From positions 1,280,001 through 1,344,000 of the forward strand of contig OY760937.1 of assembly GCA_963664225.1 (NCBI GenBank): 64,000 nt of DNA, given 5' to 3'. Positions within the stretch are counted from its first letter, which is position 1; each line of letters starts with the position of its first letter. This DNA is from Verrucomicrobiia bacterium (GTDB taxonomy: Bacteria > Verrucomicrobiota > Verrucomicrobiia > Limisphaerales > UBA1319). Both the position numbers and the translations under genes were made by a program. Positions 1-64,000 of this stretch are shown in pieces. Below the pieces are notes generated by a model that was given only the letters and a program-made list of their open reading frames with translations, did not search any database and was not told the origin of the DNA.

Positions 1-341
1 AGAAAGCCGAAACCGAGTTCGCGCAATAGGGGCAACGACCATTTATCGTTGGTCAGGCCGGTGAGGGCTTCGGCCGGGAACGAGGGACCAGATCGCTGAT
101 CGCTAATGGCCGATGGGGAAATGAGGGGGGCCGCAGCGCGGAATTCGGCCCAGTGACGGCGCAGGCGATTCCAGCTTTGGGTGATCGCTTCATTGATTCG
201 TTCGCCAGCAGGCAGACCGTAAGCTGCGGGTTCGACACCGGAGACTTTGGCTGCCGGGTCAACCAAACGCCGCAACAAGTCGGGCGGCAACAATCCGCCC
301 TCGGAGCGGATGGTCTGAAAATCTGTGGTGCGGCGAGGCAT
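1..341 (-). CDS. 5' part of a probable large N6-adenine DNA methyltransferase / type IIG-like restriction-modification protein, running off the left edge
   Basis: Not in the ORF track because it has no stop in the window. Manual translation from ATG 341 gives MPRRTTDFQTIRSEGGLLPPDLLRRL...GERINEAITQSWNRLRRHW...TNDKWSLPLLRELGFG, open to base 1. This resembles the N-terminus of methylases usually found after this helicase pair. Catalytic motifs lie outside the window. Confidence 0.6.
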   Translation of the reverse strand, partial: MPRRTTDFQTIRSEGGLLPPDLLRRLVDPAAKVSGVEPAAYGLPAGERINEAITQSWNRLRRHWAEFRAAAPLISPSAISDQRSGPSFPAEALTGLTNDKWSLPLLRELGFGF

Positions 342-430
342 GGTCTAAGTGGTGAATGCCGAGTGGCGAATGCCGGGCGGCAAGTTGTCAGGCATGTGAG
401 TCATTTCTGAGGCGTTGTCCTGCCGACGGT

Positions 431-598
431 TCATACGGCCTTTCCTTTGCAGCCAGCCTCTTTTGTCATGAGATCGTTTAAGTCTCTAAGGAATGTTTTT
501 AGGTTTCTTTGCTGTGCATTAAGGGCCAATTTGCGAAACGATGTCTCGTTCAGCCAGTCGCGCCAGATGGCATTGATGAAGATTCTCGGGCTATTCAT
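431..598 (-). CDS. small hypothetical protein (55 aa) between the SNF2 helicase and the methylase
   Basis: ATG 598 lies 20 nt after the helicase stop, same strand, lower GC. No recognisable motif. Confidence 0.3.
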   Translation of the reverse strand: MNSPRIFINAIWRDWLNETSFRKLALNAQQRNLKTFLRDLNDLMTKEAGCKGKAV

Positions 599-617
599 GG
601 TCGTTGGCACGATGCTC

Positions 618-3464
618 TCATCCTTGCAGGATGGGTAACAGTAAATACGCGCCGAGTATGTCCACCGGCAGGACGGGTTCGATTTGGACCTTGGCTTTGG
701 CGCGCGAGGCTTCGCGCACACGGTCATGAGCCTTCAGTTGGAGAACGGCGCGGTGGGAGGCGATCTGGCCAAGGGCGATTTGGAAGTCAGGCAAACCACC
801 GAGTAACAACGGGAGTTGCTGATCTACGAGCGAAGAATTGATGTTTGCATCCGGTCGCGCGCTAAGCAGGGCTTCGGCTTGTTCACCCTCGATCCATTGA
901 GGTGACTGGGCGCTGCCATGGAACGCGAGTGGGACGATTTCCTCGCAAAGCAGGGTGAGATCTTCCGAGACGCGCGGCTTGAGATGGTAACGAAAGCGGA
1001 CGACCACGAGCGTGGTGCGGACATCGACGCGCCGGGTGCGGACAATGCCGCAACGAGCGGCCACGGGGGCAGCGTCACGGGCGGCGGGATCGAGCGCCTG
1101 ATCCAGCACCCAGCCGGCCAGTCCCTCGACCGCCGGGCTGGTGCGACCGAGGTAGATTTCACCGTCCTGCAAGGGGAGATCAAAGCGCCCAGCGAATTTC
1201 GTTTCCTGCTGGAGCGCCTGGCGTAAAGCGCGCGGCGTCTCCTTCTCGTGGACGCAAACCTCAATGGCTCTCATGGGCGCAGGTTTGATGGGCACATTAG
1301 CGATGGCCATGGCTTGACGAAAAAACAGTTCGACATCGGCAGGACTGCCGAGCGCCTGACGGACGGCGTTCATCTCGGCGGCGACCAGTTCGGGCTTGAG
1401 CGCATTCTGGGCGTAGCGGGAACGGCTTGCCTTTTCCTTGTCGCGGGCGTTTTCCCACTCGCGGTGGAGGGCTTCCTTGCGAGTTTGGGTGGCGGACTTG
1501 AAATCAAAGGTGAGCTGGTCGTTTGAGCTGCCAGCCATTTCGCGGAATAGGGCACCTTCGAACAGGGCTTCGGCAACTTCCTCGCTCGAACCGGGCACGG
1601 CGACGGAAACACCGAGGTCACTCTTGATGCTCTTGTGCTTACGGAGGAGCACGTCGAGGATGACCCCGTCAATGGGGTTGTCGCGGCCGTAGAAGGTGAG
1701 AACACGAACCTCGGGGGTTTTCTGGCCAAAACGGTCCACGCGGCCTTCGCGTTGCTCGTGACGGGTGGGATTCCAACACAGGTCGTAGTGAACGACGGCG
1801 TCGAACTCGCGTTGAAGGTTGATACCCTCGGAGAGGCAGTCAGTGCAGACAAGGACATGCTGGGGGGAGGAGGCGAGGACGGCGATGCGCGCTTCTCGCT
1901 CACTGGGCGGCAGCGTTCCCGTGACGGAGTCAACAGCGATGTTCTTGGCAAGCGCTTCCCGCAAGTGGCGGGCAACGTAGTCGGCGGTATCAATGAAACG
2001 GCAAAAGACGATGGGCTGAGAGCCAGCAGCGAGAAGGGCTTTGATGTGCCTGGTGGCTTCGATCAGTTTCTGGTCAGACTTGCCGGCCATCTCCTCTGCA
2101 CGACGCGCGAAGGCGAGCAGTTGACGCCGATTGGGTTCATCCTCGGTGCCTTCGGGGCTGGCCCCGGGTGTAAAGTCAGGAACTACCGGTTTATCATCTT
2201 CGGATTCATCCATGACCCGCTCGCGCCCGATTTGATTGACCTCTTCGACGGTCTGTCCTTCCTCCACGTCAGCACGATTGCGCAACGTGGCGACTGCGGC
2301 GGCAGGACTGGAAGAGAAGCAACGCAGCAAGGCGAGCGCAGACCAATATCTGACGCGCTGAGCACGTCGCTGCTGATCACCGGTGGTGACGAACTCGCGA
2401 GCGAATTGAATGACGTCGAGGAAAAGCTTTCGATATTCGGGGCTGAATGCGTAGGTTTCTTCTTTGTCCAATCGTGTTGGGAACGATGTGTCAGTGTCGA
2501 GGAACCGGCGGATGTCGGCACGGCGACGCTGGACCAGGTGAAGCGCGAGTTTCTTGCGAAGGCTTTCACGGGTGTCGAGTTCGATCTCGGAGGGAAGGTT
2601 CTCGAACTCGCTATCGAGCAGGCCCAGGAGAGAGCGGAAGGCCTGTTCGTTCCCACTATGCGGCGTGGCGGTGACGAGAACGACATGGCGCTCCGGCGAC
2701 TGGGTAATCTGGCGGATGAGTTCGTAGCGGAGTTGGCGACCAGCTCCCCTGCCGCCTGCCGGTGTGCAACCGTGGGCTTCGTCGACGATGACGAATTCCG
2801 GGCACTTGAGCGCGAAGTCGTCACGACGACCCTTGCCTTTGATGAAATCGGTGGAGACGATGACAAACGGATGGCGGTCGAACACGGAAACACCGATGGG
2901 TAGATCGCGCTCGAGACGCTGGATCGTGCTACTGAGTATCAACTCAGCTTCAAGGTGGAACTTGGAGGCAAGTTCCTTCTGCCATTGCTCGGCGAGGTGC
3001 GGCGGACAGAGCACGGCGAGAGTTTTAATTTCGCCCCGGTCGAGGAGCTCACGGGCGATCAGGCAAGCTTCGACCGTCTTGCCGATGCCGACGTCGTCAG
3101 CAATCAACAGGCGGATGGGGTCGAGGCGCAAGGCCATGATCAGTGGGACGAGCTGATAGGGGCGAGGGTCCACCGCGATGCGGCCAAAGCTGCGGAACGG
3201 ACCAGCGGCGGCCCGGGTGGAGATGCGGGCGGCATCACGCAACAAGGTGCCAGCTTGATAGTCGCCCAGGTCATTGCGCGTTGGGAAAGAGAAGGTCGCG
3301 CTTTGGACCGGCTCTACCGCCGGGAGCAGGCCGGTGACCTCTTCATCCAACCCGCCGACCGGGCGAAGCATCAATAAATCATCGGTCGAATCGGGCAGGA
3401 CAATCCATTCGCGTCCGCGCGCATGCACCAGAGTTCCTGGATTAGAAAGGGTTGCGACGCTCAT
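618..3464 (-). CDS. SNF2-like (DrmD/RapA-like) helicase
   Basis: 948 aa with LIADDVGIGKT, QW..EL, DEAH, TATPH, SEGINLQ, WNP and EQREGRVDRFGQ. Start overlaps the upstream gene stop by 4 nt. Confidence 0.9.
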   Translation of the reverse strand: MSVATLSNPGTLVHARGREWIVLPDSTDDLLMLRPVGGLDEEVTGLLPAVEPVQSATFSFPTRNDLGDYQAGTLLRDAARISTRAAAGPFRSFGRIAVDPRPYQLVPLIMALRLDPIRLLIADDVGIGKTVEACLIARELLDRGEIKTLAVLCPPHLAEQWQKELASKFHLEAELILSSTIQRLERDLPIGVSVFDRHPFVIVSTDFIKGKGRRDDFALKCPEFVIVDEAHGCTPAGGRGAGRQLRYELIRQITQSPERHVVLVTATPHSGNEQAFRSLLGLLDSEFENLPSEIELDTRESLRKKLALHLVQRRRADIRRFLDTDTSFPTRLDKEETYAFSPEYRKLFLDVIQFAREFVTTGDQQRRAQRVRYWSALALLRCFSSSPAAAVATLRNRADVEEGQTVEEVNQIGRERVMDESEDDKPVVPDFTPGASPEGTEDEPNRRQLLAFARRAEEMAGKSDQKLIEATRHIKALLAAGSQPIVFCRFIDTADYVARHLREALAKNIAVDSVTGTLPPSEREARIAVLASSPQHVLVCTDCLSEGINLQREFDAVVHYDLCWNPTRHEQREGRVDRFGQKTPEVRVLTFYGRDNPIDGVILDVLLRKHKSIKSDLGVSVAVPGSSEEVAEALFEGALFREMAGSSNDQLTFDFKSATQTRKEALHREWENARDKEKASRSRYAQNALKPELVAAEMNAVRQALGSPADVELFFRQAMAIANVPIKPAPMRAIEVCVHEKETPRALRQALQQETKFAGRFDLPLQDGEIYLGRTSPAVEGLAGWVLDQALDPAARDAAPVAARCGIVRTRRVDVRTTLVVVRFRYHLKPRVSEDLTLLCEEIVPLAFHGSAQSPQWIEGEQAEALLSARPDANINSSLVDQQLPLLLGGLPDFQIALGQIASHRAVLQLKAHDRVREASRAKAKVQIEPVLPVDILGAYLLLPILQG

Positions 3465-6400
3465 GTGGAAGGGGTGCCGAATACATCCGGATGACGCGGG
3501 AAAATTTCGTTCCAGTCGGCCTTGTGGTGAAACCGGATGACGAGATAGCCCGTCTCCATCAGCCGCTGTGTGATGGCCTCGTCCTGTCGAATCTGGTCTG
3601 CCCCGTCATGGGGTGGTCCGTCAATGTAGATCGCCGCATTGTGTTCACGGTAGTAGAAGTCAGGGCGCGTGGTGCAGGATTCGATCAGGAATTGCGCATC
3701 GCTGGGCGGGCGGAGGAGCAAGGAATCAATGCGATCGAGCCAGCGCTTTTCCAACTGGCTATCGCAGCGCTTATGCAGGGCGGCCAGCCGTTCGGCGCGC
3801 GACCCGGCGCCACCTGCGGGGCAACAGACTGATCTTGCAAGATCCGAAAGAAGGTCGCGGATGAGATACCGGTTGAGATCCTTGTGGTCCGGCTGATTAA
3901 AATAATCGAGAAGGCACTCATAGCATGCCTTGCCACAGGTCTTGGCCCCCTTATCTTCGAGAGTGTCCGCATCGAAGTGGAGTATCTCAAGCGCACGCCT
4001 TGCCAATAGAGGAATCAAAGTGGGGTCTTCGGCGATCTGCCGCAACACGCCAGCACCACCCTCGGACGCTTCATAGAACAGGATTTCCTGCCGGTCTTTG
4101 GCTGATGGCATCGGCTCGCAGGAGAGTTCGCGCGGCTCAAGTTGGAAATGTTTGAGGATGGCCTGTTTGAAGGCAGATTGCAGGCTAGCCATTTCCGGGC
4201 CTGACCGGGCTGGCTCAATGCGCATGACGAGCGCGTTTTTGGTGTCTTTCACGTATGGCACCACGCGCTGAAGCCGACCTTGGGCGGTGGCATCGTCCTC
4301 GTCCTCATCATCGGCCTGGTTGCGTGACCAGTAGCCGCGTTCCAGGTCGAGATTGAAACCGGGCGGCTGGGTGCCCCGTTGATTGGCCCAACCCAGATTG
4401 ATGCGGTAAAGATCCGTGGCGTCCCCATAACTGAGACGCATCGCGAGGGTGTCACCGCAGTAAACCTCAGCGTCCTTGCGGTCCAGTTTGCCGCCGATTT
4501 CCGGAAAGCGGTAAGAGGTAACCAGTTTGTAACCGAAACGCTGACGCTCCTCTTCATCACAGGTGATGCGCTGGGCCATCTTGAGGCTGACGTTTTGCAG
4601 GTGAACGAGGTTGTCAATGCGGGCGGGACCATCGAGCGCGGCACCACAGCGATCACATACTTCGACCAAGTTTTTCCCCTGCTCCAAGTGAGCATAGCCG
4701 CATTTCGGACAACGCTTCATGGTGGCGGTCACCAAATCATGCGTCGCCTCGATATCGTCTGAGCCGAAGTCGAGGTTCACCTTGTAAACGCGGTAACGGG
4801 CACCTTCGTGATAGATGAGGGCGCGAGGGCCGAACTCGGAAATGGCCAGAAAACGAGGGCGGGAGACGAATTCATCGCGCCCCTTCCTTTTGCGGCGGCC
4901 TGGAACGTAAGCGGAAAGCGGTAAACGCGGAAAATTGTATCCAGGAAGGAAGCCTTCGGCGGCGAAATAGCGATAAGAATAGAAGTCACCTTCGTAGATG
5001 CTTTCAGCCTCTGTGAGCAGGCGAATCTGGCTCTCGGCCTGGGCGCGGAGACGGCGCGACTGGTTGCGCTCGGCCTCCGGTCTGGCATGGTCGCCGATGA
5101 TCTTGTGGTGCAGTTCGCGCTGACGTAACGCGGAGCGATAGAGCCCCCGCCAGCGGTCGCAAGCCGAATCGAAGGCTCGCTCGATCTGGTCAAGCACCTC
5201 CCGGGTCCAGTTTTCATGGAACCAGGCGGCTGTGGACAGGTCATCGCGAATGCTGGCAATGAGCGAGTTGGCTTTAGCCAAGGCGGATGCTCGGTGGATT
5301 GGATTCCGAAGTTCTTTCCCAAGGGCGTCCTTGACGGGCAACGGGATCTTGCCATCGGCAGCGGCCAGGTCGAGGACGGTGGCTAAGGTCTTGCCAAGGT
5401 CCGGTGTGGCGACTTCCATCCAAATGGCATGGACATGTGAACGGACCAGGTCGCGGTTGCGAATGTCGATGCGCGGGGGGGCAACGAAGCCGGCGACCAT
5501 CTGGTGCGGTTCGCGGAAGTAATATTGGTCGTGTGGGCTGCGTCCGGCACAATAGGTATAGACGAGTGCTGGCTGGCCGCCACGTCCGGCCCTGCCGCTG
5601 CGCTGGGCGTAATTGGCGGGGGTAGGCGGGACATTGCGGAGATTGACGAGGTTTAACTGGGCGATGTCCACGCCCAGTTCCATGGTCGGAGAACAAAAAA
5701 GCAGAGGCAGATCGCCAGTGCGGAAACGGTCTTCGCGGTCTTCGCGGTCTTCGGCTGTGACCTGGGCGGTATGCTCGCGCGCTTCCAAAACACACTTTAG
5801 GTCGACGAAGCTGCGATAGCACTCAACGAAGTATCGGTTGACCTCAGGCGGGATTTCACCCACCTCGAGCAGGCGAGTGCGGTCAAGCGGGCGAATCTCC
5901 CCTTGTGCCGGCAACCAGCGTAAGGCGTCGGCGTTGATCTGGTAGCCGGGGACCTCACCACTGCGGACTTGCTCAACGATTCCGTAGCGCTTAAGGGCGA
6001 GGAACAAAAACCGGATGGCTTGTTCCACTTCCGGCCGACCGAAATTTTGACCTTGCGGGACGTGTTGCCGCAATAAGCGTTTCACGTAACGACCATAGCT
6101 TCCATAGGAGGAGACGAAGAATCCGGTTCGATCCATCGGCTGCTTGGGACGCGGGTAAGCCACGACGGATTTCACCAGTTCGCGCGCATCCTCCAGATAC
6201 CAGACCGTATCCTCCAACAGCCTGGGCATGGTTTGTTCGACCAGGTCGAGCTGTTTTTGAGGATCGAGCACATCCACCTTTATGGCCAGCGATCGGCGAA
6301 GAACGTCAAGGAGGGTGCGAAGGAGTTCTTCGCGTAACTCGGGCTGGCAAGATTGCAACGGCGGAGGGGTCTCGATAAACTGTTCCACGTCACGGTCCAC

Positions 6401-8716
6401 CTGGATTTTGAAGCCGGTGCTCCAAAGTTGCACCTCGTCAAGCAGGCTATCAGTTCCCTTCAATCCTTCGTAGTCGAAGACGAGCAAACCGCAATCTTCC
6501 AGATTTGGCGCGGTCACCCGCCAACCGCGCTGGAGATCACGATAAAGGTAATAATCGATGACACGGCGAAGGGCGTCATTGGTGGCGTTCTTTGCTGGGC
6601 CGCGCACTTCCGGGTCGGCGGCGTATTCGTCGAACTGAAGCTGCATGGCCTCGAAGACCGAGCGCGAAAGTTCGCCGTGGTTGATTCCGGGGCCGCGTTT
6701 TTCCTGGGTCGCTTTATGAAGCGCCGACCGGAGCAGGGCCACTTGGGCGAAATCATTGAAGTGACCGGCCTGAAGCGAAGCATCCTGCCGGTTGTCCGTA
6801 AAACTGAGGAGTTTACGGGCCTCGGGGTTGAGATCGCGGTCGCGCTGCAATTCGATAAGCGAGCGGACCGCCAGGATAGTGGTTGCCGTGCTGCGATTAT
6901 CCACCCCGAGGGTGGCCAGCTTGGGGCGCTCTGAACGCTGGTTCCTGGTGTATGCCACACCGCATGATGGATGAAGGCAGAAGAGGAAGTTTCCATGGAT
7001 GAGCGCTGCCGGCATACCCTGGCCTTCGGAGACGAGTCGGCCCGTGGCGTCAACGAAGACGGGTTCTGGCATATCGGAGCGTGAGGAGGGAGCAATCCGT
7101 TCCACACCTTGAGGTGTGGTTTCCTTCATGAAGGCCGGGAGCCGCTCCAACAGTTCCGCTCCCTCGGTTCGTGGCCAGGGATGCGATGTGGAGACATAAA
7201 GATAAGCATCGCCATTGCCATCGTCACCTTCCTCACGGCGGTCCTCCCGCGGCAGCAGCGCTTTGCCCTGCTCAGTGGACACCGTTTTCACACGATGGTA
7301 TGCGGTGCCGCACTGACGACAAAAGACCAGGGGAAAGAGCAACTTGTCAGGCTCGCCAGGCTTGGAGCCTTTCTTGGACATTTCCAAGTGGCGCTGTGGC
7401 TCGGGTTCGAGAGTGGTCCAAACGGTGTCACCACGCGTGAAAAACTGATGCAGCCGGAACGCAAAGATGGGAAAGCGGCTCGATGCGCTTCGCCGGAGTT
7501 CGGAGCCCTTCAGCAGGTATTGGCGCAGCACCGCTTCGCAGCGTGGCGGTTCGGTAATGGTCAGGTGCGCAAGTTCTTCTGCGGCACTGTCAGAACCCTG
7601 CAAGCGCCGTGGTGCCTGCCGGATGAGACGGACAGTTCCTGCCTCGGCGCGGACACCAAAGGTTGTTTCGATCCAAGAGGCCAAAGGGTGAATTCGGAAG
7701 TGTTCGTAATCGTCGGGAGGCGGCGTTTCGGCCTGGATGGTGTCGCGCAAGGACTGAACCACTTTGGAGTCCTTGAAATCAACCTCCGGGGTAGCGCGTT
7801 CCAATGACTCACCAATCACCTGCGAAGCATCAAACGGGACACCCAAAAGCATCTTTGCAACATTGGCGACTTCGCGCTTCTGATCATCGGTAGAGCCACC
7901 ACTGGCCATTGTCGCCGAGGTGCCGACGCAGATAATGTCGTGGCCGCCGAAAGCTTGGCGGCAGCGGCGGATGAGTAGCGCTACGTCTGCACCCTGGCGC
8001 CCACGATAAGTGTGCAACTCATCGAAGACGAGAAAACGTAATCCCTGCGCGGCTCGGATTAGTTCGCGGTCCTCATGGCGCGTGAGGAGCAATTCCAGCA
8101 TCATGTAGTTCGTCAGCAAGATATCGGGCGGATTGCTGCAAATTAAGTCACGCTCTGGCCGTTTTTCCTGGCCGGTGTAGCGAGCGAAGCGAACGGGGGG
8201 CTTTCCTTCCGGGTATCCCTGTTTAAGGAACTTGCCAAGCTCCTCGTCCTGACTGTTAGCCAGGGCGTTCATGGGATATACGACGATACCTTGGATGCCT
8301 CGGCCTGAGCCACGCCGAAGAACATGATCCACAATCGGGACGATGTAAGTCAGACTTTTGCCGGAGCCGGTGCCGCTGGTTAGAACGTATGATTTGTTTT
8401 CCTTGGCTTTGCGAATGCCTTCAGTCTGGTGTGTGTGGAGAAGGAGTTGTTTGCCAGCCAGATCGGCCTGCGTTTTGTCGATGCGGAAGATTCTGGCACA
8501 TTCGGGGTGCAGGGTTCCGTCAGCGACGAGGTCGTCGATGGTGCCACCTGGCTGGAATGTTGGATTTAGCTGAAGGAGGGGTTCCGGCCAGAATGCGCCG
8601 GCATTGAGTTCGGAATCGACTTTTGAGAGAATGGACGCGTCGGCGATCTTTATGAAGCTCTTGGTATAGCTTGCGTAATCGTTAACCAGACGTTGCCGTA
8701 AATCGAAGACATTCAT
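3461..8716 (-). CDS. large DEAD/DEAH-box helicase with a DUF1998 (MrfA-like Zn) region and a C-terminal DUF559/Vsr-like nuclease domain
   Basis: Probable start MNVFDLR at 8716 (1751 aa). Motifs SGTGSGKS, PMNALANSQ, DELHTYRG, TSAT, TMELGVDI, QRSGRAGR, CGKACYECL, and terminal RPDFYY...IYIDGPPH. Confidence 0.9.
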   Translation of the reverse strand: MNVFDLRQRLVNDYASYTKSFIKIADASILSKVDSELNAGAFWPEPLLQLNPTFQPGGTIDDLVADGTLHPECARIFRIDKTQADLAGKQLLLHTHQTEGIRKAKENKSYVLTSGTGSGKSLTYIVPIVDHVLRRGSGRGIQGIVVYPMNALANSQDEELGKFLKQGYPEGKPPVRFARYTGQEKRPERDLICSNPPDILLTNYMMLELLLTRHEDRELIRAAQGLRFLVFDELHTYRGRQGADVALLIRRCRQAFGGHDIICVGTSATMASGGSTDDQKREVANVAKMLLGVPFDASQVIGESLERATPEVDFKDSKVVQSLRDTIQAETPPPDDYEHFRIHPLASWIETTFGVRAEAGTVRLIRQAPRRLQGSDSAAEELAHLTITEPPRCEAVLRQYLLKGSELRRSASSRFPIFAFRLHQFFTRGDTVWTTLEPEPQRHLEMSKKGSKPGEPDKLLFPLVFCRQCGTAYHRVKTVSTEQGKALLPREDRREEGDDGNGDAYLYVSTSHPWPRTEGAELLERLPAFMKETTPQGVERIAPSSRSDMPEPVFVDATGRLVSEGQGMPAALIHGNFLFCLHPSCGVAYTRNQRSERPKLATLGVDNRSTATTILAVRSLIELQRDRDLNPEARKLLSFTDNRQDASLQAGHFNDFAQVALLRSALHKATQEKRGPGINHGELSRSVFEAMQLQFDEYAADPEVRGPAKNATNDALRRVIDYYLYRDLQRGWRVTAPNLEDCGLLVFDYEGLKGTDSLLDEVQLWSTGFKIQVDRDVEQFIETPPPLQSCQPELREELLRTLLDVLRRSLAIKVDVLDPQKQLDLVEQTMPRLLEDTVWYLEDARELVKSVVAYPRPKQPMDRTGFFVSSYGSYGRYVKRLLRQHVPQGQNFGRPEVEQAIRFLFLALKRYGIVEQVRSGEVPGYQINADALRWLPAQGEIRPLDRTRLLEVGEIPPEVNRYFVECYRSFVDLKCVLEAREHTAQVTAEDREDREDRFRTGDLPLLFCSPTMELGVDIAQLNLVNLRNVPPTPANYAQRSGRAGRGGQPALVYTYCAGRSPHDQYYFREPHQMVAGFVAPPRIDIRNRDLVRSHVHAIWMEVATPDLGKTLATVLDLAAADGKIPLPVKDALGKELRNPIHRASALAKANSLIASIRDDLSTAAWFHENWTREVLDQIERAFDSACDRWRGLYRSALRQRELHHKIIGDHARPEAERNQSRRLRAQAESQIRLLTEAESIYEGDFYSYRYFAAEGFLPGYNFPRLPLSAYVPGRRKRKGRDEFVSRPRFLAISEFGPRALIYHEGARYRVYKVNLDFGSDDIEATHDLVTATMKRCPKCGYAHLEQGKNLVEVCDRCGAALDGPARIDNLVHLQNVSLKMAQRITCDEEERQRFGYKLVTSYRFPEIGGKLDRKDAEVYCGDTLAMRLSYGDATDLYRINLGWANQRGTQPPGFNLDLERGYWSRNQADDEDEDDATAQGRLQRVVPYVKDTKNALVMRIEPARSGPEMASLQSAFKQAILKHFQLEPRELSCEPMPSAKDRQEILFYEASEGGAGVLRQIAEDPTLIPLLARRALEILHFDADTLEDKGAKTCGKACYECLLDYFNQPDHKDLNRYLIRDLLSDLARSVCCPAGGAGSRAERLAALHKRCDSQLEKRWLDRIDSLLLRPPSDAQFLIESCTTRPDFYYREHNAAIYIDGPPHDGADQIRQDEAITQRLMETGYLVIRFHHKADWNEIFPRHPDVFGTPST

Positions 8717-8723
8717 GAGCACT

Positions 8724-8987
8724 TTATTGGATGCGGCCAGTCTGATCTGGAGGAAAGGCGGTTTTGGGAAGCAGTTCAGTGATGCCGTAAAGTGGGTTTG
8801 GCCGAGGCGACTTTCTCGCGGCATAAACGACCTGGACCCACGGTTCAATCTCGAACGCCAGGAAATTCCACAGGCTTCCAAGTTTGTGGACAAGAGTTCT
8901 ATTGCGAAAGATACGGCTATAAGTCGTGTCTGGATCGACGTCCAAGTGCGTCGCAATCTCTCCAAGTGACAGCCAATATGCTTGCAT
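8724..8987 (-). CDS. excisionase-like helix-turn-helix protein, apparently degenerate
   Basis: MQAYWLSLGEIATHLDVDPDTTYSRI...HKLGSLWNF...EIEPWV follows the W-L-S..EIA.HL...TIY.W...K.GRLW.F pattern with substitutions at conserved sites. Confidence 0.55.
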   Translation of the reverse strand: MQAYWLSLGEIATHLDVDPDTTYSRIFRNRTLVHKLGSLWNFLAFEIEPWVQVVYAARKSPRPNPLYGITELLPKTAFPPDQTGRIQ

Positions 8988-9530
8988 AAAAATCTGTGAC
9001 GAAGCCCTGATCGAGCCTCGGTCAGGAGCAGTAACCCTCAAGTTCCAAGCGACTCTGGAGAAGTCTGCCTAATTATGCCAGAACAAATCCATGCGAACAT
9101 ATTCGTTTGGAGCAGAACCTTTTGAGTGAAAGAGTGCCATTTTGGCCCTTAAGAACCACCCAAGGCTTCGATGTTGGAAGACTGAAGCGTTTGGGGGGAT
9201 GATTGTGGGGAATAGATGGTCTGGGATGGAATGACGGGGCCATATTAAAAAACGTGCGTCGCCGACTGGTGAAATCCGAAGTGTCTTCCAGAATATCGAT
9301 CCTACCGGTTTCTGTCCGGCAGCGGCGAATGGAGATTCGATGGGATGATTCAGGATTTGGACGTGTTAACAAGCGATCCCCTCGTAACGGTGCGGGTGCC
9401 GTGTGTATTTAGGAGCCATTCGAGAGGTTTTTGTTAACAAAACGTTAACAATGTAACTCTTTGCAGCGCAGTATTTAGAGAGTGTTTTTGTTCTGTTTTC
9501 TGTCTTTATTGCACCGTTAGGTGCATCTGG

Positions 9531-9646
9531 TGTGGGGGTTTCAAAGGGGGGCTTTCAGGGGAGGTGATTGTGGGGGGTTCAAAGGGGGGCTTTCAGGGGA
9601 GGTGATTGTTGATCGGGGCAAAAGGGGGGGATCTTGGGGGTGAGTC
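9531..9646. repeat. G-rich 38-bp tandem repeat (two near-identical copies plus a degenerate third)
   Basis: Copies of tgtggggg(t/g)ttcaaaggggggctttcaggggaggtgat at 9531 and 9569; a diverged copy starts at 9607. Confidence 0.85.
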
Positions 9647-9859
9647 TTTTTGAGGCGGCGCGGTGCGGAGTCGCGTCGGAGGTGGGTCAGAATGGCACCA
9701 AGCAGAAAGCCGCCCGGGATTGGGATGTCGAATCCGTTTCGTGATTTGGAAACGGGCGACAAGATGCCAAGCGGCGGGGGATATCGTATGGTATTTCTTG
9801 CCGGACACGGGACGGCGTCGCGGGGCTTTTGCGGGCAGCGGCCTACCGGGCTGTTCCTG

Positions 9860-10327
9860 TTAAGGTTTCCGCGGGCGCATTTCGTCATGTTCTTGGAAGG
9901 AGTAAAACCCCGCGTTACCAATGACCAGGTGATCTAATACGGGAATCCCCAGGAGTTCGCCCGCTTCCTGAAGTCGGTGCGTCACCGCGACATCCTCCGC
10001 GCTGGGGATGATTCCCCCGGCATTCTGACCCGAAGTATGGTTGTGAGCGACGATGATCGATGTGGCACCGGCCGCCAGAGCGGCTTGAAAAACTTCCTTG
10101 GCGCCGACGGGGCAACTGGAAGCCGTTCCCGTCGCGGCCACATAGTAGCCCATGACTTGGTTGCGGTTATCGAGAAACAGGGTTAAAAAATGCTCGCGGA
10201 CGTTATCCGGTAAAACCCGCCGCATGAATTCGGCCGCTTTCGCGGGTGAACCGACCGCGTCAAAAGTGACTCCCCGGCGTGGTCCTCGATATTTCAGCGA
10301 CACCTCACGAACAAAAACAACAGCCAT
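9860..10327 (-). CDS. radC: RadC-like JAB domain protein (short form)
   Basis: REHF..L.LD, EVFQAAL, AHNHTSG, PSAED..VT, LDHLVIG. Confidence 0.9.
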   Translation of the reverse strand: MAVVFVREVSLKYRGPRRGVTFDAVGSPAKAAEFMRRVLPDNVREHFLTLFLDNRNQVMGYYVAATGTASSCPVGAKEVFQAALAAGATSIIVAHNHTSGQNAGGIIPSAEDVAVTHRLQEAGELLGIPVLDHLVIGNAGFYSFQEHDEMRPRKP

Positions 10328-10393
10328 GTGTTTTCCTCCTCGGTTTTCTTGTGGAGGTCCGCGTCCATCAGGCGTGGACCTCCCATCATTAAG

Positions 10394-11299
10394 TTAAGCA
10401 GTCGCCTGCAAGACTTCGCGCTCCTCGTTCCCCCCGTCGGTGGGATCCTGAATGGGGATCTTCCCGCGGATAAAGTCGGCGGCGCGCTGGGCAGCCGAGG
10501 CCGCCCGAACAAGAATCCGGCTATCCTGCCGGAACACGCGCGCCCAGCCTTCGATGTAACTGGCCTGGAGCATTTCGGTGTCCGGATTCTGTATTCCCGC
10601 AAAGCCACACAGGAAGGCAGCGCCAAACTCAGCGACCAGCTCCTCGAAGGAATATTTTTCGACACGGTCGCCTTCGGCCTCGGCGAAGCGGTTCAAGCGC
10701 CGTGGATGGCCCGAGGAATGCACCAATTCATGGAAAAGGGTCGCGTAATACTCATCAGCACTCTCGAATTGGCTCAAGTGCGGCAAGGTGACGCGGTCCA
10801 AGCGCGGGCTGTAAGCGGGTTGCGCTATGATGGCATGGACGATTTCCGGTTTGTCGGGCATGACGTCGAGCATCTGATCGGCGAGCTGGACCCGGTCGTC
10901 AAGCCGGGGTTGGACGTCGTCATCGGGTCGTGCGACACCTTCGACTTGGTCGAGATTAAACACGGCGCTCACAAACGGCACGCAGGGAGCGATCTGTTGC
11001 TGGCCTGTGAGCTCGGCACGTCGGGCGAGTTCTTCGAGGGTGCGCCATTTCCAATAAACCACGGGCGTCGCGCGCTGGCCCTTACGGACGTGTCCGCCTT
11101 GGCGCTGGGCCTCCCGATAGGTGAGCCAATACGGGGAAGTGTATTCGGTGCAGCCCAGCACCAGAATATTAATACCGCGGTATTCCTTGGCGGTGGCGAG
11201 GCTCTTGGGCAGGCCCGTCTTCCAGGTCTTGCGCCAGGGGACTTGACCGGCGGCGAGTTGATTCAAAATGCGGGCGGTGACCGTTTCATAAATGCTCAT
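10394..11299 (-). CDS. ardC: ArdC-family anti-restriction protein (ssDNA-binding plus zincin-like domain)
   Basis: VPWRKTW, YRGIN, WLTYREA...GGHVRKG, VFNLDQ, HELVHSSGH, YSFEELVAE, SYIEGW. Confidence 0.92.
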   Translation of the reverse strand: MSIYETVTARILNQLAAGQVPWRKTWKTGLPKSLATAKEYRGINILVLGCTEYTSPYWLTYREAQRQGGHVRKGQRATPVVYWKWRTLEELARRAELTGQQQIAPCVPFVSAVFNLDQVEGVARPDDDVQPRLDDRVQLADQMLDVMPDKPEIVHAIIAQPAYSPRLDRVTLPHLSQFESADEYYATLFHELVHSSGHPRRLNRFAEAEGDRVEKYSFEELVAEFGAAFLCGFAGIQNPDTEMLQASYIEGWARVFRQDSRILVRAASAAQRAADFIRGKIPIQDPTDGGNEEREVLQATA

Positions 11300-11361
11300 G
11301 GTTCGTATCTCCTTGTTGGATTTAAAAGGCCGTCGGAGCGGATTCCCCGGCGGCGGGTTTT

Positions 11362-11643
11362 CTAATATTCCTCAAGCATCAACGTGGTTAACGACCGATC
11401 GGCTTCGGTAATGATCCAGAAGTGGGTCCCGTTCCGGTCCTGGTAAGCTGACAGGAGACGGAGGCCCTCAATTAAAGACACCTCGTTTTTCTGCGCGTCT
11501 GCGGGGACGATTTCACCCCAATCACCCGAGGCATGACGGCGCAGGCAAGCGCAGGCGTCGTCGGCATTGAGTCGCTTCGATGCGGTGGTCGTGATGACGA
11601 TTTGGCCCAAGGCGAAGCGTTGTTTCAATTGGCTCTGTTGCAT
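11362..11643 (-). CDS. small plasmid-associated conserved hypothetical protein
   Basis: F.LGQIV.T, RH..GDWG, N...L..G.RLLSAY, WIITEADRS.TT, a pattern typical of proteins near ardC. GGAGGA precedes ATG 11643. Confidence 0.75.
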   Translation of the reverse strand: MQQSQLKQRFALGQIVITTTASKRLNADDACACLRRHASGDWGEIVPADAQKNEVSLIEGLRLLSAYQDRNGTHFWIITEADRSLTTLMLEEY

Positions 11644-11686
11644 GACAATTTCCTCCAAAGTTTCACCCCGGCACCTCCCAAGAGCA

Positions 11687-11749
11687 GTTTCCCCTGGGAG
11701 GCGGGGTGTTTTCACAATTACTTGAAACACTCCGCCTCCCAGTGGAAAC
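11687..11749. promoter_or_regulatory. long inverted repeat (about 26-bp arms) upstream of the ardC operon
   Basis: gtttcccctgggaggcggggtgtttt-cacaattactt-gaaacactccgcctcccagtggaaac. Confidence 0.6.
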
Positions 11750-12052
11750 GAAAACAACAAAGGCAGCCCGCAGGGCTGACCACTTAGGACCGGGCGTAGT
11801 CAACCCCGGACCCGGCGGCGACTAGTTGCAGAATCCGTGACAGCGGAACCAGGAGAACGGACGCCACCTCGGTCCGCACCGCAGCCACACCCGGCAAGGG
11901 GGTTGCGCCCAGGCTCGGAGCTGGCGCGGATTGTGCCCTACCAAGCCGACGGGGCCGGGGGTGCGAAGCCCAAAGACACAGCCAGCCCGTCAGGGCTGAC
12001 CGATTGGGAATTTTGGAATTATGGAATTATGGAATTGGGGGTGACCGCTGTT

Positions 12053-13357
12053 TTACGGCTCGAGCAGTTTCATTTCGACCAGGACCGGACCGAGTTCGGT
12101 GAGCAGTTCCTGGGCTTCTTTGATGCGCTCGATGGCGTCGGGATAATGAAGATAGCTTGCTGAATTGATTTTCCAGCGCGGCCGCACCCGGTCGTTCGAA
12201 GAGGAAACAATGGATGCCATCGTGCTGCCCCCCTTGGGGGTTGACGCTAATGCACCGCTGTTCACGAGCCTGGTGAAGGAAAGCGGTTTCTTCTCGAGCG
12301 TGCTGCCTCTTATCTGCCAGTAACCGGGGGTGATGAAGGATGCCAGCTTGGCCTGAATTGCCGGGTCCGCCGCTTTCTTGCGGAGTTCAATCTTGTGCGC
12401 CTCGTCTCCGGCCGTCGCGACCGCCACCTTGTTTTTGGCTTCCTCCGTCTGCTGGTCGGCTTTCTTGATCAAGATATCGCGATCCAGCGCGGCCTTCTTT
12501 TCCTCCGACTCGGCGCGGATTTTCGCGGCCTCGCGGTTCGCCTCGTCAATTATTCGCTGGGCTTCCGCCTTGGCGAGCGTTTGAACCGCCTGATCTTTCG
12601 CCTCCGTAGTATTGTCTGCCAGCGTCTGACGAGTTTTGGTGGCGTCGGCTTCCGCCTGTTGCTGGAGGGCCACCTCGAGGGTCGGCGAACTCGGGCTGAG
12701 CGTGGCGGTGGTGTATTTAACCTTCGATTCCTGGATTAGCGAGGCAAGGACAGTGCGCACTTGCGCCACTTTCTGCAGATCCTGATTGGCGACGGACACT
12801 GCTTTCTGAGCACTGATTACGAGTTCCGGCTCGGGCTCATAAGCGGTCCCGGCTTGGGAAAGGATTTGCTGCTCCATCCGACGGGCGCCCTCCAACCGAG
12901 TGGTGATGTCCGGTGTTGGCGGCAGGTCCGGAATCTGCTTCTGGTAAAAGGCCCGGGTTTGATCGACGAGTTGTGGATACAAGGCGATGCGCTTGCCGTC
13001 CTCGTTGGTTTTGAGGGTGGTCGCGTCCAAGGTCAAACTGTTGACCTCCCTCAATAATTGCTCGAGTGCATTGGTTGCCACCTGGGTTTGTGCCAGCAGA
13101 TCTTTCTGACGGTTGGCTGCCATTGTGAGCTTGACTGCCTCAGCCCCTTTTTGGCGTTCCAGTTCATGTTGGTCCTGTGCCGCTTTCTGAGCCGCCATAT
13201 CGGTTCGAAGCTTGGCGTTCTCACGGTTCAGATAATAAAACACCCCGCCCACAGCGGCCAGGCCGACCAGGGTGAAAACCAAAAGCGCGAGGAATGCGGC
13301 CCAGATTGGAATGCCTTGGGGTTTGTCAGATTGAGGCTTGGATTGGGTTTTATTCAT
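12053..13357 (-). CDS. single-pass membrane, coiled-coil hypothetical protein at the end of the mob operon
   Basis: 434 aa with an N-terminal hydrophobic helix and long A/E/K/Q-rich heptads; 15 nt downstream of the coupling protein gene. Confidence 0.75.
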   Translation of the reverse strand: MNKTQSKPQSDKPQGIPIWAAFLALLVFTLVGLAAVGGVFYYLNRENAKLRTDMAAQKAAQDQHELERQKGAEAVKLTMAANRQKDLLAQTQVATNALEQLLREVNSLTLDATTLKTNEDGKRIALYPQLVDQTRAFYQKQIPDLPPTPDITTRLEGARRMEQQILSQAGTAYEPEPELVISAQKAVSVANQDLQKVAQVRTVLASLIQESKVKYTTATLSPSSPTLEVALQQQAEADATKTRQTLADNTTEAKDQAVQTLAKAEAQRIIDEANREAAKIRAESEEKKAALDRDILIKKADQQTEEAKNKVAVATAGDEAHKIELRKKAADPAIQAKLASFITPGYWQIRGSTLEKKPLSFTRLVNSGALASTPKGGSTMASIVSSSNDRVRPRWKINSASYLHYPDAIERIKEAQELLTELGPVLVEMKLLEP

Positions 13358-13371
13358 GATCGATGCGTGGC

Positions 13372-14994
13372 TCAGGGTTGTGTGTCTTCCGGGGGGAACC
13401 CGGGAAGATTGGGAGGCGGCAGCCGACGGCGGCCAGGCTTGGATCGGGCTCCAGCGGAGGCTTTCTTTGAAGTCGGCTTCAGGCCAAACAATGTTTTCTC
13501 TTCGTTAGCCGTCCATTCCTTGAGTTTCTGGCTCTCTGCGTCGGGGTGCGGCACGAACGCCTGGACCTCCTTGTCAGGCGGCCGCCGCCAGGCGTTTACC
13601 TCGTCGAACCACCGCTCGGTGATCACGATGCAATTCAGCCATGGGACATCGTGGACGGCTTTAAATTCTTTACGCGGACCGGTGAACGGCAGGTCCATGA
13701 AATAGGACGCCAACAAAGTGGGCCGGTCCTGAAGATTATATTGGACTGAAGTGGAATTTCCCGATTTGTCGCCACTACTCTCGCTGAAGACCGGCTCGGT
13801 GCGCCGGGTCTTGCCAAAATAACTCTCAGCCCAAGCCGCCGTTTTCGGATCCCCCAGCCGTAGAAAACTTTTGTTGGCGCACGCTCCCAAAATATCCTCG
13901 GCACGGTGCTCATTGTAGATATCTATCAAGCCCTCGATGGTTTGAAGGGCGAGCAGGACCGAGGCCCCTTTTGCCCGTCCGCGATTGAGCAGATTGTGAA
14001 TGGAGTCCACTTTTTCCATGGCGCGAAACTCGTCTAACACGAACCAGTGCCTGGGGCGGCGGTTGTTGGGACCGCGCAGGATTTCGTCCGTCAGCGCCTT
14101 GATCACGATGGCGTTGATCGGCCACAGACTTTCATGGAGCACGGGATCATATCCCAGCACCAACACACCGGGGCGTTGAAGAAACCTGTCGATGGAGAAG
14201 CGAGGTCCCGCTTCGCGGGTGTGCCACAGTGCGGCGACCTCCTCAAACCGGGCCAGCTTGGTGGTCAGGGTCGATAGCACCCCGAAAGCGTGCTTGTCGT
14301 CATTCAGGATGGCTCCTGCCAGCCGACTGGCACGTGTATGGCCGGTCGTCACGGCCACGATGTGTTCCTTCGAGTCCAGTGCGCAAAGCAAGTCGCGGAG
14401 AGTCCAGCGCGATTGCATAATCCGATTCAGTCCCCACATCGCATACACCACCAGATCGCGCGCGGCGGAGGCAAAGAAAGGCGACGTGGATGTGGGTTCC
14501 TGGGGCACCAAAAGCGTGGCGATATAGCGAGCCATGGCCGGGGTCTTCGCCGCCTCGGCGAGGTTCCAGACCGCACACCGTTCGTCGAACGGGTTCAAGA
14601 TCCAGAAGTTGTCCTGTCCGTGCCGCAGACCCAAGCCGGCCAGCGTGGGCAGAATGTCTCGCTTTGCGTCGAAGATAATCAACTGCTCCGGTTGCGTCCT
14701 GTTGGGGTGGAATCGCGGGGCGATGGACTGGAGGAATAAGTCAATCGCTGTCGTTTTGCCGGCTCCCACAGCCCCGGTAATCAGAAAGTGCTTCGCGGCT
14801 TCCTCGATCGGCATGTTGCGCATGGCCCAATAGACCTGATCTTCGTTGAAGCAGATCGCGCAGGGCAACTGTTGTCGCCGCGATTGCCGGCCCTTGCCGG
14901 ATTGCGTGGGTCTTGCGAGAATGCTTAGGAGCGAAGGTTCCGCCGCTTTCTCGCGAGCGACTTTGCCAAACATGTCCCAGAAGGAGCGGTTCAT
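13372..14994 (-). CDS. type IV coupling protein ATPase (TrwB/TraD-like) without an N-terminal membrane anchor
   Basis: HFLITGAVGAGKT, IIFDAK, LNPFDER...WN, FF..AAR, WFVLDEF, RGRAKGASVLL..Q. Confidence 0.88.
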   Translation of the reverse strand: MNRSFWDMFGKVAREKAAEPSLLSILARPTQSGKGRQSRRQQLPCAICFNEDQVYWAMRNMPIEEAAKHFLITGAVGAGKTTAIDLFLQSIAPRFHPNRTQPEQLIIFDAKRDILPTLAGLGLRHGQDNFWILNPFDERCAVWNLAEAAKTPAMARYIATLLVPQEPTSTSPFFASAARDLVVYAMWGLNRIMQSRWTLRDLLCALDSKEHIVAVTTGHTRASRLAGAILNDDKHAFGVLSTLTTKLARFEEVAALWHTREAGPRFSIDRFLQRPGVLVLGYDPVLHESLWPINAIVIKALTDEILRGPNNRRPRHWFVLDEFRAMEKVDSIHNLLNRGRAKGASVLLALQTIEGLIDIYNEHRAEDILGACANKSFLRLGDPKTAAWAESYFGKTRRTEPVFSESSGDKSGNSTSVQYNLQDRPTLLASYFMDLPFTGPRKEFKAVHDVPWLNCIVITERWFDEVNAWRRPPDKEVQAFVPHPDAESQKLKEWTANEEKTLFGLKPTSKKASAGARSKPGRRRLPPPNLPGFPPEDTQP

Positions 14995-14996
14995 AT

Positions 14997-15779
14997 TCAA
15001 TCGTATATTCCGGCGCGTCCCTGGGGATCGGAGGGATTAATGTTCTGTGGCCCCCCCACAATGATGTTGGCAGCCCCCAGATAGGCCGGCCAGAAGAAAC
15101 GGCACAACACCCAAGAGCCAGCCCACGAGACCACGAAAAGGCCGGCCAAAATGCTTGACCGCGTCCACCACGCCCCGATGAAATTCTGCGTCAGTAGGAG
15201 CAGGGTCAGGTAGTTGACGACCACTCCCAGCTTTACCAGCCCAGAGGTGTGGCACGAAAAGGAGGTCCAGACGTTCTTCGGCACCAGCAGCGCGGCCAAC
15301 AGGGCGAAAGCCGCAAAATACAATATCGACAGTGTCGCCTGGCCCACCCAATCCTTGGCATGATGCGTCTCCGTGTATCCCAGCATCCACCAAAGCAGGG
15401 TCAGGCTCAACAGGAGGTAGCCCCACTGGATGCGTCTGGTCGTCTTGTCATCAATGCGCTTTACGGACCTCCGCCAACGTCGGCGCAAAGGCGTCAAGGT
15501 CAACTCGACCGCAGCAGCGACGGTCATGGGCTGACCGCAGTGGATACAGTTGCGTGCGCGCAATGGGGAGGTCCGTTTGCAGGTAGGACATCTGAGAGAA
15601 GTGATTCGGGTTAACCAGCGGCCGAGGCTGCGCGCGAAAATGGCCAGCAGTGTGAAGGGACCGAAGACCTTGCCGCAATGAGAACAAGAACGGTCAAACA
15701 GACTCAAGCCGTTCCCACATTCGGAACAAGCGAGTATTATGCGTTCAGTGCGAGTGTCCCTGGTCCTTCGATTTGGCAT
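14997..15779 (-). CDS. double zinc-ribbon membrane protein (about 4 TM helices)
   Basis: CSEC...CSHCG and CPTC...CIHCG followed by hydrophobic segments. Overlaps the relaxase end and abuts the coupling protein start. Confidence 0.75.
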   Translation of the reverse strand: MPNRRTRDTRTERIILACSECGNGLSLFDRSCSHCGKVFGPFTLLAIFARSLGRWLTRITSLRCPTCKRTSPLRARNCIHCGQPMTVAAAVELTLTPLRRRWRRSVKRIDDKTTRRIQWGYLLLSLTLLWWMLGYTETHHAKDWVGQATLSILYFAAFALLAALLVPKNVWTSFSCHTSGLVKLGVVVNYLTLLLLTQNFIGAWWTRSSILAGLFVVSWAGSWVLCRFFWPAYLGAANIIVGGPQNINPSDPQGRAGIYD

Positions 15780-17754
15780 TTTTTTGAGCTGGCCGTTTCG
15801 ATTTGTGCGACGGTTTGAATGCCTTCCACTTTGACTTCTTTAGCGTGAAACGCAAGGCTAAAGCGGTCCGTCCATAAAACGGGCTCCATTGAGGGGCGTT
15901 TCGGAAAAGGATGCGATCCTGGAGGCGCACCTCAAACAGTTTGAAGTCCTTCTTCCATTTTATAGTCCACCAACGCGGATCACGATTGCCCACGACAATC
16001 ACCGGCGCCTTTAATTTCCTGGCCGGACTCCAGTTCGGGGCCTTGGGAAACAATTGCTTCCACTCGATGCGAATGAAGGCTGGCCGCTCGGGAACTCGTT
16101 TGTTGCGGGTGCCGCTTTGTGCCGGGCGCGCTTTTGTGTCCGGCTTTTTTCGACCCTTGTCCTGACGGGCATTTTTCGCACTCGCATTGCCGGTGCCGTG
16201 GCCTTGCTCCCGATTCCCCTGGCGCGCCTCTTCAGGCGGATCCCAAAGATCAAGGGCGTGTTGAGCTTTCTGGCCGCTCGCAGCGCTTTCTGGCCAAGCG
16301 GACTGCTGGTCAGTAGGAGTGATCCTTTCCTTCGCCTTCAATTGGCCGGATTTCTTCGTGGGGAACGGTTTCGTTTCGGACCCAACCGTTTGCTTTTGGT
16401 CGAATCCGGGCTCATTCTCGGTGCGATTGCCCGTTAACTGGCTTGGTTCAACCCGCGGTGGGGGGATGAGTTCTCCAGGCAACGAACCCAATAAACTGCG
16501 TTGATCCGCCTGGTCTGATGCCAAACCCGTATGCTTGGTGGCAGCGGCTTCCTGTTTTAGCCCCGCCTCGCGAACGGACTGCCGTGACGCGGGCGGCTCA
16601 TGTTGTTCATGGTGGCCTTCGTGTTGTGACATGGTCCGGTCCTGCCAACGCGGCTGCCAGAGAACCCCACGACCGTCCGACATGCGAAGTTGGGTCAGAC
16701 TTTGGAAGAGCGTTTGGCCGTCGGCCCCTTTTTGGAGGGCGATCCCAGCCGCCAGGCGGATCAGCGGCGCGCGCGCTTGTTTTTCCCGGGGAGCCTCATG
16801 AACGGCTTGCCCGACCAACTTATCCAACGTCTCCGTCCGGATGGAATCCTGCCTTTCAGCGCCGATGAGCTTCATTGCCTGCTCGCGGCTCCAGCCATAC
16901 TCCTTGCCCTTCTCCTGCCAGTGGGCGAAGAGCAGGTCCGGAGCCGCCTCTTCCTTGTGCGGACGTGTCGCCTTTGCGACCGTTTGCGCCGCCACCGCCC
17001 CCGTTAGTCCGCGCTCGTTCATCGTCTGTTTGATGGTTTGGCCGCGCTTCGAGAAATAGCGACAGAGTTCTTGGGGAACCCCACGAATTCCGAAACCAAC
17101 TTTTTCCGGTTCGATGTTCAGACCCAGCCGTTGGTTAAGCTTGGACGCTAGGTCCGCCTGATAGATTGCTCCCAGGGCCATTTTCCAACGAAAGAGATTC
17201 AGAGTGGAGATCGACCCGTAGGTCCCGCTCTGGCGGCGACCGAGATTGATCAAGACGGCATGGGTGTGCAGGTGCGGATCCTGTGCCCGCGACGTGCCCT
17301 CCTGGAACGTGGCCCAGAGCAACTCCGCAGGCTCCTTGATTTTGCCTCCAGGGCCGGTTCGCGTGATGCCGCCAATCTCTTCGGCAATTCTCAGCGTCGT
17401 ATGGAGCGCCTCCCGGCGGCATTCCTCAATCTGACGCCGGACGTCCAGTGGCGACATCGCCCAAAACGTCGAAACCGCCTTTGGGTCGTTGAATGTCATG
17501 TCCCAGCACGCCTGCCGATCCGGATGACCCGCATTTTGGACCAGCCCCTTCCCTCCATCCGGTGAGAAACCGTTCAACAGGTTGCGAAACTCCTCCCGTT
17601 GCACGGTCTGCCCCAATCCCAGGGGCTGCGCCGCCTTTCCAAACCACAGCCCTTTCTTGTCGATGCCATTGAGGTAGTAATCCTCCTTGCGTTCGTCCGT
17701 GTAATAATCGACGGCGGCGGCCGCACTTTTCATCGGGTGGGAGAGAGAGAGCAT
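15745..17754 (-). CDS. MOBF (TrwC-type) relaxase without a helicase domain
   Basis: DYYTDERKEDYY (two YY pairs), W.GK.A..LGL, D.TF..PK.VS, TSRAQDPHLHTH, FSKR; low-complexity C-terminal half. Confidence 0.92.
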   Translation of the reverse strand: MLSLSHPMKSAAAAVDYYTDERKEDYYLNGIDKKGLWFGKAAQPLGLGQTVQREEFRNLLNGFSPDGGKGLVQNAGHPDRQACWDMTFNDPKAVSTFWAMSPLDVRRQIEECRREALHTTLRIAEEIGGITRTGPGGKIKEPAELLWATFQEGTSRAQDPHLHTHAVLINLGRRQSGTYGSISTLNLFRWKMALGAIYQADLASKLNQRLGLNIEPEKVGFGIRGVPQELCRYFSKRGQTIKQTMNERGLTGAVAAQTVAKATRPHKEEAAPDLLFAHWQEKGKEYGWSREQAMKLIGAERQDSIRTETLDKLVGQAVHEAPREKQARAPLIRLAAGIALQKGADGQTLFQSLTQLRMSDGRGVLWQPRWQDRTMSQHEGHHEQHEPPASRQSVREAGLKQEAAATKHTGLASDQADQRSLLGSLPGELIPPPRVEPSQLTGNRTENEPGFDQKQTVGSETKPFPTKKSGQLKAKERITPTDQQSAWPESAASGQKAQHALDLWDPPEEARQGNREQGHGTGNASAKNARQDKGRKKPDTKARPAQSGTRNKRVPERPAFIRIEWKQLFPKAPNWSPARKLKAPVIVVGNRDPRWWTIKWKKDFKLFEVRLQDRILFRNAPQWSPFYGRTALALRFTLKKSKWKAFKPSHKSKRPAQKNAKSKDQGHSH

Positions 17755-17756
17755 AT

Positions 17757-18068
17757 TCAGTTGCGGTTAAGCATGGTTTTCACCCAGTCACGCGCTTGTT
17801 TCTCGCTGACCCGCCCTGCGGAGGCCAACAGGGCTTCCACGGCCAGGGCCAGGTCTTTATTCAATTGCTGCATTTGTTGATGCACAATGCCAACGGCGTT
17901 GCCCACCGCCGCAAGTCCCTCTGCCGCGAGCAGGCTCTCGACAACGTAATGCCGGGCCAGTTCGTGCGGACTGACACCCAGGCGGGCAGCGCGTTCGGCC
18001 AGCAGGCCCGCCTGGTCGGGTTCAAGGCGAAAACCGATGACGACACGAATCTGAGACGGGGATTTCAT
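17757..18068 (-). CDS. probable ribbon-helix-helix relaxosome accessory protein
   Basis: VIGFRL...L.ERA..LGVS.HELAR..V; lies 3 nt upstream of the relaxase. Confidence 0.65.
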   Translation of the reverse strand: MKSPSQIRVVIGFRLEPDQAGLLAERAARLGVSPHELARHYVVESLLAAEGLAAVGNAVGIVHQQMQQLNKDLALAVEALLASAGRVSEKQARDWVKTMLNRN

Positions 18069-18403
18069 CGGGTGGGACGGTTAGAGTTGGCGAGGAGTAG
18101 TCCGGCCGCCGGGCCACCATTGGGCGGGGTGCGACGCTGGTTCTTCTGTCGCCAATGGTGTTGGAGGGTGTTGGTGACCCGCGCCAGCCACGCCGGGTCC
18201 CGGGAGAGTTTGAGAATCTCCGGCGTCGCGAAGAACTTGGTCCCGTTCGGGGATGGGTTGCCGAGGGGCTTGAGTACGCGGGCGGCCACGAGGATGGCGA
18301 TGTCATGCGGCTGGCAATTGAGCACCCAGGCGGTTTGCTCGACGGTCAGGCGTGCTGGCGTGCCGGCCAACAGGGACAGAAACTGGCGTTGTTCATCGTT
18401 CAT
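18065..18403 (-). CDS. putative HTH DNA-binding protein, first gene of the mob operon
   Basis: PARLTVEQTAWVL....DI.IL.....LKPLG; 4-nt overlap with the next gene. Confidence 0.65.
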   Translation of the reverse strand: MNDEQRQFLSLLAGTPARLTVEQTAWVLNCQPHDIAILVAARVLKPLGNPSPNGTKFFATPEILKLSRDPAWLARVTNTLQHHWRQKNQRRTPPNGGPAAGLLLANSNRPTR

Positions 18404-18542
18404 GGTTTTGGAGAGGGCTGGACCGGGGACGTCCCGATCTGGCCTTCCAAAGGGTCCAGTCGTTGGAGGGAGTGATTGCGAACAAAATATTTGATTAAAT
18501 TCTGCAGTTGAAGCGCGCGGTTGATTTCTTTAGGTTGCGGTC

Positions 18543-19130
18543 GTGGCCAATGAATTAGTCGCGTTAGCCCACGTCTGCCGTGACACAACCGAACTCCACG
18601 AGCGCGTGCGATTTGCCGAGGAGATCGTGGTGCGGGTCGGTCCAATGCTGCGCGTGTTTGTGGCGAGGCGATGTCCTCCGGCAGCAGTCGATGATGTCGT
18701 GCAGGAAACTTTGATCGGCATCGGCAGAGGTGCGGGCTGCTTCCATGGCAAAACGGATCGCGAGTTCTGGCGCTGGTGTTACAGGATAGCGTTTAATAAG
18801 CTGACCAACCACCTTCGCCGGGAAGGTGTCCAGCAGACCGCGTCCCTCGATAACGAGGAGATCTGGCGTGCCGTCGAGGCCACCATGGAGGACTCGACGA
18901 TGCAGCCCGGAGATCGCCTGGACCTCGAAGAGGCGATGGATCTTCTCCGTCAATCCAAACCGCCCTGCGTGGGTTATTTGACTTTACACTTCATCGAGGG
19001 CTTGGATCCTGCCGAACTTGCAGAGCTTTACCACTCCACCCCCAGTGCCATCCGAATGCAGATCATCCGGTGTTTGTCTTTGGCGCACAAAATGCTAACC
19101 AAATCCTCCTCCATTTATGAGCAACGATAA
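18543..19130 (+). CDS. ECF-type RNA polymerase sigma factor
   Basis: DDVVQET, F..W.YRIA.NK...H.RR (region 2) and a C-terminal HTH (ELAEL....SAIR..I.R). Confidence 0.8.
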   Translation: MANELVALAHVCRDTTELHERVRFAEEIVVRVGPMLRVFVARRCPPAAVDDVVQETLIGIGRGAGCFHGKTDREFWRWCYRIAFNKLTNHLRREGVQQTASLDNEEIWRAVEATMEDSTMQPGDRLDLEEAMDLLRQSKPPCVGYLTLHFIEGLDPAELAELYHSTPSAIRMQIIRCLSLAHKMLTKSSSIYEQR

Positions 19131-19398
19131 CACCAAAGAGGCCGCGAAACTGAGCCAGCTCGGCGAACGGGCGCGCGCGGGTTTGGCCAAGTTGCATCCA
19201 GTCAGCGAGCAGCATCTGGCCGCCGTCCGTGCCGCCGTCCGCCAACAGTGGGATCAGGAGCATGCGGGCAAGTCATCCTCCAAGACGCAACAATCTGCCG
19301 GGCAATCGCAATTAAATCAGCCACCGTCCGCGCAACAGGCGCAGGCCGCGAAGCCGAAGCGGCAGTCCAAATCACAAGACCACGGTCACAGCCATTGA
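19117..19398 (+). CDS. small hypothetical protein (93 aa) with a relaxase-like C-terminal tail
   Basis: Overlaps the sigma stop by 14 nt. Helical N-half, Q/S-rich linker, ends SKSQDHGHSH. Confidence 0.7.
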   Translation: MSNDNTKEAAKLSQLGERARAGLAKLHPVSEQHLAAVRAAVRQQWDQEHAGKSSSKTQQSAGQSQLNQPPSAQQAQAAKPKRQSKSQDHGHSH

Positions 19399-19538
19399 GT
19401 GACCGTCCTGGCCGAAGGGTGAGGATTGATTAAAGGCTCAATCCCCGAAAGCCGTGAACCCTCGAGCCAACAGCGGAAGACATTTGGTCCTTTGGTAATT
19501 GGCTATTGTCCTTTGGTTTTGATAATTGGCATTTACCG

Positions 19539-19799
19539 TTATGCGGACGGTTCTTCCTTCTCCTGGCCTTGCTTGAAGATCCAGGTGTGTGACAGGTCGG
19601 CGACCTTGCGGAGCACCAGCAGGTCATCCCGCCCGAAGGAGTCGGTCGATTTCCACTGGTCGTCTTCCTTTTCTTTGTAGATGCGGCTGAACGTGACGTT
19701 GTAGCGCACACCCCCGGCCGTGTCGTTCTTCCAGATGGCGGCCTTGACGGTGCCGATCCGGATCTCTTGTATGGGTCTGTCTTTGGGTTTGAGCATCAT
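19539..19799 (-). CDS. small conserved hypothetical protein, possibly nucleic-acid binding
   Basis: P..EIRIG.VKAAIW.N....YNVTFSR.YK....WKST.SFGRDDL, a pattern seen on PVC mobile elements. Confidence 0.7.
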   Translation of the reverse strand: MMLKPKDRPIQEIRIGTVKAAIWKNDTAGGVRYNVTFSRIYKEKEDDQWKSTDSFGRDDLLVLRKVADLSHTWIFKQGQEKEEPSA

Positions 19800-20151
19800 A
19801 TCTTTCTTGGTTTTGAACCTCCCTGAAATGACCTTTAACCCGAGTCCTGCCACCCAGTCCGCCAACCAAAAAGGCGCGGACGGTCTTTTCGACCAGGGTG
19901 ACAGGCCCCGCCGGTCCCAATCCTCTGGTGTCGATGTTTCAGGGTCTGGTTCCATTTTGGAGGCGGTGGAGCGCGTCTGCGCCCCAAACAACCGCCATCC
20001 CGTCACCTTTCCAGTCGCAGCGGACCCTGCATTCCGAACAGGAAAGTTTTCCCGGCTCGCCGTTTGGAGCGGCTTCCGCCCTTAATCTCGTCGGAGAGAC
20101 GAGAAAATCCGACCGCAAGGCGGCATCAAATTCCGCGCGAACGGGCAGGAT

Positions 20152-21549
20152 TCAGTTCTCCTCGCACATGAGTTTCAGGGCGCAGGCATCGAGCAGGGTC
20201 TTGCGCATGGCTGCGGCGAGCATTCCGCCCTGTTCCATCATCTTGCGCTGAGCAACGCTGATCTGCTGGAGCGCGTCCTGCTCCATGCGCTCCCGTTCGA
20301 CGGCCGAGAGCGTCTGCCAGAACTGCTGAATCGCCTTTTCCCGGGCTTCCTCTTTCGTTCGCGTTGCCGCCTCCTGCTGTTCCCTGCGGCGCGCCTCGCG
20401 GGTGCGCCTTTGTTCGGCCTCTTCCCTGCGACGCGCCATTTCCTCATGGTTTAGAAAATCCCTGGGCGGCGCGTATTCGCCGCGAATGGCACTCAAGAGG
20501 AAGCCCGGCGGATTGCGTGAGACTTTCGGGTCCTTCTGCACCACCAGGTAGTCAAAGACCTCAAGCTGCGGCTGGATGCGCTCAGGCGCGAACTGCTTCA
20601 CTGTGCTCCTTGCGGTGGACGGAGACACGCCCCGCGCGATAAGGGCCGCGACCAGCGCCTCCGCCGGTTCGTCGGCTGGAGTTGGCTTCCGGTTCGCCTC
20701 CCCTTTCGCCTTCTCGAACACAATCCGCCACTCTCCGCTGCATACCTTGAGAAAGCGCTCTGTCTCCGAGAGCGCCCGCAAATAGCCGCGCTGTTCCAGT
20801 TCCGTAATGCCGCACCGCAACTTGCGCTTCAGGTTGGCCGTGTCGTAGTTCCGGGACAGACCGGCGTGTTCGCAGGCGAACTCCTTAAGGTTGAAATCCC
20901 ACCGGTCCCGGTGGAAAAAGCGCTTGTCGAGGAAACGGTAGAGCCGTCGTGCAATGGCGCTCCGCAAATCGCGAAAGAAGTCAAAATCGATGCTCTTGAG
21001 ATTGCCGGCCTGGAAACTGCGAAAGATCACCTCGTTCCAGACGAACACCGAGCTGCCGGACTCGTCATCCCCAACCCTGCGGCCATACTCGCGTTGAAAC
21101 AGACGCACGTTGTCCAGGACATGAAACTTCTCATCCACCCAGCACTGCTTCGCCTTGTTCCACCAGGCGCGCTGGTAATAAAGCGTCACCCCGGTCCAAC
21201 GATTGAGAGACGCCTCGATCCGCTCGTAGCTCTTGCTTTCGTTGCGCCAGCCGAGCAGCTGGATGAGCTGGTAGCGCGTGAAGCGCACCGTGCGGGCGGC
21301 GAAATGCTCGAGCCGGGAAAGCTGGATCAAACCCAGCAGCACCGCGTCATCGAGGGCGGTTGGCAGGCCGTAGGCATCGGAACCGGTGATGGTGAGCTGA
21401 CGGGTGATGGTCTCCCCGCGGCCATGGTCCCAGACCCGGTCCTCGAAGCGCAGCGTCTTCTGGTCCGGCCGAAGCCGGTGCGCCAGCGCGCATAGCGGAA
21501 ACTCCGCCAGGTTTAGTTCATCTCGTCCATCGCTGATCTTTTGTGGCAT
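20152..21549 (-). CDS. repA: plasmid replication initiator protein A (RepA); start may extend to 21636
   Basis: GRDELNLAEFP, GLPT..D, FT.YQL...LGW....Y, A.RLYRFLDKRF, and C-terminal NP.GFL..AIR. Confidence 0.85.
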   Translation of the reverse strand: MPQKISDGRDELNLAEFPLCALAHRLRPDQKTLRFEDRVWDHGRGETITRQLTITGSDAYGLPTALDDAVLLGLIQLSRLEHFAARTVRFTRYQLIQLLGWRNESKSYERIEASLNRWTGVTLYYQRAWWNKAKQCWVDEKFHVLDNVRLFQREYGRRVGDDESGSSVFVWNEVIFRSFQAGNLKSIDFDFFRDLRSAIARRLYRFLDKRFFHRDRWDFNLKEFACEHAGLSRNYDTANLKRKLRCGITELEQRGYLRALSETERFLKVCSGEWRIVFEKAKGEANRKPTPADEPAEALVAALIARGVSPSTARSTVKQFAPERIQPQLEVFDYLVVQKDPKVSRNPPGFLLSAIRGEYAPPRDFLNHEEMARRREEAEQRRTREARRREQQEAATRTKEEAREKAIQQFWQTLSAVERERMEQDALQQISVAQRKMMEQGGMLAAAMRKTLLDACALKLMCEEN

Positions 21550-21710
21550 CGATTCTACTTCGATGCGTTCCTGCGCTTCCAAGATTCCTTCGCCTCCTTG
21601 CCAGTCAATAACACCCCCCGACGGGCTGCTGTTCATTTAAGGTTTTGAGAACAGAGTTCGAAGTTAGGGTCAGAAATCGCGAACCGGCGCGCGGGGTTGC
21701 CGTGCTTTTT

Positions 21711-21840
21711 CTGCCCCGAATCCCGGTAAATCCTGTCTCGACTCCCACTGCCCGGCTGCCCCGGTTCCCGGTAAAACCTGCCTCAAATCCCGCCCCCAAA
21801 CTGTCCCGGTTCCCAGTAGCGTTCTGTCTCAAATCCCACT
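21711..21840. repeat. three imperfect direct repeats with a 45-bp period upstream of repA (candidate iterons)
   Basis: ctgccccgaatcccggtaaatcctgtctcgactccc at 21711, ctgccccggttcccggtaaaacctgcctcaaatccc at 21756, ctgtcccggttcccagtagcgttctgtctcaaatccc at 21801. Confidence 0.75.
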
Positions 21841-21960
21841 CTGGTTTTTGTAACACATTTTAACACGCGTGGGTAGGTCATGATTCCGAAGTTTGCAGGC
21901 TCCCTCCCTATCGCTCCGCGCCTGCGCGAGCACAGAAAGCGATGGTATAACGCCTGCAAA

Positions 21961-21999
21961 TGGTATTTGTATTGGTATTGGTATTGGTATTTGTAATGG
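21961..21999. repeat. short (T)GGTAT-type hexamer array between repA and parA
   Basis: tggtatttgtattggtattggtattggtatttgtaatgg. Confidence 0.7.
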
Positions 22000-22256
22000 C
22001 CCCCGATCCGGCGACTTGCCGATGTTTCGTCCATCCATTCGCATGGCCGGGGGGAGCGTTATTAACCCAAATGAGCCGGAGGCGACGTGTAAAATGCATG
22101 TTTGCAGGCATGCTGGATTGCATGCAAGTCTGCAGGTCCGCAAGCAGGAATGTCTTGATATATACTCTCTTGCATATATGTCAGTTTAAGTGCTAGTAAG
22201 ACAATATGCCCGCGACACTGAAGCCGCGGGCCATTTTGTTCAGGGAGGGGAAGGCA

Positions 22257-22916
22257 ATGATCGTCGCGCTCAGCAATTCCAAAGGCGGAGTGGGCAAGTC
22301 CACCCTGGCCGTGCATCTGGCCGTGTCGTGGCTTGAAGAGGGGACGGGCGTCGCGTTGGTGGATGCCGACGTGCAAGGCTCGTCGTCGGGGTGGCTCCAT
22401 GAAGCCGCCCCGCAATTGCCGGTGTTCCGGTTACAAACTCCCGACGAGGTGCTGGAGCAGGTGCCGGTCATCGCGGGCCAGTTCCAGCGGGTCGTGATTG
22501 ACGGGCCGGCGGGGCTTTCCGAGGTCACGCGGGCCATCCTCTTGGTGGCTGACATCGCGCTCCTGCCCTGCGGGCCATCCGTCCTGGATTTGCGGGCTGT
22601 GCATGAAGCGTTGCGCGTCGTGAGGCAGGCCCAGCAGATCCGTCAGGGACCTCCGAGCCCGATGGTCGTTCCCAACAAGCTGCAGGTTCAATACCGGCTC
22701 AGCCAGGAGTTGTTGGAAACTGCGAAATCGCTGGGCATCCCATCGCTGCCGGGTCTGCGCCTGCGCCAGGCGTATGCGGACGCCGCAGGGCAGGGCACAG
22801 TGGTCTGGCGGATGGGGCCGCGCGGTGAAGCCGCCGCATCGGAATTGAGAAACCTCTTTCAGGAGTTGGCCAGCTATGAATCGTCGAACTTTGAGCGCCG
22901 CGCTGCAAACGGTTAG
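22257..22916 (+). CDS. parA: ParA family partition ATPase (short type)
   Basis: NSKGGVGKST deviant Walker A, VDAD.QGS, VIDGP. GGAGG precedes ATG 22257. Confidence 0.92.
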   Translation: MIVALSNSKGGVGKSTLAVHLAVSWLEEGTGVALVDADVQGSSSGWLHEAAPQLPVFRLQTPDEVLEQVPVIAGQFQRVVIDGPAGLSEVTRAILLVADIALLPCGPSVLDLRAVHEALRVVRQAQQIRQGPPSPMVVPNKLQVQYRLSQELLETAKSLGIPSLPGLRLRQAYADAAGQGTVVWRMGPRGEAAASELRNLFQELASYESSNFERRAANG

Positions 22917-23250
22917 CCTGACCGAATCGGCATTGGATTTCGTGAAGGCCGGCAATGCCAGACCAGCCCTGGACACCACGGCCGCCACGCCGATTCCGCC
23001 AACAAGCGCCGAGGAACCGCGTCCGGCAGGGAATGGATTGAAGCCGCGCTGGCAAGTCGGCGATGAAGCGGAACTCGAAGCAGACGCGGGTCTGGTCTCG
23101 TTGACCGTGCGGGTGCCGCGTGGTGTGCCGACGGGATTGCTGCTGGCCTCGATGGACCGGAAGCTCAAGCGCCAACGTCCTTGGACCCAGCAGGAAATCG
23201 TCGCCGAGGCCCTGACTCAATGGCTAAAGCAGCATGGATATCTGTCTTGA
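22876..23250 (+). CDS. probable small centromere-binding partner of ParA (RHH-like C-terminus)
   Basis: Overlaps the parA end. Disordered N-half, then SLTVRVP...QQEIVAEAL..WL. Confidence 0.65.
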   Translation: MNRRTLSAALQTVSLTESALDFVKAGNARPALDTTAATPIPPTSAEEPRPAGNGLKPRWQVGDEAELEADAGLVSLTVRVPRGVPTGLLLASMDRKLKRQRPWTQQEIVAEALTQWLKQHGYLS

Positions 23251-23274
23251 ACGAAAGTGATAAAGGGAGGAAGT

Positions 23275-23634
23275 ATGGAAGACCTGAACCGTTTGATTGA
23301 TGTCACGACCTTCGGCACGGTGCGCCGTTACCTCAGAGCCGCGCCTTCGCCCCGCACGACCGTCATGCTGGTGCGACACCGTGACATATTGCCACGCGTG
23401 GGCACGGCGCTGGTGACGGACCCGGGCAACCGCCGGACCTTTCGTCGCCGACAGTGGGCCGATTGGCTCACCTCGGGCGAGGTCCGATTCGACGGGACCC
23501 CCACCGCAGGCCAAAGCGCAAATCTCGACGCGATCCCGGACTCCGCTCTCTGCGATGTGCTTTACGTGCCGCCATTTTACCTGGTGTCCCTGCGCGGCTA
23601 CAAGGTGCCGGTGGTGCGTCGCGCTGACGCCTGA
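23275..23634 (+). CDS. hypothetical protein
   Basis: GGAGG before ATG 23275; in line with the par operon. Confidence 0.5.
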   Translation: MEDLNRLIDVTTFGTVRRYLRAAPSPRTTVMLVRHRDILPRVGTALVTDPGNRRTFRRRQWADWLTSGEVRFDGTPTAGQSANLDAIPDSALCDVLYVPPFYLVSLRGYKVPVVRRADA

Positions 23635-23847
23635 CATCCCTCCTATCGCGGTTCAAACCGTGTCTCATATTTTCCGCTACCAACGCCGTGCGGGAAGTGC
23701 TACGCATGGCACAGTGGGAGGTTTTGTTCTCCCCCAAACGTGAGGATTGCCCACGCAATCTTTGACGTCGTTGTGATCGGCGCTGGCACCCGGAAAACCT
23801 GGCTCACCACCAGGCTAAGGGGACGGTCTTACCAACCGTCATGTCAG

Positions 23848-24830
23848 TGTCCCGTAGAGCGTGGTGCCACGAGAGTGGCCCGCCACGTTCGAGGGAGGCT
23901 TTCGGAAGTAATCCCGCCTTATCAGCGGAGTAATCTCCGGATTCTATCCCATAACGAGATGGTGCTCGTGAATGCGGGCGAGCGGGACACGCCGGTTGCT
24001 GAAATGCAGCCGGTCGGTCCTGTCCAAAATGGGTGCGTCGTGCCCAGGGGCACGGCATATCCCTCGGCGGGAATCGGACCAAAGCCGCAAGGCCAATCGG
24101 GTGCAAGGCTCGACAGGTTCGTTTAACGCGCGCTGGCGTCGGGAGCTTCCCGGTGGCAACACCGAGGAACCGGAGGCCGACAACCTCCGGGGTTCTGCCA
24201 AAACAGCAGACCGTGAAAAGCTCAACGATGAGAGGGGCGTCAAGCCCTTGCCAGTAAACGATAGCAGAGACGGAGCCGAATCGGCGAAGTTCAACCAGGG
24301 TGGGTAAGGGGGCGCTTCTGTATTCTATCCCCTGAAATCAGTCCCGCAGTGGGACTGGAAACCATGCCGGGGCGGGAGCCTCGGACATGCCTGGTGAGCG
24401 TGGACGCTTGCGCGTCCAGCCAACGTGACTGCTGTGGTGAAGGACAGGAATAACCGCGCAAGGAGTGTGGCGGCCGGAGTGGTATCCGGTGCCGGCGTGT
24501 CAGCCGGTGCTTCAATAGCCGCACTCTGATGAGAGTGCCCCAAGTAGGACCAGGCGGAGCCTGGACCCAATCGCCTTCGGCTTTCGAGCCGAAGGCAGGG
24601 TGTCACTCCAGCAAGGCAGTTGGAGTGGCGGGTGCGCGTCAACGGGTGGTGCCGGGCGCAACAGCACACACGAAAGGGGTGACGGGATAAATCGGTCACA
24701 ACGATGTGGTGGGCAGGTGGAATCAAACTCCACCTGCCCGCTGCCTAACCGACAAAGATTTGCGTTCCGCATATCGTTCCTGGGGACAGGCCACGATGCA
24801 TGGAAGGCAGCCTTATACATTGGAGAAACA
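23848..24830 (+). ncRNA. ORF-less, circularly permuted group II intron-like ribozyme (D5-D6, 80-nt exon, D1-D4)
   Basis: 34-nt D5 at 23857-23890 (AGC triad, GAGA tetraloop, 2-nt bulge). D6 with bulged A23946 and terminal AT at 23951-23952. GTGCG at 24033, followed by about 800 nt of hairpin-rich, intron-like sequence. No RT ORF. The 3' end is approximate. Confidence 0.75.
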
Positions 24831-25090
24831 GCCATGAGTGGGTGAACGAAGAGGATTTAAGCAGCCGCTACCGCCATGGATGGGCAACTGCAACATTGGA
24901 ATGCAGCGCGCGCGCCGTGATGGCCGAAGAACCTGCGCTTTGCGTGGACCAGAGGTTCTGAGACGGGCTTGCGGGGGGCGCGTTATTCGAGCGAGTGACA
25001 GGCTGCAAGAAGGTTACGGCTTTCGGGAGGTTGCGCCGCATAAGCAACCTTCCACCCTTTAGACGCCATAACACCGTTTGGAGGTGTGGT

Positions 25091-25720
25091 ATGGCATATC
25101 GGTGTGTGGCGGTTTCCGTGGCCGGATTCGTCCAGCAACTGGCCGTGGCTTACGTGGCTAACGGCTATTGGTTTTACGTGATGGGCCGGGTGCCGGATCC
25201 CAAAGATCCGGTCAGCGTGGATCGCAAGATGGTGACGCAATACGGGATCGATGTCTCGAAGTGGACGCGGGCGCGCTGCAAGAAAACGGGTCAGGCGCGC
25301 GTGCAGTATCTTCGATACGGCCGGTTCTTTGTGATTCTCGCGACCCACGGAGAGCACCCGTTCTTCGCCGTGGAGGGCAAGCAGGTTCGGGATTTCCGGC
25401 GGCATCCGCTCCACTTCATGGGCTACGCGATCAGTTGCCGCCAGGGACGCGATGGCAAGACCTGGCACCCATCGGTCCGCATCGATCGCGGGTTGTGCCT
25501 CGAATTGAAGGCCCGCTTTGCTGCGCTCGCCGTGCATCGGCCGCTTGAAGAGTTGTGCCGTGAACTCAGGCGGATTGATTTTGAGCCCTATGCGCCCGTC
25601 CGCGATCAACTCCGCGGCATCCTGCGGGCCGTGAACCGCCGCCGCAAAGCCGCTGGCCTGGAACTGGTGCCATGGGAAGCGCTCTGGCTGCGGCGAATGC
25701 CGGTCAAGCCATTCGGATAA
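25091..25720 (+). CDS. conserved hypothetical basic protein
   Basis: GGAGG before ATG 25091. Aromatic- and Arg-rich (GFVQQLAV.Y..NGYWFYV.G, YLRYGRFFV.LATHG.H.FF). Confidence 0.7.
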   Translation: MAYRCVAVSVAGFVQQLAVAYVANGYWFYVMGRVPDPKDPVSVDRKMVTQYGIDVSKWTRARCKKTGQARVQYLRYGRFFVILATHGEHPFFAVEGKQVRDFRRHPLHFMGYAISCRQGRDGKTWHPSVRIDRGLCLELKARFAALAVHRPLEELCRELRRIDFEPYAPVRDQLRGILRAVNRRRKAAGLELVPWEALWLRRMPVKPFG

Positions 25721-25726
25721 TCTGTG

Positions 25727-26347
25727 CTACTGAAGGTAGCCCAATTCGCGTAAGGATAGGAAATCCTTGGGCCGTTCGGTGGTGGCCTGGCCCAGGATGA
25801 TATGGTCCAGAACCTCGATTTTGAGCAATTGGCCCGCTCGGACTAGCTCGCAGGTGACTTTGATGTCAGCCGCACTGGGGGTGGGGTCGCCGCTGGGATG
25901 ATTATGCGCGAGAATAATGGCCGCCGCCCGATGGGCTATGGCTGTGCCAAAAACTTCGCGCGGATGGACCAGAATGGTGTCCAAGGTGCCCTGGGAGATG
26001 GTTTGCACCGCAATCAGGCGCCGACGGGAGTTCACCAGGATCGTCTGGAAAACCTCAACGGTGTAAAGCCGGTTTCGCTCACGCAACAGGTCCGCCACAC
26101 GTTCCGGGGCGTCCAGCATGGGCGGCTCGATAATGGTCTCGTGGCTGAGGCGCTGGGCGAGAAGGAAGGCCGATTTGATGGCGGCAGCGCGTGATTTGCC
26201 TACGCCTTTGATTTGTTGGAGTTCGTTGAGCGAGACCTGCGCCAGCTTGGTCAGCCCTCCGTATTCTTCCATCAGCATTGTCGCGGCCGATTTGCCGGCC
26301 AGCGTGGAAAGCAGGTCAACATTGCTGGCGTGTTCGAAATGCTCCAT
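25727..26347 (-). CDS. radC: RadC family protein (HhH plus JAB)
   Basis: IKGVGKSRA, GTLD..LVHPREVF, AHNHPSGDPTPS..D, LDHIILG. Confidence 0.92.
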   Translation of the reverse strand: MEHFEHASNVDLLSTLAGKSAATMLMEEYGGLTKLAQVSLNELQQIKGVGKSRAAAIKSAFLLAQRLSHETIIEPPMLDAPERVADLLRERNRLYTVEVFQTILVNSRRRLIAVQTISQGTLDTILVHPREVFGTAIAHRAAAIILAHNHPSGDPTPSAADIKVTCELVRAGQLLKIEVLDHIILGQATTERPKDFLSLRELGYLQ

Positions 26348-26950
26348 GGCTTGATCCCTCCCTTCGATGGGACGAATCTTACCACTGTTTGAATCCTTAA
26401 GGAACAATTTGGAGGCCGTGTTCTATTGCAATGACCGTGCCATGGATTGGCCGGATACGACGTGTTACATGTTACACCGAAGTGGAGGTCCGAAGACCGG
26501 CGGCATCGGGGCGACGAGGCCCGGGCGCACGCCCCTTGGATCGCGGGCCTCGCAGCCGAGCGGAGCGAGGGGCACCTTGGGCCGCCGCAGTTGAGGGCCG
26601 GAACTATGCCTGGATAGGCTTGAATTGGCATCTCACTTCACACGGTAGATTATGAACTGCTCTGGCAATATTCGTGAGCCTATCGTCGGCAAGCTCGCCG
26701 TACAATCAGTTCGGGTTCCACTGACAACGCGTGGGCAATACCTATCCTTTGGCGCTGGCCGCAACTTCAAATTATGGGAACACTGAACGGATTGTTTTTA
26801 AGGGTTCATTTCGCTTGCACTATCGCCGTCATCATCTACGTTTTGAGACTCTTGAAGCGGTTTGTGGGTGCTCATGAGCGAGTTGCGAGCGCTCTTGAGA
26901 GCGAATCTCGTATGATGCGAGAGAATAGTAAGCCATGGAAGTATTATTTT

Positions 26951-27043
26951 GCCAAGCCAAGCAGATGCTCAGAACCCTGCCATGACGACGCTGTTCCAAT
27001 GGAGGCTTCACTGGCGCGGGGTATGTGATCTGCGACGTTAGGC
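26951..27043 (+). other. degenerate solo attC-like site following a small membrane-protein ORF (from 26774)
   Basis: Imperfect palindrome ending GTTAGGC (27037-27043). Inner arms gcagat...atctgc and accctgcca...tggcgcggggt. Left core is GCCAAGC instead of RYYYAAC. Confidence 0.45.
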
Positions 27044-27234
27044 GTCGTTACCATGAGGCCATCTTAGATGCGTTCGCCCTGTTGAGCGAGGCGGAATTAC
27101 AATTGATTTAATCCAAAAACCTGATTGCTTTTGCTGAATGAATAACCGGAAAGCCCAATGGGCATTCTGTCACAGCCCGACATTTTGTGGAAGCAGCAGG
27201 CCGCTGCCGAAGAGGAATATGGATTGCAGCAGAT

Positions 27235-28128
27235 TCATTTCTCATGTGCCTTAAGCGCCTCGAATCCTGAAATCACGTCAAAAAGTTCCTCGTCAATGCC
27301 GCTCTGGCGCAAACGGTGGAACGTACCGTGAAGATGTTCCATCAAGTCATCAATATTTTTATCGGCGCGCTGCATCGCCGCCAGGCGGCTCGCGTTCTCG
27401 CTCGCGAGGGATTCGGCGCACGCCCTGAACAGCGAGATGAACAGATACTCGCGAATGAGAGCGCGCAACGTCGCTGTGCCTCCACCCATGACTTCAGGCA
27501 AGGTCTTTGTCGGCCATGGAACTTTGGCCAGACTCTGAGCCCACGCCCCATCGAGCGGCAGCAATCGTTGGCTAACCGGTTCATAGAGCGCCCCGGATTG
27601 CGGGCGGTTGTGAAAGACGTAAAGCTGCGCATACTCACCTTCCGCCCGGTGCGCTTCGCTTTCAATTTGAATCTCTCCAACGAGCGGAGTAATGGCCCGG
27701 ACGGAATTCGGGATGGCGAACAATCCTATAGGCGGCAAGCCCGCATCCGTCAGCCGCGCGTGAACACGCTCACCGACGGCCCAGACATGGGGTTTGCCAG
27801 GTAGAGCGGCCAGAGTCTTAACCGCAAAATCGGCCACCACATCGTTGAACTGGCCGACCAGTCCTTGATCTGAACCAAACACAACTGCGCCAATCGCACC
27901 GGCATCGGTTTGTCCTCTCCGTTCCACCAGTAAAGTCGCAGGTTCGTTTTCCCGAAAACACGCGCCCAACCCCAACTGCACGGTTCGATAGTAGTCGCCT
28001 AACGCGTGCACAGATTTCTCGTATTGACCGATGCTCGAAGCAGCCAGTGCTTTCATCGTGCGGACGACGGATTGGAGATCCCCAGCACTGCTTATTTTCC
28101 GGCGCAAACTCGCTGTGGTGTCGCTCAT
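27235..28128 (-). CDS. atpG: N-ATPase gamma subunit
   Basis: [35 protein letters not shown]. Confidence 0.93.
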
Positions 28129-29918
28129 GGTTTGACCTTGGCCTCCGGTTCAGTGACAGGCTCGGGCTTCGTTGGACCATCCGGCTTGGACTCGGTTTCA
28201 GTTTTCAGTTTCGGCTTAGCGTCCGGTTTGGTTTCTGTTATGGCATCCGACTTAGACTCGCTATCGGGCTTGGATTCTGCCTCCGGTGTGGACTTGTTCG
28301 ATTTGGATTCTGGCTTTTTCCCGTCCTTTGCTTCAGGTTCGGGTTTCTTTACGGTCTTTTGGTCAGGCTCGTCGGGCTTGGCTTCCGGTTTGGGCAGGAA
28401 AACTACCAGCGCTTGGCGGGCGATTTCGATAATTGTTTTGCGATCCTCATCGCTCAACTTGTCGGCGGTTTCAAATCGCGCGCTCACCTCGGCCGGGATT
28501 TTAGCCGCCGCCTCTTGCACTGCATGCCCGGCGTCCTTCATTTGGTCCAGCGGCACTGGGTCGAAAAGATTCGCAGTTAAAGCCAGCAGGATGGCGATTT
28601 GTGCGGGCACGGCCACCGGGGAGAACTCCGGCTGCTTGAGGCAGGCGCGGATTCGGCGGCCATGTTCGATGATTTTGCGCGTGTCGTCATCCAGCCGAGC
28701 GCCGAATCTGGAAAAGGTTTCAAGCTCCTCAAACTGTGCATAGGCGAGCTTTAGGTCGCCCGCCACGGCGCGATAGGCCGCTCGTTGCGCTTTGCCACCC
28801 ACACGCGAAACGGATTTTGCAACATCCACCGCTGGTAACACGCCCAGCTCGAACAGCGACGGCGAGAGATAAATCTGCCCGTCGGTGATGGAAATGAGGT
28901 TTGTCGGGATGTAGGCGGAAATATTCTGCGCCTCGGTCTCGATGATGGGGAGGGCAGTGAGCGAGCCGCCGCCGTGTTCCTTGCGCAGATGGGTCGCCCG
29001 TTCCAACAGCCGCGAGTGGATGTAGAAAATGTCGCCGGGAAAGGCTTCACGTCCAGGCGGTCGGCGTAGCAAAAGGGAAAGCTCGCGATAGGCGCGAGCG
29101 TGGTGAGTGAGGTCATCATAAACGATCAGCACATCGCGACCCGCTTCCATGAAATGTTCAGCGATGCTGGTCGCGGCGTATGGAGCTATGTAAGCAAGTC
29201 CGGGTGGATCGTTGCCCTCGGTCACGACGACGACGGTGTAATCCATCGCGCCTTTTTCGCGGAGGTTGGCCACAACCTTGGCGACGGCGGACGCGCGCTG
29301 ACCGATGGCACAATAGACGCACACGACATTCCGGTCGCGTTGGTTGAGAATGGTGTCGAGGGCGATCGCCGTCTTGCCTGTTCGACGGTCACCGAGGATC
29401 AATTCGCGCTGGCCGTGTCCGATGGGAATAAGTGCGTCAATGACTTTGAGGCCGGTCTGAAGCGGCACGGTGACCGGCGCGCGATCCATGATGGCTGCGG
29501 CGGGGCGTTCGATGGGCAGGCGCTCACTGGTTGCCACCGGTCCATTGGCATCGAGCGGCCGGCCAAGTGGGTCAATGACGCGCCCCAGCAATCCTTCGCC
29601 CACGGCCACGTCCATGACCCGGCCCGTGCGCTCGACCTCATCGCCAGCGTGCAGATGTGAGTATTCGCCGAGCAGCACAACACCGATTTCATCCTCATCA
29701 ACGTTGAACGCGATGCCAAACGCGCCGCCGGGGAATTCCACCAACTCCTCGAAGCCCACGCTGGGAAGGCCGGAAACCCGCGCGATGGCCGTGGAAACAC
29801 TCATGATCGTGCCGATTTCGCGCGGCTTAAGTTGTTGGGTATAGGCTTCGCGCCCCTGACTGATTCCGGCGAAGGTGCGGTCGAATACACTCTGCAAATT
29901 CTCAGGCGAAGTGTTCAT
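28125..29918 (-). CDS. atpA: N-ATPase alpha subunit with a K/P/E-rich tail
   Basis: [34 protein letters not shown]. Confidence 0.95.
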
Positions 29919-30832
29919 TGGCTCTTTTTCGCGAGCATAGGTTCTTCCGGTTTAGTTTCGACCTCGGCTTCAGTTTTCGGTTCGCCTTTGGCTTCGGGCT
30001 TAGTTTCGACTTTAACTGCGGATTTAGTTTCGGGTTTGGCTTCAGGTTTAGGCTCGGCTTTGGGTTGTGGCTTGTCCTTCTCTTTCAGAAGTTCACCGAT
30101 GCCTTTTTCCAGCGACGCGAGGTAATCTGCGATGCTCCAACCGACTTTTTGCCCATTAATGGTGAGTTCAATCCCACTGACCAGGTCGGGCGCGGTTTCA
30201 AACCGAAGGGGAATGTCAGCCGAGAAAGTTTCGTTGAGTGCATTCTGTATCGTCGCGCGTTGGTCGGCGGCCAGTCCAAACGCACTGCGCACGAGAACAG
30301 GCACCGACGCGGTCCTGATGGCCTCGGCGAGGCTGACTTTCGCCTTGCCGTCCATCTCGCGCAAACGACGCGTGAACACTTCGCCCATCCGCTCTTCCAA
30401 ACTCGTCGTAGCGAGATCCGCCAGCGCCTTTCGCGCGATGGCAAACACTTCCTGCTGCGTCCGGCGACTGATGGCTTGATTCAGGTTGCGAGCGTCGTTG
30501 GTCAGCGATTCCTGTCGCTTCGCACTCAAGGCGTCAGCAGCCTTGCGCGCTTCGTCAAGCAATCGCTGACGTTCGGCTTTCGCCTCGTCCGTCGCCTTGG
30601 TCAAAAGTGCGGCGCGCTGCTGGTCGAACTCCTCGTTCTTATGCTGGAACTCGTCACGATCCTTTTGAGCTTCGGCCTTTTTTGCATCGGCGTCCGCAAG
30701 TTCTTTTGCGATCCGCTTCTCACGCGCGTCAATCGCGTGGAGGATGGGCTTGTAAAGAAAGCGCTTCATCAGCCACACCAGGATAAGGAAGTTGAGCGCC
30801 TGCGCACCAACGGTGAACCAGTCAATCAACAT
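29915..30832 (-). CDS. atpF: N-ATPase b subunit (long, with delta-like C-terminal region)
   Basis: [25 protein letters not shown], coiled coil, L..GIEL. Confidence 0.92.
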
Positions 30833-30836
30833 AGGA

Positions 30837-31127
30837 TTACTTTCCTACCGCCTGGGTTGCCCCGGAGATGACGTGATTCCAGAACGGGTTGGCGAAGATG
30901 AGGATCATCGAGACCACGAAGCAATAGATTGCCGTGGACTCGATCATCGCCAGACCGACGAACAAGGTTCGGGTTATCGTTGCGGAGGCGTCGGGCTGCT
31001 GCGCCAGTGCGGTAAGCGCCGTCGCGACCGCCTTCCCTTCGCCCAGTGCAGGCATCATACACCCCAGGCTGGTCGTAATTCCAGCCGTGACGATTGAGGC
31101 AACGCCAATGAGAGTCATGCTATCCAT
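30837..31127 (-). CDS. atpE: N-ATPase c subunit
   Basis: PALGEG, AQQP loop, MIESTAIY. Confidence 0.95.
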   Translation of the reverse strand: MDSMTLIGVASIVTAGITTSLGCMMPALGEGKAVATALTALAQQPDASATITRTLFVGLAMIESTAIYCFVVSMILIFANPFWNHVISGATQAVGK

Positions 31128-31157
31128 AAAATGTCCTTTGGTTAGTTCTTTATTGTT

Positions 31158-31853
31158 TCAAGTTTTGGGCGCTGGCTCCGGCCTGGCCTTGCGCGTGCGC
31201 GTGGCGGCTGCGATGTAAACCGCCGCCAGAATGCTGAAAATATATGCCTGCACCATGCCAGTGAGCAGGCCGAGTAACGTCATGATGATCGGAAAGACGA
31301 ACGGCGTGATGGTCAGCAGAATCGCGATGATCATTGCCCCGCTCATCATGTTTCCGAACAGCCGGACCGCTAGCGCGAGTGTGCGCGAAAGCTCGCTGAT
31401 GATATTAAAGGGCAGCATTATAAACGTCGGCTTCACATAGGACTTGAGGTAGCCGCCCAATCCCTGTTCCTCGATGCCGAAAAGCGGCACGGCCACAAAC
31501 ACGCACAGCGCGAGGGCCGCCGTGGTTGAGAGCGAGCTGGTCGGCGGCTCATAGCCTGGGATGATCGTGCAAAGGGCGGCCAGGGCGACGAACAAAAAGA
31601 GCGTGCCTAGAAAACCAATATATTTTTCGGGATGAGGGAGGCCAACTTCTTCGATTTGTTTCTGGATGCCGGTGACGACGATTTCCAAAAGGTTCTGCCA
31701 GCGGGAACGTTTCAGACCTGTGGAAAGTTGGCGCGTGATGAGTTTCGAGCCAACCACCAGAACGAGCATCAGACCCCATGTGAATACAATCGTGCCATTG
31801 AGTTTGAGGAACCCATGTTGCCAGAAAATCATCTGGTCGGGACTAAGGCGCAT
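31158..31853 (-). CDS. atpB: N-ATPase a subunit
   Basis: PTSSL, LALAVRLFGNM, QAYIF..L...YI. Confidence 0.95.
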   Translation of the reverse strand: MRLSPDQMIFWQHGFLKLNGTIVFTWGLMLVLVVGSKLITRQLSTGLKRSRWQNLLEIVVTGIQKQIEEVGLPHPEKYIGFLGTLFLFVALAALCTIIPGYEPPTSSLSTTAALALCVFVAVPLFGIEEQGLGGYLKSYVKPTFIMLPFNIISELSRTLALAVRLFGNMMSGAMIIAILLTITPFVFPIIMTLLGLLTGMVQAYIFSILAAVYIAAATRTRKARPEPAPKT

Positions 31854-32157
31854 GGCGGGCCTCCTTTGCCGGAGAGTTGGAGCGTTCGAACGACGCGCTG
31901 GTGAATCGCATCACGAGGAAGCGTGCGATGACAAATCCGATGAGACACAGCAGCAGCCGCTCCCAATGCTCGCGCCCGATAAGATAAAATCCGGCCAGGA
32001 CAAGGCTCATCCGCACCAGTGCGCTGCCCAGAAACCAAAGCGCCGGATGTTTGGAGGATACGCATTGCCGCACGGACCACCACAGTCCGCCGAAGAAAAT
32101 CGCGCCGAGTGAAAGGCCCGCGACCAGAGCGGACGCCAAAATTAAAAACTCATTCAT
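31843..32157 (-). CDS. atpR: N-ATPase AtpR subunit
   Basis: G..LG..FFGGLWW.V, S.L.R; expected position in the operon. Confidence 0.85.
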   Translation of the reverse strand: MNEFLILASALVAGLSLGAIFFGGLWWSVRQCVSSKHPALWFLGSALVRMSLVLAGFYLIGREHWERLLLCLIGFVIARFLVMRFTSASFERSNSPAKEARHAP

Positions 32158-32474
32158 GGTCATCCTCCTGTTCGTCCCGCATGGCTTTTTCTTCCTTGGC
32201 CACCCAAAACCACGCATTCAAACAGCCGATCGCCAGCCCACCAACCAGCAAGGCCAGTGTCCAGGAACGGCCTCCCGGATGGTGTTTGTCCAACCAGATT
32301 CCAAGCGCAGCACCTAGCAGCGTCGGAACGACCACCGACCATCCAATCAGCCCCATCATCCCCAAGCCGAACCAGACACCCTGCGTGGAGTTGCGCGCCT
32401 TGAGCTTGCGCGTTGCCTTCGCACCGACCTGCTCAGCAAGAGTCGGCCTGCTTTTCGAGGATTGTTTTGGCTCG

Positions 32475-32482
<8 letters not shown>
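32150..32482 (-). CDS. atpQ: N-ATPase AtpQ (AtpZ/AtpI family)
   Basis: GLG..G.IGWSVV.PTLLG..LG.WLD. Confidence 0.85.
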
Positions 32483-34731
<2,249 letters not shown>

Positions 34732-34772
34732 TTAAAACATGTCCTTTCGACTGAATTAGGTTAGTTTCCGCG

Positions 34773-36062
34773 ATGAGTATGTGCATTCTTACAACCGGAG
34801 CTCCGAAGCGGATCGGCTTCATATCGACCCGCTTTCAAGGCACCGATGGTGTGACCCTGGAAGCCCGGAAATGGGCTCAGATCCTCAAGGGCATGGGGCA
34901 TTCCTGTTTCTGGATGGCCGGCCAGCTTGATGCACCCGCGGAAGTCAGCCAAACCGCGCCGCTGGCCTTCTTCAATCACCCGGAAGTCATGGATGTTCAA
35001 AACAAAATGTTTGGCGTTTCCTGCCGAACTCGGAGCGTTACCAACCAGATTCAGTCCATCAAGGAACATCTCAAGGATGAATTGTATTGTTTCATAGAAA
35101 AATTCCACCTCGAAGTGCTCATACCGGAGAACATTCTTGCCATCCCGATGCATGTGCCGCTGGGACTGGCGGTGACCGAGGTGATTGCTGAGACTACAAT
35201 TCCGGTCGTGGCACACCACCATGATTTCACTTGGGAACGTGAGCGCTTCACCCTCAATGCGGTCAATGATTACCTCCAGGCCGCCTTTCCTCCGCTGCTC
35301 TATGGGATGGAGCACGTCGTCATCAATTCAATGCAGCAAAAGGAACTCGCGCGCCGTCTGGGGATTCCCTCGCAAATCATTCCCAATGTCCTGGACTTCG
35401 AAACCCCACCGCCCGGCCTGGACAGTTATAACGCCGACCTGCGCCAGGAAATCGGCCTGAGCGAGGATGACCATTTCATACTGCAACCCACGCGAGTGGT
35501 CGCCCGCAAAGGCATCGAACACGCTATTGAACTGGTGCGCCGCCTGCGCGAACCCCGCGCAAAACTGGTCATTTCGCATCCGGCGGGCGATGAGGGCAAC
35601 GCTTACATGGCCATGCTTAAGGACCGCATTGCCGACGCGGGCATCGATGTGCGCTTCATCGCGGACCGCGTGGGTGAAGCGCGCGGTGTGAATGCGGAGG
35701 GTCGCAAGGTTTATACCCTGGCCGATGTGTATCCGCACGCCGATCTGGTGACTTATCCCAGTCACTACGAAGGCTTTGGCAATGCCTTTCTGGAGGCGGT
35801 GTATTTCGGCAAGCCGGTTGTGGTAAACACCTACGCCGTGTATGCCCGCGATATTGATCCGCTGGGATTCAAAACGATTGAAATGACCCAACTGGTCACC
35901 CGCGAGGTAGTGGAAGAAACCCGGGAAATCCTGCGTAACAAATCCATGCGAGATGAATGGGCCAGGACCAATTACGAATTGGGCCTGAAGTATTTCTCAT
36001 ATGCCGTGGCCCGCCGGAAACTGGCCGCACGGTTCGCCAATCTTTTCGGCGAGGGAGTTTGA
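34773..36062 (+). CDS. GT4 glycosyltransferase (mannosylglucosylglycerate synthase-like)
   Basis: GTDGVTLE..KW, HHHDF.WER, QPTRVV.RKGIE, YEGFGNAFLEA. Confidence 0.85.
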   Translation: MSMCILTTGAPKRIGFISTRFQGTDGVTLEARKWAQILKGMGHSCFWMAGQLDAPAEVSQTAPLAFFNHPEVMDVQNKMFGVSCRTRSVTNQIQSIKEHLKDELYCFIEKFHLEVLIPENILAIPMHVPLGLAVTEVIAETTIPVVAHHHDFTWERERFTLNAVNDYLQAAFPPLLYGMEHVVINSMQQKELARRLGIPSQIIPNVLDFETPPPGLDSYNADLRQEIGLSEDDHFILQPTRVVARKGIEHAIELVRRLREPRAKLVISHPAGDEGNAYMAMLKDRIADAGIDVRFIADRVGEARGVNAEGRKVYTLADVYPHADLVTYPSHYEGFGNAFLEAVYFGKPVVVNTYAVYARDIDPLGFKTIEMTQLVTREVVEETREILRNKSMRDEWARTNYELGLKYFSYAVARRKLAARFANLFGEGV

Positions 36063-36072
36063 TTCGCAAACA

Positions 36073-37800
36073 TCAAACATCTTCTTGCAACTTCTGGGCC
36101 ATTTGAGTCTCAGCGCGCAGCAAGTCGTGTAAAGTCACCAACCCCACAGGCACACCTCCTTCCCGATCCAATATCACCACGAATTGTGTGGTGGATTCAA
36201 TCAACAGCGTCTGCAATTCACCGATCGTGAGGTTCCGCAAGCAGGTCGTGGCCGGTTCCAATTTGGGAGTGGGATGCCCGGCGACCACCGCCTCGGCTTC
36301 CTTGCGGGTCAGGATTCCCGCCAACCGGCCATCCTGCACAAAAGGGAATCGCTGATAGGGATGCTGGTTCAATTTCTCTTTTAATGCAGCCCGTCCCAAA
36401 TCTTCCACGGCTGCCACCTGGAAATTCGCGATGGCTGATACGGGCAACTGCTGCCAGCTTTGCAGGTCTCGAGGAGGACGCACATGCTCAATGCGGTGGC
36501 CATCCTGTTCAAGCAAGGCTTCATAAAAGTTATGTCGATTCATGCGTCTGCTGATCGCCTGACTGATCAACGCGCCAATCATGAGTGCCGGCACAAGCGC
36601 AAATTCGTGCGTCATCTCAAAGACAATAAGAATGCCTGTCACGGGTGCCCCGACAACAGCCCCCAGACACGCGCTCATTCCCACAACTGCCAGAGCAAGC
36701 GAATCCGCGTGCGAAACATGCCATTCCAAGCCCATGAGACCAGCCACCGCAACACCAGCCATACCGCCAAAAAACAGGGAGGGTGAGAAAATTCCACCAC
36801 ATCCCCCAAAGCCGTAACAGCTGAATGTCGCCACAAACTTTGTTGCCAATAATACCGCAGCCAACTGCCAGCCGATGTCGCCCGCCAGCGCGCTGGAGAG
36901 GTCGTCGTATCCAAGGCTGAACACACCCAAACGTCCCGTTTGACAAAATACCCCGACGCCCAGGACCCAAGTCACAAGGCCCCCGACAGCAGGGAGCATC
37001 CAGGCTGGCATTTGAGAGTTACGCTTCATTCGCAAGCGCAAGCCAAGTGCGGCACGTTGAAAATACACACCAATCACGCTGGCAATGGCCGCTACGACTG
37101 GCGTCAACAAATAGCCCATCCAGGTTGGTGTCTGCACACCGGAAAGAGTGAACGAGGGTTGCTTTCCAATAATGCCATGCACCACCAACGCGCCCAAAAC
37201 CGAAGCCAGCAGCACCGGCCCGAGATAACGACTATTTAAATCTCCGATGATTTCTTCGAGAACAAAGGTGGTGGCAGCCAGGGGCGTGTTGAAGGCCGCA
37301 GCGAGTCCGGCCGACGCCCCCACTGCCGCCGCAGAACGGCGGTTCTGTTTTGGCTCTCCAGCCAACCCTGCCAGATTGGAACTGATTGCACCAGCCAACT
37401 GCACGCTTGGGCCTTCCCGGCCAAGGCTTGATCCGCCTCCGATGCTGATAATACCAGCGATGAACTTTACCCAGGCCACGCGCCAGGGCACCATTCCAAA
37501 ATCCTTCCAAAAAGCCAACTTGAGCTGGGGAATGCCGCTACCGGATGCTTCGCGGCAGAAAGAGTTCAACAGCCATCCCACCACGAGCGACGACACAACC
37601 ACGATGCAGAAACTGCCAAGGATGAATGTCCACTTTGATCCGTGGGAAAACCTGAGCAATCCAATCCGGTAGAACCAATTCATGCCCAGTTGGAAAAGAA
37701 CGGTTACCACACCAGCAGAGAGGCCGTAAAGACAGGTCTGAACAACCGTCCGTGTTTGTTTGGGCAGCTTCTGAAATAACGAGGCCAGCAAAAATGTCAT
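36073..37800 (-). CDS. ClC-family chloride channel / Cl-/H+ antiporter with CBS domains
   Basis: GSGIP, GREGP, GGIFSP, FEMT, and a CBS tail. Confidence 0.93.
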   Translation of the reverse strand: MTFLLASLFQKLPKQTRTVVQTCLYGLSAGVVTVLFQLGMNWFYRIGLLRFSHGSKWTFILGSFCIVVVSSLVVGWLLNSFCREASGSGIPQLKLAFWKDFGMVPWRVAWVKFIAGIISIGGGSSLGREGPSVQLAGAISSNLAGLAGEPKQNRRSAAAVGASAGLAAAFNTPLAATTFVLEEIIGDLNSRYLGPVLLASVLGALVVHGIIGKQPSFTLSGVQTPTWMGYLLTPVVAAIASVIGVYFQRAALGLRLRMKRNSQMPAWMLPAVGGLVTWVLGVGVFCQTGRLGVFSLGYDDLSSALAGDIGWQLAAVLLATKFVATFSCYGFGGCGGIFSPSLFFGGMAGVAVAGLMGLEWHVSHADSLALAVVGMSACLGAVVGAPVTGILIVFEMTHEFALVPALMIGALISQAISRRMNRHNFYEALLEQDGHRIEHVRPPRDLQSWQQLPVSAIANFQVAAVEDLGRAALKEKLNQHPYQRFPFVQDGRLAGILTRKEAEAVVAGHPTPKLEPATTCLRNLTIGELQTLLIESTTQFVVILDREGGVPVGLVTLHDLLRAETQMAQKLQEDV

Positions 37801-38018
37801 TGCGCTTACAGTTTCGATCCATTTCACCCTTGTTTTCAACAAGGAATATTCACGGGTGTAAGTCAGATTTCATCTGGAAGGTCTGATTTTCAAAGTTTTA
37901 AGAGGCGAATCTATAAGGAATTTATAAATTCGGATCATTTCGTGCCTGAGCAATGGGGTTTGGGACGTCTTGATTTCCGACAATCCTGATGGAGTGTAGG
38001 GGCGAGAATTCAACTGCA

Positions 38019-38660
38019 ATGGCACTGGAACAGTCTCAGAATCGATCGCAGATTGAGGGAGAAAACGCGCCTCCCGTCTCCAGCAGTGCGCCACGTCTCG
38101 ATCCCGAGCAATGGGTGGAAAACCATGGCGATATGCTGTTTGGGTATGCCATGGCCAGGGTCCGCGATCAAGGCATTGCGCAGGAGTTGGTTCAAGAGAC
38201 CTTTCTCTCCGCGCTCAAAGGGATGCAAAGCTTTGCTGGAAAATCTAGCGAACGGGCCTGGCTATTTGGGATTCTCCGCAACAAGTTGACCGACCATTAC
38301 CGGCTTCTGAGCCGTGAAATACCCATGTCGGACTTTGAGTCATCGAGTCCCGAGGAGGATGGATTCTTCCAACCCTGCGGAATGGGAAAGGACGGTTGGA
38401 TCCGCCGACACGCACCCAAGCGATGGGATTCGCCAGACGAAAGTCTGATGAACAAGGAATTTCAACTCGTTTTTCACAATTGCCTATCGCGCCTGCCGGA
38501 AAAGACGGCTCGGGTATTCATGCTGCAGGAGATCGATGGCGATTCCAGTGAAGAAACTTGTAAGGTTTTGAATCTCTCCGCGAACAACCTATGGGTCATG
38601 CTTCACCGTGCGCGGATGGCTCTACGGCGGTGCCTTGAAATTCACTGGTTCGGGAAATGA
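38019..38660 (+). CDS. ECF sigma-70 factor
   Basis: LVQETFL, F.GKSS...WL.GILRNK, N.WV.LHRAR..LR.CL. Confidence 0.9.
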   Translation: MALEQSQNRSQIEGENAPPVSSSAPRLDPEQWVENHGDMLFGYAMARVRDQGIAQELVQETFLSALKGMQSFAGKSSERAWLFGILRNKLTDHYRLLSREIPMSDFESSSPEEDGFFQPCGMGKDGWIRRHAPKRWDSPDESLMNKEFQLVFHNCLSRLPEKTARVFMLQEIDGDSSEETCKVLNLSANNLWVMLHRARMALRRCLEIHWFGK

Positions 38661-38726
38661 AAACAAAATGAATGATATGACGCAACAGGCGGGGTCCTTG
38701 CGAAAATATAAAAAGGGCCAAAGGCC

Positions 38727-38999
38727 ATGCTAAACTGTCGTCAGGTCACACGTCTGGTTTCGCGGTCGATGGATGAGAAACTGCCCTGGCACCAACGCCT
38801 GGGAATGCAGTTGCACCTGTTGTATTGTGTCTGGTGCCGTCGCTATGCCGTCCAACTCCGGTTTTTGCGGGTCGCCACACGACGTTTGCTGAATGGATTG
38901 GATGATGCTCCGCCACAATCTCTTTCCCTTGAAGCAAAGGAACAAATCCAGGCCTGCCTGCGCCGGGCGATGAAACAATCGCCACCGGCAGGGGAGTGA
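38727..38999 (+). CDS. zf-HC2 zinc-finger anti-sigma factor
   Basis: ML.C......S...D, HL..C..C; follows the sigma gene. Confidence 0.85.
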   Translation: MLNCRQVTRLVSRSMDEKLPWHQRLGMQLHLLYCVWCRRYAVQLRFLRVATRRLLNGLDDAPPQSLSLEAKEQIQACLRRAMKQSPPAGE

Positions 39000-39209
39000 T
39001 TCGGGCCCGTATTGGCGAAGTCTGCTGCTCTGGCTTCGGCTTTTAGAATGCTTTCCCGCGCTTCGAACATTTTTCCAGGTTCCGTGTAAGGATTTTCGGT
39101 TCTCCACGACTTCCCTGTGTGCGACCGATTCGCCCATGGCGTTAGGAGTTTGGAAGACGACACATGGGACCGGTTGCGCATGAACATCATGAAGAAAGAT
39201 AACAAGAAA

Positions 39210-40328
39210 ATGAAAACGACAACATTCGCAATAAAAATGGCGGGTCTGGGATTAGGGCTGGCCCTATTGGCCAGCATCGCTAAAGCCGAGGATCAGGGAG
39301 CCCTTTTCACAATGAACAACGCAGCCACTGATAACCATGCATTGATATTTCATCGTGCGGCTAATGGGGCGATTGCCCCGGTTGGCAGTTATGCCACAGG
39401 AGGCGATGGCTCTGGAACTGGACTCCCAAGTCAGGGATCGGTTTTGCTTAGCCCCAACGGGCATTGGTTATTTGTTTGCAATGCCGGGAGTGATGAGATT
39501 TCGGTTTTCGCCGTCTCCCACCGTGGTTTGATACTCGCAGATAAAGTGAGTTCGGGAGGCCGCTTTCCTCTGAGCCTGGCGTTGGACCATAATCTTCTTT
39601 ATGTACTGAATGCAGGCGGGTTGACAGGCGGCAAAGATAATATTGTGGGCTTTGCATTTGCCGGTGGCTCACTCGAAGCACTTCCGAATTCATCTCGTGC
39701 CCTGAGCGGTGACAATACTGGCCCGGCCCAGATATCGTTCGCGCCAGATGGCAAAACTCTTGTGGTGACAGAGCGGATGTCCAATCTCATCAACACTTTC
39801 ACAGTGGGCGAGGATGGGTTGACGACGGAGCATAAAACCTTTCAATCAGTGGGAGCCACGCCGTTTGGTTTTGCTGTTGGCCGGGAAAACCTTATTTTTG
39901 TATCGGAGGCGGTGGGAGGCATGCCCAATGCGAGTTCCGCATCCTCTTACAGTGTTTCAGAGGAGGGCGAGCTCGCTGTGATTAGTGGCGCCGTGCCCAC
40001 AAAACAAACGGCTGCATGCTGGCTGACGGCCTCGCGGAATGGGCGATTTGTTTACACAGCCAATGCGGGTAGCGGCTCCATTTCAGGCTTCAGAGTGGCC
40101 CATAATGGTCACCTTCAACTCCTGGATACCGACGGTCAAACAGCCTTGACCGGGAACGGAAGCCATCCGACGGACATGGTCGAAAGCCGAGGTGGCCGAT
40201 TCTTTTACAGTCTGAACAATGGAAATGGAACAATCAGCGCGTTTTATTCGATTCCCAATGGAGCACTCCATCCCCTGATGGTGTTACCGGGGCTTCCCAC
40301 CAGTGCGTCAGGCCTGGCAGGTCAATAA
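39210..40328 (+). CDS. secreted lactonase-family beta-propeller protein
   Basis: Signal peptide and repeated blades (NAGS..IS.F, AACW); start approximate. Confidence 0.85.
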   Translation: MKTTTFAIKMAGLGLGLALLASIAKAEDQGALFTMNNAATDNHALIFHRAANGAIAPVGSYATGGDGSGTGLPSQGSVLLSPNGHWLFVCNAGSDEISVFAVSHRGLILADKVSSGGRFPLSLALDHNLLYVLNAGGLTGGKDNIVGFAFAGGSLEALPNSSRALSGDNTGPAQISFAPDGKTLVVTERMSNLINTFTVGEDGLTTEHKTFQSVGATPFGFAVGRENLIFVSEAVGGMPNASSASSYSVSEEGELAVISGAVPTKQTAACWLTASRNGRFVYTANAGSGSISGFRVAHNGHLQLLDTDGQTALTGNGSHPTDMVESRGGRFFYSLNNGNGTISAFYSIPNGALHPLMVLPGLPTSASGLAGQ

Positions 40329-40605
40329 GGGCTTTCAAATGTGGTGGGCAGGCCCATCAGTGGAGCGCCAGAAGGCCAACCCGCTGATGGGTTTAATAGT
40401 TTTATGACGCGGGCTATCACATGCGATCCATTTATCGGATCCAACCGCCAGTCAAAGCATTGCTCATGACGTTAAGTGGTCAAATAATCAGCAACTTACA
40501 ACCATTTTGTGGCGACGCTTGCCAAATTGCGCCACATCAATGCGCTGCTTCGCGCCCCAAATTATTCATCGCACGTTTATTTGTTACGTGGCAGAATCCG
40601 GGTCC

Positions 40606-41298
40606 ATGAAGAATGCTGATCGAGTCTCGACCTCCAGTGCTGACATATTGCGAGTCTTCCAATCCAAGAGCCAAACCAAGGCGTTTTACAATAAGATCTG
40701 TCGTTTCTATGATCTGCTTTCGGACCGTAGTGAAGCGCCGATGCGAAAGGCAGGACTTGCAATGTTGAAGGCGTCTTCCGGTGAGAAAGTCCTGGAAATC
40801 GGATTTGGCACCGGACACTGCCTTGCAGAGCTGGCCAAAGCCGTTGGCTCGACTGGCATTGTCTATGGCATCGATCTATCGAATGGAATGCTCAAGCTGG
40901 CCCAGCAGCAACTTAAGAAGGCAGGCCTCGCGCAGCGCGTGAAACTGCGCTGCGGAGACGCCAGCTCCTTGCCCTACCCGGACTCACGGCTTGATGCCAT
41001 TTTCATGAGCTTTACACTCGAATTGTTTGATACCCCGGAGATCCCACAGATTCTGGCTGAATGCTGTCGGACCCTCCGCCCCGGCGGTCGCCTCGTTGTG
41101 GCGGGAATGTCAAAAGAGGGACCGAAAGATCCCCTGGTTCATGTCTTTGAATGGACACATCGTCATTTCCCCAATTTTCTCGATTGCCGCCCCATTTATA
41201 TCCGTCAATCGATGGAAGCTGCAGGATTCACCATTCGCAAGTCGCTTGTTCGTCACATGTGGATTCCTGTTGAAATCGTTCTCGGCATAAAGTCCTGA
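40606..41298 (+). CDS. class I SAM methyltransferase (UbiE-like)
   Basis: VLEIGFGTG, GIDLS.GM, GDA..LP, L.PGG. Confidence 0.88.
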   Translation: MKNADRVSTSSADILRVFQSKSQTKAFYNKICRFYDLLSDRSEAPMRKAGLAMLKASSGEKVLEIGFGTGHCLAELAKAVGSTGIVYGIDLSNGMLKLAQQQLKKAGLAQRVKLRCGDASSLPYPDSRLDAIFMSFTLELFDTPEIPQILAECCRTLRPGGRLVVAGMSKEGPKDPLVHVFEWTHRHFPNFLDCRPIYIRQSMEAAGFTIRKSLVRHMWIPVEIVLGIKS

Positions 41299-41360
41299 AT
41301 GATCCATTTGCAACTGGCAGGACTGCTTCTGCCCATTATGTTTTTCCGCCGCGTCGTCTG

Positions 41361-42668
41361 TTAACGGAAGAAGAGCAGAAACGCGACCAATCCGAGAATG
41401 GGTAATAAGATCGGCAGTGCGTAGCGCAATAAATATCCAAAGAAACCGGGCATTTTAACCTTGGCCCGCTCCGCTATGCTTTTAACCATGAAATTAGGAC
41501 CGTTCCCAATATAGGTCATTGCGCCAAAGAAAACTGCGCCTAATGAAATGGCCAGCAACTCACGGGGAAACCGCCCAGCCACTGTTGCCACATCGGCAGC
41601 ATTGCTCAGGCTAAGCCCGCGCGCTCCCATGTCCGCGGCCAGCAAGGTCAGGTAGGTCGGCGCATTGTCCAGCATGGCGGACAGAATCCCCGTAAGCCAA
41701 AAACACTTCATGGGCGAGTCCAATCCAAGACTTTGAGCGTGAATCTCCAGGTAATCCAAGGCCGGGACCATGGTTGCAAATATCCCCGCAAACAGCCATC
41801 CCACCTCACGGATCGGATGAAAAGTGAAGTCGTTGGATTCGTGTATGGACTTGGGCGTGAAATAGTAGGAAGCCACCGCTGCAGCCCCCATCAACGCCTC
41901 ACGCATCCCTGCCGGCTTCTCCAGGAACACCGCCACCAGAATCACGGCCAGTAGAGCCAAATTGCCTGCACCTTCGAATTTCCAGGTCTCGCTGGCTGTT
42001 TCTTTTTTGCGGACCAGAACCGGGGCTCGCAGAAAGTTTCGCCGATCGAGCACGTAGAAGATGGCCAGCAGCGCGCCGACCACCAGTGCCCAAGCGGGCC
42101 AGCAATGTTTCAACGTCCACCAGAACGGGACCCCTCTTAAGAAACCGAGAAACAGCGGCGGATCGCCAATAGGTGTGAGGCATCCGCCCGCATTACTTAC
42201 AATAAAGATGAAAAAGACGATGTGGAAGGCAGTGATCCGATATTTATTCATCCGCATCCAGGGGCGGATAAGCAGCATGGAGGCGCCGGTAGTACCCACC
42301 ACATTTGCAAGAACCGCTCCGATGAAGAGAAAGACGCAGTTGACACCCGGTGTGGATTCACCTTTGACCCGAATGTGAATACCCCCCGCCACAACAAACA
42401 GTGAGCCTATGAGTGCCATAAAACTCCCATACTCATAGATCACGTGAAACATACGGTCTCCCTGTTGCAATACCAACAGGTAATAGGCCGCAACAATCCC
42501 GCCCAACCCGATCGACACTTGATGATAATGCCGCTCCCACCAGTGATGATTAACGAAAGGCATGGCCGCGATGGACAGGAGAATCAGCCCAAAGGGTAGG
42601 ATCATCAACGGGTGCGGTTCTGCGGTATGGGTGGCCGCCAGCATTGGGATTAAAAGATTCGATATCAT
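41361..42668 (-). CDS. putative Na+/H+ antiporter (IT superfamily)
   Basis: GTTGASMLLIRP, GDPPLFLG, LDNAPTY, TYIGNGPNFMV. Confidence 0.85.
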   Translation of the reverse strand: MISNLLIPMLAATHTAEPHPLMILPFGLILLSIAAMPFVNHHWWERHYHQVSIGLGGIVAAYYLLVLQQGDRMFHVIYEYGSFMALIGSLFVVAGGIHIRVKGESTPGVNCVFLFIGAVLANVVGTTGASMLLIRPWMRMNKYRITAFHIVFFIFIVSNAGGCLTPIGDPPLFLGFLRGVPFWWTLKHCWPAWALVVGALLAIFYVLDRRNFLRAPVLVRKKETASETWKFEGAGNLALLAVILVAVFLEKPAGMREALMGAAAVASYYFTPKSIHESNDFTFHPIREVGWLFAGIFATMVPALDYLEIHAQSLGLDSPMKCFWLTGILSAMLDNAPTYLTLLAADMGARGLSLSNAADVATVAGRFPRELLAISLGAVFFGAMTYIGNGPNFMVKSIAERAKVKMPGFFGYLLRYALPILLPILGLVAFLLFFR

Positions 42669-42822
42669 GGTTGCGAACACTCCCACAAGAGCAGTGCCAA
42701 CAGGATGGGCCGCCCTTGCTTAATACTGAAGCTTTCGGAAGCTTCCGAAAAGGGTTTCGAGTGAGAAATCAACGCTTCCTCCCCATCTGGAATTTGCAAA
42801 TTGGTGATCATCATAACAATGT

Positions 42823-44571
42823 TCATGGTGAATTCTCGTCACGCAGCCAAAGTGTTTGGAACCCATCCATCTCAAAGGATGTTATCCCGTTCCCACGCTG
42901 TGAATAGCGCCGACCGGTCAGTAAATCCATCCAGTCTTTTACATTATTCAATTCAGTCGGCAGTCCGGGAATGCATACCCTATCGTCCGAGATATTGTGA
43001 ATGCAGAGCAGCCTGTCGTTGTTTCCGTCCGATTTCCTGCCAACCACGAACAAACGGTGGTCGAGATCCAGAATCTCCTGCACGGCCTGGGGATGAAATG
43101 CCTTTTGCGCGCGGCGAATTCGCAGAAGCTTCTGCAATCCCAGCCAGACAAGGCTTCGCAGGGATTGGGTATCCGCGAGCTCGGATTCAAGTTGCTTGCG
43201 ATCGAGTTTCTCACGGTTGATGCGTCGGGGAATGCCACTGGCTATGGCTCCAGCGAGGTCTCCGCAGGAGCCAAACAGCGAATGGAAATAGATTCCAGGC
43301 ACGCCCTGTAAGCTCAATAGGATGGCATGTGCGGTAAGAAACTTGCGGGCCGCCCGCTCCACAGGCTCATTTTCCAACGGATTCGAAAGCGCGTCGAGAT
43401 AGTTGATGTTCATCTCGTAGGGTCGTTGCGAACCATCCGGCATGGCTTTGCTGGAAATGAAGCCCCCATGAGCTACAGCACACTTCACCAGCGCATCCAT
43501 CTCCACCTCGCTCAGGATGCCGCGCACCGGATTCAATCCGATGCCATCGTGCGATGCCAGGAAGTTAAAAAAGGTCACGCGATTAGATGGCAGCGCGAGC
43601 GCTTGTGCCCAACGCGTGAGTTTTTCCGCGTTGGCCGTCGCAAAGCTGTGCAGAAGCAGGGGTGACAAAGTGAAATTATAGACCAGTTGGGCCTCGTTCG
43701 CACCATCGCCGAGATAGGAAATATTGTCCGCGTGCGGCACGTTCGTTTCTGTGATGAGCAATACATGCGGGGCAACTTCGTCCAGCACCGCCCGCATGCA
43801 TTGAATGACGGTGTGTGTTTGAGGCAGATGCAAGCACGTCGTGCCGATTTCTTTCCAGAGAAAGGCAATGGCGTCCAACCGAATGAATCGCGCCCCTTTG
43901 CCCACATAGAACAGCAGCGCCTCAAGCACAGCCAGGAGCACGCGGGGATTCTTGAAGTTCAGGTCCACCTGGTCGGCGCTGAACGTGGTCCAGACCCGGC
44001 GCGGTCCGTTTGCGGTCGGGAACTCCGTAAGCAACGGCAGCGCGCGCGGACGGACCACCTGCGACAGGTCCGAATCCCCGTCCACAGTTACAAAGAAACC
44101 ACGGAAATCCAGTTCGTCGCGCTGAAAACGAGCAAACCAGTCCCCCTGCGCGGACAGGTGATTGAATACAGCGTCGAACATCAAATCAAAGGAAAGACCC
44201 AGTCGTTTTACGTCCGCCCACCGGCCCAGCGCAGGATCGATCTTGAAGTAATCCTTAACAGCAAACCCATCATCTGAAGACGATGGGTAGAATGGCAGGA
44301 TATGCACGCCACTGACAGCATCGCGTAAATGGGCATCACAAAATTCCGACAGCGTTTGCAAAGGAGTTCGGCCGGCTTCTCTGATCTGATCCGCATAGGT
44401 GATGAGCAGTGCGTCATTCTGAGTCAGATCCAAGTCTCGACGTTCCACAACCAGTTGCGATCCGAACTGCGCACGATGCCGATCCAGGAGCGCTTCGAAT
44501 TCCGGCAGAATCCCGTCCGCCACGGTCTGGCCATAGAGACTGCGCAAACACCCTCTGAGTATGCAGTTCAT
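42823..44571 (-). CDS. GH13 sugar phosphorylase (glucosylglycerate/sucrose phosphorylase family)
   Basis: LITY.D, VHILPF.P.SSDDGF, WTTFSADQ.DLN, RLDA, ITETNVPH, ASHDGIG. Confidence 0.9.
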   Translation of the reverse strand: MNCILRGCLRSLYGQTVADGILPEFEALLDRHRAQFGSQLVVERRDLDLTQNDALLITYADQIREAGRTPLQTLSEFCDAHLRDAVSGVHILPFYPSSSDDGFAVKDYFKIDPALGRWADVKRLGLSFDLMFDAVFNHLSAQGDWFARFQRDELDFRGFFVTVDGDSDLSQVVRPRALPLLTEFPTANGPRRVWTTFSADQVDLNFKNPRVLLAVLEALLFYVGKGARFIRLDAIAFLWKEIGTTCLHLPQTHTVIQCMRAVLDEVAPHVLLITETNVPHADNISYLGDGANEAQLVYNFTLSPLLLHSFATANAEKLTRWAQALALPSNRVTFFNFLASHDGIGLNPVRGILSEVEMDALVKCAVAHGGFISSKAMPDGSQRPYEMNINYLDALSNPLENEPVERAARKFLTAHAILLSLQGVPGIYFHSLFGSCGDLAGAIASGIPRRINREKLDRKQLESELADTQSLRSLVWLGLQKLLRIRRAQKAFHPQAVQEILDLDHRLFVVGRKSDGNNDRLLCIHNISDDRVCIPGLPTELNNVKDWMDLLTGRRYSQRGNGITSFEMDGFQTLWLRDENSP

Positions 44572-45245
44572 TCCGGCAATCCGTTTTCTCGTTCAAAACG
44601 ATTGATGTTTTCCCTTCTGCCAACGACCATGCAGAGATCGCGCAAGGCCAGCTTGAGTCGCGGTTCGGCTTCCAAAGCCTGGATCGATCCATCGGGCAAC
44701 GCACGAGTCACAAGCACGACATTGACCCGGTAACGCTCTCGCAACGCAAGTTCTTGCAGGATTTTTCCATCCACCAACGGTCCGAGACGCACTGAGGCAA
44801 GCTGGTAATCTCCGCTCAATTGTTGCCGATCGCTGCCCGCCTGATCCCGAAGGCGTTCCGCAAGCCGGTAGGCCATGTCTCGGGTCGGCAGGACAACCAG
44901 ATCGGCCCCAACGCGCTCGAGAACAACGGCGTGCTTGGCATCCAGAGCCCGTGCAACGATCTTTCCAACGTGAAGTTGTTTTAACGTTAGAGTGGCCAAG
45001 ATGCTGCCCTGCATATTTTCACCGATCGAAACCACCACGGCATCAGCCTCAGCCACGCCGATTTCCTTCAGAGCATCCTCGTCCTCAACATCCATTTGAA
45101 CTGCATGGAAGCCATCCTCCGCCAGATCCTTCACCCTGTCTTCCTTCTGATCTGCAATGACAACTTCACAACCATATTCGGCAAGTCGCGAAGCGAGGTG
45201 GGTGCCAAACCGCCCTGCGCCAAGTATAATGATGCGTTGACTCAT
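44568..45245 (-). CDS. ktrA: KtrA/TrkA potassium uptake regulatory subunit
   Basis: G.GRFG RCK-N domain plus RCK-C. Start MSQRIII at 45245. Confidence 0.88.
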   Translation of the reverse strand: MSQRIIILGAGRFGTHLASRLAEYGCEVVIADQKEDRVKDLAEDGFHAVQMDVEDEDALKEIGVAEADAVVVSIGENMQGSILATLTLKQLHVGKIVARALDAKHAVVLERVGADLVVLPTRDMAYRLAERLRDQAGSDRQQLSGDYQLASVRLGPLVDGKILQELALRERYRVNVVLVTRALPDGSIQALEAEPRLKLALRDLCMVVGRRENINRFERENGLPE

Positions 45246-45249
45246 AAAT

Positions 45250-46662
45250 TCATCCCAAACCCAAATCTTCCATTGGATATTGCACATGTCGCGGATAGCG
45301 AGGACGCGCAAGATAAAGGGTCATCACCAATGGGGCAATCCTGCCGGTGAACATAAGCACCATGATGACCAGCTTGCCCATGGGAGTTAAGAGCGGAGTG
45401 ACCCCGGTGCTTAATCCCACCGTGCCGAATGCCGAGACGGCTTCAAACAACAAACCCAGCCAATGCTGCGGGGTTGCGGAAGAAGGCTGACCCTGTTCTG
45501 TGATCATTAACAATCCCGCCCCCATCAACACCGTCATTCCTGCCAACAGCCCCAACAATAATGCAATATTGGTAAGATTGGGCGAAATGCGGCGTCCGAA
45601 TATCTGCACATTCTCTCTTCGTCTCAGCGCGCTCCATGCGGTTAACATCAATACTGCAAAGGTGGTGGTTTTGATGCCGCCAGCCATTGATCCTGGCGAG
45701 CCACCGATGAACATCAACAATATCGTCCATAAGAGCGTTGGCTGGTTCATCTCCCCCAAGTCCACGACATTAAAACCGGCCGTGCGCGACATGGTCGAGT
45801 GAAAAAAGGACCAGGACAGTTTGTTGGCTAGTGATGTGTGCTCAAGCGTATGGCCAAGCTCAAACATGAGGGTGGCCGCCATTCCGACGACGAGCAACAA
45901 CAGAGTGGTTGCCAGGACCAGTTTGGTTTGCAGGGCCAGCAATCCCCGCCGGCGCGGGTCGCGCCGCCAGAAATAATAATAGCGCAGATTGATCAATGTC
46001 ATCAATCCAATGCCCCCGGCGATCACCAGCCCGTTTATGACACCCAATACCCCCGGGTTTTCACGCCATCGCACCAACCCCTCAGGATACGTGGAGAAAC
46101 CCGCGTTGCAGAACGCGCTTACGGAATGAAAAGCCGCCTTCCACATGGTCCGTCCTGGTGAAAGGTCCGGCTGGCTCGAATCCATTAGAAAAAACAGGGC
46201 CAGAGTGCCCGCCAGTTCGAAAATCACGATGAAAACGCAACCATAAAGAAACACGTCCAGCGGACGGACTCTTTGAACCCGCCCCATGGTTGTCCGAATG
46301 ATTTGTTCGTCAGACAGAGACAGCTTCCGTCTGCTGAGGAGCACAAGGGAGATGCTCGCCGTGAAAATGCCCAACCCCCCAAGTTGGATCAGGCACAATA
46401 TCACCGCCTGCCCAAGGGTGTTGAAGGATTCAGCAATATTCACGGTGGTCAGCCCAGTAACGCACGTGGCTGATGTGGCTACAAAGGCAGCGTCGAGAAC
46501 ACCCACCGTTTGCCCGGGCCGGTGTGTCCACGGCAGCATCAGCAGGAAGGTGCCCAGCAGAATGAGAACAAGAAATCCTGACGGCACAAGCCGCAGGTCC
46601 ACTTCAGTTCGCCGTGGGAGCACCGAGGTCCATGGGGTTGATTGCGACTCAGTTTTGGGCAT
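45250..46662 (-). CDS. ktrB: KtrB/TrkH potassium uptake membrane subunit
   Basis: SATCVTGL, SAFCNAGF, RTAGF, GGIKTTT, SAFGTVGLS. Confidence 0.92.
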   Translation of the reverse strand: MPKTESQSTPWTSVLPRRTEVDLRLVPSGFLVLILLGTFLLMLPWTHRPGQTVGVLDAAFVATSATCVTGLTTVNIAESFNTLGQAVILCLIQLGGLGIFTASISLVLLSRRKLSLSDEQIIRTTMGRVQRVRPLDVFLYGCVFIVIFELAGTLALFFLMDSSQPDLSPGRTMWKAAFHSVSAFCNAGFSTYPEGLVRWRENPGVLGVINGLVIAGGIGLMTLINLRYYYFWRRDPRRRGLLALQTKLVLATTLLLLVVGMAATLMFELGHTLEHTSLANKLSWSFFHSTMSRTAGFNVVDLGEMNQPTLLWTILLMFIGGSPGSMAGGIKTTTFAVLMLTAWSALRRRENVQIFGRRISPNLTNIALLLGLLAGMTVLMGAGLLMITEQGQPSSATPQHWLGLLFEAVSAFGTVGLSTGVTPLLTPMGKLVIMVLMFTGRIAPLVMTLYLARPRYPRHVQYPMEDLGLG

Positions 46663-46865
46663 TTTTTTAAATCTTCCACGACCCTTTTAAAGGAGATTCG
46701 ACGTGGTGGATCGACCGACTTGCCACGAATTGCCGCGTTTTTGGCCATGACGAACTGCGACTTCGCAATGGGATCTCATGGACATGAACAACCAGTGTTA
46801 TTTTGAATTCGCAAATCAAGTTCATCAGGGTGGCCATTCTCAAACCAGGTTTCCGATAGCCATCG

Positions 46866-48077
46866 CTAATTCTCGTTGTCCAAACGTACCGACTCGCGCA
46901 TCTCGTCCAGGAAGGTTGGCAATGCCGATTCCACCCGGTTCCAATTGGAAATCAGCGGCGAATTGAGCGGGTCCTCCTGATAACCTTTCGTGGCGATTCG
47001 AATGCTGCGCACAAACGTTGCCACAGCGCTCTCCTCTTCATGGCGTGGATATTTCAACCCGTTCAACGCGGATTCCGCGCCGTAAAATCGGAGCGTATCC
47101 TCGGCCTGCCGCATGTAGGCGCTGAGCACTGTGTCGAAAAGGCCCGTATCGAGTTTGATTCCCTCGGCGGCCATGCGGCGAAAAAAGGATCGGGCAATGT
47201 CCACAGCCATTTTGTTCAGCCCCTTGTCCGGATCGCGGGCGGAGAGTTCCTGGTGCTTGTGGTCGTAATTTTCGCACAACTCGGATTGACAGATGGCGCG
47301 AGGCGAAGAATTGCGGAAGACCTCTGCCAGCATGCCCACCTCCAGCGCCCAGTCATACGGAATCCGCACGCGCCTCACCAGATCCATGTCCATTGAGAAC
47401 TCCCCGGCCAGCGGATACCGGAATGTGTCCATGTAAGTCAGGTAGGGGTGCTGGCCGAGAATGCTTTTGAGCGCTCGCAGCAACGGTGTGACCAGAAGCC
47501 GCATGACGCGGCCATTTAGCTTGTCCGTGACGCGGGCGTAATAGCCTTTGCAAAAGTCAAAACCGAGGCTTGGATGGGCCACCGGATAGCAAAGCCGTGC
47601 CAGTAATTCGCGGCTGTAGGTGAGTATATCACAGTCATGCACCGCCACCATGCGCGCCTGTTCGCTGGCCAGCACATAGCCCAGGCAGGTCCACACATTG
47701 CGCCCCTTGCCACGGGGACCGGCGCTCAGTTCAGCATCTTCCAACTTTGAGTATAGCTGTTGAATTCGAGGACCGTCGTTCCACAACAAAATCGGTTTTT
47801 GCGGCAATTGCGCAAAGAAGGTTCGCGCCTTCTTCCAGCTTCGCATATTGGCGCCATCAATCCCAACAACGATCTGTTTGATGTAGGAAACGTTCTTCAG
47901 CTCGCGTGCTATGAGCTTCAGGGCCCTGGTGCCAAGCTCGCGGATATGGCATGGCAGCACGAGTGCAATCGGCGTTTCCACAACGAACTCCTGCAGTTCT
48001 CGCTCAAGCCGGGGCATGCCTGGAGGTCCCAGTCGATGCAAGGTGGCGATGGCGCCAGTTTGAAAAAAATCAGACAT
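46866..48077 (-). CDS. gpgS: glucosyl-3-phosphoglycerate synthase-type glycosyltransferase
   Basis: MSDFFQ.G...TLH, GKGRNVW, HDCDI, CKGYYAR, GRV.RL, YPLAGEF, YDHKHQ. Confidence 0.85.
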   Translation of the reverse strand: MSDFFQTGAIATLHRLGPPGMPRLERELQEFVVETPIALVLPCHIRELGTRALKLIARELKNVSYIKQIVVGIDGANMRSWKKARTFFAQLPQKPILLWNDGPRIQQLYSKLEDAELSAGPRGKGRNVWTCLGYVLASEQARMVAVHDCDILTYSRELLARLCYPVAHPSLGFDFCKGYYARVTDKLNGRVMRLLVTPLLRALKSILGQHPYLTYMDTFRYPLAGEFSMDMDLVRRVRIPYDWALEVGMLAEVFRNSSPRAICQSELCENYDHKHQELSARDPDKGLNKMAVDIARSFFRRMAAEGIKLDTGLFDTVLSAYMRQAEDTLRFYGAESALNGLKYPRHEEESAVATFVRSIRIATKGYQEDPLNSPLISNWNRVESALPTFLDEMRESVRLDNEN

Positions 48078-48335
48078 AATTATTTCCTTTCCATGGGGAG
48101 TATCCCGGCGGCGTTTTCATGACGCAGTCTCCCTCAAAACGCCTGCTGGATTGTCAGGACCCGCACCGCGCCCTATGCCAATACCCGCAGGGCGCTTCCC
48201 GATCATTGGGCAAAATATCACACCCCAAAACAATGTCGCGGCGAAAATTGAGCCAGGATGCCGCACGCACCACGAAAATCGCGCTCGGCAAAATCACTCG
48301 AAGTGCCAAAACCACCGAAACGACCAAACCGCACT

Positions 48336-48788
48336 TCATCCGCGCTTGTTCGCATTCCGTGGCTCGCTCTGTTTCCCCGTCGATTGCGTTCGGACGCCGT
48401 CGTCCGTTGTCAAGCCACCAGGCTGGCCGTCAAAAACCACTCCGGCATAGGCGGTCCGCATTAACATTCCGATGGAGATGACAAATAATAATGTAACCAC
48501 GACTGCCGCCAGCCGCTGTCCAGGCATTCCCTCAACTCTGCCCGACCAGCTCATGACGGTCTGAGACAAGAGAACGAAACTCACGGGAACCAGCGTCAGC
48601 ATGGGAAGCACCTTGCCACGACGCCCCAGCATCGCCCGCACGCCCCAGACCAGACACAAAGCACCACCAATCAGACCGGTGATGAAGGTCGGGCGGGTCA
48701 GCACTGGAGCCAAATGTTGAGTCAGATAGCTAAGGCCGACGAGAAGCAAACTGTAAATGACTAATTGTAAACCAAGTGTTTTGTTCAT
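48336..48788 (-). CDS. hypothetical membrane protein (4 TM)
   Basis: Four hydrophobic segments from ATG 48788. Confidence 0.6.
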   Translation of the reverse strand: MNKTLGLQLVIYSLLLVGLSYLTQHLAPVLTRPTFITGLIGGALCLVWGVRAMLGRRGKVLPMLTLVPVSFVLLSQTVMSWSGRVEGMPGQRLAAVVVTLLFVISIGMLMRTAYAGVVFDGQPGGLTTDDGVRTQSTGKQSEPRNANKRG

Positions 48789-49160
48789 TGCGCAAGCGAA
48801 TGATTTCGAATTGCTCCAGCCAGTAATGCACGAGTCGAACGGGATGTGGATCCTTGCGAATGTCAAAGTTGACGGGCAACCATATGCGCTCCGACACAGG
48901 CCACTGTATCCGAATCTTCATTACACTGAAACAATTCAGTTTGCTGAATGGCGGCCCGACCATCCTGGTTGTCCTCCGATGGCAAGCGCCATCGAACCCT
49001 TTTGGTTTGTTCAGCGAAGGCTTGCAGCGTTCGCGACATACGGTCACTCTCATTGAAAAGGGCTTACGTGTCAATGAATTGACATGGGACACGCGGTTAA
49101 AGCGGTTAAATTCAAAAATTATTCGCGTTTGAACTGACCGTATGCGAGTCTCACGAAAGC

Positions 49161-50726
49161 ATGGATTTGATCATTTTCCACCACCACTTCCGGCCCGGTG
49201 GCGTGCGGCGCGTGATAGAACTTGCCACACCGCATCTGGTCTCGAACTGGCCTGAGCGAATTAGCATGGTGGTGTTAGCCACTGGTGAAGCACCTGATCC
49301 CGCATGGTTGCGAGCCTTTCGCAAACGGCTTCACGGCCACCGGGTAAAGGTGCAGGTGGAATCTGCTTTTGGCTACGTCTCAGAGATGCCACAGAATGAC
49401 AAGACCATCGCTAATCGCGTAAAGGCTGGCATTACGCGAATGCTGCGCGATATCAATCGGGACAACTGCCTGATCTGGGCGCACAATCTCGGTCTGGGCC
49501 GCAATCTTTTCCTGGCGCGTGAACTCACATTCATGTGCCACCGTAGCGGCATACGCTTGATTTTACATCATCATGATTGGTGGTTCGAGAACCGCTGGAA
49601 TCACTTCACTATCATGCGTCAGACAGGTTTCCGGAAAACTTTGGCTGTGGCCAGAGCGGTTCTCGCAGCTTCCCCGTTTATTGCTCACGCGGCCATCAAC
49701 AACGCCGATGCCATAATTCTGGCAAAACATTTCCCAGGACTGGCAGGATGGTTGCCCAATCCCGTCGAAAATGAGGCGTTACCTTTAGCCGCCCGCGTCG
49801 AAGTCGCCCGAAAATGGTTGTGCACACAAATCGGAGAAGAGTCTCCCGTGTGGCTCCTGCCCAGCCGACTTTTACGTCGGAAAAACATCTGCGAGGCCCT
49901 ATTGCTCACTCGCTGGCTTCGACCCCAAGCATGGCTTGTGACTACCGGAGGCGCCAGTTCAGCAGAGGAACGCACTTATGCGGAAACCCTTGCAAAAGCC
50001 GCGAAAATCCAAGGGTGGCGGCTGCGCTTATCCATCCTGCAAACCAGCAAAAACGCGCAACCTACCATCGCGGAGTTGCTGGCCGCCAGCGAGGCGATCC
50101 TCTTCACTTCTCTGCAGGAAGGATTTGGGCTGCCGTACCTTGAAACGGCAGCGGCCCGCCGCCCCCTCGTCGCTCGGCAACTGCCCAACATTGCACCAGA
50201 CCTTGATCTGTTTGGATTCACATTTCCACAATCCTATTCCGAATTACGGGTGGACCCGGTCTTATTCGATTGGCGCGCCGAGCGCGGCCGCCAGGTTCGC
50301 TTGTTCGCAGAATGGAAAAGTTCAATGCCCCGGGCCGCGTCCCGCCTTGCAGGGAAACCCGCTGTGCTGGCAGCAGGCAAAGATCCCTGCCCCGTGCCAT
50401 TCAGCCGCCTCACCTTGACCGCACAACTGGAAGTTCTGGCCCAACCCGTGGAGTTTTCATGGGATCTGTGCGCCAATCTCAATCCCTTTCTAGAGACGTG
50501 GCGCAAACGAGCTGCACAGCGACGGTTGGAAATCACTCCCTGGCCACGCAAGGCGGAACGCCTGCTCGGCGGAATGGCTTATGCGCAGCGCTTCCTTGCA
50601 CTGCTGCCGACATCACTTTCTCAGGCGCCCCCTTCAACCGCGAGTGAAGCGGCGCAGGCAGAATTCATCCGGAATAAACTGAAGCCAGAAAATATCTACC
50701 CTCTCCTGTGGAACTCGCGCACATGA
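49161..50726 (+). CDS. GT4-like glycosyltransferase
   Basis: HH...GGV..V, HN..LG.N, HHD, R...RKN, EGFGL.YLE. Confidence 0.85.
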   Translation: MDLIIFHHHFRPGGVRRVIELATPHLVSNWPERISMVVLATGEAPDPAWLRAFRKRLHGHRVKVQVESAFGYVSEMPQNDKTIANRVKAGITRMLRDINRDNCLIWAHNLGLGRNLFLARELTFMCHRSGIRLILHHHDWWFENRWNHFTIMRQTGFRKTLAVARAVLAASPFIAHAAINNADAIILAKHFPGLAGWLPNPVENEALPLAARVEVARKWLCTQIGEESPVWLLPSRLLRRKNICEALLLTRWLRPQAWLVTTGGASSAEERTYAETLAKAAKIQGWRLRLSILQTSKNAQPTIAELLAASEAILFTSLQEGFGLPYLETAAARRPLVARQLPNIAPDLDLFGFTFPQSYSELRVDPVLFDWRAERGRQVRLFAEWKSSMPRAASRLAGKPAVLAAGKDPCPVPFSRLTLTAQLEVLAQPVEFSWDLCANLNPFLETWRKRAAQRRLEITPWPRKAERLLGGMAYAQRFLALLPTSLSQAPPSTASEAAQAEFIRNKLKPENIYPLLWNSRT

Positions 50727-51442
50727 AAATCCGCGCCATCATCTTTGATATTTACGGAACGATTCTTGAAGTTGGCGCCCCTCCACCCGACGCCGACGCG
50801 CGTTGGCAATGCCTTTTTCGCGATCTGTTCCAAACAGATCCAGACATGAGCCGTCTCGATTTCACCGTTGCATCCAGAAATGTGATCCACCACCGGCATA
50901 AAGCCGCACGCGCGCTCGGTATTCCATGGCCAGAAGTTTGCTGGCCTTCGGTCGTGGCCGAAGTTCTGCCCGGATTGTCGCGGCTTTCCCGACAGGATCA
51001 GGAGGAATTTCTTTATCGTCAGATACAGACCGGCCACACCACGCACATTGCGCTTGATACAGCCGCCGCGTTGTGTCTGATGAGGGAGCGCCAATACCTT
51101 ATTGGCATTGCTTCCAATGCCCAGGCTTACACCCTGCGGGAACTCCATGAGAATCTGGCAGCACACGAACTAGATCTTAATTTGTTCGATCAAGACCTCT
51201 GCTTCTGGTCTTTTGAAAACGGCTTCAGCAAACCGGATCCACATGTCTTCCAGCTCCTCACCGCTCGTCTTGCCGCCCGGGGCGTTGGCCCCGGAGAAAC
51301 GCTGATGGTCGGCGACCGGCTCGATAACGACATTGCACCCGCCCGCGCCCATGGCTGGCAGACATGGCGGATAAGCTCCTCGCCAGCGCCTGATGCCACG
51401 GATGAAGGACATTGGAATCAATTGGTCGACCGTTTAACTTAA
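50723..51442 (+). CDS. HAD-superfamily hydrolase
   Basis: FDIYGT, SNAQ, KPDP, GDRLDND; 4-nt overlap with the GT gene. Confidence 0.88.
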   Translation: MKIRAIIFDIYGTILEVGAPPPDADARWQCLFRDLFQTDPDMSRLDFTVASRNVIHHRHKAARALGIPWPEVCWPSVVAEVLPGLSRLSRQDQEEFLYRQIQTGHTTHIALDTAAALCLMRERQYLIGIASNAQAYTLRELHENLAAHELDLNLFDQDLCFWSFENGFSKPDPHVFQLLTARLAARGVGPGETLMVGDRLDNDIAPARAHGWQTWRISSSPAPDATDEGHWNQLVDRLT

Positions 51443-51448
51443 TCAGGC

Positions 51449-52231
51449 ATGCGCTCGAGTGATGAACAAAGCAATGTTGACCAGAATCAGGCAACATTCA
51501 CGCCTGCTAAGGGCGGGCAGCAGGAAAAATCGAAAACCTCCGCAACTGCTTCCCGGTATTTTGAGACATCCGGGCTGTTCCGATTTTCGATCACCCAGTT
51601 CCTTTTCGCGCTGATCCTTTTGTTGATCGTCACCCCGTTTCTTTCCGGTTTCCCTCACGGAGATGCCATCACCAGTGTGGTTATGACTCTGGTTCTGATC
51701 TCAGCAGTTCTCGCAATTGGCGGTGGCGGGCGTTTGTTGGCGCTGACTATCTTCCTTGTCCTGCCCGCACTGGCAGCGGCTTGGGTGGATTATTATCAGC
51801 CGGACCTTGTGCCGCGTTGGATCATTACTGGAGTGGGTCTGGTGTTCATCGGGTTCGTGATTGCTCAGTTGCTGCGGTTTATTCTGCGCGCTCCACAGGT
51901 CAATGCCGACGTGCTTTGCGCCGGTATTTCCACTTACCTTTTGCTCGGACTGCTATGGGCTGCGGCCTATTCACTTGTGACGCGGTTGGATCCTCACGCG
52001 TTTGCCCTGCTATATGGCGCGGCCGAAGCCGGACGCATGGGACGGTTTGACAACCTTTACTTCAGTTTTGTCTCCTTAACTTGCCTTGGCTGCAATGACA
52101 TTGTGCCCGTATCGCGGCCCGCAAGAATGTTGATGGTGGTGGAAGCAACTACTGGCGTGCTTTATCTGGCAGTCATGATCGCCCGCCTGGTGGCGCTTTA
52201 TTCGCGGCCACTGCAAAAGAAAGGTGAATAA
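51449..52231 (+). CDS. K+-channel-like membrane protein with an atypical pore loop
   Basis: YFSFVSLTCLGCNDIVP...AR...E...G..Y.A...ARLV. Confidence 0.8.
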   Translation: MRSSDEQSNVDQNQATFTPAKGGQQEKSKTSATASRYFETSGLFRFSITQFLFALILLLIVTPFLSGFPHGDAITSVVMTLVLISAVLAIGGGGRLLALTIFLVLPALAAAWVDYYQPDLVPRWIITGVGLVFIGFVIAQLLRFILRAPQVNADVLCAGISTYLLLGLLWAAAYSLVTRLDPHAFALLYGAAEAGRMGRFDNLYFSFVSLTCLGCNDIVPVSRPARMLMVVEATTGVLYLAVMIARLVALYSRPLQKKGE

Positions 52232-52449
52232 AATCCAACGTCCTAAAATCCGAAATTCAGCCTTTCGATGAACTTTGCCGCAATCTGCGCCTTCCTGGCC
52301 CACCATCCAATGAGACGGAACAAAACACGCAACATGAATTGATGAAAAGTTGTTGGCACGTCCCTGCCATAATGCGCATATTAGCCCATGGTGCATATCA
52401 TAAAACTGGTGCTGGCCATTGGGTATGGGCTGGCTATTCTTGTTTTGCT

Positions 52450-52839
52450 TTGAGCCGATTCGGATATTTCCGCGACGGTTTGTTTTTGGTGGCGTGCTCG
52501 CTCTACGCAATCAATCGGTGGGGCCTGAAACCGCGCATCCACAGTCCATTTCTGCACGATCACTTTAACGATCTGCTGTTGATTCCATGTGCTCTTCCAC
52601 CGTTTTTAATGCTGCTGCGCTGGTTAAATTTACGCACGCACGACAAGCCGCCAGAAACGCGAGAAATCCTTCTCTATCTCGGGGTCTGGTCCATCCTATT
52701 CGAGGTCGTTGGACCTCATATCATGCGCAATGTAACCGGCGATCCACTCGATGTAGTGGCTTACACCGCAGGCGGAATCCTGGCGGGCCTTTGGTGGCAC
52801 CGGTACCGACTCTCGAGTCGTTCAGTCAATGAGCTTTGA
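52450..52839 (+). CDS. hypothetical membrane protein
   Basis: YAINRW.LK, FNDLL.IP, FE...P, DPLD..AY; start uncertain. Confidence 0.65.
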   Translation: MSRFGYFRDGLFLVACSLYAINRWGLKPRIHSPFLHDHFNDLLLIPCALPPFLMLLRWLNLRTHDKPPETREILLYLGVWSILFEVVGPHIMRNVTGDPLDVVAYTAGGILAGLWWHRYRLSSRSVNEL

Positions 52840-53467
52840 TACCCTGGCACCCCACTATCGCTGGTTGGAACTGCTGTGCGCGGGAAACCTGCTGCAAATT
52901 TGCCGAACGTCCTTTCTTACCCCAGTGCCGGAGGCATCGAACGTTCTCATCCTTGGCGAAGGCAACGGACGTTTTCTCACCGAATGCCGCAGGGCCCTGC
53001 CCGCTGCCAGTATAACCTGTGTCGATGCCAGCGCGCGCATGCTGGGCCTGGCCAAAGAGCACCTTCACAACTCAGGATTAAACCCTCAACCCATAACCTT
53101 TGTTCATGCCAGCATTCTCGAATGGACTCCGCCGTTGGAAACTTTCGACCTGATTGTCACACACTTCTTTCTCGATTGCTTCCGTCCTAACCAGCTTGAG
53201 TCGATTATAACCGCCCTCGCAAACGCAGCCCAATCTCAGGCCATGTGGCTTTTGGCGGATTTCCGGATTCCGGCCAGGGGACTTGCCCGACATCGCGCAC
53301 AGGTGATTCATGGTTTACTGTATGCATTCTTTCGCGCGTTCACCGGGATTTCAGCCTGCAGATTAACTTCTCCTGACGAATCCCTCAGATCCCATCGGTT
53401 TAAACTTATCAAAAGAAAAGAAATCGACTGGGGCCTGCTGCACACCGACAAATGGGTGCGAGAGTAA
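52829..53467 (+). CDS. class I SAM methyltransferase
   Basis: LILGEGNGRF, VDAS..M, THFFLDCF. Confidence 0.85.
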   Translation: MSFDTLAPHYRWLELLCAGNLLQICRTSFLTPVPEASNVLILGEGNGRFLTECRRALPAASITCVDASARMLGLAKEHLHNSGLNPQPITFVHASILEWTPPLETFDLIVTHFFLDCFRPNQLESIITALANAAQSQAMWLLADFRIPARGLARHRAQVIHGLLYAFFRAFTGISACRLTSPDESLRSHRFKLIKRKEIDWGLLHTDKWVRE

Positions 53468-53593
53468 CTTGGGCTGCCAAAATCCTCTCCATTGAAACAG
53501 GCTTCGAACCGGGGCCATCGAAGATTACAATTATGTAATCTTCGAGAAAGGATCCCGCCATGGTCCAAAGCATCCAATATTGTGGAGATGATT

Positions 53594-55120
53594 ATGAAAA
53601 AGATATTAGAACAGTTAAGAAAACGGATGCCCGTTGTAGTTCTGACCAGTGCCATGGCGTTGGCGGGAACAGCATTGGGCTTTAGCATCAAGGCGGCTGA
53701 AGGAAACAGTTCCAAGTCAGCCCCTGTGAATGTACCGGTGGACCAGACACCTGTGCCGCGGGACACGCTGCCACGCGGTAGTTTTGCGCCCATCGTGAAA
53801 CAAGTTGCACCTGGGGTTGTAAAAATTACAACGACTTCTGCCAACAATAACTCCGCTTTTCAGCAAAGCCCGGGGCTCGAAGATCCCTTCCTATGGCGGT
53901 TTTTTGGGGATCATTTCGGCCAGATGGCTCCGCCGAACCAACCAGGTCCGCTGCGCGAACATGGTTTGGGATCTGGCGTCGTTGTTACCAAGGATGGTTA
54001 CATCCTCACCAATAACCATGTTGTGGATCATGCCACCGATGTTAAGGTCACTTTGCAGGATGGTCGGGAGTTCACCGCCAAAGTTATTGGCCGTGATTCA
54101 AAATCGGACATCGCAGTTGTAAAGATAGAAGCAAAGGATCTGCCTGTCGTGCCCATGGCCGATAGTGACAAGGTCCAAGTTGGCGATGTCGCTCTGGCCA
54201 TTGGCAATCCATTCGGGGTAGGCCAAACTGTCACCGAAGGCATCGTCAGCGCCATTGGCAGAGGAAATATGGGCATCGAAGACTACGAGGACTTTATCCA
54301 AACCGATGCGGCCATTAACCCCGGCAATTCAGGCGGCGCATTGGTGGATATAGACGGCCGCTTAATAGGTATTAACACTGCCATCATGAGCCGGTCCGGC
54401 GGCAGCCAGGGTGTCGGTTTCGCGATTCCCTCGGACCTCGCCCACAAGGTGATGGATAGTCTCATCCAGTACGGCCACGTCACGCGTGGTTATCTGGGTG
54501 TGATGATCCAGGATGTCACCCCCACGCTGGCCAGAGAGTTTAAATTAAAAAACACCACTGGCGCACTTGTCAGCGATGTCGTGCCAGATGGCCCCGCGTC
54601 GAAAGCCGGATTAAAGGATGGAGACGTGGTGCTGGAATTCAATGGCAAACTTGTAACTGACAGCCGACGCCTGAAACTCACGGTTGCAGAAACCAATCCC
54701 GGTTCAACCATACCGGTAAAAATCTGGCGGGACGGTTCAACTGAAACGCTCCAAGTCACCGTCAAACAGTTGCCAGGAACCGAGCAACTCGCTCAAAACA
54801 ACGTGGATAACAATAAGGATTCGGGCACCCTCAACGGCGTAGCCGTAAGCAACCTGGACCCGCAGACGCGCCAGCAATTCAATGTGCCTGTAAAGGTTAA
54901 TGGAGCGGTCATCACCGAAGTGGAGCCAAATTCCGCAGCCGCCGAAGCTGGTTTGAAACCCGGCGAAGTGATTGAGGAAATCAACCGACATACGGTGAAC
55001 AACGCCGAGGATGCGGTAAAGCTGACTGAAAACACCAAAGACAAGCACACCTTGGTGCGTGTTTGGGATAAAGGCGGAAGCCATTACGTCGTTGTAGATG
55101 AAAGCCGTCAAAACGGTTAG
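53594..55120 (+). CDS. degP: DegP/DegQ (HtrA) serine protease with two PDZ domains
   Basis: GSGV, TNNHVV, D..SDIAV, QTDAAINPGNSGG. Confidence 0.95.
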   Translation: MKKILEQLRKRMPVVVLTSAMALAGTALGFSIKAAEGNSSKSAPVNVPVDQTPVPRDTLPRGSFAPIVKQVAPGVVKITTTSANNNSAFQQSPGLEDPFLWRFFGDHFGQMAPPNQPGPLREHGLGSGVVVTKDGYILTNNHVVDHATDVKVTLQDGREFTAKVIGRDSKSDIAVVKIEAKDLPVVPMADSDKVQVGDVALAIGNPFGVGQTVTEGIVSAIGRGNMGIEDYEDFIQTDAAINPGNSGGALVDIDGRLIGINTAIMSRSGGSQGVGFAIPSDLAHKVMDSLIQYGHVTRGYLGVMIQDVTPTLAREFKLKNTTGALVSDVVPDGPASKAGLKDGDVVLEFNGKLVTDSRRLKLTVAETNPGSTIPVKIWRDGSTETLQVTVKQLPGTEQLAQNNVDNNKDSGTLNGVAVSNLDPQTRQQFNVPVKVNGAVITEVEPNSAAAEAGLKPGEVIEEINRHTVNNAEDAVKLTENTKDKHTLVRVWDKGGSHYVVVDESRQNG

Positions 55121-55158
55121 TCCCAATACGACAAATTAAATCCGCCTACGCGAATCGC

Positions 55159-55192
55159 CGCAAAGGGGCAGAAATCATTCTGCCCCTTTGCG
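55159..55192. terminator. hairpin terminator downstream of degP
   Basis: cgcaaaggggcagaa-atca-ttctgcccctttgcg, a perfect 15-bp stem. Confidence 0.7.
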
Positions 55193-55835
55193 TCAAATGC
55201 GTTTCGATTTCGATCCGCTTGAAACGGCCCTTTCAACCCCCACTCCATTACACAGCATTCCTCCATAAAAGAGATACATTCTGGTTGTGTGACCGTTTTA
55301 AGCTTTTCGGTCGATGGGGATACCTACCCGCATTTTTCCGGCGTGATTGGGAATGGCGACGGAGAAAATGCTGCATCCTTGTTATCCACGTAGACGAAAT
55401 CGATTCCTTAATACGGAGGAAAGGCCGCAAGTTCCAGTCGCTTCCAATGAAATAAATTCTCCGAGATGGCCAGAAAAACCCGTGGGCCAATGGACGAGAG
55501 CACGTCGTAGGTCATTACATAACGTTGGAACGGCTCTGCGAACATGATGCGCGGTTCCTCACAGCCACCGCCGCGCTAAGGCACCCGCTCGTAATCCGTT
55601 TTTGGTTCAAGCGCAGTGCCGATTCGCTCAACTCTTAACGGATCGCCGGACTCATTGAATTTGATGCGGTCAATGCCAATGCGCGAAATATTGCTCTGCG
55701 CAACAAGCCAGGGAAACAGGTAACGCTGTCGGTCATGGCCAAGAGCGGCTGTCCGATTCAGGACACCCTCGATTTTCATCGGATTGCCCGGTTCCGCCTC
55801 CGTGATTTGTTTGAGGTGCTTCAATTGAAAGCCGC

Positions 55836-56618
55836 TCATCGTTTCGACTCCTTGGAAGATTTTGTGGGTGGAACGCGGTCCAAACAAGCGACAATGGCTT
55901 CAATCACCCGTTTCGACTCGTTCGGGTCGCGGACCCGGATTGAAAGAACACCTGCTTCTTTCGCCGGATAGTCGTTGCCACCAGGAAACAAGGCATCGCC
56001 GATAAAAATCATCTCCTCGATTGCTATACCCAAAATGTTCCGGAGCTTTCGAATCCCGTAGGCTTTATCAATGCCCGGTTTAGTAACGTCAACGGATGTC
56101 GTCCCTCCCAGCCGCACGGAAAACTCGGGGATCAGTTTATCAAGGAGTTCCTTGAGCTTTTTCCGCTTTGCGAAGTCAGGGTCCCATTTTTTCTTTTCCT
56201 CGATGGGTGCCTGCTGTCCTAACGCCGAGAACGTAATCTGACTTCCCCGGTCTTCAATGGTTTCTCCCCAGACCTTTTCAGCTTTGAAACCCGCTGCTTC
56301 AAGCGCCTCTTTTAACGAACCGATGATTTTCGTTTTTTCGACCGCTGTGAAATCTTCCGAGTAGATCTTTTTCCAATCCCCTGCGTATTGGTAGAACTTT
56401 GTTCCACAGGTGGGAAGGAGAGACAGATTCTTCAGCCGTTCGTCGTGGGGAAGATTGGAGAGTACTTGCTTTTCAAACTGAGGCCAATCGCCACCGGAAA
56501 TCACGGCAACTTTCACAATTCCCAGCAGAGCGGTGAGCAGCTTGGTCATCTCGGCGTCAAGGGATGCTTTGCTTTCGGCGAGCGTGCCATCCAGATCGAA
56601 GACAATGAGCCTTTTCAT
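55836..56618 (-). CDS. HAD-IIB hydrolase (phosphomannomutase-like)
   Basis: FDLDGTL, SGG, EDRGSQITFS, GG.TS.D, GD....GND. Confidence 0.88.
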   Translation of the reverse strand: MKRLIVFDLDGTLAESKASLDAEMTKLLTALLGIVKVAVISGGDWPQFEKQVLSNLPHDERLKNLSLLPTCGTKFYQYAGDWKKIYSEDFTAVEKTKIIGSLKEALEAAGFKAEKVWGETIEDRGSQITFSALGQQAPIEEKKKWDPDFAKRKKLKELLDKLIPEFSVRLGGTTSVDVTKPGIDKAYGIRKLRNILGIAIEEMIFIGDALFPGGNDYPAKEAGVLSIRVRDPNESKRVIEAIVACLDRVPPTKSSKESKR

Positions 56619-56621
56619 GGG

Positions 56622-57320
56622 CTAGGGTCCTTCCGGAAACGCAATCTCCCGCAAGCTAACAGAACCATATGGTCGGCACAAATATGCTCCGACATCGACC
56701 AGTAAAAGCATCACGTTGTTGTTTTCCTGCACTTCAAAAAGCGCAACATCGCCCAGCGAGTGAACCGTTCCATCTGTTATGCAATTTCCGCCACCAGGCT
56801 TTGGCACTAAGAATGCGAGATGGTCCGTCACATTCCCACTTAAGATCGCCTGCCATAGAGTATCGGTCGCGGTGGCCGGCTTGAGACCCGCGTAGATACA
56901 GCTTTTGAATCCCGCCTCCAGCACAACCCAGGCTTCGGTTTTGCTGGTCTCGCGCACAGGGAGATGGTTCTTTTGTTGATCCGGTGGATGCACTTGCAAT
57001 GAGAACGTTTCGCACGCATCAAGGAATTTCAGCGGCAGCGGGAATTGGCGGAAGCGCCTGGCCAGTTTTCCCAACAACTGCTCTGGCCACTGCGTCAGCA
57101 ATTGCCCGAGGGTCCGACCTTTGAGCGATCCATCATCAACGTGACTCGGATGGTCAGCGCGGTCGCTTAAAAGCCCTTCGCCGATGAGGCCATCGCTGGG
57201 CAATGGGATAGGGAGCAGATTGCCAACACGTCGCCCTCCCAAGAGCCGGTATTGGCAGGTCGGGTCAAATCGAAGCGGATAAATAGGTGGTTGATCCATG
57301 GCATGTCCCCTAGTTGTCAT
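56622..57320 (-). pseudogene. truncated, degenerate type I mannose-6-phosphate isomerase
   Basis: K.LDA...SLQVHP, KTEAW and GTVH are retained. WGG and the Q.SD.T.R.YD motifs are altered and the C-terminal domain is missing. Confidence 0.65.
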
Positions 57321-57322
57321 GC

Positions 57323-58420
57323 CTATGTTCTTTCCATCGCGGCAGTGTATTCACCACGGCGCGCAGCGCGGTTGCATTTGGCTCGATGAAGCAGGGCCTG
57401 CTGTGCCGCCATCACATTGGCCTCTTTGCTTCGCCAAATCTCCAAAGCCGGTTGCTGGATGGCGCGGGCAAATGAAAACGCCAACGCCCACGGCAGTTGC
57501 GACTTGAATCGTAGATTCATGGCATTTAAACGAGCTGAGGCGAGTTCAGCGGATTGGCCGCCGGATAAAAAAGCAATCCCAGGAACCGCTGCGGGGACCG
57601 TTCGCCACAGACTTTTCACCGTGATGTTGGCCACCTCGTCAATATCTTGTTCCTCGTCCGGCTGCCGGTCGGTCAATCGCACCTGATACTGCTGTTCACC
57701 AACGCCGACTTCTTTGACTTCTCGGTGGGGGGGACAGGTCAATCCCGGCAATACCATGTTGGGCTTTAGAATTATTCCTTCCAGCAGCACGCGCTGGCAA
57801 TTCAACTGGATGAAAACATTTCGCAGGACTTCTTCAGTCACTTTGCGGCACCGTTCCAATGATTGATCGCCCTCCATGAGCACCTCCGGTTCGACAATCG
57901 GAACCATGCCAGCCTCCTGGCACAAAGCAGCGTAGCGTGCCAGCGCGTGCGCGTTGGCCTCTATGCAACTCCGGCTCGGAAGGCCATCGCCAATGGCAAG
58001 AACCGCACGCCACTTGGCGAACCGAGCGCCCATCTGAAAATACTCTTTGAGGCGGTCGCGTAATCCGTCCAGACCTTCGGTGATTTTCTCTCCGAGGTGA
58101 CCGGCCATTTCCTTCGCGCCCGTGTCCACTTTGATGCCAGGAATAATTCCCGCATCAGTGAGAATATTTATGAATGGAGTGCCATCCTTCTTCTGCTGGC
58201 GGATCGTCTCATCGAAGAGGATTGCGCCACTAATGAACTCGCCGAGACCGGGCGTGGTCACAATCAACTCCCGATAGTCGCGCCGGGCCTCGACGGTCTG
58301 CGGGATTCCCAGTTTCGCGAAGCGTTTGTTGCAGGTCGGATTACTTTCATCCATCGCCAGCAGGCCCTTGTCGACCGCGACCATTGCCCTCGCGGTGTTG
58401 GCAAGCTGTTGAGCATTCAT
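57323..58420 (-). CDS. class I fructose-bisphosphate aldolase
   Basis: KGLLA.DES, GIKVD, FAKWR, PIVEPE, LKPNMV, FLSGGQS. Confidence 0.95.
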   Translation of the reverse strand: MNAQQLANTARAMVAVDKGLLAMDESNPTCNKRFAKLGIPQTVEARRDYRELIVTTPGLGEFISGAILFDETIRQQKKDGTPFINILTDAGIIPGIKVDTGAKEMAGHLGEKITEGLDGLRDRLKEYFQMGARFAKWRAVLAIGDGLPSRSCIEANAHALARYAALCQEAGMVPIVEPEVLMEGDQSLERCRKVTEEVLRNVFIQLNCQRVLLEGIILKPNMVLPGLTCPPHREVKEVGVGEQQYQVRLTDRQPDEEQDIDEVANITVKSLWRTVPAAVPGIAFLSGGQSAELASARLNAMNLRFKSQLPWALAFSFARAIQQPALEIWRSKEANVMAAQQALLHRAKCNRAARRGEYTAAMERT

Positions 58421-58444
58421 TTGTGTCGTTCGCGTCCGAAGCCG

Positions 58445-58807
58445 CTACACTTCACCCAACCACTTCCTCGCCTCAGCGGCGTCGGCGTGATCGAAGTAAC
58501 GAATCGTCGCTTTCGTGAACGGCTTGCAAAATGTCGCCATCCCTTCCTGCCATTTCTTCTCACCGACCACCGCCAGACAATCAATGTCGCTGAAATGATG
58601 CATCGCAAACTTCGTGTCCTCCCACAACGCGCCGGCTGTCCAGCCATGAAAGCCGGTCATATCGAACAGCACGCGCAGTTTTCCATGCAGCCCGACGAGC
58701 CGCTCGAACTCAGGCACGAAGTGCTCGTAATCTGCTTTCACCAACTTTCCGCTGACGTGGACGGCGAGCATCTTCCCGCCGTTTTCTTCGCTGAGGTTAA
58801 TGGGCAT
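58445..58807 (-). CDS. SpoIIAA-like (STAS/SEC14) protein
   Basis: GKL...DY, GW...A.WED, RYF......A..WL. Confidence 0.85.
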
Positions 58808-61292
58808 GCTGGACTCCTTTGGTTTGTTTCACGTTATTATGTTTTCCATGTTTGCTCGCGCTGATCCGCCGTAACTTTAGTTCCGGCGCACACACCTTCT
58901 CCGCTGGCAATTTCCTTTTTTTCGTTTCACCCCGGCCCCACTTCCAATTCCGAATCTCCGGCAAATCCTGGCCGTGTTGATCAATATAATGCTTGTGCTC
59001 AATGAGCTTGTCCTGCATTTGTTGTTTCAAATAAGCGCCCTTGGAACCCAAATTAGGCAGGCGATCCACCACGTCTTGAACCAGATGAAAGCGGTCCAGC
59101 TTGTTCTGCACCCGCATGTCAAAGGCCGTTGTGATGGTGCCCTCTTCCACGTAGCCACGGACGTGAAGGTTGCGATTGGTCCGGCGGTAGGTCAGCCGGT
59201 GAACCAACCAGGGATATCCATGGAAGCCAAAAATGATGTGCTTATCCCTGGTGAAAAGTGAATCGTAATCCGTTTCGTTCAGTCCGTGTGGGTGTTCGCT
59301 CGCAGACTGGAGCTTCATCAGATCGACGACATTGATCACGCGAATTTTCAGATCGGGCAGATGCTCGCGAAGGATGGAAACAGCGGCCAGAATCTCCAGC
59401 GTGGGCGTGTCGCCGCAGCAGGCCATCACCACATCCGGCTCGGAGCCTTGGTCGTTGCTGGCCCATTGCCAGATTCCAATGCCTTCGGTGCAATGCACCA
59501 CGGCGGCATCCATCGTCAGCCATTGTGGCAGAGCGTGCTTTCCCGCAACCACCACGTTGACGTAATGCCGGCTCCGCAGGCAATGATCGAAGACTGACAA
59601 CAGGCAGTTCGCATCGGGCGGTAAATAAACGCGCACGATGTCAGCCTTCTTGTTGATGACGTGGTCAAGGAACCCGGGGTCCTGATGGGTGAACCCGTTG
59701 TGATCCTGCTGCCAGACGTGGGAGGCGAGAAGATAGTTCAGCGATGCAATTTTCCGCCTCCACGGGAGTTCCAAAGTCACCTTCAACCACTTGGCGTGCT
59801 GGCTGAACATCGAATCCACGATGCGGATGAAAGCCTCGTAGCTATTGAACAGCCCGTGCCGCCCGGTCAGCAAATAACCTTCCAACCAGCCTTCGCATTG
59901 GTGTTCGCTTAACATCGAATCCAGCACACGGCCCGCGGGCGCGAGAAATTCATCATTCTTCACTTCGCGCGCGTCCCATTGACGGTTGGTGACTTCAAAG
60001 ATCGCGCCCAGGAGATTCGAGAGCGTCTCATCGGGACCGAAGACGCGGAAATTATTTTGATTCAACTTTGCCACGTCGCGCAGAAAAGTTCCAAGCACCA
60101 TTGTATCTTGGCAGTCCACTGCCCCGGGCGATGGCACAGTCACAGCATGATCGTGGAAGTCTGGCATCCGCAAGTCGCGCAGCAATATTCCGCCATTGGC
60201 GTGGGGATTAGCGCCCATCCGCCGGTTGCCTTTTGGCGCAAGTTCTGCCAAGTCCGAATTGAGCCGACCATTTTTATCGAACAATTCTTCGGCCTTGTAA
60301 CTTTTCATCCAGCGTTCGAGTTGTTTGACGTGCTGGGGATGTTTGGCATCCACCAGCAGGGGCACTTGGTGCGCGCGGAATGTGCCTTCGACTTTCAGGC
60401 CATCCACTTCTTTTGGCCCCGTCCAGCCTTTCGGCGACTTGAGGACGATCATGGGCCAGCGCGGACGCGTGGTATCCTTCTTTTCCCGAGCAGCTTTTTG
60501 GATCTGTCGGATATCCTCGATGCACTTTTCCAAGACTGCAGCCATGAGTTTGTGCATTTTTTCCGGCTCGTCACCTTCCACGACGTAAGGCGTCCAGCCG
60601 CAACCGCGAAAATATTGTTCCAATTCGTCTGGCTCGATGCGGGCCAGAAGGGTCGGGTTGGAAATCTTGTAACCGTTGAGATGCAAAATCGGCAACACGG
60701 CACCGTCAGTGATTGGGTCGAGAAGCTTATTGGACTGCCAGGCTGTCGCCAGCGGTCCTGTTTCCGCTTCACCATCGCCAACAACACAGGCGACGATCAG
60801 GCCGGGATTGTCGAACGCCGCACCGAAAGCGTGCGACAATGAATACCCCAGTTCGCCGCCTTCGTGAATGGATCCCGGCGTCGTCGGTGCCACATGGCTG
60901 GAAATTCCACCGGGAAACGAGAATTGGGTAAATAATTTTTTCAGCCCGGCTTCGTCTTGCGTGATGTTCGGATAAACCTCACTCCAAGTGCCTTCGAGAT
61001 AGACATTGCCCACAATCGCCGGACCACCATGACCGGGACCAGCGACGTAGAACATATCCAAGTCATACTTTTTGATGACACGGTTCAAATGCACGTATAT
61101 GAAATTCTGTCCCGGCGTCGTGCCCCAGTGTCCGACCACAAGTGGCTTCACGTCCGAAAGTTTCAGCGGACGCTTCAGCAGCGGATTGTCGTAGAGGTAA
61201 ATCTGGCCGACCGACAGATAATTGGCCGCGCGCCAATAGGCGTCCATTTTGCGGAGCAATTCCGGCGTAAGAGCATTTGAATTTGCTTTCAT
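58797..61292 (-). CDS. xfp: phosphoketolase
   Basis: [47 protein letters not shown]. Confidence 0.95.
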
Positions 61293-61553
61293 GTTTCGCA
61301 ATCAAGTTACAGCCGCATCCTCCGCAGCCACAGAGGTTGCTGAACTGTTTCTTCGCTGTCGGCGTCCTGGCTGATGCGGGTTTGAGAAAGCGGGCCCGCC
61401 GCGATCTGCGCGCATGCCAACTCTCATTTTACGCCGACGGGGCTGATTCGCTATGGGGTGTTACCCCCATGACTGTTCAACGCAGAGAAGAGTGATTTGT
61501 TTCCTGACGACCGTTACCCGGACTCTCGTTGAGTGACCGCTTTCACCACACAA

Positions 61554-63842
61554 TCACAGTTTCATTTTTCGCAGCCGCAAGGCGTTGCTGATCACGGAGA
61601 CGGAACTCAGGCTCATCGCAGCGCCGGCGATGATCGGGCTGAGCAGCCAACCGAAGATCGGGTAAAGCGCGCCCGCCGCCACCGGAATCCCCAGCGCATT
61701 GTAGAGAAAGGCGAAGACGAGATTCTGCCGGATGTTGCTCATCGTGGCGCGACTGAGGCGAATGGCCTGGGCAATGCCACGGAGGTCACCTTTCACGAGG
61801 GTGATGCCAGCACTTTGCATCGCCACGTCGGTGCCGGTGCCCATCGCGATGCCGACTTCTGCTTCGCTTAGCGCGGGCGCGTCGTTGATGCCGTCGCCGG
61901 CCATTGCAACGTGTTTGCCTTCCTCGCGCAACTTCTTGATGTGGTCGACTTTCCCGGCGGGTTCGACCTCCGCTTCCACCGCATCCAGGCCGAGTTGCTT
62001 CGCCACTGCGTCAGCCGTACGAAGGTTGTCGCCGGTGAGCATGACGAGTTTCAAACCGAGCTTGTGAAGTTCTTTGATGGCTTCCGCAGTGGTGGACTTA
62101 ATTGGGTCAGCCACAGCGAGAATGCCAGCAGGCTTTCCATCCACGGCGACGAACATCGCGGTATTGCCTTCTTCCTGGAGTTTTACCGCCGAAGCTGCGA
62201 GTGGCTCCAAACCAATAATCTTTTCGTTTCGCAGGAAGTCGGTTTTTCCAACCATCACTTGCCGACCATCGACATTTCCCACGACACCGCCCGCTGTCAC
62301 AGAACGAAAGTCTTTCACGTCAGCGAGCAGGAGGCTCTGCTCTTTCGCAGCCTGCACAATCGCAGCGGCGAGTGGGTGTTCGCTGTTCTGCTCCAATGAG
62401 GCGGCGAGACGCAGAAATTCCTTCGCGTCGAAACCGTCGGCGGGCAGCACATCCACGAGCTTGGGTTTACCCTCGGTGAGCGTGCCCGTCTTGTCCACGA
62501 CGAGCGTGGTGACTTTTTCCAACCGTTCGAGCGCCTCGGCGTTCTTCACGAGCACGCCTGCCTGTGCGCCGCGTCCGACGCCGACCATGATGGACATGGG
62601 CGTAGCCAGACCGAGGGCGCACGGGCATGCAATGATGAGCACCGCGACGGCGTTGACGATGGCGTGCGCGAGTTTTGGCTCCGGACCCAGCGACATCCAG
62701 ACAACGAAGGTAACCACCGAAACCGCCAGCACCACCGGGACGAAAATGGCCGCGACCTTGTCGGCGAGACCCTGAATGGGCGCGCGGCTGCGCTGGGCTT
62801 CGGCCACCATCTTCACGATCTGCCCGAGCAATGTGTCGTTGCCGACCCGTTCGGCCCGCATGACGAAACTGCCCGTGCCGTTGACGGTGCCGGCCGTGAC
62901 TTTATCGCCGACAGTTTTTTCCACCGGGAGCGGTTCGCCGGTGATCATGGATTCTTCCACGCTGGAGTGACCTTCAACCAGTGCGCCATCCACGGGTACC
63001 TTGTCACCGGGCACCACGCGTAACCAATCACCGACTTTCACCTGGTCGAGCGGGACTTCATGATCGCCACCGTCGGCGACTTGTCGCGCGGTGGGTGGAG
63101 CGAGGTTGATCAGCGCTTTGATGGCGCTGCCCGTGCGGCTGCGAGCGCGGAGTTCGAGCACTTGGCCAAGAAGGACCAGAACCGTGACCATCGCGGCGGC
63201 CTCAAAATAAATGCCGACCTTACCCTCATGCTGCATCGTGGTTGGGAACAGGCCGGGCGCCAGTATCGCTACCGCACTGAAGACGAATGCCGCACCCACG
63301 CCGATAGCAATCAGCGTGAACATGTTCAGGTGTACCGTCATGATGGAGCGCCAGCCGCGCTGGAAAAACGGCCAGCCCGCCCAGCAAACTACGGGCGTGG
63401 TCAGCGCAAATTGCAGCCAGCGTGAAGAATCGCTCATCACCCAGCCATCGCGACCAATCGCGGGGATCAGGTGTGCCATCGCGAGGACGAATACTGGCAA
63501 CGTCAGTGCGGCACCGATCCAGAAGCGCCGCGTCATGTCGCGCAGTTCGGTGTTCTCACCTTCTTCTGGGCTCGCAGTCCCCGTCTTTGGTTCGAGGGCC
63601 ATGCCGCACTTGGGGCAATCGCCGGGATGATCCTGCTCGATCTCCGGGTGCATCGGACAGGTGTAAATGGTTTTACCCTGCAGCTTCTCCTCCTTCTTCT
63701 CTTCGTATTTTGTGGTAGCGGGCGTTGACAGAAACGTTTTATGGCAGTGCTCGTTGCAAAAGTAAAACGTCTGTCCGTCGCGTTCAGCGTGGAGCGGCGT
63801 CGTTTCATCCACCGTCATTCCGCAAATGGGATCAATGGCCAT
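61554..63842 (-). CDS. copA: P1B-1 Cu+/Ag+ ATPase with N-terminal YHS and metal-binding domains
   Basis: DPICGM, YTCPMHP...CPKCGM, TGE, CPCALG, DKTGT, GDGIND, YN, MSLSS. Confidence 0.93.
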
Positions 63843-64000
63843 ATCCGTTAAGATTCAGTCAAAGTCCAACAATTCTTTTACTGTGAATCATTCTGAGCAG
63901 CCAATCAGCCTGCAGCCGCTTCCGTCATGATTTTAACAATGGTGTTTTCCACTTCCTGCGCCACGTTTTTCAATTGCGGCGTGTGGAACAGCGTCAGCAG

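Follow-up and report, generated by a model that had tools for sequence, protein, structure and literature searches.

Genetic organization of the relaxase locus

The window, meaning the whole 64,000-nucleotide stretch of DNA that was analysed, carries a relaxase operon on its minus strand. The first gene, o112 (18065..18403, minus strand), belongs to no family and is syntenic in the related loci L003, L008, L042, L045, and L046. It is followed by o103 (17757..18068, minus strand), which immediately precedes the relaxase gene in every locus. In Pfam, o103 matches NikA-like at E 0.034 and RHH_1 at E 0.088, neither of which reaches its cut-off, and we tentatively regard its product as a probable ribbon-helix-helix relaxosome accessory protein. 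Then comes the relaxase gene (15745..17754, minus strand; 669 aa), assigned by a match to the TrwC family (Pfam PF08751, E 2.5e-65). Between this gene and that of the coupling protein lies ZnR260 (14997..15779, minus strand; Pfam DZR and Zn_ribbon), a membrane protein in which hydrophobic segments at residues 148-166, 178-196, and 208-226 come after two CxxC...CxxC zinc ribbons, and which directly follows the relaxase in all 9 loci with downstream DNA.

The 542-aa type IV coupling protein of the TrwB/VirD4 type (13372..15000, minus strand; Pfam PF10412, E 4e-55, with further matches to PF12696 and PF02534) is a P-loop ATPase with the TrwB all-alpha/nucleotide-binding domain. It has no N-terminal membrane anchor, as no 19-residue segment reaches a hydropathy of 1.6. 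Elsewhere in the genome, a coupling-protein-like ORF beside one other TrwC relaxase has a hydrophobic stretch at its start. The coupling protein gene is always followed by cc434 (12053..13357, minus strand), which belongs to no family and combines a single membrane segment at the N-terminus with a long, charged region of helix. In the window and in 9/9 loci with downstream DNA, the genes of the relaxase, ZnR260, the coupling protein, and cc434 form an unbroken series. A VirB4-type ATPase (PF03135, PF12846, PF19044) was found nowhere in the genome, and no mating channel can be recognised on the element; one would have to be supplied from outside it. At 2.76 Mb, the genome does contain a TrbI/VirB10 and VirB5-like cluster.

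On the plus strand, a gene for a 195-aa ECF (group 4) sigma factor (18543..19130; Pfam Sigma70_r2 and Sigma70_ECF) is followed by a 93-aa ORF without a Pfam family, designated sm93 (19117..19398). The two genes are co-oriented, with a 14-base overlap between the end of the sigma gene and the beginning of sm93.

Architecture of the relaxase

The relaxase consists of the TrwC domain (residues 12-284; 16903..17721, minus strand), a long low-complexity linker, a small beta-rich C-terminal domain, a basic stretch, and the tail. The translation shows N-terminal tyrosines of the form YY...YY (...VDYYTDERKEDYYLNG...) and the three-His metal motif HLHTH (...DPHLHTHAV...), which we take to be the functional residues by likeness to TrwC. 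No helicase family was found in the relaxase by Pfam; a C-terminal helicase, as in TrwC/TraI, is typical of the MOBF family and does not strictly define it.

The C-terminal domain (residues 561-637; 15844..16074, minus strand), present in 115 representatives, contains five beta strands and two 'AP.WSP' repeats. Its AlphaFold2 model has a mean pLDDT of 80, with the strands at model residues 22-98. The domain belongs to no known family, and the fold searches gave no match (best E 2.0 with Foldseek and best Z 3.7 with VIA-align wide).

The relaxase and sm93 end in a common C-terminal tail

The relaxase ends in ...KRPAQKNAKSKDQGHSH, of which the last nine residues are KSKDQGHSH (residues 661-669; 15748..15774, minus strand; TGA stop at 15745-15747), and sm93 ends in ...KPKRQSKSQDHGHSH, with KSQDHGHSH as its last nine (residues 85-93; 19369..19395, plus strand; TGA stop at 19396-19398). 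The two agree at seven of these nine positions (K S x D x G H S H). Their codons are AAA TCG AAG GAC CAG GGA CAC TCG CAC TGA in the relaxase and AAA TCA CAA GAC CAC GGT CAC AGC CAT TGA in sm93. Both tails are C-terminal, net positive, and disordered in the AlphaFold2 models, and the linkers flanking them show no likeness to each other.

A six-frame, stop-to-stop scan of the 5.78-Mb genome yielded 110,932 frames of at least 30 aa, among which only the relaxase and sm93 end in [KQ]D.GH..-stop. Three frames match D.GHS[HY]-stop, the additional one being a 44-aa frame at genome positions 2,496,023-2,496,157, and four match GHSH-stop. A DNA pattern for DHGH[ST]H-stop gave 5 matches in 401 Verrucomicrobiota genomes, compared with 1 for the reversed control pattern; these were sm93 itself, three ending in TGG, which is not a stop, and one closing no frame of at least 60 aa. 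The shared ending reported in the preliminary description was thus borne out, and the four synonymous codon differences that it named are all present. Its description of both linkers as Lys/Arg-rich fits the relaxase, whose last 40 residues hold 12 K/R versus 1 D/E in a basic stretch preceding the tail. It fits sm93 less well, with 5 K/R versus 1 D/E in a region that is otherwise Q/S-rich.

The tail is conserved in both protein families. In the sm93 family, 55 of 75 cluster representatives end in D[HY]GH[STGE][HY] and 59 of 75 in GH[STGE][HY]. Over 76 sequences, the mean frequency of the top residue is 0.75 in the tail, 0.30 in the linker, and 0.65 in residues 1-52; the linker shows no conservation, and the Ser residues at −8 and −2 and the Gly at −4 are conserved as strongly as the His residues. 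Near homologs of the relaxase end in DHGHSH (P0012, P0013), DHGHTH (L004), AHGHSH (L005), DHGHAH (L041), and EHGHSH (L042). Family-wide, the conserved part is the terminal S-H, and many tails contain only one His (QSQSH, QQRSH, NTQSH): an SH end is found in 51/115 representatives with the C-terminal domain versus 13/6,131 background frames, with S at −2 in 71 and H at −1 in 67 of the 115. The two tails do not co-vary tightly, as L045 combines a relaxase ending in ...NRITH with an sm93 ending in ...GHGHSH, and L001 combines ...NTQSH with ...HDHEQSQ. In nearly all cases the motif lies at the extreme C-terminus, which suits a reader of the free C-terminus.

In the window, the sequence encoding the relaxase tail overlaps the start of the next gene by 35 bases; this is found in the window only, where the usual ATG start is replaced by ATA. 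The overlap is absent from L004, L005, L001, and L003, so an overlapping frame cannot explain the conservation of the tail and was rejected as its cause.

Each family conserves its tail at 35-75% identity while the codons change synonymously, and in the sm93 family the third codon positions vary. Since the tail is conserved in homologs of each protein with synonymous codon variation, selection, as judged from these comparisons, is acting on the peptide. This agrees with the earlier proposal of selection on the peptide rather than a recent DNA duplication, and the tail passed the test of conservation in homologs that had been set for it. The suggested tie to MOBF elements also held: across 401 genomes of the phylum and the genome under study, the tail is confined to this TrwC (MOBF-type) element family. 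The genome's two further TrwC relaxases lack it, and no protein besides the relaxase and sm93 was found to carry it in the loci of related elements.

sm93 is predicted to bind the ECF sigma factor

The sigma factor has regions 2 and 4 only, according to its two Pfam matches, and its profile matches the solved chains of sigma-E (1or7; E 1.5e-12, positions 28-177) and CnrH (4cxf). Of 23 related loci, 17 have the sigma gene immediately before sm93. The six loci without the pair comprise one cut by a contig end, four with a 5′-truncated copy, and one with a full copy and no sigma gene. The AlphaFold2 model of sm93 shows helices at residues 3-26 and 31-50 and a pLDDT below 50 for residues 56-83, giving a layout of two helices, a disordered Q/S/K-rich linker, and the tail.

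Modelling of the sigma factor with sm93, from our own shallow alignments (6 and 15 rows), gave a complex score of 0.74 (runs 0.84, 0.66, and 0.74), and the best control scored 0.00. Among solved complexes, 116 of 157 attained this mark, compared with 2 of 215 mismatched pairs. At least 50% of the contacts were common to the runs, with a partner pLDDT of at least 53. In the predicted interface, sigma residues 18-62 meet residues 20-45 of sm93 in the helical hairpin (residues 3-50; 19123..19266, plus strand), and the sm93 tail lies outside the confident interface. The model supports binding of the sigma factor by sm93 through its two N-terminal helices. Solved complexes of related sigma and anti-sigma factors exist (1or7, 4cxf), so the complex score may in part reflect structures memorised by the predictor.

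Because its gene follows the ECF sigma gene in 17/23 loci and its product is predicted to bind the sigma factor, sm93 looks like an anti-sigma-type regulator. NepR and CnrY are minimal two-helix anti-sigma factors, and 4cxf, matched by the sigma factor here, is the CnrH/CnrY entry. The predicted sigma-binding part of sm93 would resemble these in being very short and helical, and the gene likewise adjoins that of an ECF sigma factor. Unlike them, sm93 has no similarity to any solved chain (best E 3.2) or Pfam family, including any known anti-sigma domain family. It is also Cys-free, and hence not a zinc anti-sigma factor (HxxxCxxC), and it carries a conserved C-terminal tag in common with a relaxase.

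A promoter-like motif upstream of the relaxase operon

A bipartite motif, GTTCGC-N15-CGACTG (18457..18483, minus strand), lies 54 bases upstream of the o112 start (18403) and recurs in the same place and orientation in L001, L002, L003, L004, L005, L008, L017, L022, L042, and L045. A second copy (20012..20039, minus strand) is located just upstream of the ORF o155 (19539-20006, minus strand), a position kept in L004, L006, and L025. In total, 22 matches were found in 363,557 bases, compared with about 0.7 expected by our own estimate. From its form and place, we infer that the GTTCG-N16/17-CGACTG site would be the promoter of the ECF sigma factor.

Discussion

We propose, with a probability of about 0.5, that the tail is a C-terminal docking tag common to the relaxase and the anti-sigma-like regulator and read by the transfer module. 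The full tag would be S-x-D-H-G-H-S-H-COOH and the minimal family-wide tag x-S-H-COOH, closing a disordered stretch of basic or polar character. The tag of the relaxase would be recognised by the element's own transfer module, formed by the anchorless coupling ATPase and the zinc-ribbon membrane protein ZnR260. sm93 would hold the ECF sigma factor by its two helices and leave its tagged tail free, and the sigma factor would probably drive the relaxase/coupling-protein operon from the GTTCG-N16/17-CGACTG site. With the same tag, relaxase and regulator would meet the same reader, and the regulator might either be removed by it, through export or sequestration, or be displaced by the relaxase. 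By both routes, sigma activity would track the state of the transfer machinery. The shared tail is a hint that a single reader connects DNA transfer with the control of its genes.

Several other explanations deserve consideration. The tail might be a degradation tag for a host protease or adaptor, which would make the relaxase and the anti-sigma factor short-lived and confine transfer to pulses. Anti-sigma factors are usually removed by regulated proteolysis, the motif is strictly C-terminal and closes disordered stretches, and only two proteins per element are tagged. However, a tag for a host protease would be expected on some host proteins, and this one occurs only on the element family among the 401 phylum genomes and the genome under study; moreover, we know of no C-terminal degron class that resembles S-H-COOH, and we regard this explanation as rather unlikely. 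A similarly low likelihood attaches to a metal site, in which D-H-G-H-S-H would bind Zn, Ni, or Cu through HxHxH, Asp, and the terminal carboxylate. The regulator would then be metal-responsive, the tail would supply or sense the divalent metal of the HUH relaxase, and the likeness of the tails would reflect chemistry with no common protein reader. HUH relaxases do use a His-bound metal, 55 of 75 sm93 proteins have three His, or His/Tyr, at alternate positions, and the relaxase tail of the window contains H-x-H. Against this, the relaxase family keeps the terminal S-H with many single-His tails, the motif has a constant length and a strictly terminal position, in which it departs from the variable His-rich tails typical of metal binding, and the Ser and Gly positions are conserved like the His residues.

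A docking tag could also have another reader, namely the active site of the relaxase (with the tag as an autoinhibitory plug and the regulator tail fitting as well), cc434, o155, or a host factor. Such a reader would account equally well for the conservation and sharing of the tag; the tag His and carboxylate could conceivably ligate the HUH metal, and the promoter-like motif is common to the relaxase operon and o155. It is nevertheless less economical than reading by the coupling protein, where C-terminal signals have precedent, and we consider it somewhat less probable still than the two preceding explanations. As for a chance likeness, or a functionless recent DNA copy from one gene to the other, short motifs can recur, as the four GHSH-stop frames illustrate. 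But the motif with its D and K/Q positions occurs nowhere else in the genome, both families conserve the tail with synonymous codon changes, and the flanking linkers are not alike, which makes coincidence or copying very improbable.

For the docking tag read by the transfer module, FlgM/sigma-28 offers an analogy. FlgM is a small, largely disordered anti-sigma factor that exits through the flagellar type III apparatus, and its removal by the secretion machine frees the sigma factor that drives the machine's genes. A small disordered anti-sigma factor removed by the machine whose genes its sigma drives is what is proposed here by analogy. The differences are that export is of type III there, and that here the hints of a possible export of sm93, the tag shared with the relaxase and the promoter-like motif before the relaxase operon, are circumstantial. 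An anti-sigma factor exported by a type IV system was not reported among the matches listed in a full-text literature search.

Positively charged C-terminal signals read by T4SS coupling proteins are a known kind, as the preliminary description had held; PMC10025392 describes them on VirF, VirE2, and VirE3 and on relaxases such as MobA, where the signal lies in the last 48 residues. The VirB/VirD4 signals, as presented there, resemble the tails in being short, unstructured, basic C-termini on a relaxase and on non-relaxase proteins. They differ in being loose and Arg-rich with no fixed terminal sequence, in contrast to the fixed octapeptide or S-H end found here. Furthermore, the second carrier here is a predicted sigma-binding regulator, not an effector, and the element itself encodes no recognisable channel. 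The original interpretation of sm93 as a co-transferred effector is upheld in part. The conservation of the tail and its tie to these MOBF elements stand, but a plain effector role does not: sm93, preceded by the ECF sigma gene in most loci and predicted to bind its product, is not just unrelated cargo. As only the relaxase and sm93 are tagged, a regulatory link fits better than a general effector signal.

The Bartonella BID domain with a positively charged tail also occurs on some conjugative relaxases, according to PMC10025392. The succession of a folded domain and a charged tail, on relaxases and other substrates, is alike, whereas the C-terminal domain here is small, beta-rich, and without a fold match, and sm93 has the tail without that domain. 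In the F plasmid, the C-terminal tail of TraD binds TraM (PMC3159463), and a short terminal peptide thus links coupling protein and relaxosome physically. There, in that account, the peptide sits on the coupling protein and is read by a relaxosome protein, whereas here it sits on the relaxase and the regulator.

A common C-terminal tail in two unrelated proteins

The TrwC relaxase (669 aa; 15745-17754, minus strand; PF08751, E 2.5e-65) ends in KSKDQGHSH and the 93-aa protein sm93 (19117-19398, plus strand) in KSQDHGHSH, which confirmed the preliminary description, and the synonymous codon differences between the two tails are as reported there. Among the 110,932 six-frame reading frames of at least 30 aa in the 5,783,426-base genome, only these two proteins ended in [KQ]D.GH.. 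followed by a stop. When the DNA pattern of DHGH[ST]H-stop was searched in 401 genomes of the phylum, only the window's own gene and one chance site were found; this sample held no genomes carrying related loci and shows only that the tag is rare. Within any related locus, the tail is carried only by the relaxase and the small protein, and the other two TrwC relaxases encoded in the genome, of 946 and 958 aa, lack it. A 99-aa ORF (48757-49056, plus strand) that also ends in YGHSH was set aside as probably a chance occurrence, since it matches no family, overlaps ORFs on the opposite strand and is situated outside the element, amid glycosyltransferase genes.

Conservation of the tail in homologs, proposed earlier as a check, was found for both proteins. 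For sm93, a first search gave 10 homologs and a profile search 75 cluster representatives, of which 55 end in D[HY]GH[STGE][HY] and 59 in GH[STGE][HY], with H or Y as the last residue in 65. In the 76-sequence alignment, the mean frequency of the commonest residue was 0.65 in the helical N-terminal part (residues 1-52), 0.30 in the linker (53-85) and 0.75 in the last eight residues. Third codon positions of the tail differ among loci (GAC/GAT, GGA/GGC/GGG/GGT, CAC/CAT, AGC/AGT), and therefore the selection on the peptide that had been suggested is borne out. The exceptions were a variant with a replaced tail (loci L007, L020 and L021), a 5′-truncated sm93 copy (L010 and L026-L028), a divergent clade ending in GHDHEQSQ or GHDHEQGH (L001 and L002), and a single decayed locus without the sm93 tail (L046). 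In L007 and L010, which come from the same MAG, as well as in L020, L021 and L026-L028, the gene is present as two partial copies on separate contigs, one with residues 1-88 and a foreign tail and the other with residues 29-93 and the normal tail; it looks as if the gene had been split by rearrangement or insertion with a duplicated overlap. In L046 (8975-10406 and 15234-16412), the main relaxase is split among several frames, with LSRSR as its end, the sm93 tail is lost, and a second, partial TrwC-like ORF nearby ends in GHSYGHSY.

The near relaxase homologs P0012 and P0013 end in TDHGHSH and KDHGHSH, and the relaxases of near loci in KDHGHTH (L004), KAHGHSH (L005), KDHGHAH (L041) and NEHGHSH (L042), while distant ones end in SHTYSH (L003), NTQSH (L001), MSQGH (L044) and NRITH (L045). 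When the last 130 residues of the relaxase were used in a full HMMER search, 115 representatives at 50% clustering were obtained, of which 51 end in SH and 63 in [ST][HY]; S occupies position −2 in 71 and H position −1 in 67, and the longer ends GHSH and D.GHSH occur in 11 and 6. Against a background of 13 SH ends in 6,131 frames of at least 200 aa in the same genome, these counts indicate that a C-terminal S-H end runs through the family and that the motif first noticed is its full form, found locally.

Constraint from an overlapping gene was rejected as the cause of the relaxase tail, because the tail codons overlap the start of ZnR260, the downstream ORF (14997-15779, minus strand), in the window alone and in none of four other loci. 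At 15735-15779 (minus strand), the usual ATG of ZnR260 is ATA in the window, where the one start in frame is found 35 bases into the relaxase gene, and the resulting longer N-terminus (MPNRRTRDTRTE...) is missing in four related loci. The domain preceding the relaxase tail was modelled as a small, five-stranded fold with two AP.WSP repeats (mean pLDDT 80), for which neither Foldseek (best E 2.0) nor a wide VIA-align search (best Z 3.7, to small OB/Mop-like barrels) gave a match.

The small protein resembles an anti-sigma factor

The start of sm93 overlaps by 14 bases the stop of an ECF sigma factor gene (18543-19130, plus strand), which is divergent from the relaxase operon. This sigma-sm93 order was found in 17 of 23 loci; the other six comprise one contig end, four truncated copies and one full copy without the sigma gene. 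In its structural model, sm93 forms helices at residues 3-26 and 31-50 and is otherwise disordered. The complex of the sigma factor and sm93 was modelled on our own alignments, which had 6 and 15 rows. Its score of 0.74 (runs 0.84, 0.66 and 0.74; best control 0.00) is a mark that 116 of 157 solved complexes attained, as did 2 of 215 mismatched pairs, and part of this result may be the model's memory of sigma-E and CnrH, which the ECF sigma factor resembles and which have both been solved with their anti-sigma factors. The runs had at least 50% of contacts in common, with a partner pLDDT of at least 53. The confident interface joins residues 18-62 of the sigma factor (N-terminal extension and region 2) to residues 20-45 of sm93, and the sm93 tail lies outside it. 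No relative of sm93 was found by a PDB sequence search (best E 3.2), no Pfam family covers it, and its ESM Atlas look-alikes (best score 0.86), which are unnamed clusters, gave no lead. The preliminary description had taken the tail as a signal for the coupling protein and the small protein as a co-transferred effector. This is supported in part. The signal-like tag stands; the small protein is better described as a regulator than as an effector, given the modelled sigma binding and its gene position, and on the model it looks like an anti-sigma factor.

A candidate promoter motif upstream of the relaxase operon

Promoters of alternative sigma factors consist of two conserved boxes separated by a variable spacer of fixed length. 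The motif GTTCG-N15-18-CGACTG matched 22 times in the 363,557 bases of the window and loci against our chance estimate of about 0.7, the matches not being independent because some loci are copies of nearly identical sequence. Within the window, two matches stand against 0.39 expected, and 6 of 100 shuffles reached two. One copy (18457-18483, minus strand) is located 54 bases upstream of o112 (18065-18403, minus strand), the first gene of the relaxase operon, and is kept in the window, L001, L002, L003, L004, L005, L008, L017, L022, L042 and L045. The other (20012-20039, minus strand) is just upstream of o155, ending 6 bases before its listed GTG, and is kept in the window, L004, L006 and L025. 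The motif is therefore a promoter candidate for the ECF sigma factor of the element. That this factor uses it is inferred from the motif's form and positions, and the relaxase operon is probably under control of this factor. Upstream of the sigma gene itself, the conserved blocks GCGAAC and GTTGA were seen by eye, among which no −35/−10 pair could be assigned.

A seemingly split coupling module and a probable need for a channel in trans

The minus-strand transcription order is o112, o103 (17757-18068; weak NikA/RHH matches below cut-off), the relaxase, the double zinc-ribbon membrane protein ZnR260, a TrwB/VirD4-type coupling protein (13372-15000; PF10412, E 4e-55) and the membrane-anchored cc434 with a long charged helical region (12053-13357), followed further along by o132, ArdC and RadC. 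The four genes from the relaxase to cc434 are contiguous in the window and in all nine loci with DNA downstream of the relaxase. ZnR260 directly precedes the coupling protein with a 4-base stop/start overlap (13372-15779, minus strand), a pair kept in 9/9 related loci. The coupling protein has no hydrophobic segment that could form an N-terminal anchor, and three such segments are predicted in ZnR260 and one in cc434. The membrane anchor is seemingly a separate protein, so that the coupling module would consist of two parts, a soluble ATPase and a partner in the membrane.

A genome-wide search with PF03135, PF12846 and PF19044 revealed no VirB4-type ATPase in this assembly of 96% completeness. 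A second mobile element at about 2.76-2.79 Mb (genome 2,754,000-2,786,000; L050 and L051) encodes TrbI/VirB10, a VirB5-family protein, a coupling protein, the 946-aa TrwC, a sigma region-4 protein and several ORFs without assignment. The studied element therefore looks mobilisable with its private coupling protein and would need a channel in trans. The cargo of the second element is CBASS-looking, with a DncV-like cyclase, a patatin phospholipase and an E1/E2 fusion.

Predicted role of the tail

A fixed, extreme C-terminal peptide placed on disordered basic or polar stretches, kept in two otherwise unrelated proteins and confined to both, argues for a tag that one and the same protein partner recognises. 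We give a probability of about one half to the tail being a docking tag, with the transfer module as its predicted reader. The precedented reader of a relaxase C-terminal signal is the coupling protein (PMC10025392), and non-relaxase proteins also pass through conjugative channels (PMC8406263). Counting against this reading, the tails of the relaxase and sm93 show no tight co-variation. The full tail motif could instead bind metal, or the tail may act as a degron, both of which we consider improbable.

The second carrier of the tail is a predicted sigma-binding regulator whose sigma factor probably drives the relaxase operon. This suggests that transfer-gene expression can be tied straight to the transfer machine, through export or capture of the regulator or its competition with the relaxase. 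A FlgM-like checkpoint for conjugation is one form of the docking-tag reading, and an unlikely one. Here the anti-sigma factor bears the relaxase's tag, so that an active coupling protein or channel would remove it by export or capture and free the ECF sigma factor; the operon of the relaxase and coupling protein would be switched on, and new relaxase with the same tag would compete for the reader and reset the switch. If true, sigma-factor gating by a type IV coupling machine through substrate mimicry would be seen here for the first time. Among the papers listed by full-text literature searches, none was found to describe the removal of an anti-sigma factor by such a system. The novelty would be considerably greater if the checkpoint holds, and otherwise the system is related to known ones.

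Recognition of relaxases by coupling proteins is still poorly defined for most systems, and the known relaxase signals are loose and mostly internal. A fixed, minimal tag ending a whole relaxase family would lend itself well to experiments on binding, structure and tail swaps. Wiring of expression to a secretion machine is known from flagella and injectisomes and, to our knowledge, not from conjugation.

Organization and distribution of the element

The element is an integrated, plasmid-like, mobile element whose right-hand part lies inside the window, where sm93 is followed by o155, a replication initiator (PF10134) and ParA. The left part (618-8965 and genome 1,261,458-1,280,341, L011; partly outside the window) encodes a Piwi-domain protein beside a DpnII/MboI-like nuclease-domain protein, an Eco57I-type methylase of 1651 aa and three very large helicases, of which one has an MrfA zinc-binding domain, with a tyrosine recombinase at the far left end (genome 1,261,458-1,262,564). 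This cargo looks defence-like. Wherever a related locus has an organism name, it belongs to a Verrucomicrobiota MAG. The family described here is one of conserved plasmid-like integrated elements of Verrucomicrobiota, with an unusual, seemingly split coupling module and apparent defence cargo.

No match to the C-terminal 130 aa of the relaxase was found by tblastn among PLSDB plasmids, and no RNA run was among the listed sequencing runs that hold the region. Two peat metagenome runs contained contigs with a copy of 15000-20000 at roughly 3% differences; among the 40 differences listed, none fell in the relaxase tail codons 15748-15774. Two RadC-like JAB-domain genes (9860-10327 and 25727-26407, minus strand) are located near the two ends of the conserved plasmid-like core, and the latter is the last element-like gene before the ATP synthase operon (27235-34668).
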